This document shows positions 1 to 64,000 of a stretch of DNA of 64,000 nucleotides, piece after piece. Made by a program: the position numbers and the translations under genes. Where the stretch lies: the NCBI GenBank assembly GCA_964551965.1, contig CAZKFB010000001.1, positions 7,227 to 71,226 of the forward strand, given 5' to 3'. Source of the stretch: an uncultured Muribaculaceae bacterium. GTDB taxonomy: Bacteria > Bacillota_I > Bacilli_A > RF39 > UBA660. The notes under the pieces were generated by a model, which was not told where the DNA came from, searched no databases, and saw only the letters and a program-made list of their open reading frames with translations. Positions within the stretch are counted from its first letter, which is position 1; every line of letters starts with the position of its first letter.

Positions 1-578
1 AAGGATTCGAAGGTTATCCTGGAAATATATGTGTATCAGTCAATGATGAAGTGGTTCATGGCATTGGCAGCGAGGATCACATATTAAAAGAAGGAGATAT
101 AGTTACACTAGATATTGTAACACTATATCAAGGATATCATTCAGATTCAGCAGTAACTCATGCTGTAGGAAAGGTTAATAAAGAAAAAGAACACTTATTA
201 ACCCATACAGAAAAAAGTTTATATGTTGGATTAAAAGAAATAAAAGATGGTGCTAAACTAGGAAGTGTTGGAGCAAGAATTCAACAATATGCTGAACGAC
301 ATGGTTTAGGAGTTGTAAGAGAACTTGTTGGACATGGAGTAGGGCACGAGATGCACGAAAACCCGGATGTACCAAACTATGGAGTATATAATACCGGGAT
401 TACTTTGAAAGCAGGCATGGTAATAGCTGTAGAACCAATGCTAACTGCTGGAAAAAGGTATGTAGCTATGTTAGATGATGATTGGACAATAGTTACGGAA
501 GATGGCAGACCAGCTGCTCACTTCGAACATACTGTTGCAGTTACAAAAGACGGCTATGAAATACTTACAGGAGAGTGA
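1..578 (+). CDS. map: Methionine aminopeptidase type I, 5'-partial (continues upstream of the window)
   Basis: Open frame from the window edge. Translation carries the MetAP-I metal-binding segments (GHGVGHEMHE, AVEP, FEHTV). Sits in the conserved position upstream of infA. Confidence 0.85.
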   Translation, partial: GFEGYPGNICVSVNDEVVHGIGSEDHILKEGDIVTLDIVTLYQGYHSDSAVTHAVGKVNKEKEHLLTHTEKSLYVGLKEIKDGAKLGSVGARIQQYAERHGLGVVRELVGHGVGHEMHENPDVPNYGVYNTGITLKAGMVIAVEPMLTAGKRYVAMLDDDWTIVTEDGRPAAHFEHTVAVTKDGYEILTGE

Positions 579-587
579 GAATTTTAA

Positions 588-839
588 ATGAAAGTGCAAA
601 ATAAGAAAAAAAATCAAAGAGAGCAAAAACAAAAAGAACAAAAGATAGAAGTAGAAGGAAAGGTTATCGATGTTACACATGAGATATATCGTGTACAGCT
701 TGATAACGGAATAACTATAACTGCCCATGTTTCTGGTAAAATACGTATGAATGTGATCCGTATCTTAGCAGGCGATAGGGTTATAGTAGAATTATCACCA
801 ACTGATTTAACACATGGGATAATAAAATATAGAAAATAA
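588..839 (+). CDS. infA: Translation initiation factor IF-1 with a Lys-rich N-terminal extension
   Basis: Core [10 protein letters not shown]...[31 protein letters not shown] matches the IF-1 S1-like fold. Conserved map-infA-rpmJ order. Confidence 0.85.
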
Positions 840-850
840 GGAGGGTACTC

Positions 851-964
851 ATGAAAGTAAGAGCATCTGTAAAGAAAATTTGTCCAAAATGTAGAATAAT
901 AAGAAGAAAAGGCAAAAATATGGTTATTTGTGAAAATCCAAAACACAAACAAGTTCAAGGTTAG
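851..964 (+). CDS. rpmJ: 50S ribosomal protein L36
   Basis: 37-aa [40 protein letters not shown] with the L36 zinc-ribbon CxxC...C...H pattern. RBS GGAGGG lies upstream. Too short for the ORF track. Confidence 0.85.
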
Positions 965-975
965 GAGGGTATTAT

Positions 976-1350
976 ATGGCACGTATTAAGAATATTGAAT
1001 TACCAAAAGAAAAAGCTATTTATATTGGCTTAACTGCTATATATGGTATTGGTCAAAGTTCTGCAAAGAAGATTTGTAAGGCTTGTGATATTGATCCTGA
1101 AATTAAGGTTAAAGATATAACTGCTGATCAAGAAAATGCTATCAGAGCAGAAATTGATAACTATTTAGTAGAAGGTGAACTTCGTAGAGAAGTTCAAATG
1201 AACATTAAGAATAAAATGGAAATTGGTTCATACCAAGGAAGTAGACATAAAAAAGGTTTACCAGTTCATGGTCAAAGAACTAATAGAAATGCACGTACTC
1301 GTAAGGGTAAAGGAAAAGTAGTTGCTAACAAAAAGAAAGCTACTAAGTAA
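976..1350 (+). CDS. rpsM: 30S ribosomal protein S13
   Basis: MARI..IP..K.....LT.IYGIG N-terminus and a basic C-terminal tail. RBS AGGAGGG upstream. Confidence 0.95.
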   Translation: MARIKNIELPKEKAIYIGLTAIYGIGQSSAKKICKACDIDPEIKVKDITADQENAIRAEIDNYLVEGELRREVQMNIKNKMEIGSYQGSRHKKGLPVHGQRTNRNARTRKGKGKVVANKKKATK

Positions 1351-1369
1351 TTAAAGGAGGTTATTAAGA

Positions 1370-1753
1370 ATGGCTTATAATAGAAGAAAAAGAAAAGTTA
1401 AAAAGAATATTCCTGAAGCTGTAGCTCATATTACATCATCTTATAATAATACACTTGTTACAATTGCTGATAAAGATGGAAACACAATTAGTTGGGCATC
1501 AAGCGGAACTATCGGATACAAAGGATCAAAGAAGAAAACTCCATACGCTGCTGGTGTAGCTGCTGAGAGTGCAGGAAAGGCTGCAATGGATGCAGGAGTT
1601 GTTAAAGTATCTGTTATTGTTAAAGGTTTAGGTGGAGGTAGAGAAACTGCTATTCGTTCACTTCAAACTGTTGGATTAGAAATAACATCTATTACTGATG
1701 AAACACCAATTCCACATAATGGTTGTAGACCACCAAAACGTCCAAGAAACTAA
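1370..1753 (+). CDS. rpsK: 30S ribosomal protein S11
   Basis: Contains AHI.S..NNT.VTI.D..GN..SW.S.G..G.KGS.K.TP.AA. Lies in the operon position after rpsM. Confidence 0.95.
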
Positions 1754-1786
1754 TAAATAAAGTAATTAAGGAAAGAGGATTGAAAT

Positions 1787-2725
1787 ATGAATTTTGAAAA
1801 ACCAGAATATAAGATTACTGAATATGTTGAAAGTAAAAACTATGGTAAATTTGAACTAGAACCTTTAGAAAGAGGTTTTGGTACAACTATTGGAAATGCA
1901 TTAAGAAGAGTAATGTTATCTAGTATGCCAGGCTCAGCCGTTACTAGTGTTAAAATTGATGGAGTTATGCATGAATTCCAAAAAATTGATGGTGTAAGAG
2001 AAGATGTAATGAATATCATCTTAAATCTTAAATCATTAGTTGTTAAAAATCATTCTACTGAAAAAAAGGTAATGCATTTAACAGCATCTAAAGAAGGTCC
2101 AGTTACTGCAGGCGACATTGATCATGATGCTGATATTGAAATAGTAAATCCTGATTTAGTTATTTGTAATTTAGTTAAGGACGGAAAAATCAGTATTGAA
2201 ATGACTGTTGATAATGGTCGTGGATATGTTGATGCAAAAGAAAATAAGAAAAAAGTTGGAGAATCTGCAGGAGTTATTCCTATAGATTCACTATATTCTC
2301 CAGTTGAAAAGGTTTCATTTGAAGTAGAGAATGCTCGTGTAGGACATAATGAAAACTATGATAAGTTAATTATGGAAGTTTACACTAATGGTTCAATTAC
2401 TCCAGAAGAATGTATGGCTTTAGCTAGTAGAATTTTAATCGAACATTTAAATATTGTTGCTGATTTAAATCAAATAGCTGACATAACTGGAATAATAGCT
2501 GAAAAGAAAGTTGATACAATTACTAAGACTTTAGAAACTCCAATCGAAGAAATCGAATTCTCAGTAAGAGCATATAATTGCTTAAAACGTGCTGGAATTC
2601 ATACAATGCAAGATTTAATCGATAAGAGAGAAGTAGAAGTTACTAAGATTAGAAACTTAGGTAAGAAATCACTTAAAGAAGTTATTGATAAAGTTAATGA
2701 AATGGGATTAAAATTCCGCGATTAA
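1787..2725 (+). CDS. rpoA: DNA-directed RNA polymerase subunit alpha
   Basis: 312 aa. N-terminal GTT.GNALRR.LLSS..G motif and the C-terminal alpha-CTD motif (SVRAYNCLKRAGI.T..DL). Conserved position between rpsK and rplQ. Confidence 0.95.
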   Translation: MNFEKPEYKITEYVESKNYGKFELEPLERGFGTTIGNALRRVMLSSMPGSAVTSVKIDGVMHEFQKIDGVREDVMNIILNLKSLVVKNHSTEKKVMHLTASKEGPVTAGDIDHDADIEIVNPDLVICNLVKDGKISIEMTVDNGRGYVDAKENKKKVGESAGVIPIDSLYSPVEKVSFEVENARVGHNENYDKLIMEVYTNGSITPEECMALASRILIEHLNIVADLNQIADITGIIAEKKVDTITKTLETPIEEIEFSVRAYNCLKRAGIHTMQDLIDKREVEVTKIRNLGKKSLKEVIDKVNEMGLKFRD

Positions 2726-2750
2726 AAAATAAAACAAGGAGGTAACACTA

Positions 2751-3092
2751 ATGTATAGAAAATTAGGAAGGGAATCTAGAATTAGAAGAAGTATATTAGC
2801 TGGTATTACTAAAGATGTCATTATGAATGAAGGTGTTGTTACTACTGAAGCTAGAGCTAAAGAAGTAAGAAAGTTCGTTGATAAAATGATTACTTATGGT
2901 AAAGATGGATCTTTAGTTGCAAGAAGAAAAGCCTTAGCTTTCTTACACAATGATAAACGTGTTGTTGATAAAGTATTTAATGAATTAGCTCCACGTTATA
3001 AAGAAAGAAATGGCGGATATACAAGAATCATTAAACTAAAAGAAAGAGTTGGAGACGATGCTCTAACTGTAAGACTTGAATTAGTTGACTAA
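2751..3092 (+). CDS. rplQ: 50S ribosomal protein L17
   Basis: MYRKLGR....R....A.... N-terminus and the TTEARAKE.R..V.K.IT.GK motif. Last gene of the alpha operon. Confidence 0.95.
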   Translation: MYRKLGRESRIRRSILAGITKDVIMNEGVVTTEARAKEVRKFVDKMITYGKDGSLVARRKALAFLHNDKRVVDKVFNELAPRYKERNGGYTRIIKLKERVGDDALTVRLELVD

Positions 3093-3106
3093 TCAAGTCT
3101 TTTTTC
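3087..3106 (+). terminator. Weak intrinsic terminator after rplQ
   Basis: Short GACT/AGTC hairpin overlapping the stop codon, followed by a 6-T run. Confidence 0.35.
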
Positions 3107-3148
3107 TTGTATTAAATTGTTTTATAATTATATTTGAGAGTGGTATTA

Positions 3149-3403
3149 ATGAAATTTAGAAAGAGTAAAGCAGGTATTTATATACTAATTGTAAATATTT
3201 TATATATACTAATGACTTTGACTAATGATACTGAATTATTAGTTAAATTAATAACTACGATAATATCGGGCTTCATTGCTGTTACATTAAATGGTTATAT
3301 GATTAAGATGACAAAAAGAAAAAAGACAAATGTAATATGCTTTATCTTGAATATAATAATTTTAAATATATTATTAATGTATCCGATATATAATCCTATC
3401 TAA
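3149..3403 (+). CDS. Small hypothetical membrane protein
   Basis: ATG at 3149 with GAGAGTGG upstream. The ORF track's TTG start at 3134 probably over-extends. Two hydrophobic segments. AT-rich region, so weak support. Confidence 0.25.
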   Translation: MKFRKSKAGIYILIVNILYILMTLTNDTELLVKLITTIISGFIAVTLNGYMIKMTKRKKTNVICFILNIIILNILLMYPIYNPI

Positions 3404-3735
3404 AGAAAGTTAAAGAGTTATTTTTCGTTTGTGGAATGCTCTTTTTTATATTATTTTGGTTATTATTAATTGAAGGCATATTTAACTTAGGTAGATTACT
3501 ATTGGACATTTTACTTCTAATTGATCTAATAGTAGGAGTAATATCACGGACTAGGGGAAGTGCACGATTAGCAATATTTAAAATTCTTAAACTACTAGAT
3601 AAAAAATTGGAAAAGTTAGAAAACACATGTATCACCTAATAAATTATATGATTAATTAATAAAAATGTTTAATATTGTTTTTTTTTATGCTATAATTGAA
3701 TCATAGTGAGATACTAGAAAGTAGGTGTCTGAAGA

Positions 3736-5304
3736 ATGGGGTTAGCAAAAGAATCAGGACATAAGCAAGATAATTTCTTCTTATTCTTTCCTATGTATGT
3801 ATGTTTAGGAGTATATTACATTTTAAGAACTTTAGTTTCTCCATTATTAATTGTTTGGAATTCTTTATCAGATTCATTATATAGTGGAATTACTAAAAGA
3901 AATAATGCTGATGATGGTAGAATCTTCATGACTGAGCAAGAGAGATTAGATTATATTAAAGCTCAGGAATCAAAGAATCCGGAAGAAGCTAAGAAAGAAA
4001 TACATGTAAATCCTAAATTAATAGAAGAAAGAGAAAACTTAATTAATGCTATTGATTCAGGAACAGAAATAAGAAGTGATAAACCAGTAACATATCGTTA
4101 TACAGCTTTAACTCCAGAAGGAAAGCAAGTTACTAATTCATTCTATGCTTTTTCTAAAGTTGAAGTTTATACATTCTTAGAGAATGAAGGATATAAAGTA
4201 TTTAAAATAGAGACTTCTCCAATGATTGAAAGATTATATGGACCAAGTAAGTTTAATACAGGAAGAATTAGTACTAAGAATATAGTTTTCTGGTTACAAC
4301 AATTATCTACATATTTAAAGAGTGGAATACCATTAACTGATGCAATGCGTATTTTAAGTAAACAAATGGGTAGAAACAAGAATATTAAAAGAGTTTTTGA
4401 TGCTGTTGTATATAATTTAACATTAGGTGAAAGTTTCTCAAGTGCTTTGGAAAAACAAGGAGAAGCATTCCCAGCATTATTAATTAATATGGTTAAGTCA
4501 GCAGAAGCTACCGGAGATCTTGAAGGAACACTTGATGAGATGGCTGATTATTATAAGGCAACAGAGACAACTAGAAAAGAAATGATCAGTGCTTTAACTT
4601 ATCCTTGTCTAGTAATGTTCTTCTCAATATGTGTTATTACATTTATTCTTGTATATTTGATACCTCAATTTGTTGGAATATATGAGACTGCCGGAGTTAC
4701 TTTAAATCCAATTACAGCCGGTATTATTGTAGCAAGTAATTATTTAAAAGCTAATTTATTCTATATTATATTAGTAGTTGCAATGATTATTGTCGTACTT
4801 TATGTTTTATATACGAATATTAAAGCATTTAGATATTTTGCACAAACAGTATTAATGAAAATTCCAGTAATTGGAAAAGTAATTATCTATAAAGAAATGA
4901 TGATATTTACAAAAACATTCTCAAGTTTACTTAAGAATAATGTATTTATTACTGAATCTATGGATATTTTAAGAAAAGTTACTAATAATGAAATTTATAG
5001 AGAGATAATGATTAATACTATAAATGCTATTGGTCGAGGAGAAAAGATTTCGACATCATTCTATGGCCATTGGGCTATTCCCGAAGTAGCTTATTATATG
5101 ATGGTTACTGGTGAATCTACCGGTGAACTTGCTGAAATGATGGGAAAAGTAGCAGATTATTATCAAGAACAACATAAGATGATTGTCGATTCAATGAAGA
5201 CATTAATTGAACCTATCTTAATTATTTTCCTAGCAGTTGTTGTTGGTGGAATTATAATTGCTGTAATTGTTCCAATGTTCAGTCTATATCAAAACTTAAT
5301 GTAA
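3736..5304 (+). CDS. Type IV pilus / T2SS platform protein (GspF/PilC/ComGB family)
   Basis: Two T2SS-F repeats are recognisable: (1) NIVFWLQQLSTYLKSGIPLTDAMRIL...GESFSSALEKQGEAFPALLINMVKSAEATGDLEGTL, and (2) ALTYP...LIPQF...SSLLKNNVFITESMD...GESTGELAEMM. Three TM segments. AGGTG RBS before 3736. An alternative start at 3928 would drop an odd hydrophobic N-terminus. Confidence 0.8.
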   Translation: MGLAKESGHKQDNFFLFFPMYVCLGVYYILRTLVSPLLIVWNSLSDSLYSGITKRNNADDGRIFMTEQERLDYIKAQESKNPEEAKKEIHVNPKLIEERENLINAIDSGTEIRSDKPVTYRYTALTPEGKQVTNSFYAFSKVEVYTFLENEGYKVFKIETSPMIERLYGPSKFNTGRISTKNIVFWLQQLSTYLKSGIPLTDAMRILSKQMGRNKNIKRVFDAVVYNLTLGESFSSALEKQGEAFPALLINMVKSAEATGDLEGTLDEMADYYKATETTRKEMISALTYPCLVMFFSICVITFILVYLIPQFVGIYETAGVTLNPITAGIIVASNYLKANLFYIILVVAMIIVVLYVLYTNIKAFRYFAQTVLMKIPVIGKVIIYKEMMIFTKTFSSLLKNNVFITESMDILRKVTNNEIYREIMINTINAIGRGEKISTSFYGHWAIPEVAYYMMVTGESTGELAEMMGKVADYYQEQHKMIVDSMKTLIEPILIIFLAVVVGGIIIAVIVPMFSLYQNLM

Positions 5305-5323
5305 TTTCTACAAGGAGGGTATT

Positions 5324-6088
5324 ATGGATGTGATTGTGGTTTATCTGTTTATAGCAGGATTATTCTTTGGTTCATTTTTCAATTGTATTGCAAATAGACT
5401 AAGTAAAAATGAATCGATAATTCGACCAGGATCACATTGCGAAAATTGTAAACATGAATTAGCCTGGTATGAATTAATACCAGTTTTTTCATACATTTTT
5501 TTAAGAGGTAGATGTAAGAAATGTCATACTAAATTGAGTGTATGGTATCCATTAACAGAAATTATAACGGGATTATTGTTTGCTATTTCTTATATTCGAT
5601 TTGGTTTTACTATTGAAACTCTTATATCAATTACTATTGTTTCTATTTTAATTATTACATTTATAAGTGATATTAGTTATTATATTATACTAGATGAAGT
5701 AGTATTTATTGGGCTCTTGATAATGGTTGTATTGATGTATTTTAACTCAGGCGTTACGGGACTTATAAAGAGTATTATTGGTTGCTTATTTATTGGTGGT
5801 GTAATGACGTTCATTAAGTTAATAGGGGATAAAGCATTTAAAACAGAATCATTGGGATGGGGAGATATTAAACTAAGTTTAATAGCAGGATTTATTCTAG
5901 GTATTAGATTAGGTGCTGTATATATCTTTTTAGGTTCTCTTATAGCTTTACCGTTTGGAATTATTTTATCTTTTAAAAGTAAATCAAAGATTATACCTTT
6001 CGGACCTTTTTTATCGATAAGTTTAATTATTATATATTGGTTTAGCCCAGTATTTTATTCAATTTTAAATATTTTGTTAGGAGTATAA
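5324..6088 (+). CDS. Prepilin peptidase (A24 family, PilD/ComC-like)
   Basis: N-terminal zinc-binding CENC....C..C tetrad, a polytopic membrane profile and a GWGDIKL catalytic-Asp motif (GGGDVKL-like). RBS AGGAGGG upstream. Confidence 0.85.
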   Translation: MDVIVVYLFIAGLFFGSFFNCIANRLSKNESIIRPGSHCENCKHELAWYELIPVFSYIFLRGRCKKCHTKLSVWYPLTEIITGLLFAISYIRFGFTIETLISITIVSILIITFISDISYYIILDEVVFIGLLIMVVLMYFNSGVTGLIKSIIGCLFIGGVMTFIKLIGDKAFKTESLGWGDIKLSLIAGFILGIRLGAVYIFLGSLIALPFGIILSFKSKSKIIPFGPFLSISLIIIYWFSPVFYSILNILLGV

Positions 6089-6090
6089 AT

Positions 6091-7626
6091 ATGAAGAAGT
6101 TAATTATAACATTGTTATTATCCTTATTCTTTGTTGGTAATGTTGATGCCTTAACGACAATTAATAAGATGGATATTAATGTTAAAATCGATGAAAATGG
6201 TATTGCAACAGTAAGTGAAGTATGGTCAATGCCAAAGCAGAATTCTACAGAGATAAAAAAAACATTTTATAATACAGCTAATTCTAAAATAACAGATTTA
6301 GTATTAACTGATTCCAATAGTCATCAATATATAAATTCGAATAATATTAAAAATAAAATATATAATTATAAACTTAGTAGTAGAGGTAAGAGTAATTACT
6401 TATATATTAATACGGATGGCAGTGAGAAAGTTATTACATTAAACTATAAAATAACAGGAATGATTAAATCTTATAATGATCTAGATGGTATTAATTGGTA
6501 TTTTTTAAATACATCTAATGATATGGATGTTAAATCTCTTAATGTTACTATTGAAGATGTTTATCCATACACGGAAGGCAATGTTGGTTTATACGGAATA
6601 GGTAATAATCTTGATTGTTCAATAAAAGAAGGGAAAATTATTTTAAGAGCCGAATATTTAAGTAATCATAGTAAAGTATTACTATTAACTACATTCACTG
6701 ATAAGAAATATAATAATACGATTAAAATAAATAGCAATTATATAGATTATTATAAAAAGAATAAACCTTCAATAATAAATGATATTAGAAATTTTTTAGC
6801 TAGTGAAACTGTATTAATTATTATTATTGTATTCACTTTAATAGTTATCTTTGTAATATTAAGAGTGAGTTTAGGTAAAAAGAATAATATCTTTGATTCT
6901 CTAACTATTAAGAGTAAGACTAATTTAGTTCATTCGACAAAGGATGCTGAATATTATGAACTGCTTCCTTGTGATGGAGATTTCTATCATCTAGAGTTCT
7001 TAGCAGCATTCTTCAATATAACTAAGAGTAGATCTAATATAATTGCGGCAACTATTCTAAGATGGATTATAAATGGACTTGCCGAAATGGATAGTCAAGA
7101 CAAAGTAATAATCTTAAAAGAGAATTTAAAGTTTACTAATCCTTTAGATGAAAAACTATATGAGATTTTAATTGAATCATGCGGATCCAATAAGATCAAG
7201 AAAAATACTCTTAATAAATATATTGAAAATAATCAAGAGAAGTTAGATGAATGGTATATGAGTATTTATGAATATGCTATAAATAAAGAATATAATTTAG
7301 GTAATATTAAAAAAGGCAAGAAAACATTAATAGTAACCGACGAAGTTGTTGAATCAGCAAATAAATTAATGGGATTAAAGAAATATCTTCTTAACTTTAA
7401 TCAAGTACCAAGATCAAGTGAATTAACTCCAAAATTATATGAAGATTTACTTATTGTAGCATGTCTTTTAGGATTATCAAATTCTCTTTCTAAAGAGATA
7501 TTAAGAAAGAATAAGGACAATAGACTAGCTTTAGTATTAGAAGAATTTACGAATGTTAGAGATATCTTACTTCCGACATATACTATAAAGACTAGTAAAG
7601 TTAATTTTATTGAATCGATAAAATAA
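6091..7626 (+). CDS. Hypothetical protein with signal peptide, extracellular domain, single TM and cytoplasmic C-terminal domain
   Basis: N-terminal MKKLIITLLLSLFFVGNVDA signal. Internal TM VLIIIIVFTLIVIFVIL near residue 240. Its start overlaps the stop of the peptidase gene. No family recognised. Confidence 0.5.
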   Translation: MKKLIITLLLSLFFVGNVDALTTINKMDINVKIDENGIATVSEVWSMPKQNSTEIKKTFYNTANSKITDLVLTDSNSHQYINSNNIKNKIYNYKLSSRGKSNYLYINTDGSEKVITLNYKITGMIKSYNDLDGINWYFLNTSNDMDVKSLNVTIEDVYPYTEGNVGLYGIGNNLDCSIKEGKIILRAEYLSNHSKVLLLTTFTDKKYNNTIKINSNYIDYYKKNKPSIINDIRNFLASETVLIIIIVFTLIVIFVILRVSLGKKNNIFDSLTIKSKTNLVHSTKDAEYYELLPCDGDFYHLEFLAAFFNITKSRSNIIAATILRWIINGLAEMDSQDKVIILKENLKFTNPLDEKLYEILIESCGSNKIKKNTLNKYIENNQEKLDEWYMSIYEYAINKEYNLGNIKKGKKTLIVTDEVVESANKLMGLKKYLLNFNQVPRSSELTPKLYEDLLIVACLLGLSNSLSKEILRKNKDNRLALVLEEFTNVRDILLPTYTIKTSKVNFIESIK

Positions 7627-7742
7627 ATTTTAAGATTAACATGTAAAGTCATTAAAACTTATGTCGAATAGTGTTGAGAATAACATACTTTATGGTAAAA
7701 TCTAAAGTAGAAATAATAACATAGAAAGAAGGAAGTAAGAAA

Positions 7743-8324
7743 ATGAAAGGAAAAACAAAAAAGAGCATTTTAGTTCTAGTAGTACTACTATCAATAGGAT
7801 TTGCAGCTGTAACTACTACATTAACAATTAACGGAACACTTCGTTTAGGAGCAAATCAGGATAATTTCAAAGATAATTTGATTTTTACAAAAGCTGAATT
7901 GACATATTCTGAAGATGTTTCAACAGAAGTAGAAGAAGGAGAAAATGCAACAATTTCTGTAGATGGAAAGTCAATATCATTTACTACAAGAACACTAAAG
8001 AATATTGGAAGTGTAGCAACACTAACATATGATATAACTAATAATTCTCAATATACTGCAGAATTTACGGGAATTACTTGTACAGTTACAAATAGTGATG
8101 GAGTTGATGTAACAGATGCAGTAAAAGGAAATACTGATTATATTACATTAGATGCTAAAGATTTCACTAATGAAAGTGGAAATATAAAAATCAAACCTAC
8201 TGAAAAAGTTGAAGGTCATACCTTAAAAGTTGGTATGAGAAAATCATTTGTAGGTGATGAAACTAATAATCAAACACAATATACAATAAATTGTACTATT
8301 AATGCTTCAGGTTTATCTGATTAA
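7743..8324 (+). CDS. Small secreted protein with TasA/camelysin-type (SipW-cognate-like) signal peptide
   Basis: n-h-c signal MKGKTKKSILVLVVLLSIGFA|AVTTTLTINGTL. The G-x-F-A cleavage context resembles TasA (GTWA|A) and camelysin (GTFA|F). The gene immediately precedes a SipW-type peptidase. RBS GAAGGAAG upstream. Confidence 0.55.
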   Translation: MKGKTKKSILVLVVLLSIGFAAVTTTLTINGTLRLGANQDNFKDNLIFTKAELTYSEDVSTEVEEGENATISVDGKSISFTTRTLKNIGSVATLTYDITNNSQYTAEFTGITCTVTNSDGVDVTDAVKGNTDYITLDAKDFTNESGNIKIKPTEKVEGHTLKVGMRKSFVGDETNNQTQYTINCTINASGLSD

Positions 8325-8332
8325 TAATAAGA

Positions 8333-9475
8333 GTGGTGAGAAATATGTTAAAATATGTACTGCAAGTACTTTCAATATTATTAACGATTTCTCTTTTATT
8401 CTTTAATATTTATATTTCAAAATCAATAAGTTTTATCTTTACTCTTGCAGTACTAATAGGTCTCTTAATCGTGAGCTTTTTCTTGTGTGGATATAGAAGA
8501 ATAGATAAAAGGGACTATAAATATAAGATTTTGCTTATAGCAGGATTAGCATTTGTTCTTCAGAGTATATTATTCTTGATTGGAACAAAGACAGGATATA
8601 TTGCAAACTATAGCTCAATATTTAAAAATTATATTGAAAAGAATATGGTATTAACAGTATTCTTAATTATATTAGTAAGAGAAGTTGTTCGATATTTAGT
8701 ATTAAATGTACGCGCAGCAACTAAGATGCAAAGTATACTTATTAATGTTTTACTTGTAGTTATGTGCATATTAGTAGATATATCTATTTCTACTAAAATA
8801 TATACATTTACTTCATTTACATTAGTTTACGAATTTGTTGCATTATTCTTAATACCTAGTGCAGCAAAGAATATTTTACTCAATTATTTGAGTATTATTG
8901 GAGGCTATCCAATTACTATAATATATATATTAATCATGGATTTATATATTTATTTCATGCCAGTAAGACCTAAATTAAATATGTTGCTAGAATCAATTAT
9001 TTTACTAGTATTTCCATATTTAGTATATAATTATATAAGAAAGTTAAATAATAAGAAAACGATTATAAAGAAAAAAGAAAAGAGAAAAAATAAAGTAGTT
9101 AGTTTAATTTCATCAATAGTATTTATTCTACTTGTATGTTTGGTTTCAAGAGAATTTAAATATTCAATGATTGGGATAGGTTCTGAATCAATGACTGGTA
9201 CAATAAATAAGGGAGATGCAATAATTTATAAAAGACATGAAGGTCACGAAAACCTAATGAATAGAGTGATTGTATATAAAAGGAAAGACATAATGATTGT
9301 TCATCGTGTTATAAAAGTTTATGCTTTAGATGATGAGTATGTATTTCAAACTAAAGGAGATGCAAATGAATCGGCAGATAATTGGCTAGTAGAAGAAAAA
9401 GATGTACTGGGTACAGTAGAGTGGCGTATACCACTCATTGCATGGCCATCAGTTTTACTAAGCGAAATATTTTAA
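8333..9475 (+). CDS. Polytopic membrane protein with C-terminal ER-type signal peptidase I domain (S26B, SipW/Sec11-like)
   Basis: The C-terminal ~120 aa carry the S26B boxes GSESMTGTINKGD (SGSMEP-like catalytic Ser), IVHRVI (catalytic His) and TKGDANE (KGDNN-like). They are preceded by the peptidase's own TM (VVSLISSIVFILLVCLV). The N-terminal ~270 aa are a separate domain of about 7 TMs. Confidence 0.75.
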   Translation: MVRNMLKYVLQVLSILLTISLLFFNIYISKSISFIFTLAVLIGLLIVSFFLCGYRRIDKRDYKYKILLIAGLAFVLQSILFLIGTKTGYIANYSSIFKNYIEKNMVLTVFLIILVREVVRYLVLNVRAATKMQSILINVLLVVMCILVDISISTKIYTFTSFTLVYEFVALFLIPSAAKNILLNYLSIIGGYPITIIYILIMDLYIYFMPVRPKLNMLLESIILLVFPYLVYNYIRKLNNKKTIIKKKEKRKNKVVSLISSIVFILLVCLVSREFKYSMIGIGSESMTGTINKGDAIIYKRHEGHENLMNRVIVYKRKDIMIVHRVIKVYALDDEYVFQTKGDANESADNWLVEEKDVLGTVEWRIPLIAWPSVLLSEIF

Positions 9476-9492
9476 AATTGGAGTGGTAAATA

Positions 9493-10578
9493 ATGGAAAA
9501 AGTTGAATTACCAATTTTGAGAGGAAATAATAATAAAAAATCAATACCTTTAACAGTTACTGTTGGACTTATTATATTAGTTGTACTATTACTTATAATA
9601 AGTTTATCATTAACATTCAAAAAGACTTATAAGATAAATTATAGTGATTCTTCCGATTTAGATTATAAGGTATATTTAAAGAAAAACTCTCATTTTGATA
9701 CACAATATTTAGGAAAAGATAAACAGTATATTTCATCATTAATAGACTACATTGATGCAGATTTCACTTATAATTTTTCTAGTGAAGATGATATTGATAT
9801 CGATTATGAATACTATATATTAGCAACTCTTAATATCACAAATGCTGATGGTAAATCAATATATGAGAAAAAAGAGTATTTACAAAACATTAAAAAAGCA
9901 ACTTCAGATAACAATGCTTTAAATATTAAAGAAAACGTGAAAATTGATTATGATAAGTATAATAGAATAGCAAAAAGTTTTATTAGTGATTATGATTTAA
10001 CAGCTAATGCCAATCTAGTTATTAGTTTAATGGTCAATGTTAAGGGTAAGAATTCAAACTTTGATAAGACCATATCTGATGCTGGGGTAATTAAACTTAA
10101 TGTCCCATTAACAACTAAGACAGTAGATATATCTATGGACTATGAATTATCAAATAATAAGAATGCCACATTGCAACAAAGAGAAACAGTCATAAAGAAT
10201 AAAGCATTATTTATTGGTGGTGTTATATTTATAATTGTTGATATTTTAAGTATTATTGGTATTGTAGTTCATATTATAATTACTCGTGATGAAAAAGAAA
10301 AATATCGAGTAGCATTAAATAAAATATTAAGAGATAATGAAAGATATATAAGTGAGACTATTATTACTGAAAGAGTAGAAGATATGTTAAAAACTAGATC
10401 GTTAAGAATTGAAGTAGTAAAGAGCTTTAATGCTTTAATGGATATAAGAGATAGTTTAAACAAACCAATTCTCTACCATGAAGAGAAATTAGGAGAAGAA
10501 GCAGTATTCTATATATTAAGTGATCATATAGGTTACATATATGTAATGAATGTAAATGACTTTAAGAAAAAGAGATAA
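9493..10578 (+). CDS. N-terminally anchored membrane protein, unknown function
   Basis: Signal-anchor LTVTVGLIILVVLLLIISLSL, then a hydrophilic domain and a second TM near residue 230. RBS TGGAGTGG upstream. Lies inside the SipW-like locus. Confidence 0.5.
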   Translation: MEKVELPILRGNNNKKSIPLTVTVGLIILVVLLLIISLSLTFKKTYKINYSDSSDLDYKVYLKKNSHFDTQYLGKDKQYISSLIDYIDADFTYNFSSEDDIDIDYEYYILATLNITNADGKSIYEKKEYLQNIKKATSDNNALNIKENVKIDYDKYNRIAKSFISDYDLTANANLVISLMVNVKGKNSNFDKTISDAGVIKLNVPLTTKTVDISMDYELSNNKNATLQQRETVIKNKALFIGGVIFIIVDILSIIGIVVHIIITRDEKEKYRVALNKILRDNERYISETIITERVEDMLKTRSLRIEVVKSFNALMDIRDSLNKPILYHEEKLGEEAVFYILSDHIGYIYVMNVNDFKKKR

Positions 10579-10593
10579 CTATCTCTTTTTTTT
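10571..10593 (+). terminator. Intrinsic terminator
   Basis: GAGATA/TATCTC hairpin overlapping the stop, followed by a 7-T run. Confidence 0.6.
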
Positions 10594-10678
10594 GATAATT
10601 ATAATTATTGAAAATATATATGTTAAGTTATATAATAAAAAATATAGGATAGTACTATATAGGAAGTAGGTATTAACC

Positions 10679-12670
10679 ATGAATAGAAAGTTTTATGTTT
10701 TATTTATAGCTTTATTCTTAGTCGTTGGTTTTGCCGCTTTATCTACAACTCTTGATATAAAAGGACTTTTATCTATCGGATATAAAGAAGATGATTTTGA
10801 TGTTTATTTTAGTTTTGCTTCGTATCTTGAAAATACCGATAGTTATATAGAAATAACCGATAAAAATCAATTTATTTTTACTCCTAATATAAGTCAAGAT
10901 GATAAAACTTTAACAATTAATTATGAAGTTGCTAATGCAAGTCATCAATATGATACAGAAATAGAAGTTAATTGTTCTCCAATAAATCAAGAGTATACAA
11001 ATATCGAAAATAATCTTAAAGATAGTTTTATAAAAGCTAGAGACATTGGTGAAGGAACAGTAGTAGTTTCTTTGAATGAGTCAGCTACCGGAGAAGAAAC
11101 GATTAATGATAGTTATAAATGTGTTTTAGAAACTAAAGCTATATCTAGAACGGAAGTTGATAATTCAAGTATAGCAAGGTTTATAGAAATAGATGGTAAG
11201 AAAACTAATGTAAAAGAATGGAGAAATATTGATTTAGCTTATACGAGTTCAACTGATACTATTTATGCTAGAAGTGATGATGAATATCTATACTTATATG
11301 CAGATAATAATGAAAACTTAGATTACAAAAATATAAGACTTTATATTTCTACTACTGCTTCATCTTCTCTACAAGTATATAACTATTTGATTGAAAATAA
11401 TCGTGCTTATTCTTATGATAATGGAGCAACTACACTTGTTGGTCATACTGATTATAGAATAGATGAGGGATTAGAATATAAAATTCCATTAAGCGTTTTG
11501 AACGTTTCTTCAATTAATGAAATAAATACAATTAGATTGCGATATGCTGGTAGTAGCTATGAGACTTTAAAAGAGTTTGATATATTTTTGAAAAGAGATT
11601 CTATTATTGTTGATGGTAATAAAACTTATGTTAGTGAATATACAGATGAAGATGTTATTTATGAAAAAGGTAATGCAATTGTATACGCAAGAATAATAGA
11701 TGATTATATTTATTTTTATGCTTATGATAGTAGTTTATCACAGGATGACTTAACTAATCCTTCAATTTATGTTGGTAGTAGATCCGATAATATTACCAAG
11801 AATTTAACTACCGGCTATATGATTTGGTATGAAACATCTCTTTTATCTTGTAATTCAGTTTCTTGTAATAATTCAATTCCTGATAGTAATAAGTATAATC
11901 CATTAAGAGCTATTTCTTCCGGAGTAGAGTTTAAAATACCATTAGGTGTATTAGATATGAAGACAATGAATGATTTAAAAGTTGTAAGAATATTATATAG
12001 AAATTCTTCATGGCAAGAAGTTAAGACAATTGATGTAAGTCTTCTTTTAAAATATACACAAGAAGATTTAGTTGGTAAGACTTATGTACTAGCTAATAAA
12101 CCTACTGAATGGAGTAACATGTATATTTATCTTGATAATATGACATGGCCAGGAGAAGAAATGGGTATTCTTACTGATATGGAGAATTCCTATGTATATG
12201 TCTTACCTGATAATATAGAATCTGCTTATGCTGTGTTCTCATGTAAAGAAGGAGATTCATATCCAATAATTAATCAAAATATATTTAAAATTGAAAAGGG
12301 TAAGAGTAGAAAATGGGATTCTACAAAAGAAGGATTATTATCATGGAGTTATATAGATAGTTCTTATGAATCGACTGATTTAGGAATTAATTTTAAATTA
12401 ACTGTTCCTCAAGGTAAAACTGATGGTGGATGTGTATACTTGTATGATGCTGATGCTACATTAGATAAATTACATGCTTGGCCTGGAGTATATTTAACAA
12501 AAAATGGAACAGAATATACTGGAAGAATAGATGATATCAGTAAGTATAATAAAGTAAGGGTAATATTTAACAACTGTAATAAGGGATGGCAATTCCCATC
12601 AGTTGATGGAATATATGTAAAACCAGGCACTACTTTAACTTACGATGGATTAGGAGCTTATGCTAATTAA
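10679..12670 (+). CDS. Large secreted protein with the same SipW-cognate-like signal and conserved mature N-terminus
   Basis: Signal MNRKFYVLFIALFLVVGFA|ALSTTLDIKGLL parallels the 7743 gene (GFAA-(V/L)-(T/S)-TTL-x-I-x-G-x-L). 663 aa, no further TM. RBS GGAAGTAGG upstream. Confidence 0.6.
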   Translation: MNRKFYVLFIALFLVVGFAALSTTLDIKGLLSIGYKEDDFDVYFSFASYLENTDSYIEITDKNQFIFTPNISQDDKTLTINYEVANASHQYDTEIEVNCSPINQEYTNIENNLKDSFIKARDIGEGTVVVSLNESATGEETINDSYKCVLETKAISRTEVDNSSIARFIEIDGKKTNVKEWRNIDLAYTSSTDTIYARSDDEYLYLYADNNENLDYKNIRLYISTTASSSLQVYNYLIENNRAYSYDNGATTLVGHTDYRIDEGLEYKIPLSVLNVSSINEINTIRLRYAGSSYETLKEFDIFLKRDSIIVDGNKTYVSEYTDEDVIYEKGNAIVYARIIDDYIYFYAYDSSLSQDDLTNPSIYVGSRSDNITKNLTTGYMIWYETSLLSCNSVSCNNSIPDSNKYNPLRAISSGVEFKIPLGVLDMKTMNDLKVVRILYRNSSWQEVKTIDVSLLLKYTQEDLVGKTYVLANKPTEWSNMYIYLDNMTWPGEEMGILTDMENSYVYVLPDNIESAYAVFSCKEGDSYPIINQNIFKIEKGKSRKWDSTKEGLLSWSYIDSSYESTDLGINFKLTVPQGKTDGGCVYLYDADATLDKLHAWPGVYLTKNGTEYTGRIDDISKYNKVRVIFNNCNKGWQFPSVDGIYVKPGTTLTYDGLGAYAN

Positions 12671-12680
12671 TTTAAAAAAT

Positions 12681-12709
12681 AAATCTCAAGATTATTCTTG
12701 AGATTTTTT
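12681..12709. terminator. Bidirectional intrinsic terminator between convergent genes
   Basis: 11-bp perfect stem AAATCTCAAGA / TCTTGAGATTT with a T-run on + and an A-run upstream (T-run on -). The stop codon of the minus-strand gene lies in the loop. Confidence 0.75.
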
Positions 12710-13939
12710 AATTCCTAGTTCATAATTATGATCTTGATTTAATATGTTTTCTAAAGCTTCTAATTCTTCATTGATTGAATTTAACCAAAATTCTTTATCT
12801 TTACTAGAACTATTAATATATTCATTAACTAAGTCATGAAGAGTACGATCTAGATTTTCAATATCTTTAATACCTTTATAGTATTCAATCTTATTAGATA
12901 AGTCTAAGTATCTATCTAATGCACTTATGCACTTATGTTTTTTAAGAGCTTTAGAAATAAATGTTTCAATAGTTGAACCAGAGAAATCTAAATTTTGCAT
13001 AATAGTTACAACATATTGTATTTCTGCTATTCTAAGTGTTTTCTTAAGTATGTGATTTTCTAAATCATAATACTTAGATATAATTTGCATTCCTTCATAA
13101 TAATCATTTTTAGATATCATTGGTTCAGATTCTACTCTAAATGATTCAGTATTTATCTTAGGAGTTTTATCTTCATTTAGTTTCTTTTTATCTATTTTCT
13201 CAAATACACTTGATAAAGATTCCGGTTTAGAATAACCTAGTAAAGAGAATGCTTTAATTATAGAATCAATATTACATTCTTCTTTTATTTCTATCTTTAA
13301 TAAATATTCATCTTCTAATAGATGATGAGCTTTCTTAATATCCTCAAATTCTATACCTTCAGCAGTATCGGTGTATATGCCATTATATATATTATTTGCA
13401 ACTATACATAAAGTAGCACTTATGATATCTTGTTTGTTCATACACATTTCTTCAAATAGAGTAAACATTTCATTAAACTTATAGAAAATACTATCAGATC
13501 TTTCCGTTAATAAATCTCTTAATATTCCGTTAGTAGATATTAAAGTTGCAAAATGTAATAAATCTCTTTTTATTAATCTATAATGAGCATGTTTTGTTAA
13601 CCATTTATTAGTTTTCTTACTTCTTTTAGATAAATCATCATAAAAAGGTTCTAATTCGTCATATTCAACTTTTAATTCATATTCATCTAAGTGTTCTGAA
13701 TATCCATTATAGTAAATAGATAATAAGTTATTTCTAATAATTATCTTCATTATTTCATTTAATAGGTTATAAACTTTAATAATAGATTCTGCTTTAAATC
13801 TATTTCTAACAGCTTCCGAATAATAATCATAAGATTCAACTATACTATCTATTTGATTATCTGTGTAGCTATCTAGTGTTTGCAATAATTCCTTTCTTGA
13901 TACTAAAAAATCTTTATTTGTTGTCATATTAATCCTCAT
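12692..13939 (-). CDS. Hypothetical cytoplasmic protein (415 aa)
   Basis: Long minus-strand ORF with no TM or signal and no recognised domain. Confidence 0.5.
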   Translation of the reverse strand: MRINMTTNKDFLVSRKELLQTLDSYTDNQIDSIVESYDYYSEAVRNRFKAESIIKVYNLLNEIMKIIIRNNLLSIYYNGYSEHLDEYELKVEYDELEPFYDDLSKRSKKTNKWLTKHAHYRLIKRDLLHFATLISTNGILRDLLTERSDSIFYKFNEMFTLFEEMCMNKQDIISATLCIVANNIYNGIYTDTAEGIEFEDIKKAHHLLEDEYLLKIEIKEECNIDSIIKAFSLLGYSKPESLSSVFEKIDKKKLNEDKTPKINTESFRVESEPMISKNDYYEGMQIISKYYDLENHILKKTLRIAEIQYVVTIMQNLDFSGSTIETFISKALKKHKCISALDRYLDLSNKIEYYKGIKDIENLDRTLHDLVNEYINSSSKDKEFWLNSINEELEALENILNQDHNYELGIKKSQE

Positions 13940-14165
13940 TTCGTTTAATAATTAGTATAAGAAAAAAAGTAGTATATTGTCAATAATTTAGAGTGTAAAA
14001 TATATGCTCTTTAATAGTTCAAAATAGAAAATAATGATATAATTATCATAGAGTGTGATTAATGAGAATTATGTATAACTAAATAGAATCATTTATTTAC
14101 ATTTAATACCTATTAATATATAATAGGGTATATGACCTATAAAACTTTTATAAATATGTTTTGGA

Positions 14166-16382
14166 GTGATATTTATGGACAATAAGAAAGTTTATTATAG
14201 ATATTTAGATATAATAAGAGTATTTTTTTGTATAGCAATACTTTTTTATCACTTAGATATTATTAAGGGTGGTTATCTTGCCGTATGTTCTTTTTTTGCA
14301 TTAAGTGGATATCTATCTGTTATATCTTCAATGAGAAAAGATAATTTCTCATTAAAGAACTTTTATATAAGTAGAATAAAGAAAATATATTTACCATTAG
14401 TTATAGTTGTATTCTTAACAGTTGCTATTGTTAATGTATTTGATATTATTTGGTTGAATCTTAAACCGGAAACTACATCTATATTACTTGGATTTAATAA
14501 CTTTTGGCAGTTAAGTGTTAATTTAGATTATTTTGCACATCATATAGATTCACCATTTATGCATCTATGGTATGTAGCAATTCTATTACAATTTGAATTA
14601 ATATTCCCACTTATTTATATTCCACTTAAGAAATTAGGAGATAAAGTAAATAAATTATTACCGGGAAATATAATGCTTGTAATATCTATTTTGGGATATG
14701 TATTCTTCTATAGAATGTGTTTAAGTGGTAATTTAATGTTCCCATACTATAATACATTTACAAGGGTATTCTCACTTACATTCGGGGTTGCTTTAGGTTT
14801 CTTACATGGATACTTTAAACCATTAGTACCTAAATTATTAAGAGGTAAGAAAACAGTTAATGTTATAATGGGTATATATATGATACTTCTTACTATCATG
14901 TTCTTTACCATTGATGCATCAAATAAATATTTCTGTGCTGGTATATTACTATCAACTTTATTTGCTTTAAGATTAATAGATTATTCATGTATAAATAATT
15001 TAAATGAAGATAGTAAAGTAATAAGTATTATTAAATACTTATCTAGTATTAGTTATGAATTATTCTTAGTACAATATCCAGTAATATTCTTATTCCAATA
15101 TATTAAATGGAATGTTGTTATAGAAACTATATTAATTATAATTATTACATTTATTATTTCTTCTATTATTCACTTTATCTTAAAAATTAATAAAGAGAAG
15201 TTAGTATTAAAATTAATAATGGCTGTTTTGGTATTAGGTGGAGTATTCTATGGTGAGTATACATATGTAATCACTGAAGATCATTCTAAAGAAATGAAAC
15301 AACTAGAAGATGAATTAACTAAGAATGCTGAAGATGCTAAGAGAAAGCAAGAACAATATAAGAAAGAATATGAAGATGCTCAAAGAGAATATGAGGAAGC
15401 TTTAAAGAATCTTGATAAAGATAAAGACAACATTAAGAATGTTGTTGATAACTTACCTGTCGTTGGTATTGGTGATTCAGTTATGTTAGGAGCTGTTAAG
15501 AGCCTTGAAAGTGTATTTCCTAAAGGAATATTCAATGGAGAAGTATCCCGTACTGCTTATGCTGCAAATGATATATTACTAGAATATAAGAATTCGGGAG
15601 TATTAGGTGACTATGTAGTATTCAATCTTGGAACTAATGGAGATTCATCAGCAAAGTGTAAAGCAGAAATCATGGAAACTTTAGGAAATCGAGAAGTTTA
15701 TTGGTTGACAGTTACTAATGATGAAGAAGTTCACTTTAATGATAAGATTAAAGCTTATGCAAGTAAGTTTGAGAATGTTCATGTAATTGACTGGGCTGAA
15801 GCTGCAGTAGGCCATCCTGAATACTTCTATGCTGATGGCATTCATTTGACTCCTCCCGGAAGAAAAGCATATGCTGAAGTTATCTACAATGCTATCTATC
15901 AAGGTGTATTAGATAGAATAGATAGATTAAAGAGTGATCTAATGCAAGATCATGAGAATAGTACCAAGAATAAAATAACATTCTATGGAAATGATTTATT
16001 GTTAAATTCTTATGATTTAATAGAAAAAACTTTTAATAATTCTAATTTTGAAATAGATTCTGATTATACTACTGATAAACTAATTAAAAAAATAAATAAT
16101 AGTATCAAGAATAAAACAATAACTAATACTTTAGTATTTGTCTATGATTCAACATCAGATATCGATTATAAAAAAGTAATAGATTTAGTTAAAGATAAAA
16201 ATGTATACATTATAACAACTAAAGATATTGAAATTAATGTTGATAATGTCAAAGTTATAAACATTAAGAATGATTTGAATAGCAATGCTGATTATTTAAG
16301 ACCTGATAAAACCCATTTAACTGATAAAGGTAAAGAATATTTAAATCAAGTATTAATAGATAATGTAAAAAAGTCTAGTTAA
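14166..16382 (+). CDS. OatA-like O-acetyltransferase: acyltransferase-3 membrane domain + SGNH hydrolase domain + extra C-terminal domain
   Basis: N-terminal ~360 aa are polytopic and start with the AT3 pattern (RYLDIIRVFFCIAILFYHL). A coiled-coil linker rich in KE follows. The GDSL/SGNH block I is VVGIGDSVMLGA, with later GTND and DGIHLT motifs. About 160 extra residues follow the SGNH domain. Confidence 0.8.
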   Translation: MIFMDNKKVYYRYLDIIRVFFCIAILFYHLDIIKGGYLAVCSFFALSGYLSVISSMRKDNFSLKNFYISRIKKIYLPLVIVVFLTVAIVNVFDIIWLNLKPETTSILLGFNNFWQLSVNLDYFAHHIDSPFMHLWYVAILLQFELIFPLIYIPLKKLGDKVNKLLPGNIMLVISILGYVFFYRMCLSGNLMFPYYNTFTRVFSLTFGVALGFLHGYFKPLVPKLLRGKKTVNVIMGIYMILLTIMFFTIDASNKYFCAGILLSTLFALRLIDYSCINNLNEDSKVISIIKYLSSISYELFLVQYPVIFLFQYIKWNVVIETILIIIITFIISSIIHFILKINKEKLVLKLIMAVLVLGGVFYGEYTYVITEDHSKEMKQLEDELTKNAEDAKRKQEQYKKEYEDAQREYEEALKNLDKDKDNIKNVVDNLPVVGIGDSVMLGAVKSLESVFPKGIFNGEVSRTAYAANDILLEYKNSGVLGDYVVFNLGTNGDSSAKCKAEIMETLGNREVYWLTVTNDEEVHFNDKIKAYASKFENVHVIDWAEAAVGHPEYFYADGIHLTPPGRKAYAEVIYNAIYQGVLDRIDRLKSDLMQDHENSTKNKITFYGNDLLLNSYDLIEKTFNNSNFEIDSDYTTDKLIKKINNSIKNKTITNTLVFVYDSTSDIDYKKVIDLVKDKNVYIITTKDIEINVDNVKVINIKNDLNSNADYLRPDKTHLTDKGKEYLNQVLIDNVKKSS

Positions 16383-16399
16383 AACTAGATTTTTTTTTT
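16374..16399 (+). terminator. Intrinsic terminator
   Basis: TCTAGTT/AACTAGA hairpin spanning the stop codon, followed by a 9-T run. Confidence 0.6.
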
Positions 16400-16475
16400 A
16401 TGTAAGGTATGTTATAATTAAGATATAAGTGTAGTTGGTTATAAAATTTATTAATTTATACATAATAAATTTGAG

Positions 16476-16787
16476 GTGATTATTTTGGAAGTACTAGATC
16501 TAACCCCACTAAAAAGTGAATATAATTCACATTATCGAAATTATGATAAAAATATATTAGATTTTTATGAAATGAAGTTTCAAAATACATACACGATGGG
16601 AATCATCTTAAATTATATTATTGATACTAAAGAATATGAAGTGTATTGCTACATATACACAGATAAACAAACCGCATCTCATTTAAAAATGAAGTATTTC
16701 AAGAATAAAATATTATCCAAAATATATTTTAATTATTTAAAGTTATTTATGAATATAAGAGATTTGAGATTTTTTTTTAATAATTGA
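16476..16787 (+). CDS. Small hypothetical protein (GTG start), doubtful
   Basis: 103-aa ORF in an AT-rich spacer. GAGGTGA RBS before a GTG start. No recognisable domain. Confidence 0.2.
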   Translation: MIILEVLDLTPLKSEYNSHYRNYDKNILDFYEMKFQNTYTMGIILNYIIDTKEYEVYCYIYTDKQTASHLKMKYFKNKILSKIYFNYLKLFMNIRDLRFFFNN

Positions 16788-16854
16788 TTACAGTTTTATT
16801 ACAGTTTTGTAATAGAAATAAAAAAGATACTAAAGAGAAACTTTTCCGATATTT

Positions 16855-16884
16855 ACATTTACAAACCTTGATGTATAATGAAGT
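16855..16884 (+). promoter_or_regulatory. Candidate sigma-A type promoter upstream of the toxin-island operon
   Basis: TTTACA, 16-nt spacer, TATAAT preceded by TG. Lies ~110 nt upstream of the 16996 start. Confidence 0.35.
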
Positions 16885-16995
16885 AAAATGAATTAATTGT
16901 CTGTTGGATGATTAGTTCATTTTTTTATGCATTGGAGTGTGATTATTATGATTGTGCACAAATAATGATTAATTATACTAAAAAGGACTGATATT

Positions 16996-17340
16996 ATGAA
17001 ATTTATTAAAATAAAACCCACAACTAACTATAGTAATGAATCTATTATAAAACTATTTATTGAAGATAAATATTATCTTCATAAGACAACTATCACATTA
17101 ATACTTAACTATCCATTAGAAATAATCAATGGAATACCTGATGAATTAATAATACTAGTTCATAAAGGAGTAATTAATCAAGCATATATCAAGAGATTGG
17201 TATATAAAGAATCAACAGATAAAGAAGAAATAATAAAAGAATATTTGGAAATACCAAATATTTTTTTATTTAAAGGGGTTAATCATATTAAAACAAGCTG
17301 TAAAAATTTAGAAATAGAAATGGAGAATATATATGAATGA
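16996..17340 (+). CDS. Hypothetical protein (114 aa)
   Basis: ORF overlapping the start of the tail-collar gene by 8 nt, which suggests translational coupling. No recognised domain. Confidence 0.4.
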   Translation: MKFIKIKPTTNYSNESIIKLFIEDKYYLHKTTITLILNYPLEIINGIPDELIILVHKGVINQAYIKRLVYKESTDKEEIIKEYLEIPNIFLFKGVNHIKTSCKNLEIEMENIYE

Positions 17341-18001
17341 AAATATAAATAATTGTTTTACAGAAATTGAAGATGGAAAGATAAATGCTAAATTCAATAA
17401 AGCAACAATGAAATGCTTCGATTCAGAAAATAATAAATTTAGCATGGATTGTGATGGTAATTTAGTAGTTAATTCTATTATTACAAGAGAACAAAGTGGA
17501 AGTGGCCTAACATTTAATCAAGTGTATCCAGTAGGATCGATTTATATGAGTGTAAGTTCAATAGATCCTAGTACATTGTTTGGAGGAACTTGGGAACAAG
17601 TTAAAGGAAGATTTTTACTTGGCTGTGGAAATAATGGAGATGGAAATGATTACCTTGCTAATAATGTTGGTGGAGAAGCATCTCATCAATTAAGTATTAA
17701 TGAAGTACCAAGCCATGCTCACTATGTTAATTTGGTTACTGGAGCTAATGGAGCACATAATCATAATCTAAGAAGAGATATGGTAGGTAATGAATTTGGA
17801 ATCGGCGGAGGAAATTCTGTTGGAAACAGTTTAAACGGAACTTGGTCAAATACTAGTATATGGCCTAATTCTATTGGAGCATCTAGTGCTGGAATTCATA
17901 ATCATACTGTTTCCGGAAATACTAATGCTAATGGTGGAAGTCAATTCCATAACAATATGCCACCTTATCTTTGTGTATATATTTGGAAAAGAGTTTCTTA
18001 A
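17333..18001 (+). CDS. Phage tail collar domain protein (MdpB-like)
   Basis: Gly/Asn-rich repeats with HxH boxes (HAHYVNLVTGANGAHNHNL, HNHTVSGNTNANGG) and the terminal NMPPYL motif typical of phage tail-collar / microcystin-dependent protein family members. Confidence 0.7.
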   Translation: MNENINNCFTEIEDGKINAKFNKATMKCFDSENNKFSMDCDGNLVVNSIITREQSGSGLTFNQVYPVGSIYMSVSSIDPSTLFGGTWEQVKGRFLLGCGNNGDGNDYLANNVGGEASHQLSINEVPSHAHYVNLVTGANGAHNHNLRRDMVGNEFGIGGGNSVGNSLNGTWSNTSIWPNSIGASSAGIHNHTVSGNTNANGGSQFHNNMPPYLCVYIWKRVS

Positions 18002-18020
18002 AGTTCTATAGGAGTGTACA

Positions 18021-21000
18021 ATGAAAGAATTAATTAATTTAAGAAAACAAAGAGAAAAACACTTTCTAAATAAAGATGGAACAATAACTGCATGTATGTA
18101 TGATCATGATATCCATTATTTAGAAAATGGAGAATATAAAGAAATTGATAATACTCTAATAGAAGAGAATGATTATATTACAAATAAAAGCAATGATTTT
18201 AAAATAAGATTTAATAATGATAAATATTTAGTCAATATTAATCTAGGTAATAGCTATTTAAATATAAGTTTAAAAAATGCTAATGAAACAAAATCAAAGA
18301 TAATTAATAATGAAGTAATCTATGAAAATGTTCTACCTAATATAGATTTTCATTATTTAATTAATGGTTCAACATTAAAAGAAAATATCTATTTAAATAA
18401 TGAAATAAAAAATAGTATAATTTTTAATATTGATACTAATTTAAAATTAGAAATAAGAGATAATAAGGTACTTGCATTAGATAAAGATAAGGTTATATAT
18501 ACATTTAATCCATTATTTATGATTGATGCAAATGAAGTAATTAATCGCAATTGTAAATATAAATTAGAAAAAAATAATGATTTTTATGAATTAGAGATTA
18601 TTCTTGATCAAGACTATTTAATGAATGCCAATTATCCAGTAATTATTGATCCAACAATTACAAGTGATAATTTAGAAAATGTATTTGATGTAACTATTAA
18701 TTCAAATGCTGCAGATAGTAATTTTGATTTTTCAAAACATTTATATATTGGAAATGATGGAACAGGAATAAAGCGTGCATTATTAAAATTTGATTTACCT
18801 TTTATTTCTACAGGTTGCAACATTATAAAAGCAACAGTATATTTAAAAAATTCAGTTGCATTTATCCATGAAAATTCTGAGAGAATTGCCGTCCACGAAA
18901 TTACAGAAAGTTGGGATGAATCAACTGCGACATGGAATAACATGAGTAGTAAATTCGATACTAAAATGGAAACTTATCTTGAAACACCTCAAATGTTATA
19001 CCTAGATACAGCATTTGATTTTGAAATAACCAATATTGTAAAAAAATGGTATACCAATAATGTTAATAACGGAATCATGCTAAAATTGTTTGATGAAAGC
19101 CCTAATACAAGTCATGCAGACTATAGCTTTTACTCTAAAACATATGATGGAGTAAATGGAACGGCAGATCGACCATATCTAGTTATTGAATATAGAATGC
19201 AAAATGGTCTATTAGATTATATGACATATGAAAGTATACCCCTTTCGTATGGCGCATCATACATTAATAATAATAATGGTAATTTGATAACTCAAATATC
19301 TTTATCGGAAATATTAGATCAAACAAGTTTATATGGTTTACAAATAACATATAATACAGATAGTATGTTATTAAACCAAAATAATGGTTTCGGATTAGGA
19401 TTCAATATCAGTTATAATGACTATGTAATAAAGACTCCTAATCAATTTATGGAAACGGAATATTTATATAAACTATCTGATGGAACTAGTCATTATTTCT
19501 ATCAATTTAGTAAAGGAATATTTTGTGATGAAGATGGCATAAATCTAACGTTAGAAATTGTTAATGAGGAAAATAATAATTATAAAATTACTGATAAAGA
19601 GGGAAATAAATTTATTTTTACCAATAGTTATTTATCAAAAATAGAATATGTCGATGAAACATTTGTTAATATTGTTAGAAATAGTTCTAATTATATTACA
19701 AGTATTAAAGATAGTAAGAATAATGAAGTTACTATTAACTATAATACAAATCAAGTTTTATTAACATGTAATAATAAAACAATTACTGTTAATTTAACAA
19801 ATAATAAGATAAATAATATTTCATTTAAAAAGGGAAATATTAATTTTAATTATAATGACAGTTCACTTATATCAAAAATTATTGATATTAATGGTTTAGG
19901 TGCAGGATTTGATTATTATGAGGTATCTCCTTATCGTGTAAAGAAATTAACTGAATATGGATTAAATAATGCTACCGGTAAATTCAAAACTTTTACATAT
20001 GAATTTAATTCGACAACAGTAACTGATCATAAGAATAATAAAATTAGATATACTTTCAATAATATGGGCAATACAATAAGCACTGTTATTTTAGGAAGTG
20101 ATGATTCATTAAAGAATTCTTATGGATTTTCAGAAAAATATATAGACGAAGTAAAGTCGGCTGCTACTAATAAAGTATTATCAAGTTCATTACCTATTAA
20201 GTTTACAAAAAATTTAATTAAGAATGGAAACTTTGAGACTACAGATAATAATTTCTTATTCCAGTATAAATCTAATGAAGATAGTTATAATGGCAATTAT
20301 TCAGCAAAAATTAACGCATATGGTAATGGACAAATAGCAAATGTTTTTGAGAGTACAAAAAATTATACTTTTGGTGCGTTTTATAAAAATGAACATCCAG
20401 TCTATATTGAAATATATTCTAAATTAAACACTGATGTAGAAACATTAAAAGAATACATTATTATGCCTAATGATGAATTTACTTATCAAGAAAAAACATT
20501 TGAGACACCTAGTCAGTTTGATTGTATTGGTTTTAACTTCACTGTTTTGTATGATGGAATTGCTTATATGGATGATGTTGTAATAAGCGAAGGAGAGTCA
20601 GCAGGATTATATAATTTAATCGATAACCCAGACTTTGAAGATAATACTGATGGTTGGCTAATTAGTGGAAGTGTTGACGGATCTGAAGAAGAAATAAGTA
20701 ATCCATATCAAATAATTACTTTGTCATCAAATGAAAAAGCTATTCAGTTAAATAGTATTGTCAATGGTGGAGTATCAATGGTTAAAACTTTACCTATTTC
20801 CGGAAAAATTGGAGATGCTTATACCTTTTCTTTTTGGTATAAGAATGAAGGAGTGTTTAATGTTGATTCGGGATTAGTTGGAAATATGGCAGCAATCATA
20901 TTTAACGATCCTGATGATGATTTAGGAAGTGGAACGCAAAATGCATTATTAAATTATCATGCTGATAATTGGCAATATTATACAGATACTTGTGTAGCAG

Positions 21001-23981
21001 AGAATAATTATGATTCAATCACAATTGTAATATTAAGTATGTATGAAGCAAATCATATTTCTTTAACTAATTTTTCACTTATTAAAGATTTAGGTTCTTA
21101 TTCATTTAAATATGATGATAATGGAAATTTAATATCATTGAGTGATGTATTAAGCAATAAAAGTGAATTTAAATATGATAGTAATAATCAATTAATTAGT
21201 TCATTTAATGCTAAGGGTAAAAACTTTAAATATGAATATGATAATACTAAAGCAGATAGGCTTCTTAAAGGAATTAGTCCTACCGGAATATCTAATGAAA
21301 TTAAGTATGATGAATTTGGAAATCCTAAAGCCACAATTATTAACAATGTTAATCCAAAAGGGAATGATATAGATGGCAACTTCTATATTCGCTCTAAGGG
21401 TACTGATAAATATTTAACTCCTGATTTACAAACGGGAATAATAAGTTTAAAAAATGATACATGTAGTCATTATTCATACTCAATTGAAAGCCATAATGAG
21501 ATTAATGATCAAACAGAAACAAAAGTATATAATTTAAAATCAACTATATTACCAGATAAAGTTTTAGTAAAAATTGATAATACTATAAAACTAGTTAAAA
21601 CTGGGCCTTGTACAAACTTTGAATTTATTAATAGAGATAATGGATCAAAATTAATAAAGGTATATAATGAAGATTTATACTTAAAGGTAGATAATGAAGG
21701 ATTAGTATTTGCAGCTCTTGAAGAAAATTCAAACTATGAATTTTACTTTGAAGATACTGACACTAATGAATTTATTATGAATACTTCTGAATATACAGAA
21801 GATGGAAAATATATTACTAAAATGATTGATACTTTAGGAAATACAACTACTTATGATATTGATCATAATACAAATCTTGTAAATTCAATAACTAATGCTA
21901 AAGGGATTGAAACAACATATACATATGATAATAAAGATCGATTAACAAATGTAACTGTTGATAATAAACAAGTAGAATATGTTTATGAAAATGATTTAAT
22001 AAAAAATATTAAAACTGGTAATAAGAATTATCAATTTGAATATGATAATTTCCTAAATCCAACTAAGGTAAAAATCAACAATCAGACATTAGTAACTAAT
22101 GAATATGAAAGTAATAATGGAAAATTAAAAAGTGTTACTTATGGCAATAATGAAATTATTAATTATGAATATGATAAATTTGAAAGATTAGCTAAAAGTA
22201 ATAATTATGAATATCAATATAATAATTCAGGATTATTAAAATCAGTTAAAGATAATACTTCTTATATAGAAGATTACAATTATGACTTTGCTAATCGATT
22301 AAAAACATATATGCTTAATAATAAATTTAAAATAAATTATAACTATGATGTCAATAGTAATATCAATCATAAAGATTATTATTATGGAAATTATAAAAAT
22401 ACATTAGATTATATATTTAATGATGATGATTCAGTTATAAAAGTAAACTTTGATAACAATACAGTTAATTATACTTATGATTATTTAGGAAGATTGATAA
22501 CAAGGAATATTAATGATAATCTACCAGTAGAATATACATATAAGAAAAATGGAGATAGAACATCATTAATAATAGATACTATAAAAATAGGTAATGATAT
22601 TTATAAGTATTCATATGATAATCTATATAATATAACATCTATTAAAAAGAATAATGAGATAATCAATGAATATCTATATGATAATAGAAGTGAATTATTA
22701 GCAGATATCAATTATGAATTAAATAGAAAGTATGTTTATGCATATGATAACGAAGGAAACATCATAACTAAAAAAGAATATAACTTAGAAACTAACGAAT
22801 TAATTGATGAAGATACATTTACTTATGGAAATACTTCATGGGAAGATCAGTTAACTAAATTTAATAATGATGTAATAACTTATGATGAAATAGGAAATCC
22901 AATAACTATTGGAAGTAAAGAATTAACATGGAGTAAAGGAAGACAGTTAACAAAATATAAAGATGGAAATACAGAAATAAATTATAAGTATAATAAAGAT
23001 GGAATAAGAATATCAAAAGAGATAGGGAATAATAAAACAAATTATTATTTAGAAGGAAGAAAAATAATATTTGAAGATAAAAATAATAATGTGATATACT
23101 ATATATATGATGATAGTGGTTACTTGTTAGGATTCAAATATAACAATGAAATATACTATTATCAAAAGAACTATCAAAATGATATAACAGGAATCTACGA
23201 TAGTAATTATAACTTAGTAGTAAGCTATAAATATGATGGATGGGGAAATATAATAAAAGTAGAAGATAATACAAGTAATAATATAGGAAGTATAAATCCA
23301 TTCAGATATAGAAGTTACTATTATGATGAAGAGACAAGTTTATATTATTTAAATAGTAGATACTATAATCCAAATTGGTGTAGATTTATTAATATAGACG
23401 AGTATATAAAAATTTCTTCACTAGGAGGAAATTTATATTCATATACAGAAAATAATCCTATTACAAATATAGATGAAACAGGCAACATCTTTAAAAAGGT
23501 AGCTAAATTCTTTGTTGACAGCTATACTAAAACAAAAAAAATAGTGAAGAATAGTAGCAAAAAGATTTCTGATAAATTTAAGAAATTTAAAAAACAGTTG
23601 AAAGAAGGATATGAATATCTTAAAAAATCATTTGTGCTTGAAACGGGAAGAGGAAACGGTTTTTCACTAGAAGATAATACATCTTTTGCAAAAATTGGAA
23701 TAAACGATTCAACAAATATTGTATCAAAGTATAAACAAGGGAAAAAAGAAGAATACTTAGAGCAAACAAGAGGGATTTCATTAGGAGTTGTTGGCATCTC
23801 ACAAAACCTTGTGGATTTAGAAACAGAAGGTTTAAACCATTATCCAACAACTTATTCAATTGGGATAATTGAATTTTCTGATACAGATGGAACAATTTTT
23901 ATTGGGCATACAACTAGCTTACATTTTTATGTTGGTGGATATGTAAAAATAGGATTTGAAATAAAAATGACAGGAAATTGA
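18021..23981 (+). CDS. RHS/YD-repeat polymorphic toxin (1986 aa), no signal peptide, variable C-terminal toxin domain
   Basis: Many YD-type repeats (YxYDxxGN..., YEYD, YKYD). RHS repeat-associated core end is ...YKYDGWGNII...NPFRYRSYYYDEETSLYYLNSRYYNPNWCRFINIDEY, followed by the junction motif LYSYTENNPITNIDETGN and then a ~170-aa lysine-rich C-terminal domain. The N-terminal ~400 aa resemble the beta-sandwich (DNRLRE-like) module seen in Firmicutes RHS proteins (..RIAVHEITESWDESTATWNNM..). The hydrophilic N-terminus has no Sec signal. Confidence 0.9.
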   Translation: MKELINLRKQREKHFLNKDGTITACMYDHDIHYLENGEYKEIDNTLIEENDYITNKSNDFKIRFNNDKYLVNINLGNSYLNISLKNANETKSKIINNEVIYENVLPNIDFHYLINGSTLKENIYLNNEIKNSIIFNIDTNLKLEIRDNKVLALDKDKVIYTFNPLFMIDANEVINRNCKYKLEKNNDFYELEIILDQDYLMNANYPVIIDPTITSDNLENVFDVTINSNAADSNFDFSKHLYIGNDGTGIKRALLKFDLPFISTGCNIIKATVYLKNSVAFIHENSERIAVHEITESWDESTATWNNMSSKFDTKMETYLETPQMLYLDTAFDFEITNIVKKWYTNNVNNGIMLKLFDESPNTSHADYSFYSKTYDGVNGTADRPYLVIEYRMQNGLLDYMTYESIPLSYGASYINNNNGNLITQISLSEILDQTSLYGLQITYNTDSMLLNQNNGFGLGFNISYNDYVIKTPNQFMETEYLYKLSDGTSHYFYQFSKGIFCDEDGINLTLEIVNEENNNYKITDKEGNKFIFTNSYLSKIEYVDETFVNIVRNSSNYITSIKDSKNNEVTINYNTNQVLLTCNNKTITVNLTNNKINNISFKKGNINFNYNDSSLISKIIDINGLGAGFDYYEVSPYRVKKLTEYGLNNATGKFKTFTYEFNSTTVTDHKNNKIRYTFNNMGNTISTVILGSDDSLKNSYGFSEKYIDEVKSAATNKVLSSSLPIKFTKNLIKNGNFETTDNNFLFQYKSNEDSYNGNYSAKINAYGNGQIANVFESTKNYTFGAFYKNEHPVYIEIYSKLNTDVETLKEYIIMPNDEFTYQEKTFETPSQFDCIGFNFTVLYDGIAYMDDVVISEGESAGLYNLIDNPDFEDNTDGWLISGSVDGSEEEISNPYQIITLSSNEKAIQLNSIVNGGVSMVKTLPISGKIGDAYTFSFWYKNEGVFNVDSGLVGNMAAIIFNDPDDDLGSGTQNALLNYHADNWQYYTDTCVAENNYDSITIVILSMYEANHISLTNFSLIKDLGSYSFKYDDNGNLISLSDVLSNKSEFKYDSNNQLISSFNAKGKNFKYEYDNTKADRLLKGISPTGISNEIKYDEFGNPKATIINNVNPKGNDIDGNFYIRSKGTDKYLTPDLQTGIISLKNDTCSHYSYSIESHNEINDQTETKVYNLKSTILPDKVLVKIDNTIKLVKTGPCTNFEFINRDNGSKLIKVYNEDLYLKVDNEGLVFAALEENSNYEFYFEDTDTNEFIMNTSEYTEDGKYITKMIDTLGNTTTYDIDHNTNLVNSITNAKGIETTYTYDNKDRLTNVTVDNKQVEYVYENDLIKNIKTGNKNYQFEYDNFLNPTKVKINNQTLVTNEYESNNGKLKSVTYGNNEIINYEYDKFERLAKSNNYEYQYNNSGLLKSVKDNTSYIEDYNYDFANRLKTYMLNNKFKINYNYDVNSNINHKDYYYGNYKNTLDYIFNDDDSVIKVNFDNNTVNYTYDYLGRLITRNINDNLPVEYTYKKNGDRTSLIIDTIKIGNDIYKYSYDNLYNITSIKKNNEIINEYLYDNRSELLADINYELNRKYVYAYDNEGNIITKKEYNLETNELIDEDTFTYGNTSWEDQLTKFNNDVITYDEIGNPITIGSKELTWSKGRQLTKYKDGNTEINYKYNKDGIRISKEIGNNKTNYYLEGRKIIFEDKNNNVIYYIYDDSGYLLGFKYNNEIYYYQKNYQNDITGIYDSNYNLVVSYKYDGWGNIIKVEDNTSNNIGSINPFRYRSYYYDEETSLYYLNSRYYNPNWCRFINIDEYIKISSLGGNLYSYTENNPITNIDETGNIFKKVAKFFVDSYTKTKKIVKNSSKKISDKFKKFKKQLKEGYEYLKKSFVLETGRGNGFSLEDNTSFAKIGINDSTNIVSKYKQGKKEEYLEQTRGISLGVVGISQNLVDLETEGLNHYPTTYSIGIIEFSDTDGTIFIGHTTSLHFYVGGYVKIGFEIKMTGN
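23079..23400 (+). repeat. Repeat copy A: 3' end of the RHS core, in the full-length gene
   Basis: aataataatgtgatatactatatatatgatgatagtggttacttgttagg...tggtgtagatttattaat recurs near-identically at 25754 (from its start) and at 24302 (from its middle). Confidence 0.85.
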
Positions 23982-23997
23982 AAAAAGGTGAAGAATT

Positions 23998-24294
23998 ATG
24001 GCAAAAAAGCAGTGTAGAATAGGAAGTATAATTTTTGCAAAAGAATACTTAACGGAGCAAAACGATTTTTTTAATAGAAAAATATACTATAATGAGATTA
24101 AAAGCTATTATATAAAGGCAACCATACATTCTAAATATATGACAAAAGATTTATGCATTATAACTGAAAAAAACAAAAAAAAGAAAATGTCCTATACAGT
24201 TGGACAATGTGGGATTTTTTTCTTTGATCCAGAAGAAAATATAATTAATATGATGAAAATGGTTTGCCCCCATGCTGAATATATAAAAAAATAA
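23998..24294 (+). CDS. Putative cognate immunity protein for the RHS C-terminal toxin
   Basis: Small ORF 17 nt downstream of the toxin stop, with GGTGAAG RBS. Position is typical for rhsI-type immunity genes. No homology asserted. Confidence 0.45.
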   Translation: MAKKQCRIGSIIFAKEYLTEQNDFFNRKIYYNEIKSYYIKATIHSKYMTKDLCIITEKNKKKKMSYTVGQCGIFFFDPEENIINMMKMVCPHAEYIKK

Positions 24295-24301
24295 GTATTA
24301 T

Positions 24302-24481
24302 CAGTAGTAAGCTATAAATATGATGGATGGGGAAATATATTAGAAGTAGAAGATAATACAACAAATAATATAGGAAGTATAAATCCATTCAGATATCGAA
24401 GTTACTATTATGACGAAGAGACTAGTTTATATTATTTAAATAGTAGATATTATAATCCAAAATGGTGTAGATTTATTAATG
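24302..24481 (+). repeat. Repeat copy B: RHS core-end homology in orphan cassette 1
   Basis: ~180 bp at >90% identity to 23214..23395 of the main gene. Homology ends exactly where the toxin domains diverge. Confidence 0.85.
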
Positions 24482-25104
24482 CTGATGGAATAGTAGGAGC
24501 AAACCAAGACATAACGAGTTTAAACTTGTATGCATATGTAAGTAATAATCCAATTAGTAATACGGATGATGATGGCAATTCATTATTTAAAGTGATAAGA
24601 AAAGCAGTTAAAATTGCCGCAAACATATCATTTAAAGGAGTTAAGGATAAAGTTGTTAACACAGCCAAAAGATATATTAAAAATAAGATAGATGGATATT
24701 ATCAAATTGGAAAAGCATATGTGGACTCTAAAATAAACGAAATGAATTTTAGAGCAAATGCATTTTATGCTGAAGTTGGTGTAAGTGACCCCACAGTAAG
24801 CAAAGCTATAAGTAAAAGTAATAATACGTTGGGGATATATACTAATAAAACATACAAAATTCACCAAAAACAGATTTCTCGTTCAGCGGATACTGTATTA
24901 AGTATAAGTCCAATTTCCATTTCAAAATCTATAGACGATGAATCGACTGTTAGTAAAAACATATCATATTCGTTTAAATATGTAGAATTGTCATCTGAGG
25001 GATTTTTCTTTGGATATTCTTTCAGTGAGCATCACGGCACCGTTGGAATAGATGCAAAATTAGGTTTATATGTCAAATGGGATTGGTTTATAAAAGGCAT
25101 TTAA
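24302..25104 (+). CDS. Orphan RHS C-terminal cassette: displaced core-end fragment fused in frame to an alternative toxin domain, with no upstream start codon
   Basis: Frame opens right after the immunity gene stop and encodes VVSYKYDGWGNILEVEDNTTNNIGSINPFRYRSYYYDEETSLYYLNSRYYNPKWCRFINADG...LNLYAYVSNNPISNTDDDGN. This duplicates residues ~1730-1815 of the main gene and is followed by a different ~175-aa C-terminal domain. The ORF track reports only the TTG-initiated 24526..25104 part. Confidence 0.65.
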
Positions 25105-25132
25105 AATGATATAGGAAGATAGGTAATGGTGT

Positions 25133-25660
25133 ATGAAAGATATAGTTAAATATAATATAATATTTTTTAATCTTTTTCCAATTATAATAGAATCAATAAT
25201 CATAATTGTGGGAAGTATAGTTTTTCAATCACCGATTTTTTTACTATCTTTTATATTTATATTTATTGAGTGTAAAAACCTAAGAAAAAATTTAGACAAT
25301 TTAAGAAAAGTTCAAAATAAATTTGATTGTGTTGGAGAAGTACTTTATCAAAACAGTGGGTGTTTTCTATATGACAGTTGTATTATAAACATTAAATTTA
25401 ATATTTTTACTGTAGATTATTCTGATATAGATGAAATATATTTTGAAAAAGAATATTATGGAAATGTAAGAGAGCCAAATATATGTATAATAACTAAGGA
25501 TAGAAAAAAATATAAAATTAAATTTCCAAGATTAACAGTACCACAACCAAATGATGAAGAACTTAATCTTATAATTGGCATTATAAAAAAGAATAATCCT
25601 AAGGTGAAATTGACTGGTAACACTATAAAAAAATATATCGAACCAGATTTATTTAATTAG
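25133..25660 (+). CDS. Putative immunity protein for orphan toxin 1 (membrane protein)
   Basis: Follows the orphan toxin by 28 nt. N-terminal hydrophobic region of two TMs (IIFFNLFPIIIESIIIIVGSIVFQSPIFLLSFIFIFI). Confidence 0.4.
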   Translation: MKDIVKYNIIFFNLFPIIIESIIIIVGSIVFQSPIFLLSFIFIFIECKNLRKNLDNLRKVQNKFDCVGEVLYQNSGCFLYDSCIINIKFNIFTVDYSDIDEIYFEKEYYGNVREPNICIITKDRKKYKIKFPRLTVPQPNDEELNLIIGIIKKNNPKVKLTGNTIKKYIEPDLFN

Positions 25661-25753
25661 TTTAAATTGTATAGTTTAATTATAGTTGAAAAGAATATAT
25701 GCAAAGAATATTTGTGGTAAAATAGTGAGTAATTTTTATTATTTTAAATCGAA

Positions 25754-26000
25754 AATAATAATGTGATATACTATATATATGATGATAGTGGTTACTTGTT
25801 AGGATTCAAATATAACAATGAAATGTACTATTATCAAAAGAACTATCAAAATGATATAACAGGAATCTATGATAGTAATTACAACTTAGTAGTAAGCTAT
25901 AAATATGATGGATGGGGAAATATATTATCAGTAGAAAATAATACAATAAATAGTATATGAAGTATAAATCAATATAGATATCTAGTTTACTACTACGATG
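25754..26000 (+). pseudogene. Orphan cassette 2: degenerate RHS core-end fragment with premature stops and the toxin domain lost
   Basis: Starts with the same aataataatgtgatatactatatatatgatg... as main-gene position 23079. Translates as ...YIYDDSGYLLGFKYNNEMYYYQKNYQNDITGIYDSNYNLVVSYKYDGWGNILSVENNTINSI*, then decays (stop codons within SINQYRYLVYYYDGDNIFVIYT*). Confidence 0.65.
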
Positions 26001-26094
26001 GAGATAATATCTTCGTTATTTATACTTAGCATATCATTTAATCATTCTATACAAAATAAATATATATTGATATCTAAATCCTCGGAGGAAGTTT

Positions 26095-26730
26095 ATGAAA
26101 AAAACAAAGATTACAATTACAAAAGAAAACATACCCATAATATCAGCAAAAGCAAATCTTTTGATAACAAAACTTTTTAAAATTAATTTTTTTGTTTGTC
26201 TATTAGCGGGATATTTCTTTGTGAATGATTTAGTTACAAATACTGTAAAAGAAAGCTCCAACAAATACAATGTGCAAACGGATAGTTATTTGATAGTTTC
26301 TGCAATTTTATTTGTTTTATTAGTAATTTTGATGAGATATTTACATTTATATTTTTCATATAAAAAAATGCATAACAAAAAATACAATGATGAAAATAAT
26401 TATACAATATCATATAAGAATGAGTATTTAATCGGGGAAAATATAAATACAAAAATCAAAGTAAATTATGATAAGATATTTTTTATTGGAAAAGTTGACT
26501 TGTTATATTTTATGGCCTATTTAGATGACAATGAATATTTTATATTGCCGATAGGAAATGTTGGAATAGATGGTTTTACAATTAATGAATTATTAGTTAA
26601 TTGTCACAATTTAAAATTTAAAAAAATAGTATCTTATAATTCGAAAAAAAAGTTGTGCATATTACTTTTTGTAATATTATTTCTGATGTTTTTAGTTAAT
26701 TTTACTAGATTCCTATATTGTATAATTTAA
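26095..26730 (+). CDS. Membrane protein, possible orphan immunity gene
   Basis: 211 aa with several TMs. GGAGGAAG RBS. Located directly after the degenerate orphan cassette. Confidence 0.35.
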   Translation: MKKTKITITKENIPIISAKANLLITKLFKINFFVCLLAGYFFVNDLVTNTVKESSNKYNVQTDSYLIVSAILFVLLVILMRYLHLYFSYKKMHNKKYNDENNYTISYKNEYLIGENINTKIKVNYDKIFFIGKVDLLYFMAYLDDNEYFILPIGNVGIDGFTINELLVNCHNLKFKKIVSYNSKKKLCILLFVILFLMFLVNFTRFLYCII

Positions 26731-26788
26731 ACAAATGCTTTTTCAAGTTGCAATATTGTCATCTGACGGATTATTATTTGGATAATCG

Positions 26789-26887
26789 TTCAGCTTGCAT
26801 TATGGTGGACCTGGAGGCAATATAAAGTTGGATATTAAATTTTTAGATGGACTAGATTTTTTTAAATTTAAATTCATAACCGTGTGA
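26789..26887 (+). pseudogene. Remnant of a toxin-domain 3' end (third displaced cassette tail)
   Basis: Short frame SFSLHYGGPGGNIKLDIKFLDGLDFFKFKFITV* resembles the C-terminal end of orphan toxin 1 (YSFSEHHGTVGIDAKLGLYVKWDWFIKGI*). It has no start and no upstream domain. Confidence 0.35.
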
Positions 26888-26946
26888 GTAGTAAAATCTA
26901 AAAGATATATATGAAAATGATCGAATATGAGTTATAATTGAAATGA

Positions 26947-27741
26947 TTGAAGTTGGTGATACTAGTGGATAATAAATTTACATATCTTATTGGTTGTATC
27001 TTCTTATTTGGTGTCTTTATCTATTTGATTTTTTGTGTTATAAAAGAGTTAAAATTGTATAAAAGTTTTGATTTATCAAAAAAAATAGATTTGAAAAAGT
27101 ACAATAAGATACAGGATGTCAAAACAAGAACAATTGCATATATTATTTTATCAATTTGTATAGGCTTGCTATGTGTATTGGCGCTCTTTAATTTACCTAA
27201 AATTATAACTGGATTTTATGATGATAATTTTATTATTCAAGAATGTGAGATAACAGACTATCTATATAATGGAGTAGATAATCCTGACATGCTTAGTTGC
27301 AAGAATGATAATTTGGAAATAAATGAAATAGAGTTCTATAGCAGAGCTGAATCCATAGATGAAGATAGTATCGGGAATCATATTTGTATTAAAATAAAGC
27401 CTAATAGAGGAAACGCTGAGATTATAAAAATGAGTAATGAACATAATCTTTCTTGTGATGAGTTTTATTGGCAAAATAAAAATGAAAAGAATGAAGTTAA
27501 TTATAATTACTCAATAGTTAAATGTGAAATTAGTAAATATGAAAAAAATAGAATTAACTGCCGTATTAATAATAAGATATATTTAAAAGAAATAGATTTA
27601 TTAAATAAAGAGACAATACAAAAGCATAATAAAATATGCTTAAAGTATTATTGGAATACTAATTCGGGAGAAATTCTATATTCAGATGATTCTAATAAGA
27701 AGTTTAGTTGTGATGATTATATAAAACAAGAAGAAAAATAA
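26947..27741 (+). CDS. Hypothetical protein with N-terminal TM, Cys-rich, possible orphan immunity or accessory gene
   Basis: 264-aa ORF with an N-terminal TM and a second TM near residue 60. No recognised domain. Confidence 0.35.
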   Translation: MKLVILVDNKFTYLIGCIFLFGVFIYLIFCVIKELKLYKSFDLSKKIDLKKYNKIQDVKTRTIAYIILSICIGLLCVLALFNLPKIITGFYDDNFIIQECEITDYLYNGVDNPDMLSCKNDNLEINEIEFYSRAESIDEDSIGNHICIKIKPNRGNAEIIKMSNEHNLSCDEFYWQNKNEKNEVNYNYSIVKCEISKYEKNRINCRINNKIYLKEIDLLNKETIQKHNKICLKYYWNTNSGEILYSDDSNKKFSCDDYIKQEEK

Positions 27742-27768
27742 GATTATAAAGATTAATAGGAGTATTAA

Positions 27769-28347
27769 ATGGAAAAGATAGTAATAAGAGTATTAGGAGT
27801 TTTGTTTATGCTAGTTGCTTTAAAATTAATTAGAGATGTGGCCAGTTCTGATAATTATAATAAAACTCAATCTATAAAAGAAAAAATCCTTAAAACAAAA
27901 AATATTAAAGGGTATACTTGTTCCAATCGAGATGGGTATAAACTAATATTCTTTGGTTTAACAATTGTTTTTCTTATTATGACTGTTATAAGTCTGATTG
28001 TATTTATATATGAAATAATAAAAAAATATGATGTCAGCGAGACAAATAATATTCTTGGTATAACAAGTGTTATGCTTTGCTTATTCCTTGCCAGTCTTTT
28101 ATTATTTATTTATACTTCAAAGTGCAATCTCTATTTTAATGATGAAGAAATAATTAGATATAGGATATTAAGGAAAAAACAAGTCATGAAATATAAAGAT
28201 ATTGTGAGAACAATGGTAACCCCATTTTCTAGAATAATATTATATTCAACAGATGACAAATTGATATTTGGACTAGATACATCACAAAGCAATAAATTTA
28301 TTGATTTATTGAAAAAAAAGGGAATAGACATTAGTTATAAAATGTAA
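27769..28347 (+). CDS. Membrane protein (4 predicted TMs), unknown function
   Basis: GGAG RBS. Hydrophobic segments at about residues 5-20, 60-80, 95-115 and 150-165. Confidence 0.4.
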   Translation: MEKIVIRVLGVLFMLVALKLIRDVASSDNYNKTQSIKEKILKTKNIKGYTCSNRDGYKLIFFGLTIVFLIMTVISLIVFIYEIIKKYDVSETNNILGITSVMLCLFLASLLLFIYTSKCNLYFNDEEIIRYRILRKKQVMKYKDIVRTMVTPFSRIILYSTDDKLIFGLDTSQSNKFIDLLKKKGIDISYKM

Positions 28348-28418
28348 AAACTTTTTATTGTATTTTAAAAAACTATTATTCAGAAAAAAATTTATTTGAG
28401 CGGTATTTAGCAACAATT

Positions 28419-28443
28419 AAGAGCAATTTTATTGCTCTTTTTT
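28419..28443 (+). terminator. Intrinsic terminator immediately upstream of the hydrolase/holin genes
   Basis: AAGAGCAAT-ttt-ATTGCTCTT hairpin followed by a T-run. Confidence 0.6.
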
Positions 28444-28462
28444 AATGAAAGGAAGTGAGTTA

Positions 28463-29086
28463 ATGGCATATATATTAAGAAAAATAATTAATAGTCCATT
28501 AAAGGATATAACTAGTTCTAAGATTAATTCTGATTTTGGACCACGAACTTTTTATAATAAGATAACTAAAAGATATGAAACAGGACACCATAATGGTATT
28601 GATATTACAGGAAGCAATGTTGTCGTTTCTGCTTTTGATGGTATTGTTACTAGTACAAGAAATAATGTTGATGGTTATACGGAAAAGTATAAGAGTGGTA
28701 ATTACGTAACTATAAATCACGGTAATAATCTATATTCAACCTATTGCCATCTAAAAAAGAATTCTATTTGTGTAAAAAAAGGACAATATGTAGTAGCTGG
28801 TACTAAACTAGGTATAATGGGCAAGACTGGTCATGCAACCGGAATACACTTACATTTTGGTATTAAAAAGGATGGCAAATTTGTTGATCCTAAACCATAT
28901 CTTTTAAACAATGTTGCAAATATTAAAAATAATATTGAAGTTATCTATATTGTAAAAAAGGGAGATAATTTATCAAAGATAGCTAAGAAATATCATACTA
29001 CTTGGAAGAGAATATATGAAAAGAATAAGGAATTAATAGGAGACAATCCTAATTTAATATATCCGGGATGGGAATTAAAGATTTAA
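28463..29086 (+). CDS. M23 family peptidoglycan endopeptidase with C-terminal LysM domain
   Basis: M23 metal-binding motifs HHNGIDI ... GNYVTINHGNNLYSTYCHL ... GKTGHATGIHLHFG. The C-terminal LysM is YIVKKGDNLSKIAKKYHTTWKRIYEKNKELIGDNPNLIYPGWELKI. Start taken at 28463 (GGAAGTGAG RBS) rather than the track's 28445. No signal peptide. Confidence 0.8.
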   Translation: MAYILRKIINSPLKDITSSKINSDFGPRTFYNKITKRYETGHHNGIDITGSNVVVSAFDGIVTSTRNNVDGYTEKYKSGNYVTINHGNNLYSTYCHLKKNSICVKKGQYVVAGTKLGIMGKTGHATGIHLHFGIKKDGKFVDPKPYLLNNVANIKNNIEVIYIVKKGDNLSKIAKKYHTTWKRIYEKNKELIGDNPNLIYPGWELKI

Positions 29087-29457
29087 TTAATATTAATGTG
29101 ATAAGTAGTACGTTTATTTTTTTAATAGGTGGCTTTGATAATTTATTTATAACTTTATTAATATTCATTGCTCTTGATTATATAACAGGTGTAATTAAAG
29201 CAATTTATCAAAAAAAGTTAAATAGCAAATTAGGATTAAAAGGATTTTTAAAAAAATTAGGTTATATATTAATAGTAATAATAGGAAGTTTATTTGATTC
29301 ACTTATAGGAGATAAAACAATGGCAATAAGAACATTATGTATATATTTCTTTATTTCTAATGAAGCCATTTCAATACTTGAAAATTGGGCGTTTATGGGT
29401 CTTCCACTTCCCAAGAAAATATTTCAAGTATTTGAATCTTTAAAAGAAGATAAATAA
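29068..29457 (+). CDS. Holin of the TcdE/UtxA family (toxin-secretion / phage-lysis holin)
   Basis: Three-TM small protein. LDYITGVIKAIYQKKLNSKLGLKGFLKKLGYILIVIIG and the C-terminal ILENWAFMGLPLPKKIF align by eye with my recollection of the C. difficile TcdE sequence. The start overlaps the hydrolase gene end by 19 nt. Confidence 0.75.
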   Translation: MGIKDLININVISSTFIFLIGGFDNLFITLLIFIALDYITGVIKAIYQKKLNSKLGLKGFLKKLGYILIVIIGSLFDSLIGDKTMAIRTLCIYFFISNEAISILENWAFMGLPLPKKIFQVFESLKEDK

Positions 29458-29462
29458 AATTA

Positions 29463-29491
29463 TTGACTATATAAGGGAAAAAGGGTAATAT
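29463..29491 (+). promoter_or_regulatory. Candidate sigma-A promoter for the regulator gene
   Basis: TTGACT, 17-nt spacer, TAATAT. Sits ~30 nt before the AAGAGGTGA RBS of the 29521 gene. Confidence 0.45.
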
Positions 29492-29520
29492 ATACAATCA
29501 AGTGATTAAGAGGTGATTAT

Positions 29521-30036
29521 ATGATTAATACAATCTCGATTAAAGACTTTGTTGAATTACCAGATATTATGTTAGACAAAGCAAGAAAAGTTAAATATAT
29601 TCAACTATTAAGTGAAAATACAGTTAATGAATATTATTATTCTAATCTAAGAAAAGATATAGAAAAAGTTTTTAATAAATTTAAAGATTCTAAATATTTA
29701 ATATGCTATGATAATAACTATAGTTTAAAATCTAATGCCAGTTCACTAGAATTAAATAGGAACACTAATAAAATCAATGATAAGGTTGGAACATATATAG
29801 AAAGTAAAATGGATTTAAGTATATGGTCTAAGGATTTATATAATATTTTATATGCCTTATCAGAAGAATTAACAATAGAAGAATCTATGTATTTAACACT
29901 TACATTCTTTGAGGAAAAGACTGAAGAAGATATAAGTGAAATATTGGATGTTTCTAAAAAAGGCCTATATAAAATAAAAAAGAGTTGTTTAGTAAAACTA
30001 AGATTAGAGTTTTCTAAATATGATTTGATGAATTAG
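29521..30036 (+). CDS. Putative transcription factor with sigma-70 region-4-like C-terminal HTH (TcdR/UviA-type small sigma or ArpU-family phage late regulator)
   Basis: C-terminal LTFFEEKTEEDISEILDVSKKGLYKIKKSCLVKLR matches the region 4.2 pattern (F....T..EI.EIL..S...V.K.R..AL.KL) shared by TcdR-like sigma factors and ArpU regulators. It is 171 aa, the size of both families. Confidence 0.5.
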   Translation: MINTISIKDFVELPDIMLDKARKVKYIQLLSENTVNEYYYSNLRKDIEKVFNKFKDSKYLICYDNNYSLKSNASSLELNRNTNKINDKVGTYIESKMDLSIWSKDLYNILYALSEELTIEESMYLTLTFFEEKTEEDISEILDVSKKGLYKIKKSCLVKLRLEFSKYDLMN

Positions 30037-30067
30037 AGAAGTGTGAGAAATCACACTTCTTTTTTTA
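30037..30067 (+). terminator. Strong intrinsic terminator at the right edge of the toxin island
   Basis: 10-bp perfect stem AGAAGTGTGA / TCACACTTCT with a GAAA loop and a 7-T run. Confidence 0.85.
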
Positions 30068-30125
30068 TTTGTATTGACATGAATAATATATCTTGTTGTA
30101 TTATTAACATGGAAGGTGATATTTA

Positions 30126-30452
30126 ATGGAAAAACAAACTGCAGGAAGAGATAACTTAGGAAGTCTTGCTCCTAAATTTGCTGAACTTAATGATGATGTA
30201 TTATTTGGGGAAATTTGGAGTAGAGAAGATAAATTATCCTTGAGAGATAGAAGTATGATTACAATATCAGCTTTAATGGCTCAAGGATTGTACCCTCAAG
30301 TAAAATCTCATTTAGTATTAGGTAAGAAACATGGTTTAACAAAAGAAGAAGTAGTAGAGATGGTAACCCAACTAGCTTTCTATACAGGATGGGCTAAAGC
30401 TTGGAGTGTATTTCCTTTAGTAGAAGAAATTTATAAAGATGAAGAAGATTGA
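30126..30452 (+). CDS. Carboxymuconolactone decarboxylase (CMD/AhpD-like) family protein
   Basis: 108 aa with the CMD-family pattern (...LRDRSMITISALMAQG...HLVLGKKHGLTKEEVVEMVTQLAFYTGWAKAWSVF). Local GC is clearly higher than the flanks. Confidence 0.75.
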   Translation: MEKQTAGRDNLGSLAPKFAELNDDVLFGEIWSREDKLSLRDRSMITISALMAQGLYPQVKSHLVLGKKHGLTKEEVVEMVTQLAFYTGWAKAWSVFPLVEEIYKDEED

Positions 30453-30724
30453 ATAAGAAGGCGTATGATGGCTTGAAGTTCCAAAATGGAACTTCAACAT
30501 TAAGTAATCATAGTGGAGAAAGAAAATGCCATTTGTATTCACAGAGCATGGAGTAGCAAAGCTCGCAATAATAGAAGAAAGTAAAATTATTTGGTCCCAA
30601 GTTGGGACCGAAAAAATAAAATCTTTAGGAAAATATTTTTATAAGATTAATACAATAGATTAATGAAAAATTTAAAAAAGTATGCTATATTTATAATGTA
30701 AAATATAGGAGGTTTTTTGGTGGT

Positions 30725-31624
30725 ATGAGAATAATACATTTTTTCAATTGGCGACTTGATGATATCGTACCAAATTTAGATGAAGTTAAGAAACAAGGAT
30801 TTGATGCTGTACAGTTAAATCCAATACAACCATTAAAAGAAGATGGTTTAAAAGAATGGTGGATGTCTTATCAGCCAATTGCATTAGATATTGGAAATTA
30901 TTTTGGAAGTAAGGAAGAACTTGAGTACTTATGTCATGTTTGTCATGAATTGGGACTTCTTCCTATTCAAGATGTCGTAATCAATCATACGGGTTCTTCT
31001 ATCAGTGATAACTTTGCTCCACACGAGAAAGTTAATGAAAGATTAAGAGATAATCCTGATTATTGGCGACCAAAAAAGACTGTAACGGACTGGAATAATC
31101 GTGATGAAGTTATTCACAATTGTATTAACTTGCCTGGTTTAAATGTCTACAATCCGGATGTTGAAGATATGATTGTTGAATTCCTAAATAAACTATTAGA
31201 TTGTGGTATTGAAGGATTTAGATTTGATGCTGCTAAGTCAATTGGTCTACCTAGTGAAGGTTATAGATTTTGGCCCAATATAATTTATCGTTTAAAAAAA
31301 TATGGTTTATTCCTATACGGAGAAGTAATATTTGAAGAGAATAAAGCTATATTAGATGAGTATGCCCAGTATATGCATGTCTTAGGTAACTATGATGGAA
31401 GTGATCCAAATAGTATGGTTAAATTCGTTGAAAGTCATGATAGCTATCTAAGTGATGATAGATTAGGCTATACTCGTAATATGAATGATGAAGACATCAT
31501 TAGAGCTTATTCTTCTCTAACTGGTTATTATGACAATACATTATTTTATGTTAGGCCATGGAATGATACTTGGAAGAGAAGAGAAATAAAAGAAGCTAAT
31601 TATAAGAAAAGAATATTAAGATAA
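30725..31624 (+). CDS. GH13 alpha-amylase catalytic domain protein, apparently lacking the C-terminal domain (truncated)
   Basis: All four GH13 conserved regions are present: DVVINH (I), GFRFDAAKS (II), GEVIFE (III) and FVESHD (IV). The N-terminus follows the amylase pattern (IIHFFNW...QGFDAVQLNPIQP). The protein ends ~30 aa after region IV and has no signal peptide. Confidence 0.7.
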   Translation: MRIIHFFNWRLDDIVPNLDEVKKQGFDAVQLNPIQPLKEDGLKEWWMSYQPIALDIGNYFGSKEELEYLCHVCHELGLLPIQDVVINHTGSSISDNFAPHEKVNERLRDNPDYWRPKKTVTDWNNRDEVIHNCINLPGLNVYNPDVEDMIVEFLNKLLDCGIEGFRFDAAKSIGLPSEGYRFWPNIIYRLKKYGLFLYGEVIFEENKAILDEYAQYMHVLGNYDGSDPNSMVKFVESHDSYLSDDRLGYTRNMNDEDIIRAYSSLTGYYDNTLFYVRPWNDTWKRREIKEANYKKRILR

Positions 31625-31628
31625 GAAG

Positions 31629-31651
31629 AAAGACAATTATTTGTCTTTTTT
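31629..31651 (+). terminator. Intrinsic terminator
   Basis: AAAGACAA-ttat-TTGTCTTT hairpin followed by a T-run. Confidence 0.7.
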
Positions 31652-31902
31652 ACTTGGTAATAAATAACTGAAATAATCTGTTTTACCGGATATAATACCA
31701 ACACTTATATATAATCATATTAAGTGCTTTTTCTAATTCTTTAATTTGCATTCTATATTTTTTTACATTCTATACTCTTAATACTTCAATTGTCTTATCA
31801 TTGGACTATTATATTGGATAAATCATATTTATGAATTATTCTTTTTTTGATATAATTATGAAAAAAAAGTGAGTAAGAGGAGATTGTTACTAATGGAAAT
31901 AG

Positions 31903-32290
31903 TCAAAGCAACAATGGATGATATATCGATAATAGTTGATATGAAAATTAAAATGTCAGAAGAACTTGGAATAAGCCATATATTTCAAGATAATATATAA
32001 GAAAAGATAAGAGAAGAATATACCTATTTATATAAAAAAGATAAATGTTTCCACTATATGGTAAAAGAAAATAATAGAATTGTTGCAATAGGCGGAGCAG
32101 TCATAAAGTCTGATGTGCCTTTCTGTTTCTTTAAAACACCATATTATGGTTATATTATTGATAATTAGCGTTATTAAAAGAAAAGGGTATAAAACAAGTT
32201 AAACTAAAGCCTTCTAATCAAGGAAAAGATTTATATATAAAAATGGGATTTTCTAATTCTGAAGAAATGGAAATGACATTAGAAAACTCT
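31903..32290 (+). pseudogene. GNAT-family N-acetyltransferase pseudogene (in-frame stop plus frameshift)
   Basis: Pieces MEIVKATMDDISIIVDMKIKMSEELGISHIFQDNI* / EKIREEYTYLYKKDKCFHYMVKENNRIVAIGGAVIKSDVPF... / ...LLKEKGIKQVKLKPSNQGKDLYIKMGF together reconstruct a GNAT fold (motif A region AIGGAV) spread over three frames. Confidence 0.6.
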
Positions 32291-32461
32291 TAATATAGTA
32301 TAATAAGAAATACTGAATGATTTAAAATGATAAATACTGGATTTACTTGAATCAATGGAAGTGGTAAATCAACAACTATTTTATGGAGAGGTGATAAAAT
32401 GAGAATTTTAGTTTATACAAGTTAGGCATAAACTTTGATTATGCCAATAAGGAGGCATAAT

Positions 32462-34000
32462 ATGTTAGAAATAAAAAATGTTAGTATATCTATTAATGAT
32501 AGATATATAATTAAAAATTTAAATTTAGTATTAAATAGTGGCGATAAGCTCGCTATTATAGGAGAAGAGGGGAATGGCAAATCTACTTTATTAAAATCTA
32601 TCTTAGGTATATGTGAATACGCAGAAATAAGTGGTAGTATTAATTTTAATGGAAGTAAGATTGGTTATTTAGAACAATCGATAAGTGAGGATAGTTTAGA
32701 TAAGAAAGTATATGATTTTCTCTTTGTTAATGAAGATGATTATTATGATAAAATAAATAACTATTATAAGTATTTAGATTTGTTTAATCTGAGTGAAAAT
32801 ATCTTAACACAAAAAGTTAGTACATTATCGGGCGGAGAAAAAGTAAAAATAAGTATTTTAAGATTATTATTAAATGAATATGATATTTTATTTTTAGATG
32901 AACCAACTAATGATTTAGATATTGAAACATTAGAGTGGTTAGAAGAATTTATTAACAATACAAATAAACCAATCATGTATGTTTCTCATGATGAAACACT
33001 TTTAACTAATACAGCAAATATAATATTGCATTTAGAACAAATTAATAAGAAAACCGATTGTCGACATACTTTATTAAGAATAGACTATGAGACATATGTT
33101 AATCAAAGACTTAGAAAGATAGAAAAACAAACACAAATTGCAAAATCGGAAAAAAGGGAGTTTAATAGACAACAAGAAAGATTGCAAAAAGTAATCCAAA
33201 AAGTTGAATATCAACAGAATAGTATTTCAAGATCGGATCCTCACGGAGCTAGACTATTAAAGAAAAAGATGCATTCTCTAAAATCGCAAGAAAAGAAATT
33301 AGATAATGTTGAATTAACAGAAATTCCCGATGTTGAAGAAAGTATTAATTTCTTTTTTGAAAGTGTTGATATTCCCAAAACAAAAAATATAATTAGTCTA
33401 AATATTAAAGAATTAAAAGTAGCAGATAAAATTTTATCTAAGGACATCGAATTAGATATCGTTGGTAATATTCATCTATGCATTATTGGTAATAACGGTA
33501 TTGGTAAATCTACATTAATTAAGATTATTTATAATGAATTAAGAACAAGAAAAGATATTAAAGTTGGTTATATGCCACAAACATACGATGATATTCTAAA
33601 TAATTATAAGTATGTATTAGATTATATATGTCCGAAAGGTAGTCAAGAAGATATTACAAAAGCTCGCATGTATTTAGGAAATATGAAATTTACTAGAGAA
33701 GAAATGACTAGTGAAATCAAGAATTTAAGTAATGGTACAAAAGCCAAATTATTTCTTATTAAATTGGTTCTTGATAAGTGTGATGTTTTAATTCTTGATG
33801 AACCTACAAGAAATGTTAGCCCATTATCAAATCCAGTTATTAGAAAAGTATTAAGTGAGTATCAAGGGACAATAATAAGTGTATCTCATGATAGAAAATA
33901 TATCCGTGAAGTTATAAATGAATTATATATATTAAAATATAATGGATTGGTGAAAATAGATAATAATTATTTTGCAAATCATAAAGGATCATGTGAATAA
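32462..34000 (+). CDS. ABC-F family ATPase (two tandem ABC domains, no TMD)
   Basis: Two Walker A motifs (GEEGNGKST; GNNGIGKST), two LSGGE/LSNG signature motifs and two Walker B/D-loops (ILFLDEPTNDLD; VLILDEPTRN), with a charged linker between. Start taken at 32462 behind an AGGAGG RBS. Confidence 0.8.
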   Translation: MLEIKNVSISINDRYIIKNLNLVLNSGDKLAIIGEEGNGKSTLLKSILGICEYAEISGSINFNGSKIGYLEQSISEDSLDKKVYDFLFVNEDDYYDKINNYYKYLDLFNLSENILTQKVSTLSGGEKVKISILRLLLNEYDILFLDEPTNDLDIETLEWLEEFINNTNKPIMYVSHDETLLTNTANIILHLEQINKKTDCRHTLLRIDYETYVNQRLRKIEKQTQIAKSEKREFNRQQERLQKVIQKVEYQQNSISRSDPHGARLLKKKMHSLKSQEKKLDNVELTEIPDVEESINFFFESVDIPKTKNIISLNIKELKVADKILSKDIELDIVGNIHLCIIGNNGIGKSTLIKIIYNELRTRKDIKVGYMPQTYDDILNNYKYVLDYICPKGSQEDITKARMYLGNMKFTREEMTSEIKNLSNGTKAKLFLIKLVLDKCDVLILDEPTRNVSPLSNPVIRKVLSEYQGTIISVSHDRKYIREVINELYILKYNGLVKIDNNYFANHKGSCE

Positions 34001-34096
34001 TTATGGTTTAAAAAGTGGACTTTTAGCCTTTTTTATATTATAATCTATATATAAGATAAATTTGAGAAAAGAATAGTAAAACATGGAGAAATTTTT

Positions 34097-34540
34097 ATGA
34101 AAGAAACTTTAATAAAGGTGTTTTCAGTAATTGTAGTTATACTACTTATAATTGTAGTTTATCTTTTACTTAATAATAAAAGTGGTGAATATCACTTTAT
34201 TGGAGAAATAAGAGATGAAGAAACTAATATTTCTGTAGATGTATTTATAATGCAAAATAATAATGGTAATTTGCTTACATATAGCACGGACATTTATTCT
34301 TCTAAAGAAAAAATTGTTTCAGCGAGACTTTGTTATGACAAAGATGGAGAAAAGACTGTGGCATTAGGCAATGGTTTGAATTCTTATAATTATTCAAAGG
34401 AAGGTCAAGATAAAAAAGAATATGGCTATGATTATATTGACGATCTGCTAAAATATCCATTATATTTTGAACTATGTAAGGATTCTTCTTGTAATGAAGT
34501 ATACAAAACAATAGAATTAAGCAACAAGAAATTAAATTAG
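34097..34540 (+). CDS. Hypothetical membrane-anchored protein (147 aa)
   Basis: N-terminal TM VFSVIVVILLIIVVYLLL. No recognised domain. Confidence 0.4.
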   Translation: MKETLIKVFSVIVVILLIIVVYLLLNNKSGEYHFIGEIRDEETNISVDVFIMQNNNGNLLTYSTDIYSSKEKIVSARLCYDKDGEKTVALGNGLNSYNYSKEGQDKKEYGYDYIDDLLKYPLYFELCKDSSCNEVYKTIELSNKKLN

Positions 34541-34577
34541 AATTAAATAAATAGTTACATATTTAAGGAGGAAGAAA

Positions 34578-35315
34578 ATGTTAAAAGGAAAAGTAGCTCT
34601 AGTAACGGGCGGAACAAGAGGAATAGGATTAGAAACAGTAAGAGTATTTAAGGAAAATAATGCTGAAGTTATTTTACTTGGATCTCGAGAAGAAACAGTT
34701 GAAAAAGCAATTAATGAATTAAAGAGTGAAGGATATGAAGTAGGTGGTTACTATCCTGATTTAAATAATTATGAAGAAGTAGAAAATACAATAAAAGAGA
34801 TTGTTAATAAATATGGCCATTTAGATATTGTTGTTAACAATGCAGGTATTTCTGCCAATAAGAAAATTGAAGATACTACTAGTGAGGATTTTTCAAAGAT
34901 CATGGACTTAAATGTAAAAGCCATATTTAATATGATAAAGGCTGTAGTTCCTTATATGAAAGAGAATAATGGAGGAGTTATCTTAAATACAAGTTCAATG
35001 GTTAGTATTTATGGACAACCTTCGGGCGTTGGCTATCCAGCAAGTAAGTTTGCCGTAAATGGTCTAACTAAATCTCTAGCAAGAGAACTTGCACCATTTA
35101 ATATAAGAGTTAATGCTGTAGCTCCCGGAGTAACAAAAACTGATATGGTAGCATCATTACCTGAAGAACAAATTGCGCCATTAATTAAAACTATACCTTT
35201 AGGTAGAATAGGAGAACCTAGAGATATTGCTAATGCATTCTTATTCTTAGCTAGCGATATGGCAAGTTATGTTACTGGCGAAATACTATCAGTAGATGGA
35301 GCAGCAAGAAGCTAA
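34578..35315 (+). CDS. Short-chain dehydrogenase/reductase, FabG-like 3-oxoacyl-ACP reductase
   Basis: TGGTRGIG Rossmann motif, NNAG, catalytic S...YxxxK (YPASK) and the PG..T.D motif. RBS AGGAGG upstream. Confidence 0.85.
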   Translation: MLKGKVALVTGGTRGIGLETVRVFKENNAEVILLGSREETVEKAINELKSEGYEVGGYYPDLNNYEEVENTIKEIVNKYGHLDIVVNNAGISANKKIEDTTSEDFSKIMDLNVKAIFNMIKAVVPYMKENNGGVILNTSSMVSIYGQPSGVGYPASKFAVNGLTKSLARELAPFNIRVNAVAPGVTKTDMVASLPEEQIAPLIKTIPLGRIGEPRDIANAFLFLASDMASYVTGEILSVDGAARS

Positions 35316-35522
35316 ATATATTATATTTGTTTAAATAGTATTAAAATGATAGAATTGAATTATAATTTTATCATTTTTTATTTTATATTTTCATGGGTTA
35401 GGGATATTATACTATGAAAACTTTTAAATATTATTTATCTAGACTAACAATTATATTAATAGTAAATAATAAAGGATTATTTAATCCTTTTTTATGTGGT
35501 ATACTATTACTAGGTGATTATT

Positions 35523-35861
35523 ATGACAATTGATAAAATCAAAGATCAAATTCTTTCAGCTGGTAAATATATGTCAGAGAATGTTAATTTAGCGACTAGT
35601 AAGGCTAATGTTAAAATAACTTTAAAATCAAAAAATGATGCATTAAATGCCATGTACGCTTCTTTAGGTCGTGAGTATTTTAATTCGCTTTCTAAGACTG
35701 AAAAAAAGAAACATGCTGATATAATTGATTTAGAATCAGAAATAGAAAAGTTAAATCGTGAATTAGAAGCAATCGATGAATCTAGAGTTTGTCAAAAGTG
35801 TGGTACAAAAGTAAGTAAGAATATAAACTATTGTCCAGAATGTGGTGGCAAAGTTAATTAG
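35523..35861 (+). CDS. Zinc-ribbon domain protein
   Basis: C-terminal CQKCGTKVSKNINYCPECGG zinc ribbon. Start taken at the ATG at 35523 (AGGTGA RBS), not the track's GTG at 35514. Confidence 0.5.
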   Translation: MTIDKIKDQILSAGKYMSENVNLATSKANVKITLKSKNDALNAMYASLGREYFNSLSKTEKKKHADIIDLESEIEKLNRELEAIDESRVCQKCGTKVSKNINYCPECGGKVN

Positions 35862-35885
35862 AAAGTAATCGTTACTTTCTTTTTG
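35860..35885 (+). terminator. Intrinsic terminator
   Basis: AGAAAGTAA-tcg-TTACTTTCT hairpin followed by a T-run. Confidence 0.7.
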
Positions 35886-35914
35886 TATAAAATAATAATG
35901 AATGGAGGAATAAT

Positions 35915-37867
35915 ATGTTTGATTTAGTATCTAAATATGAACCATCAGGAGATCAACCTAAAGCTATTGAAGAATTAGTTCAAAGTATAAAAGATGGAAA
36001 AAGAGATCAAGTTTTATTGGGTGCAACCGGAACTGGTAAGACATTTACAATTGCTAATGTTATTGCTAAAGTTAATAAGCCAACATTAGTACTTGCTCAT
36101 AATAAGACATTAGCCGGTCAATTATATTCGGAATTAAAAGAATTATTTCCCAATAATCATGTAGAATACTTTGTTTCTTACTATGATTATTATCAACCTG
36201 AAGCGTATGTTCCTCAAAGTGATACTTATATTGAAAAAGATGCATCTATTAATGATGAAATAGATGAACTTCGCCATGCTGCTACTTCAAGTTTACTTAC
36301 ATATCCTGATACAATCGTTGTATCGAGTGTATCTTGTATATATGGTATAGGAGATCCCGATGATTATGAAAATCATATGCTTATAATAACGGTTGGTGAC
36401 ACTATTTCAAGAAATGATATATTAAATAGATTAATTGAAATGAACTATGAGAGGAATCAAATAGATTTCCATCGTGGAACATTTAGGGTAAATGGTGATA
36501 TTATTGATATTGTGCCAATAGCTGAAAAGAAGAATGGAGTTCGTATCGAATTATTTGGTGATGAAGTAGATAGAATATCCGAATTTGATATATTGACAGG
36601 AACGATTCTAAATAATAAGAGAAGTACAACTTTATTTCCGGCAACTCACTTTGTAACAAATAAAGAGAAACTTGAAGAAGCATGTAATAGAATCGAAGCA
36701 GAGTTAAGAAGTAGATGTAAAGAATTGATTGATAATAATCGTTTATTAGAAGAACAAAGACTTCGAGAAAGATGTGAATATGATCTTGAAATGTTAAGAG
36801 AGACTGGATTTTGTCATGGTATTGAAAACTATTCTCGACATTTAGCTTTAAGAGATGAAGGAGAGACACCATCTACTTTAATTGATTTCTTTCCTAAAGA
36901 TTTTTTGCTTGTTGTTGATGAATCACACGTTACCTTACCACAAGTAAGAGGGATGTATAATGGAGATAGAATGCGTAAGACAACACTTGTTGAATATGGT
37001 TTCCGCCTTCCCTCAGCATTAGATAATAGACCACTTAAATTTGAAGAATTTAATGATAAAATTAATCAGGCAATTTATGTATCAGCAACTCCGGGAGATT
37101 ATGAACTTGAGCTTGTTAATCATAAATGTGTTGAACAAATCATTAGACCAACAGGTTTACTTGATCCAACTATTGAAGTTAAAGGTACTTTAGGCCAAAT
37201 AGATGATTTAATAAATGAAATAAGTATAAGAACCGAAAAGAATGAAAGGGTACTTATTACAACTTTAACTATTAGAATGGCGGAAGAATTAACAAGCTAT
37301 TTAAAAAATGTTGGAATTAAAGTTGCATATCTTCACAGTGAAGTAAAAACTCTCGAGAGATTAAAGATCATTAGAGAACTTCGAATGGGCAAATATGATT
37401 GTTTAGTTGGAATAAATCTTCTACGTGAAGGTATCGATTTACCGGAAGTATCATTGATTGCTATTATGGATGCTGACAAACAAGGATTCCTAAGAAGTGA
37501 TAGATCGCTTATTCAGATTATTGGTAGATGTGCTAGAAATGCATCGGGTCATGTCATCATGTATGCAGACTCCGTAAGTGAATCGATGGATATGGCAATT
37601 AAAGAAACAAAACGTCGTCGTGAGATTCAAGATAATTTTAATAAAGAACATGGTATCATACCAAAGACAATTGTTAAAGAAATTAAAGAAGTTATATCTA
37701 ATACGGAAGTAGAAGAAAAGAGTTTATCTAAGACTAAGATGTCTAAAAAAGATAAAGATATGATTATGGCTAATATTGAGAGTGAAATGAAATTAGCAGC
37801 TAAAAATTTAGATTTCGAAAGAGCAATGGAACTAAGAGATATTCTTTTTGAAATGAAAAGTGAATAA
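35915..37867 (+). CDS. uvrB: Excinuclease ABC subunit B
   Basis: 650 aa. Walker A GATGTGKT, the beta-hairpin region, helicase motifs ([17 protein letters not shown]) and the C-terminal UVR domain ([15 protein letters not shown]). Confidence 0.95.
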
Positions 37868-37895
37868 AGACCATTTAAAATTAAATGGTCTTTTT
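37867..37895 (+). terminator. Strong intrinsic terminator after uvrB
   Basis: 12-bp stem AAGACCATTTAA / TTAAATGGTCTT followed by a T-run. Confidence 0.85.
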
Positions 37896-37969
37896 AGGAA
37901 TATCTTGAAAAAATTGTAGATTTAATAAAACTATTATTATATAATGAGAGTGAAATATAGTGAGGTTAT

Positions 37970-38875
37970 ATGAAAAGAGTTTTATTATTTTTATTTGTTT
38001 TATTTATTCCTTTGAAAGCTAATGCTTTAGCTGTAACTGGACTTGAGGTGTCAGCTCCACCAGAACTAAAACAATGGGAGATTTCTGAAGTTATTGTCGA
38101 TTTAAAATTTTCTCGTAGTGATTCTGAAGGTCTATTAATTGGATTAGGTGCCGGAATAGAAGTTGAATATAATCGAGAACTTCTAACTATGGAGGGAGCA
38201 AAAGCTGCCAATTCAGAAATATATACGCAAGGTGGTCAAGGGTACCGTGATGTTATTGGTGTCTTTGAATTTGAAGAAGAAGATGTGTCTTTTGAAACAA
38301 ATTGTAGTAATAATGTTTATTGCAATAATTATCGTTTTGTTTTACAAGTATATCCACGTTCTTCGGGATCAATTGAGTTTACTGTAAGATCACCTTATAT
38401 GTTAGCTGGTGATTTAAGTAATTTTCCAAATTTCACAGAAGATGATATTGGTTATGTTGATGGATCATTTGAGAAGAGAATATCTTTAAATGTTAAAGCA
38501 GCACCAAAACCCGCAGAGACTACTGAACCGATTGAAATAACAGAAAGACCAACTACGGCAATTACAGCCCCTAAAATATCTAAGATACCAACAACTAAGC
38601 CAAAATCTAATAATACTAAAACAACGACAACTACCATTAATTCTACGGAAACATCTATATCAACCGAATCAACAACATTAAAAGAAAATAAAGAAGATAA
38701 AAAAGAAGATGATTCAAAAGATAAAGAAAAGAATAACTTATTATATATTAAAAATAAGAAAGTATATTTTTATGGTGGAATAGTTATTGCAATAATTATT
38801 TTAATAATCATCGTAAGATTAATTATCAATAAAATAAGAAATCGAAAGATAGATAAAGTATTAAAAAATTTATAA
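37970..38875 (+). CDS. Surface protein: signal peptide, folded domain, Thr-rich stalk, C-terminal TM anchor
   Basis: Signal MKRVLLFLFVLFIPLKANA. A PT-rich low-complexity stretch (ITAPKISKIPTTKPKSNNTKTTTTTINSTETS). C-terminal TM IVIAIIILIIIV followed by a basic tail. Confidence 0.5.
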   Translation: MKRVLLFLFVLFIPLKANALAVTGLEVSAPPELKQWEISEVIVDLKFSRSDSEGLLIGLGAGIEVEYNRELLTMEGAKAANSEIYTQGGQGYRDVIGVFEFEEEDVSFETNCSNNVYCNNYRFVLQVYPRSSGSIEFTVRSPYMLAGDLSNFPNFTEDDIGYVDGSFEKRISLNVKAAPKPAETTEPIEITERPTTAITAPKISKIPTTKPKSNNTKTTTTTINSTETSISTESTTLKENKEDKKEDDSKDKEKNNLLYIKNKKVYFYGGIVIAIIILIIIVRLIINKIRNRKIDKVLKNL

Positions 38876-38941
38876 TTAAATTATTATTTCTTTTTAATTA
38901 TATTTATGATATTATTTATATAGAATAGAGGGAATTAAATT

Positions 38942-39655
38942 ATGAGAGAACAAGATTATGACGTTAAATTTATGTCAGTGTTTATTAAGATTGTAGCAAT
39001 TGCTTTTAAATGGGTTTGCTTAATCAATTGTGTACTTTGTGCAGGATTTAGTATCGGACTTTTAGTTATGTATATGGTAAGGGGAAATGAATTACCTTCA
39101 TCAATGTTATCAGCAATGGTAGCTTCTATTACAAAGTTTAATGTATCAGAAGTTTCCGGTTTAGTTGATAATTTTGGTATAGCTAAATTATTAGTTGCAA
39201 CATTGGGATACGGATTTTCTGTATGTGTATATTATGGATGCCTACATTCATTAATTACTAAAGCTTTAAAAATATTTAATTCAGTTGTTGAAGGGGATAT
39301 GTTTACTAAAGAAAATGTTGAAATTATTAATAGCACAGTATTACAATCGATTATTATTGCTTTCGTAATTCCATTAACAATTTGCTGTGTGTCATCATCA
39401 ACCGGAATCTTCTCATTATCAGATATTAATATTACAGGAGTACTATATATCTTTGCTGTATATGTAGCTAAGTTAATATTTACATCCGGGTATGAATTAA
39501 AAGAAACTAATAATAAAAAAGTACGTGAAATATCAGATATGAAAGCTGAATATGCTGAAGAAAAAATAAAGATGATTAAAGATAATACAAAGAGTACAAC
39601 TACAAAAAAGAAAACAACTACTAAGAAAAATACTAAAAAGACTACTTTAAAGTAG
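38942..39655 (+). CDS. Polytopic membrane protein with Thr/Lys-rich C-terminal tail
   Basis: ~5 TM segments. C-terminus KSTTTKKKTTTKKNTKKTTLK. Confidence 0.45.
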   Translation: MREQDYDVKFMSVFIKIVAIAFKWVCLINCVLCAGFSIGLLVMYMVRGNELPSSMLSAMVASITKFNVSEVSGLVDNFGIAKLLVATLGYGFSVCVYYGCLHSLITKALKIFNSVVEGDMFTKENVEIINSTVLQSIIIAFVIPLTICCVSSSTGIFSLSDINITGVLYIFAVYVAKLIFTSGYELKETNNKKVREISDMKAEYAEEKIKMIKDNTKSTTTKKKTTTKKNTKKTTLK

Positions 39656-39698
39656 TTTTTTTAAATTTTTTGATATAGAATAAGAGTTAGGTGGTAGT

Positions 39699-40592
39699 AT
39701 GTATAAATCAAATGTTAACTTTAATTTATATAAGACTTTCTATGATGTTGCTAAATGTGGAAGTATATCGAAGACAGCAACGATGAATTTTACTTCTCAA
39801 CCAGCTATTAGTAGAAGTATTAAGACATTAGAAACTGAATTAAATACTAAATTGTTTTATCGAACTAAAAAGGGAATAGAATTAACTGATAAAGGTAAGG
39901 AACTATTCTTCTATGTCGAACAAAGCTATAATTCGCTTGTAACGGCTGAAAGAATGATGTTAGAAACTAAAACTTTAGATAAGGGAAAGTTATCAATAGG
40001 TATTCCATCTCATATTGCATCTTTTTATCTATTTGATGCTATCGATGCATTTCATAAAGAATATCCCAATATTGAAATAACTTTAATAAATAAATCTACG
40101 AGTGGACTTCTAGAATTACTTCGAAGTCATGAAATAGATTTTATGATTGACTCAGAACCTATTAACTTTCAAGATGATTCAATAACTGTTAAGCATATAA
40201 AAGATTTATCAAATACTTTTGTAGCATCGGAAAACTTTGATATTTCCGAAATAAAAAATGTAAAAGATTTAGAAAGCATGCCAATTATACTACCAATAAA
40301 GGGAACAGCAAATAGAACTGATTTAGAAGAATTTCTAATTAATAATAAATGTACTCTTAACAATGTTATTAACATTCATACATCAGAAGTTATAATTGGC
40401 GCTGTAAAAAGAAACTTAGGTATTGGTTATATCATAAGAGAAATGGTTATAGATGATATAAATAGAAATATATTAAAAGAGATTAAAATACCTGATTTAC
40501 CTAAAATAGGTATTAGTCTAGTTTACGTAAAAGATTATATTACTGAATCTCCTAAGATATTCTTAAATAAATACTTTAATATCGAGATCTAA
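39699..40592 (+). CDS. LysR-family transcriptional regulator
   Basis: N-terminal wHTH (FYDVAKCGSISKTATMNFTSQPAISRSIKTLETELNTKLFYRTKKG) plus a ~200-aa substrate-binding domain. Confidence 0.85.
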   Translation: MYKSNVNFNLYKTFYDVAKCGSISKTATMNFTSQPAISRSIKTLETELNTKLFYRTKKGIELTDKGKELFFYVEQSYNSLVTAERMMLETKTLDKGKLSIGIPSHIASFYLFDAIDAFHKEYPNIEITLINKSTSGLLELLRSHEIDFMIDSEPINFQDDSITVKHIKDLSNTFVASENFDISEIKNVKDLESMPIILPIKGTANRTDLEEFLINNKCTLNNVINIHTSEVIIGAVKRNLGIGYIIREMVIDDINRNILKEIKIPDLPKIGISLVYVKDYITESPKIFLNKYFNIEI

Positions 40593-40690
40593 TAGAAGTT
40601 ATACCAAATATGATATATTTGATATAACTTTTTTTTATTTTATTTATATATTTTATTCTATTATGATTATTCTAGGAAAGGGATAGTTGT

Positions 40691-41011
40691 ATGAAAGTAT
40701 ATCAATTAAAAATAAAGGATTTAAATATCGTGCTTGATCCAGTCTTTGGTACGATTGACGCCGCACAGTTATTTAAAAACAAATATCATGGGCGTAAAAT
40801 AGAGATCGTAGAAGTGGACTTAGAAACACCTAATGATAAAAAATATATCTATCGAATCGAGACAATGGATATGGATGGAACTTACCTTGAAGAAGAAATA
40901 TTTCCATCTTTTGAAAGTGCTTTAAGAATTGTAAAAAATAACCAAAAAGTTGTTAAAGAGAATATTATTAATTTAAATACTTTTAAATATGTTATCGCGG
41001 ATGAGTTATGA
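40691..41011 (+). CDS. Hypothetical protein (106 aa)
   Basis: ORF with a plausible start. Its stop overlaps the next gene's start (ATGA). Confidence 0.4.
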   Translation: MKVYQLKIKDLNIVLDPVFGTIDAAQLFKNKYHGRKIEIVEVDLETPNDKKYIYRIETMDMDGTYLEEEIFPSFESALRIVKNNQKVVKENIINLNTFKYVIADEL

Positions 41012-41679
41012 TAAGATTTAATAAAGTAATAAATAAAATGGAGATTATTTATACATTAGATGATATGTCTATTATATGTAGGAAAACTCCTAAATGGGAA
41101 ATAAGTATAATTGGTATTATTGATGAAAAGAAGTTACTGGAATTGTTAGATAAAGTGATTAAAGATTTAGATAGTCCTATTTGTATATCACTAGATAATA
41201 ATCTAGAAAGTTCAATTAATATTCTAATTAAACTTAATAATTTATACCCAAATATAATATTTAAAGTAAGAGAAGAAGATATTAATAATATAAGAAAATA
41301 TATGAATGATATAAAAGATAATCATTTATCAATTATTATTGACTATATAATACCAAGTAATAAATTAGATTTAGAAAGTGATCTACAAGTACTAAGAGAA
41401 TTAGATGAATTATATATTATTGATGATCAAATTAAAAGAAGATTTAAATTATATTCAAAAAAGTTAAATAAAATATATCTAACTAAGAAACTTGAAGAAG
41501 GAGTAGTAGATGATCCTTATTCAAGAGCAATATTCATGTATTATCTTGACCGCTTTGGATTTAAAACAACTTTTGAAGGAACTAAAGAACTTATAGAAAG
41601 TTGGGAACAAGACATTAGAAAGTATTATCAAAATATATATTTTATTAGTAAAAAGAGAAATTTAAAAGTAGTTCAATAA
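41008..41679 (+). CDS. Hypothetical protein (223 aa)
   Basis: Translationally coupled to the upstream ORF. No recognised domain. Confidence 0.4.
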   Translation: MIRFNKVINKMEIIYTLDDMSIICRKTPKWEISIIGIIDEKKLLELLDKVIKDLDSPICISLDNNLESSINILIKLNNLYPNIIFKVREEDINNIRKYMNDIKDNHLSIIIDYIIPSNKLDLESDLQVLRELDELYIIDDQIKRRFKLYSKKLNKIYLTKKLEEGVVDDPYSRAIFMYYLDRFGFKTTFEGTKELIESWEQDIRKYYQNIYFISKKRNLKVVQ

Positions 41680-41723
41680 CTCTATTTTATATGATATAAT
41701 AACAATAGAATAGGGGAATAAAA

Positions 41724-43316
41724 ATGGAAAAAGTATTAATATTTGGACATAAGAATCCTGATACCGATTCAGTATGTGGAGCAATTACACTTTCTTATTT
41801 AAAGAATAAACTTGGCAATAACACAGAACCTAGAATACTAGGAACAATAAGTAAAGAAACGGAATTCGTATTAAAGAAATTTAAGGTACCAGTACCACGT
41901 TATTTAAACGATGTAAAAATTACTATTAAGGATGTTAAGTTTAATAAGAATTATCTAATTGAAGAAAATAGAACTATATATGATGCATTCAATATCATGA
42001 ATAATTATGGATTAACAGGTCTTCCTATTGTTAATAAAAAGAAAGTATTTCAAGGATATGTATCTTTAAAAGAAATAGTATCTGATATGGTAGAAAACAA
42101 TAATACTTTTATCAATACGACAATGGAAAACATTTTAAGTACACTTACGGTTGTTGATTATTTAAAGATAGATGAATCAATAAGTGGTAAAGTTAATGTT
42201 CTAACTGATTGGAAGAGTTATAATTCAGAAGCTGTTATTATAACTACTAATGTAGATGATATAAAATATAATAGTAATTTAAAGTTAATTATATATAATT
42301 CCGATAAGAAGATAAGTGCAACTTTAAAAAGCTTTGCTAGAAAGAATAAGATCAATATTATTGTATCTAAAGAATCTCTATTTAATATATCAAGAGTAAT
42401 ATGTTTAGCTAATCCAATCAGTACAATTAAGAGAAATCAAGTTACGATAACTTTTAATGAACATGATTACTTATCTGACTTCAATGAAGAAACTAGTAAA
42501 CTAAAACATACCAATTATCCAATTGTTGATAATAAGAATGTATGTGTAGGTATGTTAAGAACAATAGATGCTAAAGAAATAACAAGAAAGAAAGTAATAT
42601 TAGTTGATCACAATACTTTAAGTCAAACAGTAGATGGTATAGATGAAGCAGAAATACTTGAAATAATTGATCATCATAATTTAGGAGATATTAATACTTC
42701 AGTACCTATTAACTTTAGAAATATGTCAGTAGGTTCGGTTTCTACAATAATATACTACATGTTTCTTGAAAATAAAGTTAGTATTCCTAAATATATAGCA
42801 GGTTTATTACTTAGTGGAATTATATCAGATACTCTTTTACTTGCAAGTCCTACAACAACAGATATAGATCGTTTAGTAGCAAGAAAACTTGCAAAATTAA
42901 GTGGATTAGATATAAAGAAATATGGTTTAGAACTTCTTAGTAGTGGAGTTTCAATTGATGGATTAACTGCTAATGAAGTAATATTTAAAGATTTTAAAAC
43001 CTATAAAGTATCTGATGATACGATGGCAATTGCTCAAGTATTTACAACATCATTTGATATATTTGAACCCCGTATGGAAGAACTAATAGACGAATTAAAT
43101 AGATTAGCAGATAATCACGATTATAAAGTGTGTGCTTTATTTGTAACTAATTTCTTAACTAATGATTCTTATCTTTTATATTCGGAACCATCAAAGAGAA
43201 TTCTTGAAATGGCTTATGGAATAGATAATCTTGAAGAAGGCGAAGTTCTTCATGGAGTAGTATCGAGAAAGAAACAAATGGTACCAAATATAATGTCTAC
43301 TTTAGAACACATTTAA
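41724..43316 (+). CDS. CBS-domain-containing family II (Mn-dependent) inorganic pyrophosphatase / DHH-DHHA2 phosphoesterase
   Basis: DHH motif I LIFGHKNPDTDSVCGA. A CBS pair is inserted in the middle. DHH motifs III/IV are ILVDHNTLSQTVDGIDEAEILEIIDHHNLG. C-terminal DHHA2 with GLLLSGIISDTLLLASPTTT. Confidence 0.75.
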   Translation: MEKVLIFGHKNPDTDSVCGAITLSYLKNKLGNNTEPRILGTISKETEFVLKKFKVPVPRYLNDVKITIKDVKFNKNYLIEENRTIYDAFNIMNNYGLTGLPIVNKKKVFQGYVSLKEIVSDMVENNNTFINTTMENILSTLTVVDYLKIDESISGKVNVLTDWKSYNSEAVIITTNVDDIKYNSNLKLIIYNSDKKISATLKSFARKNKINIIVSKESLFNISRVICLANPISTIKRNQVTITFNEHDYLSDFNEETSKLKHTNYPIVDNKNVCVGMLRTIDAKEITRKKVILVDHNTLSQTVDGIDEAEILEIIDHHNLGDINTSVPINFRNMSVGSVSTIIYYMFLENKVSIPKYIAGLLLSGIISDTLLLASPTTTDIDRLVARKLAKLSGLDIKKYGLELLSSGVSIDGLTANEVIFKDFKTYKVSDDTMAIAQVFTTSFDIFEPRMEELIDELNRLADNHDYKVCALFVTNFLTNDSYLLYSEPSKRILEMAYGIDNLEEGEVLHGVVSRKKQMVPNIMSTLEHI

Positions 43317-43371
43317 GAGTAAATATTTATTTACTCTTTATTTATTGATATAATTTAGGTAAGGTGATAAT

Positions 43372-43701
43372 ATGACTGAATATAAGAAAGTAGTTACTAA
43401 ACTAGAAAGCAGTGTTAAACCAATTAGTATTGATTCTGCATCAGCATATGATCTTGCAAAAAGTCAAAATGAAGCAAATAATATTATTAATAATGTTGAG
43501 GAAGAAAAGCATGAAGATAAAGTTGCTACACCAATTAAAGCTGATGAATCTAACATTGAAGCTTTTCATGCTGTAAATGATGTTATTAAAGTGACAAAGA
43601 AGAAAACACCAATGATCACTTATGTCATCATGATAGCTATCTTAGTTGCCTTAGTAGCAATATTCGTGATCTTTGAACTTCCAATATTGAGAGGATTATA
43701 A
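43372..43701 (+). CDS. Small C-terminally anchored hypothetical protein
   Basis: C-terminal TM MITYVIMIAILVALVAIFVIF. RBS AGGTGA upstream. Confidence 0.4.
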   Translation: MTEYKKVVTKLESSVKPISIDSASAYDLAKSQNEANNIINNVEEEKHEDKVATPIKADESNIEAFHAVNDVIKVTKKKTPMITYVIMIAILVALVAIFVIFELPILRGL

Positions 43702-43702
43702 T

Positions 43703-44821
43703 ATGAAAACAAAAGTAAGTTTAAAAGAAAAAATTAAGAGATTCTTCGATGATGATAAAAAGAGAAGTATATTTATTTTAGTCGTTGTCATTATACTTTT
43801 AATAGGTGCCTTAATAGCAGCTTATTACTATACAGTTTATAATGTTAAAGAAGAGAAAAAACCACAAACAACAACTGTATCTAAGAAGACAACTGATAGT
43901 TTATTTAGAGGTTATAAAGTAAGTGAAATGAATGATAATTCATATAATTTAGATTTAGAGTCTAAACATGAAATTGTTTATTCAACTAATAAAAAGACTC
44001 CTATATCAACTTGTGTTGATGATTTAGAATTAATATATGAAGTAAGTTTAAAAGATGGTACTATTGAATTTAACGAACTTAGAAATGATGAAATATTAGG
44101 TGGACAAGTATATACAAATAATAAGTATTATTTAAAACTAGATAAAAAGATTACTAATTTTGTAGTTGGTTATAATTGTACTAGTTTTGAATATAATATA
44201 TTAGTACTCGATGAAAGTAACAACATATACCAGTACGAAAATACGCATGAATCTAATATGAGCATGAAGGATATTGTTAATAGTTTCAAAAAGGTAAAAA
44301 CTATTTCTACACCTAAGAAAATAGGTTATTACAATTATAATAATGAAGCCTTCTTAGAATGTGCTCAAAGTAAAATGGTATACTTAGATAAATCTGATAA
44401 TATTAGATTACTTGACAATAAGAATACTTTATTCTTTGAAACAGTTTATTATAGATATTTAGGTAATGAAGAAAACGGTGATGTTGTCTATGTATTTAAA
44501 GATAAATTAATGAAATTTTCTAATATCGATGAATATATAAATAATGGAACATCTAATGTTTTATATAAAGGATCATTCCATGATGATAAAAATCTATTCA
44601 TTATTAGCAGTGATAATTATCTATATAAAGTATCTTTAATGGAAGAATTTAGTAATCCAGTTATAACACCAATAGAGAATTCAAAGATTAAAAGAATAGG
44701 TAGTAGAATTGTTGGAGAAAATGATTTTGTTACTAATAAAAATAGTATAATTATTGAATTTGAAAATGGTAATAATGTTAAATTCGATGTTACTTATGAG
44801 TATGAATTACTAGGAGTATGA
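43703..44821 (+). CDS. Hypothetical membrane-anchored protein (372 aa)
   Basis: N-terminal signal-anchor IFILVVVIILLIGALIAAYY. Translationally coupled to the upstream ORF. Confidence 0.45.
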   Translation: MKTKVSLKEKIKRFFDDDKKRSIFILVVVIILLIGALIAAYYYTVYNVKEEKKPQTTTVSKKTTDSLFRGYKVSEMNDNSYNLDLESKHEIVYSTNKKTPISTCVDDLELIYEVSLKDGTIEFNELRNDEILGGQVYTNNKYYLKLDKKITNFVVGYNCTSFEYNILVLDESNNIYQYENTHESNMSMKDIVNSFKKVKTISTPKKIGYYNYNNEAFLECAQSKMVYLDKSDNIRLLDNKNTLFFETVYYRYLGNEENGDVVYVFKDKLMKFSNIDEYINNGTSNVLYKGSFHDDKNLFIISSDNYLYKVSLMEEFSNPVITPIENSKIKRIGSRIVGENDFVTNKNSIIIEFENGNNVKFDVTYEYELLGV

Positions 44822-45414
44822 TTTGCAAAATTCTTAGTAATATGCTATAATGTTTCTTGTGTGGTGCATTATGCTAGTCATTACACTATTTGAAGGTAGG
44901 CCTAAAAATCTACCAATTGTACAACTGACACTTTGCTTATCTGCTTCTTCGGCCCAAGTTGGGGTGGATAGGTGATTTAAAATTCAAGGATAAATTATAA
45001 TGGCATATAATTGAGCGTCCTTTTATTGAGTCTCTTATACAAATAATAGTAAATAACGTACATGATGTGAGTGAGTTCTAGGAATTAACGATCTTAATGT
45101 TATGAAATAGAATTTGCAAAAGCATATAAGAATAGTCACTATTGTTAGGGAAAACCTCTAGCGTGTATATATTATAAGTATTGGAGTGCGGACTAAGTGG
45201 TAATCGAGTAGTTAGAACGGAGACGACTAACTAAAGTTTTTAAATCGAAAGAGCACAAGGGTAACCGAGTGTAGACTTTAGAGAAATTCAACTCGACCAA
45301 AGCCGTAAAATTGATTTATAATATACCATACAAATAAAACCAAACTTTAATGAGGGGGAAACCAAGTTAAAGTTTTTTTCATGGATTAAAATATGTTATA
45401 ATTATATATAGTAG
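44822..45414. ncRNA. Candidate structured non-coding RNA or cis-regulatory element (unidentified)
   Basis: ~590 nt with no ORF of 60 aa or more in any frame. GC is ~40% against ~25-28% in the flanks. Several local hairpins are visible: GGTAG-n9-CTACC, TAGTTAG-n11-CTAACTA, CGAGT-n20-ACTCG, CCCAAGTTGGG. Confidence 0.3.
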
Positions 45415-45945
45415 GTGGAATATATGAAAAGTAATCGACAATGGATTATTACAATATTTATATTAACTTTTATTTTATCAATTATATTTAGTGCAGTATC
45501 AAATTGTATAGTTGCTGTCTTTAATGAAGTAGTTTTAGCTATTATTTTAGTTCTAGTAATTGTAATTGGTATTCTATTTGATTGTATTGGTGTTTCGGTA
45601 ATAACAGCTAGTGAAGCAACTTTCCATTCTATGAGTTCAAAGAAAGTTAAAGGCGCTAAAGAAACTATTACTTTAATTAAAAATAGTAGTAAGATTTCAA
45701 GTGTATGTAATGATGTAGTAGGAGATGTATGTGGGATATTGTCTGGAGGATTAGGTGCAGTGCTCGCAATATCTTTATCTACGAGAACCGGAATAAATAA
45801 TACAGTTATATCAGTTATTATATCTTCTCTTATTTCCGCTTTTACAGTAGGTGGAAAAGCTATCTTTAAAGGAATTGCAATGAAAAATGCCGATAAAATA
45901 ATATTTGTCGTTGGTAAGATAAAACATTTCTTTAAGATTAAGTAG
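45415..45945 (+). CDS. Small polytopic membrane protein (176 aa)
   Basis: 4 predicted TMs. RBS GGTGGA upstream. Lies directly downstream of the candidate RNA region. Confidence 0.5.
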   Translation: MEYMKSNRQWIITIFILTFILSIIFSAVSNCIVAVFNEVVLAIILVLVIVIGILFDCIGVSVITASEATFHSMSSKKVKGAKETITLIKNSSKISSVCNDVVGDVCGILSGGLGAVLAISLSTRTGINNTVISVIISSLISAFTVGGKAIFKGIAMKNADKIIFVVGKIKHFFKIK

Positions 45946-45951
45946 GTAATT

Positions 45952-46548
45952 ATGAAAAAGAAATCATTGATAACATTAATAACTTTAATTATATTACTTG
46001 TTATAGATATAGTTTTATTATTAACAGGATATATGTCTAATATAGATTCTCTTATTTATGAATTTATATTTAGTTTTAATAATAGTATATTAACTGATAT
46101 TTTTAAACTAATATCTTTTATAACTAGTACTAAAATGATTGTACTGTATAATATAATAATTGTAATTGTTATGATTATTAGAAAAAGTAACAAACTATTA
46201 TTAGTTCCAATAGCATCTTCAATAAGTGCAATAGTGAATAATTTAATAAAAGTAATTGTAGCAAGAGAAAGACCCGGAATAAATCCTTTAGTTATCGAAA
46301 CTACTTATTCATTTCCTTCAGGACATTCAATGATATCTATATTATTCTTTGGAACTATTTTATATATATTAAATCGAGATAATTATAAATATAAAAGAGT
46401 ATTTAATGTTATTATACCAATATATATATTAAGTGTAGGTATATCGAGAATATACTTAGGCGTACATTATTTTAGTGATTGTATTACTGGATACTTAATA
46501 TCATTAATAGTATTAATATTACTTACAAATATAAGGAGAAACAAATGA
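45952..46548 (+). CDS. PAP2-family phosphatase (undecaprenyl-PP / phosphatidate phosphatase-like)
   Basis: PAP2 motifs KVIVARERP (KxxxxxxRP), PSGH and SRIYLGVHYFSD (SRxxxxxHxxxD). 5-6 TMs. Confidence 0.8.
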   Translation: MKKKSLITLITLIILLVIDIVLLLTGYMSNIDSLIYEFIFSFNNSILTDIFKLISFITSTKMIVLYNIIIVIVMIIRKSNKLLLVPIASSISAIVNNLIKVIVARERPGINPLVIETTYSFPSGHSMISILFFGTILYILNRDNYKYKRVFNVIIPIYILSVGISRIYLGVHYFSDCITGYLISLIVLILLTNIRRNK

Positions 46549-47303
46549 GAGCATTAATTACGGGAGCAAGTAGCGGAATAGGTTATGACATGGCACGTTA
46601 CTTAGCAAGTAAAAACATTGATCTAATCTTAGTAGCTAGAAGAAAGAATAGATTAATGGATTTAGAGAAAGAATTTAAAAATATCGATGTTGAAATAATA
46701 CCATTAGATTTATCAGTAGAAGATAATTTAGAAACTCTAGTTAATGAAACTATTGATAAAGATATTGATATCTTAATTAACAATGCTGGATTTGGCTTAT
46801 TTGGAACTTTTGATACAACTGATCTTGAAACCGAGATGAAGATGATTGATGTCAATATTCGAGCCGTTCATTATTTGACAAAAGCATTCGTAAAAAAATT
46901 TATCAGAGAAGATAAAGGGTATATATTAAATGTTGCATCATCAGCAGGATTCATGGCTGGACCTAAGTTATCAACTTACTATGCAACTAAGAATTATTGT
47001 TTAAGATTGTCTGAAGCTATATATCAAGAATTAAAAGAGAAGAAGAGTAATGTTCATATATCTGTATTATGTCCAGGACCTGTCGATACAGAATTTAATT
47101 CGGTTGCACACGGAGTATTTAAAACCAAGGCAGCTAGCAGTGAATACGTAGCAAGATATGCTATTGATAAAATGTTTAAAAATAAACTTGTAATAATCCC
47201 AACTATCAAAATGAAACTAGTTATCTTCTTAATAAGATTTGTACCAACCAAATTATTATTAAGAATAACTTCTCGTATTCAAGAGAGAAAAATAAGCAAA
47301 TAG
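46545..47303 (+). CDS. Short-chain dehydrogenase/reductase
   Basis: Start at the ATG at 46545 (AAGGAGA RBS), overlapping the PAP2 stop (ATGA). The track's 46479 start is over-extended. TGASSGIG, NNAG and S..YxxxK (YYATK) motifs. Confidence 0.85.
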   Translation: MRALITGASSGIGYDMARYLASKNIDLILVARRKNRLMDLEKEFKNIDVEIIPLDLSVEDNLETLVNETIDKDIDILINNAGFGLFGTFDTTDLETEMKMIDVNIRAVHYLTKAFVKKFIREDKGYILNVASSAGFMAGPKLSTYYATKNYCLRLSEAIYQELKEKKSNVHISVLCPGPVDTEFNSVAHGVFKTKAASSEYVARYAIDKMFKNKLVIIPTIKMKLVIFLIRFVPTKLLLRITSRIQERKISK

Positions 47304-47319
47304 GAACCTATTTGCTTTT
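47296..47319. terminator. Bidirectional intrinsic terminator between convergent genes
   Basis: GCAAATAG-gaac-CTATTTGC hairpin with a T-run downstream and an A-run upstream. Confidence 0.75.
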
Positions 47320-47643
47320 GTATTTCTTATTTAAATAATCTAACTTTTCTTTTATAAAACTTTCATCCTTAATTAGCTCTAGTTCTTCATCAGTTAATTT
47401 TTCAATACGATGATCTTGTTTATATAATTCTTTCTCTTCATCACTTAATTCGCTTGCTAAATCATCATATTCTCTAATAAAACACAAACCATTTTGAAAT
47501 ATGGATTCATATACTACATAGTTTTTATCAGGGTATTCAGAAATTCCCGTATATTTAGGATTAATAGCAAGTATCTTATATATATTCTTTTCTATTAAAT
47601 TACTTCCTTTAAAGTGCTTATAAAAGCCTCCAACTTCCAACAT
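47308..47643 (-). CDS. Hypothetical protein (111 aa)
   Basis: Minus-strand ORF ending in the bidirectional terminator. No recognised domain. Confidence 0.5.
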   Translation of the reverse strand: MLEVGGFYKHFKGSNLIEKNIYKILAINPKYTGISEYPDKNYVVYESIFQNGLCFIREYDDLASELSDEEKELYKQDHRIEKLTDEELELIKDESFIKEKLDYLNKKYKSK

Positions 47644-47726
47644 AATATCACCAATAATATTATAGCAATAATTTGACTATAATGCATCTATGTTGTATAC
47701 TATTTAAACGAAAAAAGGGGATAGTT

Positions 47727-48551
47727 ATGGATAATTTTGTTAATGAAGTATATTATTTTATTCTTCCTTATCTAAGTGATGAAGGTAAATTTATTGAGTG
47801 TATTACTGAGTCTAATAAATATAATATGGAATTAATAAATAATAATCGTGATAAGATATTAGAATTTGTAATGAAAAATTTTAATATAAGAAAAGGTTCA
47901 ATGAGAATTGATGAATTATTATGTGGGAAAGATTACCGTTTATGGAATAATCTTCAAACCCTACATGATCTAGAAATATTAGATAAATTAGTTGGTCTTT
48001 TAATTGCTGTTGGAATTCTAGAAGATTCATATCTAACTAGATTTAATTCGTTTGGTAAAATAGGTATTTATGGTGAATTTCTAATTAAAGAGAGATTTTG
48101 CTTCTATGATGAAGAAACAACAGAAAACTATTTAATAACTATAAAAGATTATGTATTACCGTTCTATCGCTTTAATGTAAATGAGTCTACTTTTGAATAT
48201 ATGACAAGATTTAATTGCCCAAATCCCAATGAAGAGTTAAAAGAAACCATACTTAATTGGATTAAGACAAGTACACTTCCTATTACGGAAAGTGATATAA
48301 ATACGATTAAAGTATTCTTAAATTATAATATGGAACAATTTATAAATGCTATCGTGATGGGATTTGAATCAGAAGAAGGCCCTGATACTTTAGTTAATTA
48401 TTTAAGATTCGATCCTGAATTTGATTATATGGCAAAAATTAATAATTTAATTACTTCATATACAGATAGTCAAAGAGAAGACTTTGAAAATAAAAAGAAA
48501 TTATTTTTAAGTAGAATAGAAGAATCTATTAAGAAAAGAAAATTGCAATAA
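47727..48551 (+). CDS. Hypothetical protein
   Basis: Start at ATG 47727 (AAAGGGGA RBS). The track's 47673 start is likely over-extended. No recognised domain. Confidence 0.5.
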   Translation: MDNFVNEVYYFILPYLSDEGKFIECITESNKYNMELINNNRDKILEFVMKNFNIRKGSMRIDELLCGKDYRLWNNLQTLHDLEILDKLVGLLIAVGILEDSYLTRFNSFGKIGIYGEFLIKERFCFYDEETTENYLITIKDYVLPFYRFNVNESTFEYMTRFNCPNPNEELKETILNWIKTSTLPITESDINTIKVFLNYNMEQFINAIVMGFESEEGPDTLVNYLRFDPEFDYMAKINNLITSYTDSQREDFENKKKLFLSRIEESIKKRKLQ

Positions 48552-48556
48552 AAAAA

Positions 48557-48582
48557 CTATTGATTAAATCAATAGCTTTTTT
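48557..48582. terminator. Bidirectional intrinsic terminator
   Basis: CTATTGAT-taa-ATCAATAG hairpin flanked by an A-run upstream and a T-run downstream. Confidence 0.8.
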
Positions 48583-48585
48583 ATT

Positions 48586-49356
48586 TTACTTCTTTATCTT
48601 CTTTACTATTTCAGTCATATTACTTTGACCGAAAGCATTTAATACTTCAATAGGAATAGCAAATACGATTGTATTTGATTGATCTGATGAAATATCGTTG
48701 ATTGTTGATAAAGTTCTAAGATGTAAAGCCCCCGGAGCGCTAGACATTACTTCAGCAGCTTCAGCTAAGTTTTGAGCAGCTTCTTTTTCACCTAAAGATT
48801 TAGTGATAACAGCTTGTTTTTCTCTTTCAGCTTCCGCAATCTTAGCAATAACTCTTTGCATTTCATCAGGTAATTTAACATCTTTTAGTTCAACATTCTC
48901 AACCTTAATTCCCCAAGGATCAGTTGCTTCATCAATAATACGGCAAATCTCAGAAGATATCTTATCTCTTTCTGTTAATAATTCATCTAGAGATACAGCG
49001 CCAACAGCATTTCGCATTGTCGTTTGTGCTAATTGAGATACTGCATATTGGAATCTTTCGACAGCAATAATAGCTTTAGCTGCATCAAATACTTTATAGT
49101 AAATAACAGCATTAATTCTAATAGTTACATTATCTTTTGTAATAGCATCTTGTTCAGGAACATCTACTGCTTTAGTACGAACATCAACTTTAGTAAAAGA
49201 TTGAATAATAGGTAATACTATTTTCCATCCTGGCGTTAATATTTTCTTATATTTACCAAATTGAAATAGAATACCACGTTCATATTCATTTATTTGTCTA
49301 ATAGAACTTAAAAGAATAACTAAAACGATAATAAGTACAGGAATAATAATCTCCAT
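48586..49356 (-). CDS. SPFH/band-7 (stomatin/prohibitin-like) membrane protein
   Basis: N-terminal TM followed by an SPFH domain (...ERGILFQFGKYKKILTPGWKIVLPIIQSFTKVDVRT..., AVSQLAQTTMRNAVG) and a coiled-coil C-terminus. Confidence 0.85.
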   Translation of the reverse strand: MEIIIPVLIIVLVILLSSIRQINEYERGILFQFGKYKKILTPGWKIVLPIIQSFTKVDVRTKAVDVPEQDAITKDNVTIRINAVIYYKVFDAAKAIIAVERFQYAVSQLAQTTMRNAVGAVSLDELLTERDKISSEICRIIDEATDPWGIKVENVELKDVKLPDEMQRVIAKIAEAEREKQAVITKSLGEKEAAQNLAEAAEVMSSAPGALHLRTLSTINDISSDQSNTIVFAIPIEVLNAFGQSNMTEIVKKIKK

Positions 49357-49465
49357 AAAACGAACTCCTTTCTACTTATATTGTATAATTAATGATATTA
49401 AAATACAACTAATATTGACTTTTAAAATTAAGTAAAGTAGTATAAAATTATAAATAGGTGATGTT

Positions 49466-50335
49466 ATGAAAGTAGTTGAAAACTTCAAAGAATATGAAAT
49501 ATTAGATATGTCTAATGGACAAAAGTTAGAAAGATGGAATGGAATATTACTATCGCGTCCCGATCCTCAAATTATTTGGAAACATAAACTTAAACCAACT
49601 TTATGGGATAGTGTAGATGCTAATTATACGAGAAGTAAGACTGGTGGAGGAGAGTGGCATATATATAATAAGGATATGCCAACTAGTTGGACGATTAAAT
49701 GGAATGATTTAACTTTCAATTTAAAACTTATGGGATTTAAACATACTGGTTTATTTCCTGAACAAGCATACAATTGGAATATAATTAGAAACAAGATAAA
49801 AGATGCTAATAGGGAAGTTAAAGTTCTAAATTTATTTGCCTATACGGGAGGAGCTACGGTAGCTGCTTTATCGGCTGGAGCATCAGTTGTTCACGTTGAT
49901 TCATCAAGAGGAATGGTCGATTGGGCAAAAGAGAATGTTAAATCATCCGGATTAGAAAACGCACCAGTAAGATATATTGTTGATGATGTCGTAAAATTCG
50001 TTGAACGTGAAATAAGAAGAGAAAATAAATATGACATTATTATTATGGATCCACCTTCATTCGGAAGAGGATCAAATAAAGAGATATGGAATATTGAAGC
50101 AGATCTATATAATTTAGTAGAATTATGTACAAACGTATTATCAGATAATCCAATCATGTTCTTGATTAATTCATATACTACCGGACTTTCAATGAATGTT
50201 TTATCAGACATTTTAAAATTAACAGTTAATAAAAAATATAAAGGCACAATCGATGCTGATGAAATTGGTTTACCAATGAAAGATTCTGATTTAATACTTC
50301 CTTGCGGAATATATGCTAGATGGGATAGTATGTAA
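49466..50335 (+). CDS. Class I SAM-dependent (rRNA m5C-type, RlmI-like) methyltransferase
   Basis: SAM-binding LNLFAYTGGATVAALSAGA and the IIMDPPSFGRG motif (DPPxF). Confidence 0.7.
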   Translation: MKVVENFKEYEILDMSNGQKLERWNGILLSRPDPQIIWKHKLKPTLWDSVDANYTRSKTGGGEWHIYNKDMPTSWTIKWNDLTFNLKLMGFKHTGLFPEQAYNWNIIRNKIKDANREVKVLNLFAYTGGATVAALSAGASVVHVDSSRGMVDWAKENVKSSGLENAPVRYIVDDVVKFVEREIRRENKYDIIIMDPPSFGRGSNKEIWNIEADLYNLVELCTNVLSDNPIMFLINSYTTGLSMNVLSDILKLTVNKKYKGTIDADEIGLPMKDSDLILPCGIYARWDSM

Positions 50336-50338
50336 TTA

Positions 50339-51100
50339 ATGAATAAAATATTTGAAAATGAAGAAATAGTAATTTATTCAGAACCATCACTAGATATAAT
50401 AAATGATAGTATAGTTGATAATACTATAAAAAAGTTAAATGAATATCGTAAAATCTTTAAAAAAGAGAAACTAGCAAAATTAACAGTTAAATTTTATGAT
50501 AATTTAGAAACATATCAAGAAGATTATAGATGTATTCTAAGTGTGGAACCACCACAATATTCAAAAGGTTGGTTTGATTCTGAAAATGGGAATATTTATC
50601 TTTATATGAATTTAGAAATGTTATCAAAATATAAAAACTATCCTTTATTTTGGGATCAACAGGTTTCTTGCATAGCTCACGAAGCATTCCACTATTATTA
50701 CTATCTGTATTATTATGGGGAAGATAGAATAACTTGGTTCGATGAAGGAATGGCTCAATATATCTCAGGAGAAATAGCAAGTTATACCGAATATAGTTGG
50801 TATAAACTATTTATAGACTTTATTGCAAATTATAAAGCTATTGATAATCTAAATGAAAGAGAAAATGGCAATTCTGATGTTCCTGATAATCTAATATTTC
50901 GAAGAGAAAATGTCTTTGATGGATATGCAGCTAGTCTTTTAGCAATTAAGTACTTATTCGACACTAAGGGAGAAGACTATGTATTTGATATTATGTTTGA
51001 TAATAATCGAATAAGAGAAGAGGGCAAAGATATTTTAAATAGAATGATTTCATATTTTAATGAAGTCTATTCTGAATATTTACAAATAAAAAAGAGTTAG
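50339..51100 (+). CDS. Hypothetical protein with HExxH zinc-metallopeptidase-like motif
   Basis: CIAHEAFHYYYY (HExxH) with a downstream WFDEGMAQY segment that could supply the third ligand. Weak assignment. Confidence 0.4.
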   Translation: MNKIFENEEIVIYSEPSLDIINDSIVDNTIKKLNEYRKIFKKEKLAKLTVKFYDNLETYQEDYRCILSVEPPQYSKGWFDSENGNIYLYMNLEMLSKYKNYPLFWDQQVSCIAHEAFHYYYYLYYYGEDRITWFDEGMAQYISGEIASYTEYSWYKLFIDFIANYKAIDNLNERENGNSDVPDNLIFRRENVFDGYAASLLAIKYLFDTKGEDYVFDIMFDNNRIREEGKDILNRMISYFNEVYSEYLQIKKS

Positions 51101-51116
51101 TTACTAACTCTTTTAT
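51090..51116. terminator. Bidirectional intrinsic terminator
   Basis: AGAGTTAG-tta-CTAACTCT hairpin with an A-run upstream and a T-run downstream. Confidence 0.7.
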
Positions 51117-52111
51117 TCATATAATGAATCATCATCTTCTAAAGAATCATCGAAGTTAATATCTATATTGATATCTTCGTCTTTATCTTTGTCTTTTTTC
51201 TTTTTATCTTTCTTATCTTTTTTCTTTTCTGATTCTTTTTCATCTTGAACAAATGATTCTACATTGTCATTTTCAATTACGATCTTATGTTCATTACCTT
51301 CGATTACTTCTTCGTTGTCATAATCACTTACTTCTTCATCTTTAACCATATCGGAAATATCAACAGGTTCTAATGATTCAGTAACTTCATCTTCGACATC
51401 ATCCATAATATCATTACTTATTTCATTTACTTTTTCAACTTCATGGTTATCTTCATCTTCAGTAATATCTTCATCGATATCGAAATCTTCTTCTACGTTG
51501 TCAAAATCTTCCTTTACTTCGTCATTTTCATCGTTAGAAGCAGTAATATCGGTATCTATATCAATAGAAGTAGTAGTTTGTTCTATTGCAGGCATATTAC
51601 CAGTTAAATTATCTTTATGAGTAGATGAATAATTAATAATATCTCCTAAAACAGTAGAGTAGTAATTATAGGCATCTAATATTTTGTTTAAACATAACTC
51701 TAAAGCTTTCTTTTCTGAAGTTAATTTAACTAACTTAGATTTTACATTTTCAGCTTTATCTACAAGTTCGTTCATAGCATTCTTATCTTTAACAATCTTT
51801 CTTTTTCTTTCATCGATCTTTAAAGATATTTCTTTATTAGCAGCTATAAGTATATTAGCAAGCTCATCATCTTTGAATCTTTCAACTAATTTTTGATAAT
51901 CAGTTTCAAAGCCTTCGATATCAGCATTCATCTTTTCGATCTTAGCTTTTGATTCAAAGAATTCAGTTTTATACTTTTGTACTTTTTCTAATTGAGCATC
52001 TATTTCTACACTATTAGCTTTAAGTTTTTCTTCATATTCTTCTTTAATTTTTGTTAAATTAGCAATAATATCAGTTAATCTGCTATTAGTTTCACTAACT
52101 AAATTGTCCAT
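51113..52111 (-). CDS. Acidic coiled-coil protein (332 aa) with highly D/E-rich C-terminal half
   Basis: N-terminal ~200 aa show heptad-like coiled coil. The C-terminal ~130 aa are an acidic low-complexity region ending in a KKDKKKKDKDKDED tract. Confidence 0.5.
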   Translation of the reverse strand: MDNLVSETNSRLTDIIANLTKIKEEYEEKLKANSVEIDAQLEKVQKYKTEFFESKAKIEKMNADIEGFETDYQKLVERFKDDELANILIAANKEISLKIDERKRKIVKDKNAMNELVDKAENVKSKLVKLTSEKKALELCLNKILDAYNYYSTVLGDIINYSSTHKDNLTGNMPAIEQTTTSIDIDTDITASNDENDEVKEDFDNVEEDFDIDEDITEDEDNHEVEKVNEISNDIMDDVEDEVTESLEPVDISDMVKDEEVSDYDNEEVIEGNEHKIVIENDNVESFVQDEKESEKKKDKKDKKKKDKDKDEDINIDINFDDSLEDDDSLYE

Positions 52112-52223
52112 AATAATCCCTCTATTCTTTATAATAAAAATTATACAATATAAAAAAATATTTGTAAATATATATTATATATGAAAAGTAAAATAAATTT
52201 TTTCATAAAATTGCAAAAATATA

Positions 52224-52252
52224 TTGACTTATGTGAAATACTTGCATATAAT
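52224..52252 (+). promoter_or_regulatory. Consensus-like sigma-A promoter with no ORF downstream
   Basis: TTGACT, 17-nt spacer, TATAAT. The next ORF of 60 aa or more on this strand starts 490 nt away. Confidence 0.5.
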
Positions 52253-52631
52253 AGAGATACTTAGTAAGGTAACTAACTAAGCAACTGATATTTATTTTAT
52301 ATTTATTTTTATCCAAACGAAAATAAATATATTAATACTTATCTTTAACTGTTTTATTTTTGTATTAGAGTACTTGGTTATTAAATAATCAAAAAAAACT
52401 CTAATACTCAAAAATAATACAAGACTGCTTTAGTTTTGTGCTTATAATTATTTCATTGAACGGGATGTCCAATACTAGTTATAAGTATTCTTGTTACTAG
52501 ATGCCTATTTTGGTCTTATCTTTGTACTAAGTATGTGATCACAGTGAGAAAGAAAACTCAATTTTATTAGATAAGCAATTATAGAGGATGACCTGACATT
52601 CATCGGAAATAATTGATCTAAAAACTAGGGA

Positions 52632-52661
52632 ATATATAGTTGTCAGCTATATATTTTTTTT
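52632..52661 (+). terminator. Intrinsic terminator inside the intergenic leader
   Basis: ATATATAG-ttgtcag-CTATATAT hairpin (AT-rich, 8 bp) followed by an 8-T run. Confidence 0.45.
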
Positions 52662-52684
52662 ATGCTTATTTTTATTTAATACCC

Positions 52685-52713
52685 TTGCATATAAAATACA
52701 AGTTTGATATACT
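52685..52713 (+). promoter_or_regulatory. Second candidate promoter, immediately upstream of the 52741 operon
   Basis: TTGCAT, 17-nt spacer, extended -10 TGaTATACT. AAAGAGGAT RBS precedes the ATG at 52741. Confidence 0.5.
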
Positions 52714-52740
52714 TTTAATAGGGTAAAGAGGATTGAGAAT

Positions 52741-53460
52741 ATGAGAAATGTTTTAGGTTTTCTAATTCTAGGCCTGGTTTCTCTTTTTGTTATACCTAAT
52801 AATGTTTTCGCTGATTCGTGTGACTATAAGGTAAAAGCACAGCTAAATAAATATGCTTTTAATGTAAAAGCAGAATATGAATTTAAGAAGAACGAAGATG
52901 GAAGCACTTACTTTGATGTAATTATATATAATATTGTCCCTGACATTTATATTAATTATAAAAGTGAGTTAGAGGGTAGAACTTCAATAGGAAAGAATGT
53001 TATTTATGAGGAAACCAACAGCGGTACTTATAAATTTAGTATTCCTATTCCGAGTCAGCCTTTTGATTACATTATATATGTTAGAACAGCTAAAGAGGGA
53101 TGCGCTGGAGATTTAAGAAAATTTAATCTCTCCATACCAATTAGAAACTCTTATCATGATTTGGATGATTGTAAGAGAGTAGGCATGGAAGACTATTATT
53201 ATTGTAAAGAATGGATATCTGATGAATTCAACTTATCTTCAAAAGAGATAGAAAAAAAGATAAGAGAAAAGTATGAGGCATTAAAGAAGAATACAACTAC
53301 TAAATGTATTGGTTGTGATGAAAGAGCAAGAAATGCAGCTAAGATTAAAGCTTTCAATGAGTTAAAAATGAAGATAATAATAGGTATATCAATAGGAATT
53401 GTATTAGATCTAATAATCATGATTTTTCAAATAATAAATATTAGGAGGAGCGAGATATGA
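52741..53460 (+). CDS. Secreted, C-terminally TM-anchored protein (paralogue 1)
   Basis: Signal MRNVLGFLILGLVSLFVIPNNVFA, a Cys-containing domain, and a C-terminal TM IIIGISIGIVLDLIIMIF followed by a basic tail. Confidence 0.5.
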   Translation: MRNVLGFLILGLVSLFVIPNNVFADSCDYKVKAQLNKYAFNVKAEYEFKKNEDGSTYFDVIIYNIVPDIYINYKSELEGRTSIGKNVIYEETNSGTYKFSIPIPSQPFDYIIYVRTAKEGCAGDLRKFNLSIPIRNSYHDLDDCKRVGMEDYYYCKEWISDEFNLSSKEIEKKIREKYEALKKNTTTKCIGCDERARNAAKIKAFNELKMKIIIGISIGIVLDLIIMIFQIINIRRSEI

Positions 53461-54389
53461 CAAGATTGAAAGAGAAAAAAGAGTTCAAAAGAGAATATAT
53501 TCCCGTTATTGTTACAGGAATTATATTAATACTTTTGGTTGGTGCTCTAGTGTTCATGATATTTTATAAAGGAAATCTAGAACTTGAAGATGTTCCAAAA
53601 GATTCTGGACATAAAGTAGATGAACTTAATGTTGAAGTTGATAAAAGCAAATGTTCAACTGAGTTAATTAAAAAATTAAGTGATGAAGCAAAGAAAATAA
53701 AGATGAGCTATAAAGAAAAAGCAATTCAAGCTGATCTTTATGAAGCTGATGATGATTCGGGAGAAAACTTCTATACATATGATCATGTATGGAATGTAAC
53801 TTTTGATAATGTAACTGATAACTTCTATTTGAAAATAACTAATGATTCAAATGATACAGTTAAAACCATTACAAAAGATACACTTCAAGATGGTAAATGG
53901 TCATTTGATACTGAAGTAGATGATGATGTAGTAACTTATACAATCTCCGTTATCTCTAATCCTGAAGGATGTAAAGAACAAGTATTTAGAAAATTTGAAT
54001 TAAAAGCATTAATATTTAATGTATGGAGTAATAGTTCAAAATGTTCAGTTTATAAAGATTTCAAATATTGTCAAAGATGGACTGATGAAGATACAGTCAC
54101 TATTGATAAATTTGAAAGTGAATTAGCTAAGTATAAGAAAGAACATCCTGAAATTAAAGAAAAGAATCCATTTGGTGTTGAAGTACCAACTACTACATCT
54201 AGTACAAATAGTACAGATAAGACAAATGGTAATACTAAAACTACTAGTAAAAATAATAATGATGTAACAAATAAAGAAAATAATAAAAAGACAATAGATA
54301 ATAAAGTAATATATGCTGGTGCAGCAATACTAGCTGTTATCGTTGGGGTGGTAATCGTGGTACTGCTTAAAAAGAAGAGGAGTAAGTAG
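53457..54389 (+). CDS. C-terminally TM-anchored surface protein (paralogue 2) with Thr/Asn-rich stalk
   Basis: N-terminal signal-anchor. Shares a domain with the preceding protein (EGCAGDLRKFNLSIPIRNSY...DDCKRV...YYYCKEWISDEF versus EGCKEQVFRKFELKALIFNVW...SKCSV...FKYCQRWTDEDT). TSSTNSTDKTNGNTKTTSKNNND stalk. C-terminal TM AILAVIVGVVIVVLL followed by KKKRSK. Confidence 0.5.
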   Translation: MTRLKEKKEFKREYIPVIVTGIILILLVGALVFMIFYKGNLELEDVPKDSGHKVDELNVEVDKSKCSTELIKKLSDEAKKIKMSYKEKAIQADLYEADDDSGENFYTYDHVWNVTFDNVTDNFYLKITNDSNDTVKTITKDTLQDGKWSFDTEVDDDVVTYTISVISNPEGCKEQVFRKFELKALIFNVWSNSSKCSVYKDFKYCQRWTDEDTVTIDKFESELAKYKKEHPEIKEKNPFGVEVPTTTSSTNSTDKTNGNTKTTSKNNNDVTNKENNKKTIDNKVIYAGAAILAVIVGVVIVVLLKKKRSK

Positions 54390-54390
54390 T

Positions 54391-57300
54391 ATGAAAAAGA
54401 AATTATTATTGTTAATTATTATGGTTTGTATGGTTGTATTTACTCCTAATGTAAGTGCAAAGTCAAATGCAGTAGCAAGGTATAAGAACTTTCCTGGATC
54501 AGGAACAAACTATATAAGATCTGGTGTTATATATGCCGGTGAAGGAGATAAGAACCCTAGTAGTGCAACTAGAGGAAACTTTAAACTATATAATCAATAT
54601 ATTGAAATGAATGGAAAAGAATATAAAGCTTGGTGTGTTGACCCAGCATTACATTCACCTAGAGGTGCTGGTTATACATGTACTCCATTAAAGGATGCCG
54701 GCCTTGAATATATTTTTAACAATTTAACAGGTGATGAAACAATAAATGCTTTTGCATTTAGATTCTATGCTATTTATGCTGGTATTGGTATGACAATAAA
54801 GGATGAAAGTGGAAATGAAGTCACTCACTCAAGTTTAAACTATCCAAAAGCAGCAATAATTAGATACTTACAAGCAAGAAACGGTGATGGTGGTGTAACT
54901 TCTGAATATGGATCTGATTATAATCAATTCTTATCAGGAAATACTGCTGCACTTGATGCTGCATATAATATAGCTACAACAGCTGCACAACTTAAACAAG
55001 CATCAGAGTTGGAAGAGGCTACATCGGGAGATGGTAGTGGATTAAAATATACCATGACAACTCATGATAAAATGAGTGTAACATATGTAGTTACATCAGC
55101 ATTTGCAATGAAAAGAGAAGAAATGGAATTCACTTGTGAAAATTGTGCTAGTGTTGATGTCCTAAGTTGGTCAGAACACAGCGTTACTATAAAAGTAAAT
55201 CAATTATCAAGTGAAGGTGAAGGATGTAAATTTACTGTTTTAGCAACATTTAAAAAGAATGGTTTGTATGGTTGCTATGGTGGTGAAGGAAATCAATTTG
55301 AAGTTATCGTAGTTGATGATCCTACTTCAACACCATTCCCATTTGAAGGTCATAATCCTGAATGTGGAAGTGAATGCTGTACTGAGGCCCCTCTTGATAA
55401 ACCATTAGATGGAATTGTTGCAAACTGTTGTGAAGAGACAACTCATTCTTATGTAAAAGAATATGATCTTGATGATTTATTCTGTTACCATAATGAACTA
55501 CAAGTTCCTCATTATTGGGAAAAATGTGGAGCTGATGCTTATAAAACTGAAGAAATAAATGAATATTGTGATTTATATTGTACTGAAAGAGTTACAATCG
55601 ATATTCCGGGAGCAATAACTGCTAAGTCAGGAAGATACTTTACACTTTCTAAAAATCCTGTTGGAAATACAACAAGTCCATATATTCAAGGATTTAAGAG
55701 ATGCCGTGTTAGAGTTAAATATGACTTATGGGAAAAACATTATGTTGATGCCGTTAAGAATGAGGTAAATAAATATAATGAATTCCAATTAGCTGCAGCA
55801 AATTATTATTTCTACGTTCAAGGAGAACCGGGAGGATACTTAGGTTCAGAAAACGTAAGTGGAGATGCAACTTTAACACAAAATTGTGAAAAATATGGAA
55901 AATATTGTAGTAGAACCGTAAGTTGTACAGTAGGAACAGCCGGATGTGGAACTGATGGTACGAAGTCCGAAGATTATGATTGTTGGGTAGCTGATACACC
56001 AGCAACAGGATCATATCATTTCTCATATACAAAATATAAGTTTAAAACATCATTGCCATATCATACTTCTAAATATAAAGAAGACCCAGTAACTCATAAA
56101 GAAATTGAAGTATTACCAAATGGAACTAAAAATGCTTCACATGATCCATTTACGGTTTGGGATAGAGATAAGCAATATCAAGAAGCTGTACAAAAGGCAA
56201 ACGCGTTAACTTGTCCTGGAAGAGAGAACGGCTCTCCTTCTGTAACTGGTTTTGATTTAAGTGGTAAAAACGAAAACTTTGATAATCAAAAATCATCATT
56301 AAAAGGAATAATGGATGGAGCCGAAAACGCATATGCAACAGCCGTTTCTGATGCAAAAACTCTAGAACAGTTATTAACTGATTGTGATACTTACTTTGAT
56401 ACTAAATCAGCTAATGAAATGTACGAATTTGATCCTTCGATGTCATTTAGATACACACAAATATATCGTAATGATAGAGGACAATCAGAATTAAGTGTAT
56501 TACCAGTTAACTTCATGGAAACTCCTGGATGTACTATATCAGGACCTGAAAAAGGAGATATCACTTATGAAGGTGGTATGGATACAGCATCACCTAGATA
56601 TTCTGGAGTATACTTAACAGGTTTCTTCAATGGTAAAGACTTCGATGGTGGAAAGATTGAATACGATTTTAACGGAAGTAAATTCCCAAGTGAAAAGGAT
56701 CCGGATCCATATAAAGCAGATAAATTATTTACTCACGATGCAAGATATAAAGCTGTATGTGAATGGGAAGAAGATCCAAACAATGTTAATACATTAGTAC
56801 CAAATGGTGCTGTTACTGAAGATGCCGTTATGAACTTTACAAAACATGAATATGAATATAAGGTATTCTTAACAACATACGATGGTTCATTCGAAACTGA
56901 TTGGTCAGTATCTAATATCGGTGAAAAAGGTAAATTTGATGACTTTATTATCGAAAACGGTGGAACAACATGTGCAGGAAATCCAAGTTCTAAGAATGAA
57001 ATGTTCAGTTGTACATTACATGTAGAATATGAAATTGTATATACAGGTAAGTGTAATGGAACTACTACAAATCCTGCAGATTGTGACCCAGTAAATAATG
57101 TTGAAGGATTGTTCCAATTCAAGGTTGCTGATCCAGCAAATATATTCCCAACAGGAACTACATCAGATACAGGTGCTCCTATTGCAAGAAACTGGACAGA
57201 CACATCAGAAGGACAAACAACTAAAGCAGAGATTGAACAAAGAGCAGCTAGAGGATTAACTTATGCGCAAGAAAGGGAATCATATAAATTCCATTTAACT

Positions 57301-57576
57301 CCTGAAATAATGCGTCATATTAAAAACTATAACGTAACTAAGAATCAAGGAAATATTGGTGGATATTCAGATTTCAATATGACTTGTGATTGTCCTAGTC
57401 AAGTTCAAACTAATACTCTACAAGGTGGAGGAGTTGGATGTACTAGATGTCGAAGCAATCTACTTACTGATTTAGCAAATAATTCAATTAGTTATGAAGG
57501 TCAAACTTATACAGTTAGAGCTTGGTCATCAAGAAAATCAATTGATCAAGTTAGAAACGAATCACATTGGAGGTAA
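54391..57576 (+). CDS. Large (1061 aa) secreted cysteine-rich protein of unknown function
   Basis: Signal MKKKLLLLIIMVCMVVFTPNVSA. More than 40 Cys, often in CxxC/CC pairs (CGSECCTEAP, NCCEET, CDCPSQ...CTRCRS). No TM or sorting signal. Translationally coupled to the upstream gene. Confidence 0.55.
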   Translation: MKKKLLLLIIMVCMVVFTPNVSAKSNAVARYKNFPGSGTNYIRSGVIYAGEGDKNPSSATRGNFKLYNQYIEMNGKEYKAWCVDPALHSPRGAGYTCTPLKDAGLEYIFNNLTGDETINAFAFRFYAIYAGIGMTIKDESGNEVTHSSLNYPKAAIIRYLQARNGDGGVTSEYGSDYNQFLSGNTAALDAAYNIATTAAQLKQASELEEATSGDGSGLKYTMTTHDKMSVTYVVTSAFAMKREEMEFTCENCASVDVLSWSEHSVTIKVNQLSSEGEGCKFTVLATFKKNGLYGCYGGEGNQFEVIVVDDPTSTPFPFEGHNPECGSECCTEAPLDKPLDGIVANCCEETTHSYVKEYDLDDLFCYHNELQVPHYWEKCGADAYKTEEINEYCDLYCTERVTIDIPGAITAKSGRYFTLSKNPVGNTTSPYIQGFKRCRVRVKYDLWEKHYVDAVKNEVNKYNEFQLAAANYYFYVQGEPGGYLGSENVSGDATLTQNCEKYGKYCSRTVSCTVGTAGCGTDGTKSEDYDCWVADTPATGSYHFSYTKYKFKTSLPYHTSKYKEDPVTHKEIEVLPNGTKNASHDPFTVWDRDKQYQEAVQKANALTCPGRENGSPSVTGFDLSGKNENFDNQKSSLKGIMDGAENAYATAVSDAKTLEQLLTDCDTYFDTKSANEMYEFDPSMSFRYTQIYRNDRGQSELSVLPVNFMETPGCTISGPEKGDITYEGGMDTASPRYSGVYLTGFFNGKDFDGGKIEYDFNGSKFPSEKDPDPYKADKLFTHDARYKAVCEWEEDPNNVNTLVPNGAVTEDAVMNFTKHEYEYKVFLTTYDGSFETDWSVSNIGEKGKFDDFIIENGGTTCAGNPSSKNEMFSCTLHVEYEIVYTGKCNGTTTNPADCDPVNNVEGLFQFKVADPANIFPTGTTSDTGAPIARNWTDTSEGQTTKAEIEQRAARGLTYAQERESYKFHLTPEIMRHIKNYNVTKNQGNIGGYSDFNMTCDCPSQVQTNTLQGGGVGCTRCRSNLLTDLANNSISYEGQTYTVRAWSSRKSIDQVRNESHWR

Positions 57577-57581
57577 TATAG

Positions 57582-58013
57582 ATGAAAGAGAGTATGTGGG
57601 GCTACTGGATTGTAGTTCTTGGAGTATCAATCATGTCTGTTATGGTTTTATTGCAAAACATGACAACAACTAATGAACAAGATTATTATTTAATAAAAAG
57701 TTGTCTAGAAGCATCAATGTATGATGCTATAGACTATGGTTATTATCGTGATACTGGAGACTTAAAGATGAACCAAGAAAAGTTCACTGAAAGTTTTGTT
57801 AGAAGATTCTCAGAAATAATAAATATCAATAGAGATTATGATATTACTTTCTATGATATTTATGAAGAACCTCCTGCAGCTAGTGTTGGTGTTAAAACTA
57901 ATACTAAATCTGGTGGTATTGGTCAAGCAGCATCAAATGCTGATGGATTAGATGTAACTAATAGACTAACTGGTATACTTTATACTAATTCACTATATAA
58001 TCCAAGAAGTTAA
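57582..58013 (+). CDS. Small N-terminally anchored protein (143 aa)
   Basis: N-terminal TM WGYWIVVLGVSIMSVMVLL. Last gene before a strong terminator. Confidence 0.45.
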   Translation: MKESMWGYWIVVLGVSIMSVMVLLQNMTTTNEQDYYLIKSCLEASMYDAIDYGYYRDTGDLKMNQEKFTESFVRRFSEIININRDYDITFYDIYEEPPAASVGVKTNTKSGGIGQAASNADGLDVTNRLTGILYTNSLYNPRS

Positions 58014-58043
58014 AAGAATTGAATAATTTCAATTCTTTTTTTT
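58013..58043 (+). terminator. Intrinsic terminator
   Basis: AAGAATTGA-ataatt-TCAATTCTT hairpin followed by a 9-T run. Confidence 0.8.
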
Positions 58044-58083
58044 TAACTAATGAATAATATTAACTAGAAAGGAAAATTAAAAT

Positions 58084-58344
58084 ATGGAAATATTAAAAGT
58101 ATCTAGTAAGTCTAATCCAAGCAAAGTAGCAGGCGCTATTGCTAATGTATTTAGAAATTTTGGGAAAGTTGAAATTCAAACTATTGGTGCTGGTAGTTTA
58201 AACCAAGCAATTAAAGCTATATGTATTGCAAGAGGATTTGTTGCACCATCAGGTAAAAATATTGTTGTCATTCCTGCTTTTTCTGATATTACAATTGATG
58301 GAGAGGAAAAGACTGCTATTAAATTAATTGTAGAGGCTAGATAA
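58084..58344 (+). CDS. spoVS: Stage V sporulation protein S
   Basis: 86 aa. MEILKVSSKSNPSKVAGAIANVFRNFGKVEIQTIGAGSLNQAIKAICIARGFVAPSGKNIVVIPAFSDITIDGEEKTAIKLIVEAR is near-collinear with my recollection of B. subtilis SpoVS. Confidence 0.85.
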   Translation: MEILKVSSKSNPSKVAGAIANVFRNFGKVEIQTIGAGSLNQAIKAICIARGFVAPSGKNIVVIPAFSDITIDGEEKTAIKLIVEAR

Positions 58345-58354
58345 GCCTCTTTTA
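58334..58354 (+). terminator. Intrinsic terminator after spoVS
   Basis: GAGGCT-agata-AGCCTC hairpin overlapping the stop, followed by a T-run. Confidence 0.6.
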
Positions 58355-58401
58355 CTTTTATCTAATTTTATGGTATTATATTCAGCCGATGAGGTGTAAC
58401 T

Positions 58402-59172
58402 ATGTCAAGATATGATCAAAAATCAATTGATAAAATTAATCTAGAAATTAAACATAAAAATTGGGATAGAGCTATTTTCCTAATGGGAAAATATATTACT
58501 CGTTATCCTCAAGATAATTATATGAGATTAGTCTATACGAATATTTTATTAAAACTAGGTAAGAAAGAAATAGCAAGAGAAGTATTAGATAGTACAGTAT
58601 TAACAGATAAGGATGTTGATAAGAGTTTTGCTTCTTATTACTATGCAACTATAAAATTACTTGCTCAAGAAGAAAGATATCAAGATTGCTTAGATTATTT
58701 ATATAGTCATGAAAACTTATTTAAAGTAAACAACGACTATTACTATATTGAATCTTTCTGTAAATCAAGATTAGGAATTAAAAATGCTAGTAATGGCTAT
58801 CCGGGATATGTTTATCAACAAATTGTCGACTTTAATGAAGAGAGAACATTATCTTATATAAATGGGGAAACAGAGTTATATAATAGTCGTAAAAAAGGTG
58901 TTTTTAATTCTTCATTTGATACGGAAGCTTGTTTGCAAGTTATTAAAAGTAAGATAGCTGATTCCCAAAAGTATTATCCGGGACTAGTATATTTTGAAAG
59001 TGTATTTAAATGTGACAATTGTGGTAAATATGTTGGCAGACCAACAGACATAATAATGATTAATGGACTTATCAATAGTGATAATATCATATATATGTTA
59101 CCGGGGGTAAATGAACACCATATTGAGGTAACAGATATTACTAGAGATGTTCAAGAATTAAGATTAAAATAA
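58402..59172 (+). CDS. Hypothetical protein with helical-repeat N-terminus and C-terminal CxxC
   Basis: 256 aa. TPR-like composition (WDRAIFLMGKYITRYPQDNYMRLVYTNILLKLGKKEIAREVL) and a CDNCGKY motif. Confidence 0.45.
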   Translation: MSRYDQKSIDKINLEIKHKNWDRAIFLMGKYITRYPQDNYMRLVYTNILLKLGKKEIAREVLDSTVLTDKDVDKSFASYYYATIKLLAQEERYQDCLDYLYSHENLFKVNNDYYYIESFCKSRLGIKNASNGYPGYVYQQIVDFNEERTLSYINGETELYNSRKKGVFNSSFDTEACLQVIKSKIADSQKYYPGLVYFESVFKCDNCGKYVGRPTDIIMINGLINSDNIIYMLPGVNEHHIEVTDITRDVQELRLK

Positions 59173-59199
59173 AAGAACTTATGGCTATAAGTTCTTTTC
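59172..59199. terminator. Bidirectional intrinsic terminator
   Basis: 11-bp stem AAAGAACTTAT / ATAAGTTCTTT with an A-run upstream and a T-run downstream. Confidence 0.8.
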
Positions 59200-60416
59200 T
59201 ATTGATAACACCCATCAATAACCGAATTGAATGTTTCTTCAATGAATTTTTTATTTAATCCTAGTTTATATCTATAGTGACTAGTTTCATAATTGGTATC
59301 ATATTCTGAATAGGGAATAAGCTCAAAATTGGTTTTATTTTTATCAAAATAATTAACTATAGGTATTGTTTTTATCTCTTTGAATTCAATATTGTTATTA
59401 TCATATTCTAGTCTTACTTTTGATAGTAGCCCAAATTGATATGCATTATCAAATGTTTCATATCCTTTTTCTGTTCTTGCAATATCATCATCGTGGGATA
59501 CAAAGTTGCCCATTGAATAATATACTAGAGTTTTATTATGCTCACCAATAATATCAATAGGTTGTATTGAGTGAGAGTGGCTTCCCATAATAATATCAAC
59601 ACCTAGAGAATTTAAAAATTCCGCCATCTCTTTTTGTTCATTATTGGGAGTAAAGGTATATTCTGTACCCCAATGCATAATAACCACTTGTATATCTGTT
59701 TTATTCTTTAAATCAGTTATTTCTTTCGTTAATAAACTTTTATATTCATCAGTAATCGTTTTTGTATCTGGATTCCTATATAAACCAATTCTCGATCTAT
59801 TCGATTTATCTACTTTAATATTAGTTCCATAAGTGTATCCAAGAAAACCAACTTTTACGCCATCAACTTCAATTATTCTTGAACTTTCTCGATCCTCATC
59901 ATCTTTATAAGTACCAACGGTTAAAATGTCAGTATTATTTTTAAAGTAATCAATAGTAGAATCTATACCTACCGTTCCACGATCATTAGAATGATTATTG
60001 GCTGTAGTAAGTATTTCAAAATCTAATGAATTAACTAAATCACCAATGTATGAAGGAGCACAAAAGTTATAGCCATCACCACTTACACTTAAGTTATTAT
60101 TTCCAATGACAACTTCCATATTACCGACACTTATATCATCATCTAAAAAATATTTTTTAATTCGATTAAAGTAAATATTCTTATCATACCCATTATCTAT
60201 TGCTTTATAAAATAAAGATTCAAATAATAAATCCCCTACAAAAGTAAAATTAATTTCTTTTTTACTAGATCTTGTTTGACTTATGGTAGTTGTGTTTATT
60301 GATGTTCGTGAATTATTAGAATACTCCTTTTTAGAAGTAAACATTATAATAGCAAAAGTAGTTCCAATAACTAATAAAACGATAATAATAAATAAACATA
60401 TTTTCTTGCTTTTCAT
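59199..60416 (-). CDS. CapA/PGA_cap-family metallophosphatase-like membrane-anchored protein
   Basis: Start taken at ATG 60416 (AGGTGG RBS); the track's 60533 start is over-extended. N-terminal TM, then the CapA signatures (TANNHSNDRG, IMGSHSHSIQP, DSSRIEVDGVKVGFLGYTYGTN). Confidence 0.7.
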   Translation of the reverse strand: MKSKKICLFIIIVLLVIGTTFAIIMFTSKKEYSNNSRTSINTTTISQTRSSKKEINFTFVGDLLFESLFYKAIDNGYDKNIYFNRIKKYFLDDDISVGNMEVVIGNNNLSVSGDGYNFCAPSYIGDLVNSLDFEILTTANNHSNDRGTVGIDSTIDYFKNNTDILTVGTYKDDEDRESSRIIEVDGVKVGFLGYTYGTNIKVDKSNRSRIGLYRNPDTKTITDEYKSLLTKEITDLKNKTDIQVVIMHWGTEYTFTPNNEQKEMAEFLNSLGVDIIMGSHSHSIQPIDIIGEHNKTLVYYSMGNFVSHDDDIARTEKGYETFDNAYQFGLLSKVRLEYDNNNIEFKEIKTIPIVNYFDKNKTNFELIPYSEYDTNYETSHYRYKLGLNKKFIEETFNSVIDGCYQ

Positions 60417-60500
60417 AATACCACCTAAGTATATAATATCATATATGAGCAAGTTTAAAAACCAAAATAAATATGTTATAATTCGGATATAGGTGATTTC

Positions 60501-61265
60501 ATGAAGATTGAAAAATACGTTAAAGATAAACAAAATAAATATAAAGTTACAATCGATGGAGAAGAATATACTTTATATGATGATGTCATAGTTAAATATG
60601 CATTACTTATGAAAAATGAAATAGATAAATCTTTATTTGATGAAATAATAACCGTTAATGATGAACTAAAAAGTTACTATGATTCTATAAAGTATATTAC
60701 AAAGAAATTAAGAAGTGAAAAAGAAATATATGAATTTCTAAAAAAGAAAGATATAAGTGAAAATGTCATTAAAAAGACAATTAAAAGATTAAAGGATAAT
60801 AGCTTTTTAAACGAGGATATATATTTAAAGTCTTATATTAATGATCAGGTAAATCTTTCTAATAATGGACCTAAAAAGATAAAGGTAAATCTAATTAAAT
60901 TAGGTATTGATGAAGATAAAATAGAAGAATATCTAAGTAAAGTAGATAATAGTATATGGCAAGATAAAATAGATAATTATATAGCAAAAAAGATTAAAAC
61001 TAATCATACATCTTCATCTTATATGTTAAAGGGTAAACTTCAAAATGATTTAGTTAATCTAGGCTATGATAAGGAAATGGTTATACTAAGTCTATCTCAT
61101 TATGATATAATAGATACAGATATATGTAAAAAAGAATTAGAAAAAGCTAAGAGAGAATTATCTAAGAAATATTCAGGTTATGAATTAGAACAAAAGATAA
61201 AAATGAGACTTTATCGTAAAGGTTTTAAGATAGGTAGTATTGAGGAGAGTAGTTATGAAGAATAA
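60501..61265 (+). CDS. RecX-like regulatory protein (tentative)
   Basis: 254 aa, all-helical. Repeated 'G...E.I...L..KG(Y/I).D' style helical modules like RecX. Assignment by pattern only. Confidence 0.4.
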   Translation: MKIEKYVKDKQNKYKVTIDGEEYTLYDDVIVKYALLMKNEIDKSLFDEIITVNDELKSYYDSIKYITKKLRSEKEIYEFLKKKDISENVIKKTIKRLKDNSFLNEDIYLKSYINDQVNLSNNGPKKIKVNLIKLGIDEDKIEEYLSKVDNSIWQDKIDNYIAKKIKTNHTSSSYMLKGKLQNDLVNLGYDKEMVILSLSHYDIIDTDICKKELEKAKRELSKKYSGYELEQKIKMRLYRKGFKIGSIEESSYEE

Positions 61266-61554
61266 ATATCAAAGATTGACGAGTGAAGAAAAGAAGCAAG
61301 CTAAGAAAGATTATAAAGAATCTAATGAAGTAAATGCTAATATTTATAAGAAACTAAATAGATTAACTATTATTAGTATATTGGGAATTATCTATGCAAT
61401 TATTTCATTTGTTGTTGATTTCTTTCTAACTAAAATCATTTGGGATTTTGTTATTGATGGAATATTGTTAATTTTCTGTTTAATATTCATTATAAAATCA
61501 CAAAGTTTATTATCAGAACAAATTAATAAATTTTTAATAAATAAGAAGAAGTAA
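61240..61554 (+). CDS. Small membrane protein (104 aa)
   Basis: Two TMs. Overlaps the upstream gene end by 26 nt. Confidence 0.3.
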   Translation: MRRVVMKNKYQRLTSEEKKQAKKDYKESNEVNANIYKKLNRLTIISILGIIYAIISFVVDFFLTKIIWDFVIDGILLIFCLIFIIKSQSLLSEQINKFLINKKK

Positions 61555-61628
61555 TTATATAAAATAGCTACTTTTTTATATGCTTGACAAGTGTAAGTGC
61601 AACACATATAATTTAGGTAGGTGATATT

Positions 61629-62309
61629 ATGGAAGTGAATAATCCGCTTTATAAAAATCAAGGAATACATGTTATATCAAGTCTATTTACTGTTGATCAT
61701 GGAATAGTAAAAGTACTTTTAGTTAAGAGAAACAATGAACCATTTAAAGGCAAATGGGCGCTTGTAGGTGGAGCTTTATATAACAATGAAGATTTACTAG
61801 ATGGGGCTAGAAGAGAAATAAAAGAGAAAAGTGGAATTGATTCAATTGATTTATATCTTGCAAGTGTTCATGGTAAAGTTGATAGAAGCCCAGTAATGCG
61901 AATGGTAGCTGTATCTTATGTAGGAGTTATTGATATTAATTCAGTGAATGTCTTAAAGAAGACAGTTAAAACTACTGATGCTGAATGGGTAGATATTAGT
62001 TTGGTTAAAAATATGGATTTAGCTTATGACCATAATGAGATAATTGCATCTTCTTTCGAAGAATTAAAAAAGTTAATTCTTAAGAGTAGTATCTTAGATT
62101 GTTTATTTCCGCATGGATTTACAATTCCTGAGATTCAAAAAGTCTATGAAGTAATTTTAGGTAAAACTTATGATCGAAGAAACTTTAGAAGAAAACTTTT
62201 AAGTTTAGATTTAATAGAAGATACTGGAGAATCAAGCGTCTTCGATGGTAAAAAGCCAGCTAAGTTTTATAAATTTAAACGAGTATTTAATGATATTAAT
62301 ATATTTTAA
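61629..62309 (+). CDS. NUDIX hydrolase domain fused to C-terminal winged-helix domain (NrtR-like regulator)
   Basis: Nudix box GGALYNNEDLLDGARREIKEKSGI (Gx5Ex7REUxEExGU). The C-terminal ~90 aa are helical and basic (RRNFRRKLLSLDLIE), compatible with the NrtR architecture. Confidence 0.65.
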   Translation: MEVNNPLYKNQGIHVISSLFTVDHGIVKVLLVKRNNEPFKGKWALVGGALYNNEDLLDGARREIKEKSGIDSIDLYLASVHGKVDRSPVMRMVAVSYVGVIDINSVNVLKKTVKTTDAEWVDISLVKNMDLAYDHNEIIASSFEELKKLILKSSILDCLFPHGFTIPEIQKVYEVILGKTYDRRNFRRKLLSLDLIEDTGESSVFDGKKPAKFYKFKRVFNDINIF

Positions 62310-62336
62310 AACACCAATCAAATGGTGTTTTTTTTT
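62310..62336 (+). terminator. Strong intrinsic terminator
   Basis: AACACCA-atcaaa-TGGTGTT hairpin followed by a 9-T run. Confidence 0.85.
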
Positions 62337-62371
62337 AAGAATAAAAGTTATTATAAGAAATATAATATAGT

Positions 62372-63418
62372 ATGAAAAAGAATATTATAATAATATTAAT
62401 TGTAGCAATTATTTTTCCTTTAAAAGCAAACGCTTCGGTAATTGTAATGGATGCTGATTCTAATCGTGTTCTTTATGGAAATAATGAATATGATAAAAAG
62501 TTAATTGCATCTACTTCTAAGATAATGACATCTCTAGTAGTTTTAAATAATGCCAATATCGATGATATCGTAACTATTACTCCGAGTGTTTTGCGTAGTT
62601 TTGGATCGGGTATTTATATTGAAGTCGGAGAAAAAATAAGTGTTGAAAACTTGCTTTATGGGTTAATGCTTAGAAGCGGAAATGATGCCGGTATCGCGCT
62701 TTCAGAATATGTAGGAGGAAGTGAAGAAGGATTTGCCATGCTAATGAATAATCTAGCTGCATCTATTGGTATGAAAGACACCAATTTTATTAATGCAACA
62801 GGACTTGAAAACAATGAGGGAGTTGGCAATACTTCAACTGCTTATGATATGGCATTACTTATGTCTTATGCTATGAAAAATGAAACATTTAAAACTATTA
62901 CTGGTACTAAACATAAAGTTGTTAAAACTAACTATAAAACTTATGACTGGTACAATAAAAATAAATTATTAACAAATTATAAATATACAACGGGAGGTAA
63001 AACTGGATATACCCAAAAAGCTTATCGAACTTTAGTAACATCAGCTACTAAAGATGATAAAAATTTAGTTGTTGTAACCTTAAATGAAAAAGATGATTTT
63101 GCAATTCATGAATCTTTATATAAAGAGTATTTTAAAAAATATAAATTAGTAAATATAATTGATCATAAAACCTTCTTAAAGGATGAAGATTTATATGTCA
63201 AAGAAGATATTAATATGTTACTTAAAAGTGGGGAAATAGATGATGTTGAAGTAGATGTTGTCTATACAAATGATGCAATAGATAGAATAGGTTATGTAAC
63301 TGTATCTCTAAAAGGAAAAGAATACTATCGAGAAAACATATACTTAATGGATAAAGAAGCTAAAGAAAATTTTTGGCATAAAATTAAAAAGTTTTTTTCA
63401 AGATTATTTAGTTTTTAA
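62372..63418 (+). CDS. D-alanyl-D-alanine carboxypeptidase (S11, DacA-like low-MW PBP)
   Basis: Signal peptide plus the SxxK (ASTSKIMT), SxN (RSGND) and KTG (KTGYT) active-site triad in canonical spacing. Confidence 0.85.
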   Translation: MKKNIIIILIVAIIFPLKANASVIVMDADSNRVLYGNNEYDKKLIASTSKIMTSLVVLNNANIDDIVTITPSVLRSFGSGIYIEVGEKISVENLLYGLMLRSGNDAGIALSEYVGGSEEGFAMLMNNLAASIGMKDTNFINATGLENNEGVGNTSTAYDMALLMSYAMKNETFKTITGTKHKVVKTNYKTYDWYNKNKLLTNYKYTTGGKTGYTQKAYRTLVTSATKDDKNLVVVTLNEKDDFAIHESLYKEYFKKYKLVNIIDHKTFLKDEDLYVKEDINMLLKSGEIDDVEVDVVYTNDAIDRIGYVTVSLKGKEYYRENIYLMDKEAKENFWHKIKKFFSRLFSF

Positions 63419-63501
63419 ATAATATGTCTAATATAGCATGCACAGTTTTTATTACTTAAAAATTGTGCTTTTTCATGTTAAAATATATTTAGGTGATTTG
63501 T

Positions 63502-64000
63502 ATGGAAAGATTGCAAAAAGTAATAGCAGCCGCCGGTGTGGCATCTCGTAGAAAAGCAGAAGAACTAATTCTTGCAGGTAAAGTAAAAGTAAATGGTGAA
63601 GTATGCCGCGAACTAGGAACAAAAGTAAGCGGTGATGATGTAATAATGGTTAATGGTGAAATACTTTCTAAAGAAGATAAAGTATATTATCTATTAAATA
63701 AACCTCGCGGAGTAGTTTCAACAGCAAGTGATGATTTAAATAGAAAAACTATAGTTGATTATATTGATACAGATAAGAGAATATATCCGGTAGGTAGATT
63801 AGATTATGATACTACCGGCTTGATACTTTTAACTAATGATGGAGAATTAGCTAATTTACTTATGCATCCTACAAATGGTGTTGAAAAGACATATGTTGCA
63901 AAACTTAATAAAGTAATTACTTCTGAAGATATAAGAAAATTAAAAAACGGAGTTGAAATAGATGGTATAAAATGTATTCCAACAAGAGTAAAACTAAGAA
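63502..64000 (+). CDS. rluB: Pseudouridine synthase (RsuA/RluB family), 3'-partial at window end
   Basis: N-terminal S4 domain (RLQKVIAAAGVASRRKAEELILAGKVKVNG) followed by the catalytic RLDYDTTGLILLTNDGELA block. Confidence 0.8.
   Translation, partial: MERLQKVIAAAGVASRRKAEELILAGKVKVNGEVCRELGTKVSGDDVIMVNGEILSKEDKVYYLLNKPRGVVSTASDDLNRKTIVDYIDTDKRIYPVGRLDYDTTGLILLTNDGELANLLMHPTNGVEKTYVAKLNKVITSEDIRKLKNGVEIDGIKCIPTRVKLR

Follow-up and report, generated by a model that had tools for sequence, protein, structure and literature searches.

The window analysed here (the whole 64,000-nt stretch of DNA) carries a Rhs polymorphic-toxin island of ~13.6 kb (~16.5–30.07 kb), whose conserved tail end consists of three genes encoding an M23 endopeptidase with a LysM domain, a holin, and a regulator, REG. 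Judging from gene content and order, this trio most likely represents the release-and-control end of a single Rhs island and not a stray phage remnant, and on balance the signal-less Rhs toxin is probably set free by lysis, through its own holin and M23 hydrolase, under a phage-type late-gene regulator. By analogy, the best reading of this arrangement would be a Gram-positive counterpart of the T10SS or of bacteriocin-type lytic toxin release. The original prediction had left it open whether the holin/hydrolase pair causes lysis or toxin release; given the genetic linkage of the cassette to a Rhs toxin without a signal, toxin release would provisionally be the answer. The island's carriers are uncultured gut Bacilli, which are Gram-positive, and the whole reading is built on comparative genomics of uncultured MAGs.

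Gene Content of the Rhs Island

The following genes precede the trio in the window:
16476–16787, + strand: p103, a small ORF of uncertain system membership, recurring immediately 5' of the leader module
16996–17340, + strand: p114, all-beta and system-specific, first gene of the Rhs operon (homologue search, AF2)
17333–18001, + strand: Gp10_C protein, with a phage tail/tail-fibre C-terminal (receptor-binding-tip-like) domain (Pfam, PHROG, PDB)
18021–23981, + strand: Rhs polymorphic toxin, 1986 aa (RHS_repeat, E = 1e-19)
23998–24294, + strand: putative cognate immunity gene, by position only
24526–28347, + strand: array of orphan Rhs C-terminal, immunity, and membrane-protein genes, with content that varies among relatives

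The make-up of a Rhs polymorphic-toxin locus is readily recognised, including the repeats, the core-end motif YSYTENNPITNIDETGN and, beyond it, a C-terminal domain of ~170 aa, orphan cassettes, and, by position, an immunity gene. Orthologues differ in their C-terminal domain (e.g., Tox-WTIP in L008), as does the content of the orphan array across L001–L010. Within the window's array, an orphan C-terminal module begins MYAYVSNNPISNTDDDGN, and a Rhs-repeat fragment at 25763–25960 is almost identical to the main Rhs gene. The island's Rhs toxin is most likely antibacterial. Its N-terminus was examined for a signal peptide, an LXG domain, and a TM segment, all of which are absent, and a check of N-termini and hydrophobicity likewise gave no signal peptide or TM segment for Gp10_C, p114, or M23.

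The Gp10_C protein matches Pfam Gp10_C (E = 1.5e-23), PHROG tail proteins (E = 5e-26), and PDB 7z47_I (E = 2.5e-4), and one to three such copies lie ahead of the Rhs gene in all related loci. Homologues of p114 make up only 25 clusters in 5.8e9 proteins; its AF2 model (pLDDT 87) predicts an all-beta fold with no significant match in the PDB. Finally, p103 has no match in Pfam or PHROG, and its homologues are found just upstream of the leader/p114 in L026, L058, L077, L078, L104, and L106, and beside REG paralogues in L021 and L108.

The Hydrolase and Holin Genes

The lysis pair follows the orphan array:
28463–29086, + strand: M23 endopeptidase with LysM, predicted to be cytoplasmic unless the holin acts (Pfam, orthologue alignment)
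29068–29457, + strand: holin of the Phage_holin_4_1/TIGR01593 (TcdE) family (Pfam/NCBIfam profiles)

The hydrolase start at 28463 is that of its orthologues, which do not share the longer ORF from 28445. The protein scores 81.1 bits against PF01551 Peptidase_M23 (cut-off 28.7) and 48.9 bits against PF01476 LysM (cut-off 20.9), and its HxxxD and HxH zinc/catalytic motifs (H43-x3-D47, H96, H129-L-H131) are invariant in 9 orthologues. The holin matches PF05105 Phage_holin_4_1 with 125.4 bits (cut-off 22.2) over positions 3–116 of 116, as well as TIGR01593, “toxin secretion/phage lysis holin”, with 94.9 bits (cut-off 40.2). By Kyte-Doolittle hydropathy, hydrophobic blocks at residues 14–47 (room for two helices) and 63–82, together with the charged C-terminus FESLKEDK, agree with the family's pattern of about three TM segments and a charged C-terminus. 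Its identity to annotated holins of Firmicutes phages is 42–49%.

The pair had been predicted to be functional, and the sequences bear this out: both ORFs are intact, the catalytic residues invariant, and dN/dS low against closer orthologues (0.09–0.18 for the hydrolase, 0.12–0.17 for the holin, the latter rising to 0.33–0.44 against the two most distant). No hydrophobic stretch or signal peptide is present at the hydrolase N-terminus, so the enzyme would need the holin to reach the wall, again as predicted. The holin overlaps the 3' end of the hydrolase gene by exactly the 19 nt claimed (29068 versus 29086), which is consistent with translational coupling of the two. At the gene level, the island has what defines a T10SS, namely a holin and a peptidoglycan hydrolase outside a prophage, linked here to signal-less Rhs, Gp10_C, and p114 proteins.

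Linkage of the Trio to the Toxin

Starting from REG homologues, the order Gp10_C-Rhs-...-M23-holin-REG is found in 9 GTDB species loci (L014–L020, L025, L026) and in many metagenome contigs. Starting independently from p114 homologues, the p114-Gp10_C-Rhs unit is found again, ending in M23-holin and a 171-aa ORF. Both probes were drawn from the island itself and cover only loci with p114 or REG, and the check for a lysis pair 3' of Rhs covers the loci whose available sequence extends past Rhs, which L031, L035, and L036 do not. The chromosomal site varies by lineage, with adh_short/UvrB, SocA_Panacea, PolyA_pol, and HTH genes as neighbours.

In L011–L013, a member of the REG family precedes a Phage_holin_6_1 gene and a CHAP/SH3 lysin gene, followed by Gp10_C, and the order of this pair is holin then lysin, as is usual in phages. 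Judged by gene content, the holin_6_1 and CHAP genes are a non-homologous stand-in for the M23-holin pair. This substitution bears on a quite unlikely reading of the hydrolase as a weapon or weapon helper, that is, a bacteriolysin attacking the target's wall so that the toxin reaches the membrane, with the holin serving mainly as its exit. Some M23 enzymes, lysostaphin and zoocin A among them, are indeed secreted bacteriolysins, LysM binds peptidoglycan from outside too, and the hydrolase is co-inherited with the toxin. However, replacement of the pair by a CHAP/SH3 lysin and a different holin is a better fit to a generic “get out” function, and the hydrolase has no immunity-like gene linked to it. 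A weapon role is in any case compatible with lytic release and not exclusive of it.

In the single lineage represented by L108/L109, the M23 gene has decayed to a pseudogene and the holin gene is cut short, with a recombinase fragment adjoining, while the Rhs gene is intact; the lysis cassette can therefore be lost. Such decay beside a recombinase fragment, and the phage ancestry of holin, hydrolase, and regulator alike, would suit a leftover prophage lysis module that merely sits beside the Rhs locus and serves autolysis or nothing at all. We regard this as very improbable, given that no phage structural or replication genes are found in the flanks of the trio, that the gene order beside Rhs is kept at different chromosomal sites, that all three genes are under purifying selection, and that one specific leader module is common to the REG family and the Rhs operon (see below). 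A release cassette belonging to the toxin island is thus the preferred reading.

Promoters and Terminators

Three transcription signals accompany the trio:
28419–28444, + strand: weak intrinsic terminator, 9-bp stem and T-run, directly 5' of the hydrolase RBS (hairpin 28419–28439)
29463–29491, + strand: REG promoter, TTGACT-17-TAATAT (sequence match and conservation)
30035–30069, + strand: strong intrinsic terminator closing the island (hairpin 30035–30062; scan and folding)

A scan found 4 terminator-like sites in 3.5 kb versus 0.6 expected. The closing terminator (dG -16 kcal/mol, z = -5.2) has covarying stems in L002, L005, L008, and L104. The pre-hydrolase terminator (dG -9.5 kcal/mol) recurs in place, with stems that covary, in L002, L003, L005, and L008/L019 and is absent or unclear in L016, L018, L020, L025, L104, and L106; only part of the clade has one. 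Its hairpin and T-run are present as originally described, but the T-run ends ~5 nt from the RBS and ~19 nt from the ATG, not 20 nt from the RBS. The accompanying idea that the hydrolase gene is insulated under a private promoter does not hold, as there is no promoter room between terminator and RBS. In L005, the hairpin lies directly 3' of the upstream stop codon, and no terminator at all separates the hydrolase gene from the directly adjoining upstream ORF in L018, L020, and L025. Because promoter space is lacking and the terminator is sometimes missing, the M23-holin pair is the distal part of the Rhs transcription unit, and the hydrolase, on this layout, is transcribed only from upstream.

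A weak terminator ahead of M23-holin would hold the dose low, and this is one of the points that speak for non-lytic, holin-mediated secretion, in which the Rhs complex passes the holin, M23 makes a local opening in the wall, and the producer survives. Release of this kind was the first proposal for both TcdE and the Serratia T10SS. The holin's place in the “toxin secretion/phage lysis holin” subfamily TIGR01593 also fits, and holin export without lysis is discussed in the literature (PMC9527704). On the other side, the hydrolase retains its full length and a complete set of conserved catalytic residues, in contrast to C. difficile TcdL, which is a remnant; the cargo would be a 1986-aa protein, possibly in a complex; and recent work on the Yersinia and Serratia T10SS and on TcdE favours lysis of a subpopulation (PMC10847048, PMC12485765). 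Secretion with survival of the producer is accordingly considered unlikely, and lytic release remains the preferred reading.

REG was predicted to have its own promoter, and TTGACT-17-TAATAT is indeed present. A scan for the promoter consensus alone performs at chance level (26 matches versus 27.8 expected in 25% GC DNA). In most of the lineages compared, however, the box is conserved as TTGAC(T/A)-17-TAnnAT in the short holin-REG spacer, namely in that of L002, L005, L008, L017, L018, L019, L025, L026, L104, and L106; it is not kept in that of L016 or L020. No terminator is found between holin and REG.

The Leader Module

The Rhs operon is headed by a compact set of elements:
16784–16808, no strand assigned: two tandem 11-nt direct repeats, TT(G/T)ATTACAGT, ~45 nt upstream of the P1 -35 (sequence)
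16852–16879, + strand: P1, sigma-A-type promoter TTTACA-16-TATAAT (conservation)
16884–16926, + strand: leader RNA hairpin (14–18 bp) and U-run, an intrinsic terminator at the transcript's extreme 5' end (folding, covariation)
16948–16965, + strand: mini-ORF MIVHK-stop after a strong RBS-like GGAGTGTGA, just 3' of the leader terminator (recurrence)

P1 agrees with the sigma-A consensus at 11/12 positions, and its -35/-10 arrangement and spacing are conserved in 16 distinct loci. The leader terminator begins 4–5 nt past the P1 -10 on the sense strand, and a -10-like hexamer, TAAAAT, overlaps the transcript start. The hairpin is stable (dG -15.5 kcal/mol, z = -6.45) and conserved as a structure: the 240 stem cells of its 16 versions include 30 G-U wobbles, 0 A-C, and 9 non-pairs, with compensatory changes at stem positions 8, 11, and 12. 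It matches no Rfam family, and in every version the module's neighbour is a Rhs operon or a REG homologue. With a promoter that looks constitutive and a terminator ahead of the genes to be controlled, the layout resembles that of Q-type antitermination.

The tandem repeats are a candidate regulator binding site. Upstream of the equivalent promoter elsewhere, ATTTAGTTTAC is repeated 4–5 times in L027 and L032–34, and TTTACA twice in L021, L058, and L104. A GAGGTG box with a short ORF (MIV..., MSC-stop, MKT-stop, MKKRR-stop) recurs at the equivalent place in L020, L021, L026, L058, L078, L104, and L106, and after REG in L027.

The Regulator

The last gene of the island is as follows:
29521–30036, + strand: REG, 171-aa two-domain regulator with a sigma-4-like C-terminal domain (profile, hhalign, AF2)

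The AF2 model of REG (pLDDT 82) has an N-terminal domain of three helices only and a C-terminal domain that superimposes on SigF sigma-4 (TM 0.83, rmsd 1.2 Å). Profile searches agree with the prediction of a sigma-region-4-like C-terminus without region 2, albeit loosely, as the matches to sigma-70 region 4 are sub-threshold (E about 1e-4); there is no match to Sigma70_r2 in Pfam or NCBIfam, and none to TIGR01637 in REG itself at E <= 1, so that the ArpU family cut-off of 43.1 bits is not reached. Alignment of profiles by hhalign links REG to ArpU-like proteins (99.6%, E = 1.8e-24, 139 columns), and these bridging relatives match TIGR01637 over its full length, yet with only 18–32 bits (cut-off 43.1). 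Fold matches among viral proteins in BFVD include Sigma70_r4, DUF1492 (LtrB), and “transcriptional activator” proteins (probability up to 1.0, E = 4e-3 to 0.1), and a tblastn search of 50,697 phage genomes gave no match. The gene is under purifying selection (dN/dS 0.11–0.27 against closer orthologues, 0.45 against L017). Taken as a whole, the profile and fold comparisons make REG a diverged, distant relative of the ArpU/Ltr phage late-gene activators, in the loose sense of distant homology and not of family membership.

Of the two identities originally put forward, a group-5 sigma factor or an ArpU-type factor, the second therefore stands, loosely. The first would have REG as a highly diverged member of the TcdR/UviA/BotR/TetR group, steering RNA polymerase to TTTACA-type toxin and lysis promoters. 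The -35 of P1 is indeed TTTACA, the element recognised by TcdR-type factors (PMC4031146), the C-terminal domain is sigma-4-like, and a toxin, a holin, and a small positive regulator together recall the logic of the PaLoc. Nevertheless, the three-helix N-terminal domain offers no region 2, and region 4.2 reads S-K/R-K...YKIKKSC (aligned stretch VSKKGLYKIKKSCLVK, with I-C/S-R/K-K in orthologues) without the SRQ motif that marks TcdR-related group-5 factors (PMC4031146). The -10 of P1 is TATAAT in all 16 versions, not GTTATA, and the promoter fits the sigma-A consensus; no TcdR-type promoter (TTTACA/GTTATA) lies before the hydrolase gene, and P1 shares only the -35. As the homology signal points to ArpU/Ltr, a group-5 identity is hardly likely.

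Ltr proteins turn on phage packaging and lysis operons, and the sites bound by Ltr/ArpU proteins are direct repeats of 7 nt that lie ahead of late promoters (PMC3753634). REG lies directly upstream of holin and lysin in L011–L013 and downstream of M23-holin in the window, with direct repeats upstream of P1. Paralogues at 31–36% identity sit in other contexts, for example with surface protein and sortase-like genes or with LysR genes, and the REG family is therefore not toxin-specific. ArpU itself is presented in PMC3753634 as an activator binding direct repeats, not as an antiterminator, and our literature search found no paper tying ArpU to antitermination.

A Model for Toxin Release

In the proposed mechanism, Rhs, its Gp10_C partner, and p114 would be made without an export signal and pile up in the cytoplasm. 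The TcdE-family holin would open the membrane, the signal-less M23+LysM enzyme, catalytically intact by sequence, would get to the peptidoglycan and cut it, and the producer cell, probably one of a minority, would burst and let the toxin out. M23 and holin would depend for expression wholly on the distal part of the P1 transcript, which in this lineage must also pass the weak pre-M23 terminator; lysis would therefore come after toxin synthesis and be attenuated relative to the toxin. REG would be the switch, with a basal supply from its own sigma-A promoter, and would work at the promoter and immediate-terminator module either by Q-like antitermination (readthrough) or by stronger initiation. 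Because no terminator separates holin from REG, the activated transcript would also raise REG, a positive loop that would suit all-or-none firing.

A fuller version may be offered tentatively, with the odds rather against it: a Gram-positive weapon of a kind not described before, a soluble “Rhs bacteriocin” composed of Rhs, Gp10_C (possibly for targeting), and p114, released by altruistic lysis, with bistable firing by an ArpU relative that acts as a Q-like antiterminator on the conserved promoter-proximal terminator of 40 nt. Were this to hold, Gram-positive Rhs toxins without Sec or T7SS (LXG) signals would have their first dedicated export route, and antitermination would be a new mechanism for the Ltr/ArpU superfamily.

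We know of no settled answer to how Gram-positive Rhs/YD toxins without a Sec signal or T7SS (LXG) domain are exported. The island offers a concrete and testable one, in which a toxin operon would have its own phage-derived exit (holin and wall hydrolase) and its own switch, likewise of phage origin. The logic of the T10SS, the C. difficile PaLoc, and bacteriocin release would thereby extend to interbacterial Rhs toxins in abundant, uncultured gut Bacilli. Promoter, immediate terminator, and ArpU-like factor would together form a compact device of ~75 nt and a 171-aa protein, and the promoter-terminator module may reveal how part of the Ltr superfamily really works. Finally, the pairing of a tail-fibre-tip protein with a Rhs toxin hints at receptor-targeted delivery, which could be useful for engineered narrow-spectrum antibacterials.

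Comparison with Known Systems

The T10SS that are embedded in Tc toxin loci or work for them (Yersinia entomophaga YenLC, Serratia ChiWXYZ) resemble the island in combining a holin and a peptidoglycan hydrolase outside a prophage with a very large signal-less toxin that has a Rhs-type shell and with a dedicated regulator. Tc toxins, with their Rhs-type cocoon inside, are freed by T10SS-dependent lysis of a subpopulation of specialised cells (PMC10847048), and the same is proposed here. In the island, however, the host is Gram-positive, hence no spanins; the hydrolase is M23+LysM and not an L-Ala-D-Glu peptidase or muramidase; the presumed cargo is a single-chain polymorphic Rhs protein with immunity/orphan cassettes, where the Tc loci have an ABC insecticidal complex; an ArpU/Ltr-like regulator stands in place of RoeA or ChiR; and the toxin operon itself carries the cassette as its 3' end.

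The clostridial large-toxin loci (the C. difficile PaLoc with TcdR/TcdE/TcdL, P. sordellii with TcsE, and C. perfringens with TpeL) share a holin of the same family, whose neighbours are a giant toxin lacking a signal and a small regulator with a sigma-4-like domain and positive action (presumed in the island), as well as a gene derived from a phage endolysin. The PaLoc is expressed, and lysis occurs, in a subpopulation, and TcdA/B are released by TcdE-dependent lysis of a minority of cells (PMC12485765). Unlike the TcdL remnant, the hydrolase of the island is intact and conserved; its regulator lacks region 2 and SRQ and so is not a TcdR-type sigma; and its toxin belongs to the Rhs type instead of being a glucosyltransferase. 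Among the ORFs scanned for domains, none was recognised as a TcdC-like anti-sigma gene.

The Ltr superfamily (ArpU, RinA, LtrA/Sigma70_r4, LtrB/DUF1492, LtrC) comprises small proteins of two domains, the C-terminal one conserved and sigma-4-like, that switch on an operon ending in holin and lysin, with direct repeats upstream of the promoter (PMC3753634), as there are upstream of P1. A promoter-proximal terminator is obligatory at REG's proposed target, whereas the relevant parts of PMC3753634 make no mention of one for Ltr. REG also differs in falling under the TIGR01637/Pfam thresholds, in its lack of a tblastn match among the phage genomes, and in that it would control a toxin island and not a virion operon.

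Lambdoid Q-type antitermination acts at pR'-tR', upstream of the lysis genes. There, too, a constitutive promoter close to consensus has a terminator behind it that yields a short RNA, a -10-like hexamer (here TAAAAT) lies over the transcript start, and promoterless lysis genes follow downstream, with further terminators within the unit. No sequence or fold relation was found between REG and Q proteins, and the resemblance is an analogy of layout only.

Finally, killing agents released by lysis include the colicins with their lysis proteins, the R/F pyocins, and PBSX of B. subtilis with the sigma-like Xpf. In the island, the Gp10_C-domain protein was the only recognised product of a tail, sheath, or baseplate gene. 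What the island would share with these bacteriocins and tailocins is a cytoplasmic killing agent, a dedicated lysis function, phage-derived release and regulatory parts, a phage-fibre-like targeting protein, and, as proposed here, a cost borne by the producer; where it departs from them is in the killing agent itself, which is a Rhs polymorphic toxin, whereas theirs are pore-formers, nuclease colicins, or contractile tails.

Lysis genes and their conservation

The open reading frames at 28419-30067 are those described in the original prediction, and analysis of ORFs and profiles confirmed the observation of a hydrolase, a holin and a putative regulator (hereafter REG) set between two hairpins:

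28419-28439, + strand: terminator-like hairpin before the hydrolase gene, followed by a T-run (dG -9.5 kcal/mol)
28463-29086, + strand: M23+LysM hydrolase, the ATG at 28463 being the start shared with its orthologues
29068-29457, + strand: holin, overlapping the hydrolase gene by 19 nt
29521-30036, + strand: REG, 171 aa
30035-30062, + strand: terminator-like hairpin closing the island (dG -16 kcal/mol)

The hydrolase exceeds the Pfam cut-offs for both Peptidase_M23 (81 bits) and LysM (49 bits), and its catalytic residues H43, D47, H96, H129 and H131 are unchanged across nine orthologues. Its N-terminus is not hydrophobic, bearing out the predicted lack of a signal peptide; a longer ORF, from 28445, begins inside the T-run of the preceding terminator. 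For the holin, profile scores are 125 bits with Phage_holin_4_1 and, against a cut-off of 40, 95 bits with TIGR01593, "toxin secretion/phage lysis holin"; the protein possesses hydrophobic blocks at residues 14-47 and 63-82, and shares 42-49% identity with annotated Firmicutes phage holins. The ORF coordinates likewise agree with the 19-nt overlap first proposed.

Selection maintains all three genes. Relative to orthologues of other lineages, dN/dS was 0.09-0.18 for M23, 0.12-0.17 for the holin (0.33-0.44 against the two most distant) and 0.11-0.27 for REG (0.45 against locus L017), values that are rough, with dS near saturation in several pairs, but clear in direction. A check for holin disruption among relatives found the gene intact in all lineages but one (L108/L109), where it is truncated. 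The lysis module of that lineage (L108 18040-19350, and L109) has decayed, with in-frame stops making M23 a pseudogene and the holin cut to 91 aa; beyond the module lie a fragmentary recombinase gene and another Rhs gene, and the main Rhs operon is undamaged, leader included. In locus L106 a second, separate holin/hydrolase pair (Phage_holin_6_1 and PG_binding_1/Peptidase_M15_3; 1177-2119) lies 8 kb upstream of the Rhs island, and the flanking DNA that was fetched has no genes recognisable as phage.

Linkage to an Rhs toxin island

The lysis genes close an island whose centerpiece is a 1986-aa protein with RHS repeats, in which the core-end motif YSYTENNPITNIDETGN is followed by a C-terminal domain of ~170 aa and then by a 98-aa ORF, with orphan C-terminal modules and an Rhs-repeat fragment further downstream. 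The C-terminal domains differ among orthologues (e.g., Tox-WTIP in L008), and the locus is a polymorphic toxin locus of the classical kind. The fragment (65 aa; 25763-25960) is near-identical to the main core end at 23100-23300 (IYYIYDDSGYLLGFKYNNE.YYYQKNYQNDITGIYDSNYNLVVSYKYDGWGNI), a repeat through which recombination is likely to exchange C-terminal toxin cassettes.

Upstream of Rhs lie p114, the first gene of the operon, and a gene for a Gp10_C protein. The latter matches C-terminal domains of phage tails and tail fibres, with E = 1.5e-23 in Pfam and 5e-26 for the PHROG "tail protein", and it also hits a PDB entry for a phage structural protein (E = 2.5e-4); one may speculate that it serves as a targeting subunit. 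A confident all-beta structure model was obtained for p114, with nothing significant in the PDB (galectin-like matches had E > 0.03 and low TM). Neither a hydrophobic N-terminal segment nor a TM helix was found in Rhs, the Gp10_C protein or p114, suggesting that the products of these upstream genes need an unconventional exit.

The case as a whole is comparative, built on MAGs and metagenome contigs, and it links these upstream genes to the lysis genes. Every contig with a REG homologue at 44-75% identity carries one conserved unit, in the order Gp10_C, ~2000-aa Rhs, variable small genes, M23+LysM, holin and regulator. The flanks vary by lineage (adh_short/UvrB, SocA_Panacea, PolyA_pol), so it is the unit that is conserved and not the neighbourhood. 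Linkage was retested from p114, which has only 25 homologue clusters and, like the regulator, is a probe taken from the island itself; loci L104/L105 and L106 were found to carry p114, two to three Gp10_C genes, Rhs and an immunity-sized ORF, and then M23+LysM, a holin and a 170-171-aa ORF. In addition, the regulator homologue P0027 (37% identity to REG) lies directly upstream of a Phage_holin_6_1 gene and a CHAP+SH3 lysin gene, followed by Gp10_C, and this substitution of an unrelated holin/lysin pair argues that the lysis function is part of the system.

Loci L011 (6084-8218), L012 and L013 have the order leader, second promoter, REG, terminator, Phage_holin_6_1, CHAP+SH3 and Gp10_C; this version may reside on a mobile element, since a serine recombinase gene and an ORF6N gene adjoin it. 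A candidate "Type C" class, with REG directly upstream of Gp10_C-Rhs and no lysis genes, was discarded for L021, which turned out to share a contig with L016 and to form the upstream half of that locus; in the "Type C" loci L031, L035 and L036 the sequence stops short of the 3' part of the Rhs array, and they carry no weight for or against the model.

The composition of the island is not distinct from its surroundings, GC being ~25% over 12-34 kb. Relative to L002, the window has extra CMD, alpha-amylase, ABC-F and acetyltransferase genes between the regulator and adh_short/UvrB, and gene sizes and order alone make 1-3100 a candidate ribosomal-protein/rpoA cluster. In related loci, too, the leader is directly preceded by a version of p103, the small ORF at 16476-16787. 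This ORF is similar to a portion of the 513-608-aa proteins encoded ahead of some REG paralogues (in L035 such a protein begins with a GFO_IDH_MocA domain), and it could be either a vestige or an additional component.

Ancestry of the regulator

REG belongs to a small family (27 clusters among 5.8 billion proteins; 165 representatives at 50% identity among 1.84 billion) whose members come from MAGs of uncultured gut "Bacilli" or "Tenericutes". Profile searches returned only sub-threshold region-4 matches and no region-2 match, upholding the earlier reading that no region 2 is recognisable, and REG itself reached no threshold among curated profiles. In its AlphaFold model (16 homologues; pLDDT 82, pTM 0.74), an N-terminal domain of three helices is joined by a disordered linker to a helical C-terminal domain, which superposes on SigF sigma-4 (TM 0.83, rmsd 1.2 A). 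SigF sigma-4 was also the sole match in a profile search of PDB sequences (E = 0.024); in a full-length Foldseek search of the PDB the top matches were all sigma factors, at E 0.4 or worse, with only the sigma-4 part superposing well. Among predicted viral structures, the best matches were small phage proteins (probability up to 1.0; E = 4e-3 to 0.1) labelled Sigma-70 region 4, transcriptional activator, DUF1492 or ECF sigma.

Two identities had been put forward. The TcdR/group-5 option fails on region 2, the SRQ motif and the -10 element. The ArpU-type option stands in part: weaker members of the REG profile match TIGR01637 (ArpU) over its whole length, but below the cut-off, and profile-profile comparison of the REG group with the ArpU-matching group gave 99.6% (E = 1.8e-24), indicating distant homology without membership, as no curated threshold was reached. 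A tblastn search with REG against 50,697 phage genomes gave no match. REG is a distant relative of ArpU/Ltr and not a member.

More distant REG paralogues serve other operons, apparently in mobile elements. In L027, L028, L030 and L032-L034, paralogues at 31-34% identity are followed by genes encoding a protein with a signal peptide, a surface-type protein of 839-1094 aa and a membrane protein the size of a sortase, amid genes resembling a conjugative element. Before these paralogues lie four to five direct repeats of ATTTAGTTTAC, the promoter-hairpin module that also heads the Rhs operon (below), an ORF of 24 codons and a further terminator. Locus L035 has approximately nine tandem 7-nt units (GTTGTAT/GTTGTAA; 9895-9975) directly upstream of the regulator RBS, and a second small Sigma70_r4-like ORF (155 aa) between REG and the Gp10_C-Rhs genes.

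Terminators and promoters of the island

A terminator scan found four sites in 3.5 kb, against 0.6 expected. The terminator predicted ahead of the hydrolase gene is present, with a gap of ~5 nt, and not 20 nt, between T-run and RBS. Hairpin, T-run and RBS in direct succession also occur in L002, L003, L005 (where the hairpin starts immediately behind the stop codon of the preceding gene) and L008/L019, with stems that differ and covary. In L018, L020 and L025 an upstream ORF is followed by the hydrolase gene without a terminator, and no clear hairpin was seen before that gene in L016, L104 or L106. Because the RBS directly abuts the hairpin and T-run, or the terminator is absent, M23 and the holin can be transcribed only from upstream, and the private promoter attributed to the hydrolase gene falls away. 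In the window lineage, transcription of this pair would have to cross a terminator that is clearly weaker than the final one of the island.

The 63-nt gap between holin and REG is terminator-free. Its TTGAC(T/A)-17-TAnnAT box is kept in most lineages examined (L016 and L020 lack it), in accordance with the promoter ascribed to REG, and the terminator after REG is likewise conserved, with covarying stems. Since a consensus scan of the AT-rich window DNA gave promoter hits no more often than chance, it is conservation across loci alone that points to the promoters described here.

At the head of the Rhs operon stands a leader module with two parts:

16852-16879, + strand: promoter P1, TTTACA-16-TATAAT, upstream of p114
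16884-16926, + strand: leader hairpin, 4-5 nt after the P1 -10 element, starting AAAATG and ending CATTTT with more T's

The hairpin has 14-18 bp (dG -15.5 kcal/mol, z = -6.5), and 16 distinct versions of the module were recovered across loci. The first 15 stem positions of these versions (240 cells) include 30 G-U wobbles, no A-C and nine non-pairs; at positions 8, 11 and 12 compensatory changes have turned AT pairs into GC or TA. As G-U wobbles occur and A-C never does, the structure is a sense-strand RNA hairpin, and a DNA operator is ruled out by the same counts; a base-pairing sRNA was rejected because only the stem, and not the loop, is conserved. An Rfam search of 14-32 kb (E <= 1) gave no match, placing the hairpin outside described RNA families. 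Hairpin and U-run together form an intrinsic terminator right at the 5' end of the RNA.

In window-like loci the module stands before p114-Gp10_C-Rhs. In L011-13, and in L022-24 and L027, L032-34 (the latter two sets encoding more distant REG paralogues), it stands before the regulator gene and is followed by a second promoter, TTGACx-17-TAnAAT. Scanning metagenome and viral contigs for exact motifs of the leader hairpin gave 67 matches, ~10 of them genuine promoter-plus-hairpin modules and the others mostly chance or a conserved coding region of marine phages; every match with a promoter and proper hairpin adjoined p114/Gp10_C/Rhs or sat in a regulator-type locus. L064-type loci (leader and TTGACA promoter, recombinase fragments, MazF-like gene) were dropped for want of a recognisable REG.

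The predicted start of the P1 transcript is overlapped by a TAAAAT hexamer similar to a -10 element. The leader terminator is followed directly, at 16934-16965, by a strong RBS-like GGAGTGTGA box with an ORF of five codons (MIVHK*); many other loci have GAGGTG boxes and 3-7-codon ORFs, often beginning MIV, in the same place (in L027, after the regulator).

A proposed model for control and release

With 11 of 12 positions as in the sigma-A consensus, P1 should fire unaided, and the conserved terminator a few nt beyond it would abort unaided transcripts. A factor that lets polymerase pass would carry transcription on into p114, Gp10_C, Rhs and the immunity genes and, if processive, through the weaker terminator at 28419-28444 into M23, the holin and then the regulator gene. 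Such a layout would provide delayed, attenuated lysis with positive feedback, and therefore firing in a subpopulation. The holin would let M23 out, and the resulting wall damage would release Rhs; these steps are inferred from the established holin-endolysin paradigm and the lack of export signals.

Alternatively, REG may merely raise initiation at P1 via upstream repeats or the TTTACA boxes, the terminators acting only as dampers. Of the TcdR-type promoter boxes suggested originally, the -35 TTTACA agrees with P1 but the -10 element does not. Direct repeats do occur upstream of the module promoter in several lineages; neither the direct repeat at 16784-16808 nor a second P1-type module recurs elsewhere in the window beyond chance. 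Boosting initiation by upstream binding is the mode described for Ltr proteins, and PMC3753634 describes members of this superfamily as binding short direct repeats upstream of the late promoter. No link between ArpU-type proteins and antitermination was found in the literature searched.

Comparison with known systems

The lambdoid pR'-tR'-Q layout controls lysis genes, and it is Q-type antitermination that the transcriptional layout of the island most closely resembles. Functionally, the island comes closest to the T10SS cassettes associated with Tc toxins and to clostridial PaLoc-type loci. Lysis-cassette-dependent toxin release is a known principle. The literature searched yielded no precedent for an Rhs toxin of a Gram-positive bacterium that comes with a holin/hydrolase pair of its own; a large 2012 survey of polymorphic toxins named lysis only for colicin-like bacteriocins. 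In regulator ancestry, REG is closest to the Ltr superfamily, which PMC3753634 presents as comprising ArpU, RinA, LtrA (Sigma70_r4), LtrB (DUF1492) and LtrC, activators of phage packaging-and-lysis operons. Finally, the subpopulation behaviour reported for the Yersinia T10SS (PMC10847048) and for TcdE (PMC12485765) fits the subpopulation firing proposed for the island.

Follow-up and report, generated by a model that had tools for sequence, protein, structure and literature searches.

A putative membrane-anchored surface adhesin operon of uncultured gut Bacilli, with a modular giant protein, a DUF5411 partner and a new upstream structured RNA

In the 64-kb window, i.e., the whole stretch of DNA analyzed here, four open reading frames of the forward strand (52741–53460, 53457–54389, 54391–57576, and 57582–58013) form an operon whose most likely product is a surface adhesin anchored in the membrane. 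The third gene encodes a giant secreted protein, while the other three encode membrane proteins. In 40 of 78 species-level relatives, a homologous trio of anchor, giant and DUF5411 genes immediately precedes genes for a CpaB-like protein, a TadA/VirB11-family ATPase, and two polytopic membrane proteins. Because of this position of the motor genes, the module is read as one half of a Tad-like system, namely its adhesin or tip. We assign an even chance to the proposal that the four products constitute a cell-surface adhesin complex and that this complex supplies the tip or cargo half in a divergent, Tad-like member of the type IV filament systems. The first-pass annotation had suggested an adhesin-like surface assembly, and this gained support from a fold match in the head of the giant, a co-varying Cys/Gln pair, and the membrane anchors and external domains of all three partner proteins.

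Genes 1 and 2 overlap by 4 nt, a single nucleotide separates gene 2 from the giant, and 5 nt lie between the giant and gene 4. The same order of all four genes is kept across dozens of genomes of uncultured gut Bacilli/Erysipelotrichales, alongside which tandem duplications of the module were seen. Thus, a four-gene module followed by spoVS, as originally described, was confirmed with respect to the ORFs, their order, and their recurrence in many genomes. Positions 58084–58350 of the forward strand contain spoVS (Pfam SpoVS; E value 9e-36) and, at 58332–58350, the first hairpin past the module that resembles a terminator. A terminator scan found no plus-strand terminator-like site in the interval between gene 4 and spoVS. 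Possibly spoVS is co-transcribed with the module. Its adjacency is confined to the clade of the window, and in function it probably lies outside the module.

The giant (54391–57576) has 1,061 residues and 34 Cys, fewer than the more than 40 first counted, and 33 of these are in the mature protein. Across 39 homologues, 17 Cys are invariant and 5 nearly invariant. A predicted Sec-type signal peptide (residues 1–23, forward strand 54391–54459), read from the sequence, ends in VSA before Lys and coincides with a hydrophobic segment at residues 3–24; a wall-sorting LPXTG motif is absent, and both features agree with the initial description. The protein contains no Pfam domain, and the NCBIfam and PHROGs scans gave nothing significant. 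In its AF2 model (pLDDT 80), a variable N-terminal head (residues ~25–315; 54463–55335) precedes a Cys-rich core (residues ~320–1061; 55348–57576) made of long beta-hairpins and helices and ending in a C-terminal Trp tail (..SHWR).

Foldseek comparison of the predicted model matched the head to 6fwy_A (E value 2.3e-6, probability 1.00), 6fwv, 3fbq, and 5a0l, with TM-scores that are low because the query comprises 1,061 residues. By fold, therefore, the head matches a class II-like thioester domain, in which a beta-barrel is joined to a helical bundle and carries an inserted beta-sandwich. The candidate bond partners are Cys82, within the sequence AWCVD, and Gln302, and equivalents of both occur together in 23 of 23 Cys-bearing homologues. 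The 16 homologues which lack the head Cys carry other heads, and 14 of them lack the Gln as well. In the model, Gln302 starts a strand (303–308), and a seven-strand beta region lies between the two residues. AWCVD agrees with the class II motif [YFL]C-phi-zeta except that Trp replaces Tyr, Phe or Leu in the window; homologues have AYC[VIL]D or AFCID. The TQXX-phi-W motif was not found in the first 320 residues of the giant; at the helix matching this site, homologues have T..Q.A.R and the protein of the window has TINAFAFR. According to the work that defines class II thioester domains, the motif is not essential for formation of the thioester bond (PMC6194298).

The core (740 residues) is conserved across the giant homologues and, in the Foldseek search, had no match to known folds outside the head and no PilY1-like propeller. 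The profile of the giant matches the motor-linked giants with E values of 1e-7 to 1e-34, and the extreme C-terminal Trp is kept in the giants of both clades. Heads have been exchanged within the family, since an NlpC/P60 domain takes this place in two homologues (L006 and P0194); NlpC/P60 and Amidase_5 were the only informative domains in scans of the N-terminally extended giants. A variant locus (L120) was uninformative in Pfam. The giant is thus modular, with an exchangeable N-terminal head, a conserved Cys-rich core, and a conserved Trp tail.

The product of gene 1 (52741–53460; 239 residues) has a signal peptide, a four-Cys ectodomain of ~150 residues, a CxxC motif, and a C-terminal TM anchor. 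That of gene 2 (53457–54389; 310 residues) has an N-terminal TM segment, a four-Cys ectodomain, a T/N-rich stalk, which had been reported before, and a C-terminal TM segment followed by KKKRSK. Both proteins had been described as type I; the C-terminal TM is present in each, but the additional N-terminal TM means that gene 2 does not encode a simple type I protein. Their paralogy, claimed from the start, is stronger than was stated. The BLASTP E value is 3e-6, and profile-profile comparison gives 99.8% probability and an E value of 6e-30 over 149 columns (residues 26–179 of gene 1 and 63–228 of gene 2), i.e., an ectodomain of ~150 residues with all four Cys in common. This comparison also rules out an artefact of low complexity. 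Gene 1 could be assigned neither to a family in Pfam or NCBIfam nor to a name from the source record, and gene 2 gave nothing significant in Pfam, NCBIfam, or PHROGs. We infer that the two proteins anchor the giant. A protein encoded at 37970 does repeat the layout of signal, Thr stalk and C-terminal TM to which attention had been drawn, but the layout is all that it has in common with genes 1 and 2, and homology to either was rejected.

The failure to recognize a family, which holds for genes 1 and 2 and the giant in Pfam, NCBIfam and PHROGs, does not extend to gene 4 (57582–58013, forward strand; 143 residues). Its product is a DUF5411 protein (PF17424; score 181 bits, cut-off 30; E value 1e-53, model positions 1–133 of 134), in which a TM helix at the N-terminus precedes a small alpha/beta ectodomain. 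With 60–94% identity across homologues it is better conserved than the other three proteins, and its N-terminus, MKESxWGYW, is invariant. In the start, MKESxWG followed by YWIVVLG, a Gly precedes the helix, but position +5 is not a Glu, and the class III signal with Glu+5 is lacking. The AF2 model (pLDDT 65) consists of a helix (5–48), two short helices, and three strands. Foldseek comparison of this model with the PDB returned no pilins (best E value 0.49), a search of PDB sequences with the DUF5411 profile found nothing, and none of 56 DUF5411 members had a Pfam TadE signal. There was also a weak match to FilC (23 bits, cut-off 630). Some DUF5411 proteins are fused to peptidoglycan-hydrolase modules (Peptidase_M15 or C39-like). 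Enzymes of this type are common in Gram-positive wall-spanning machines. The position of DUF5411 genes beside CpaF and PilC-like genes has already been noted in Clostridia (PMC9523054).

Directly 5' of gene 1 lies a structured RNA of ~400 nt (52256–52664, forward strand), recognized by conservation and covariation, which is previously undescribed and absent from Rfam 15. It is driven by a promoter, P1 (TTGACT-17-TATAAT; 52224–52252, forward strand), with 11 of 12 consensus matches, and both hexamers are kept in 22 orthologous regions. The 5' end is closed by an 8-bp helix onto position ~52547, after which come two 3' hairpins and an intrinsic terminator; the invariant loops of the terminator (UUGUCAG) and of the hairpin (CUGACA) are complementary to each other. 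The DNA of this region is 79% conserved, compared to ~35% identity in the flanking proteins. In the alignment (RNAalifold, pair counts), 98.7% of cells are paired versus 38–46% in slid controls, and 19 pairs show compensatory changes; none of 500 shuffles reached the observed values, and the MFE z-score is -5.7. In 21 metagenome copies, wherever flanking sequence is available, the RNA immediately precedes gene 1 or the giant. The Rfam 15 scan gave no match (top score PGK, 23 bits against a gathering threshold of 51, E value 2.2; lowest E value 0.29, a spurious microRNA), and ARAGORN found no tmRNA in the region. Together they rule out RNase P RNA, tmRNA, a T-box, or a known large RNA. The RNA, which had gone unremarked in the first-pass annotation, is a lineage-specific companion of the operon, which it probably regulates. 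Downstream of it, a candidate promoter, P2 (TTGCAT-17-TATACT with an extended -10 TG; 52685–52713, forward strand), is followed by the ribosome-binding site AAAGAGGA before gene 1. The TTTGnTATACT block of P2 is kept in 22 of 22 aligned regions, and as read from the sequence P2 would act as a promoter.

The motor linkage itself was examined in two loci, L047 and L039, where the ATPase matches T2SSE (E value 2e-27) and its best models in Pfam and NCBIfam are VirB11, TadA, and TrbB. The ATPase scores under every NCBIfam cut-off. The CpaB-like gene of these two loci has a weak RcpC/CpaB match, and neither of the two motor-linked membrane proteins matched a T2SSF model. A single orphan was the only Flp-type pilin ORF near motor-linked loci (in L036), and TadZ was not found. 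In the window, the ORFs include no homologue of the L047-type motor genes at E values up to 10 (phmmer), and no such gene lies within 10 kb of the 26 closest species-level loci. No pilin ORF with Glu at +5 occurs in the window either. With no adjacent motor gene in this lineage, the function of the module here may be motor-independent.

It is possible, though we doubt it, that in this lineage the complex is a static, motor-independent adhesin. The Sec-exported giant would then be held by DUF5411 and the two four-Cys anchors with neither filament nor ATPase, and the motor linkage of the sister clades would reflect a different or ancestral use. The missing motor genes fit this, as do the TM anchors on all three partners and the duplication of the anchor gene in this clade, where one copy has a long stalk that could compensate for a missing filament. 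On the other hand, the identity of 60–94% and the invariant N-terminus of DUF5411 persist even where no motor is adjacent, which suggests that contact with a conserved machine persists too. Furthermore, a motor may be encoded at an unlinked site, and within the window there is a prepilin peptidase gene (5324–6088; A24_N_bact, E value 5e-33; Peptidase_A24, E value 3.6e-9) adjoined by one for a T2SSF (PilC-like) protein (3736–5304).

Assuming that the operon does encode the tip or cargo half of a Tad-like system, the following assembly can be proposed. In large Sec-exported tip adhesins with genes beside those for minor pilins, docking occurs through the final residues (PMC13533445), and Tad tips carry variable functional domains (PMC12075869). 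The C-terminal tail of the giant would dock on the pilin-like DUF5411 protein, a step proposed purely by analogy to PilC/PilY1/MshQ and their minor pilins. Thus docked, the giant would be retained at the membrane or carried on a short filament, from where it would extend through the wall, with the ectodomains of genes 1 and 2 serving as further anchors or assembly partners, and the thioester head would bind its target covalently. In the lineage of the window, the complex would either be served by a motor encoded elsewhere or work as a static anchored adhesin. More tentatively, we speculate that uncultured gut Bacilli possess an unrecognized surface organelle that belongs to the type IV filament superfamily. 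DUF5411 would stand in for canonical pilins there, and a Cys-rich giant of ~1,000 residues with exchangeable heads (thioester adhesin, peptidoglycan hydrolase, and others) would form the displayed tip. In one clade, the adhesin half would have been separated from the motor and placed under a dedicated new class of ~400-nt structured RNA with a conserved terminator-loop kissing interaction.

A role in the cell's own envelope, i.e., as a wall-remodeling or sporulation-linked morphogenetic module acting in division, engulfment, or on the spore surface, seems improbable to us. It could draw on the neighboring spoVS with no terminator-like site found before it, on SpoIIP, which follows DUF5411 in another clade, and on the hydrolase domains, namely NlpC/P60 or Amidase_5 heads on some giants and Peptidase_M15 or C39-like modules on some DUF5411 proteins. 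However, the sporulation neighbors vary by clade and are missing from the 40 motor-linked loci, no SpoIIIA/Q family was matched, and the head in the window is thioester-like and not a hydrolase. When all four proteins were compared with Pfam, NCBIfam and PHROGs, no family of coat, exosporium or S-layer (SLH) proteins was matched, and spoVS adjacency is seen in only one clade, which leaves the exosporium-like assembly once suggested without support.

We give very little credence to the reading that the module belongs to a mobile element and provides its adhesin for mating or conjugation, which starts from the occurrence of both class II thioester adhesins and VirB11-like ATPases in Gram-positive conjugation. 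The top fold matches are indeed class II TIE proteins, one such adhesin is reportedly needed for efficient conjugation in Bacillus subtilis (PMC8092201), and the related ATPase scores best against the VirB11 and TrbB models. Yet the chromosomal neighbors are stable across species (methyltransferase, NAD kinase, RecX, and PGA_cap), and by Pfam those in the window and in L001–L007 are housekeeping genes, with no VirB4, coupling protein, relaxase, or integrase among them. Moreover, the GC content of the locus shows no break relative to its surroundings. It is equally far-fetched that the giant is a secreted toxin or bacteriocin and the small membrane proteins its immunity or export factors, for while a large secreted Cys-rich protein beside small membrane proteins and exchangeable domains in the family would suit such a system, the variable N-terminus and conserved C-terminus are the reverse of polymorphic toxins, domain scans of the giants found no toxin domain, and immunity proteins usually show far less conservation than these small proteins.

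The host lineages, labeled Bacilli, Tenericutes, or CAG:582, and presumably including RF39-like groups, are abundant in human and animal guts and uncultured, and their attachment is little understood. If our reading is correct, a conserved, often duplicated adhesin module with swappable heads, one of which may bind covalently, becomes a prime candidate for attachment to host or partner. The orphan family DUF5411 would gain a definite role next to a Tad-type motor, one that can be tested, and the design of a large tip adhesin with a small pilin-like partner would reach monoderms without recognizable pilins. The new structured RNA is well supported and has a fixed genomic partner, so that its function, probably control of adhesin expression, is directly testable.

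Among known systems, PilC/PilY1 and MshQ with PilK-type minor pilins (type IVa and MSHA) likewise combine a Sec-exported protein of ~1,000–1,200 residues with a small protein that is encoded beside it and uses an N-terminal helix as its anchor (PMC13533445), and they share with the giant a variable head, a conserved C-terminal part, and a conserved extreme C-terminus. However, neither Pfam nor Foldseek detects any likeness of the giant to the C-terminal domain of PilY1, the partner gene is upstream in those systems and downstream of the giant here, DUF5411 differs from PilK-type pilins in lacking the Glu+5 class III signal and any match to a solved pilin, and the present host is Gram-positive or wall-reduced. 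The extreme C-terminal strand of PilY1 completes the sheet of the minor pilin, and the terminal Trp of the giant would be compatible with such an arrangement. The Tad (type IVc) systems with TadE/TadF/TadG (CpaL) tips resemble the present one in the CpaB-like, ATPase and two membrane proteins of the 40 relatives and in the variable functional domains that Tad tips carry (PMC12075869). They are unlike it in that no Flp pilin, TadE Pfam signal or TadZ was found, the ATPase is below cut-off, T2SSF is unmatched, and the 64-kb window itself holds no motor. With the class II TIE adhesins (BaTIE, EfmTIE86, and SaTIE), the giant shares the 6fwy fold and a Cys with a Gln ~220 residues downstream on a beta-strand, but not the LPXTG, the isopeptide (CnaB) stalk, or TQXX-phi-W, and here the domain forms the head on a Cys-rich core that is unrelated and much larger. 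The DUF5411 "membrane machineries" predicted for Roseburia, Ruminococcus, and Eubacterium (Miller et al. 2022; PMC9523054) list small proteins and an internalin-like protein of 478 residues but no Cys-rich giant of ~1,000 residues or four-Cys anchor, and they belong to Clostridia and the present module to Bacilli. Nevertheless, they have a CpaF-type ATPase and a PilC/GspF-like protein, and they too are uncharacterized systems of gut Firmicutes.

In the window, whose G+C content is about 26%, the four genes of the module are encoded on the forward strand: gene 1 (52741-53460; 239 aa), gene 2 (53457-54389; 310 aa), gene 3, here called the giant (54391-57576; 1,061 aa), and gene 4 (57582-58013; 143 aa). 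Genes 1 and 2 overlap by 4 nt, gaps of 1 nt and 5 nt precede the giant and gene 4, respectively, and the next gene is spoVS. The first-pass annotation recognized no family among them. This holds for genes 1, 2 and 3, which have no match in Pfam, NCBIfam or PHROGs and whose homologues are unnamed in every source examined, but not for gene 4, a full-length member of the Pfam family DUF5411 (E value 1e-53).

The product of gene 1 starts with a signal peptide and ends in a transmembrane (TM) segment; that of gene 2 has a TM segment at both termini, the C-terminal one preceded by a T/N/S/K-rich stalk. The T/N-rich stalk annotated for gene 2 is thus present, and the type I, tail-anchored topology assigned to both proteins is correct as regards the C-terminal TM segment but not for gene 2, with its additional N-terminal one. 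Pairwise similarity between the two is weak (25% identity, E value 3e-6; BLASTP), and it was the comparison of profiles, built from 16 gene 1 and 14 gene 2 orthologues, that proved decisive for the proposed paralogy (99.8% probability, E value 6e-30). Because this match extends over 149 columns and brings four conserved Cys residues of each profile into register, the shared domain measures about 150 aa rather than the 90 aa first estimated, and an artefact of low-complexity composition is excluded. The protein encoded at 37970, in which the same layout had been said to recur, does share that layout but has no similarity to either anchor.

The giant carries a Sec-type signal peptide and, as annotated, no wall-sorting motif, the LPXTG motif not being found in it; it contains 34 cysteines, not more than 40. 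Identity to its homologues is only 29-78%, and an exhaustive profile search of 1.84 billion proteins yielded 429 family representatives, most of them full-length (about 900-1,350 aa), together with shorter fragments. The AF2 model, built from 39 homologues, has a mean pLDDT of 80. When it was submitted to Foldseek, a check that had been proposed earlier, the N-terminal region, or head, gave the sole significant PDB matches, all of them class II thioester domains of Gram-positive TIE adhesins (6fwy, E value 2e-6, followed by 6fwv, 3fbq and the SfbI thioester domain), whereas the remainder, or core, matched no fold. Class II thioester domains also carry an inserted beta-sandwich (PMC6194298). 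In the giant, Cys82 is located in the sequence AWCVD, seven modelled beta-strands span residues 219-296, and the strand that follows begins at Gln302. Among the 39 homologues compared, this Gln is present in all 23 that have the Cys motif; the other 16 lack the motif and differ in their N-terminal region. The motif TQXX-phi-W was not found in the head, including in the homologue comparison. The fold match, the co-occurrence of Cys and Gln and the strand layout together make a Cys82-Gln302 thioester a well-founded prediction. Giants with alternative heads, two of which bear NlpC/P60 or Amidase_5, match the window-family profile only from position 311-329 or so onward, and these alignments divide the family's giants into a head of about 315 aa that is exchangeable and a core of about 740 aa that is conserved. 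Seventeen Cys residues of the core are invariant, with CxxC, CC and CxC groups among them, and its model contains long beta-hairpins plus helices of 30-37 residues. A Trp lies within the last six residues of nearly all giants, whether or not a motor operon adjoins them.

The DUF5411 protein is the most conserved of the four products (60-94% identity among the listed homologues), and its N-terminal sequence MKESxWGYW is invariant. Its AF2 model (pLDDT 65) has one long helix (residues 5-48), which comprises the membrane segment and an extension of it, as well as two shorter helices and three strands, a topology compatible with a pilin-like protein; the model gave no significant Foldseek match, and the sequence has neither a Glu at +5 nor a TadE signal. 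In three motor-linked loci the protein is extended at its C-terminus by a Peptidase_C39-like or a Peptidase_M15 module of the D-Ala-D-Ala dipeptidase type (L046, 10001-11179; L055, 10001-11176; L064, 4557-6197). On the basis of the helix topology and these fusions, DUF5411 behaves as a membrane-anchored carrier for extracellular modules.

The 630-nt spacer ahead of gene 1 shows 79% DNA conservation when loci are compared whose gene 1 products share only about 35% identity. It contains a strong promoter (52224-52252), a structured RNA with about 400 nt of conserved sequence (52256-52664) that ends in a hairpin and T-run typical of an intrinsic terminator (approximately 52625-52661), and a second conserved promoter-like block (52685-52713) followed by a ribosome-binding site, all on the plus strand; the strand of the RNA was assigned because of its G-U pairs and T-run. 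Across 20 distinct sequences, the RNAalifold structure together with a proposed loop-loop pairing has 98.7% of cells paired, against 38-46% in slid-partner controls. Covariation is strong: compensatory changes occur at 19 pairs, and the observed values were reached in none of 500 shuffles. For the window copy, the folding z-score is -5.7. The putative loop-loop pairing (CUGACA/UGUCAG) would join the terminator loop UUGUCAG to the upstream hairpin loop CUGACA, both invariant and mutually complementary. Rfam 15 contains no match for this RNA, and ARAGORN finds no tmRNA in it. A metagenome motif scan returned 92 stretches. True homologues number 21 among these, and every copy with flank available lies directly 5' of gene 1 or, where the genes are reordered, of the giant. 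The RNA also precedes the module in all close species loci; it is restricted to the motor-less clade, with none in the motor-linked relatives. Two loci (L032, 4240-4741; L120, 9905-10762) each have two tandem copies of its 3' domain, which comprises the hairpin, the loop motif and the terminator, ahead of a gene 1-like gene, an arrangement typical of cis-regulatory elements. The RNA could be a small-RNA gene in its own right or else a long leader with a regulatory role. Divergent from it, a reverse-strand gene (51113-52111) encodes a coiled-coil protein of 332 aa that carries a long acidic tail and has no family assignment; all loci of the window's clade have this gene in the same place (19 loci matched).

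Other features of the window, all on the forward strand, include a clear OLE (ornate large extremophilic) RNA (44845-45345; 225 bits, E value 5e-62), downstream of which are genes for a small membrane protein resembling CNNM (45415-45945) and for a PAP2 phosphatase. Signal-peptide proteins are clustered at 7743-12670. Those at 7743-8324 and 10679-12670 have TasA/camelysin-like N-termini, and the second also contains CBM26 modules; between them are a membrane protein whose signal-peptidase S26 domain is weak and a DUF5305 protein, and by eye the cluster resembles a SipW-type fibre or secretion cluster. The region 17333-29457 resembles an island of the polymorphic-toxin or phage-remnant kind: a baseplate Gp10_C-like protein precedes an RHS-repeat protein of 1,986 aa (18021-23981), after which come small membrane proteins, an M23-LysM peptidase and a phage-type holin.

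In other genomes the order gene 1-gene 2-giant-DUF5411 repeats at one shared chromosomal site, flanked to one side by a SAM methyltransferase or NAD kinase plus the divergent acidic coiled-coil gene and to the other by spoVS, PGA_cap and recX; in some the module is tandemly duplicated or reordered. A profile scan of species-representative genomes identified 293 DUF5411 relatives, and 78 loci were retained, labelled nearly all as uncultured Bacilli, 'Tenericutes' or Erysipelotrichales gut MAGs. ORF maps show the window-like arrangement in the closest 26. In 40 of the 78, a set of four genes (about 275, 366, 297 and 262 aa) comes immediately after a trio made up of a single gene 1/2-like anchor, a Cys-rich giant and DUF5411. 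At one such locus (L047) the set encodes a protein with a weak match to RcpC/CpaB, an ATPase of the T2SSE family (E value 2e-27) whose top models are VirB11, TadA and TrbB, each below its cut-off, and two polytopic membrane proteins without family. Since the window giant-family profile matches the motor-linked giants (E values 1e-7 to 1e-34), the anchor-giant-DUF5411 trio is homologous in both arrangements. Independently, Miller et al. (2022; PMC9523054) listed 'membrane machineries' predicted in Clostridia in which DUF5411 neighbours CpaF and PilC-like genes. Within the 64-kb window, phmmer detected no homologue of the L047 motor proteins, and neither a pilin ORF with Glu at +5 nor a T2SSE-type ATPase homologous to that of L047 was found there; a PilC/GspF-type platform protein (T2SSF, E value 3e-54) and a prepilin peptidase (A24) are encoded right after rpoA-rplQ (3736-6088, forward strand). 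At another locus (L036), an orphan Flp-type pilin ORF of 75 aa (18657-18884; MKINKKGQALVEYVIII...) lies 8 kb from a DUF5411 module, with no motor genes adjoining.

We favour, at roughly even odds, the reading that the module provides the adhesin or tip in a divergent Tad-like system. The main rival, which we hold to be possible but rather doubtful, is that in the window's clade the proteins form a static anchored adhesin. Sporulation or wall remodelling, conjugation and toxin functions are weaker readings.

The module lacks several defining features of the Tad, PilY1 and TIE families, so the reading is limited to the claim that it works like these systems, not that it belongs to them. PilC/PilY1 (about 1,000 aa) and MshQ (about 1,200 aa) are large Sec-exported tip adhesins encoded beside small minor pilins, onto whose sheet they dock by their final residues, as do TadG/CpaL in Tad pili (PMC13533445), and variable domains customise Tad tips (PMC12075869). 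By analogy, the giant would dock via its last residues and the complex would be displayed at the surface. What favours a Tad-like tip or adhesin module is agreement with this logic on four counts: the giant bears a Sec signal; its head varies on a base that is conserved, as is its extreme C-terminus; a small, highly conserved protein with an N-terminal helix adjoins it; and a TadA-type motor is adjacent in half of the relatives.
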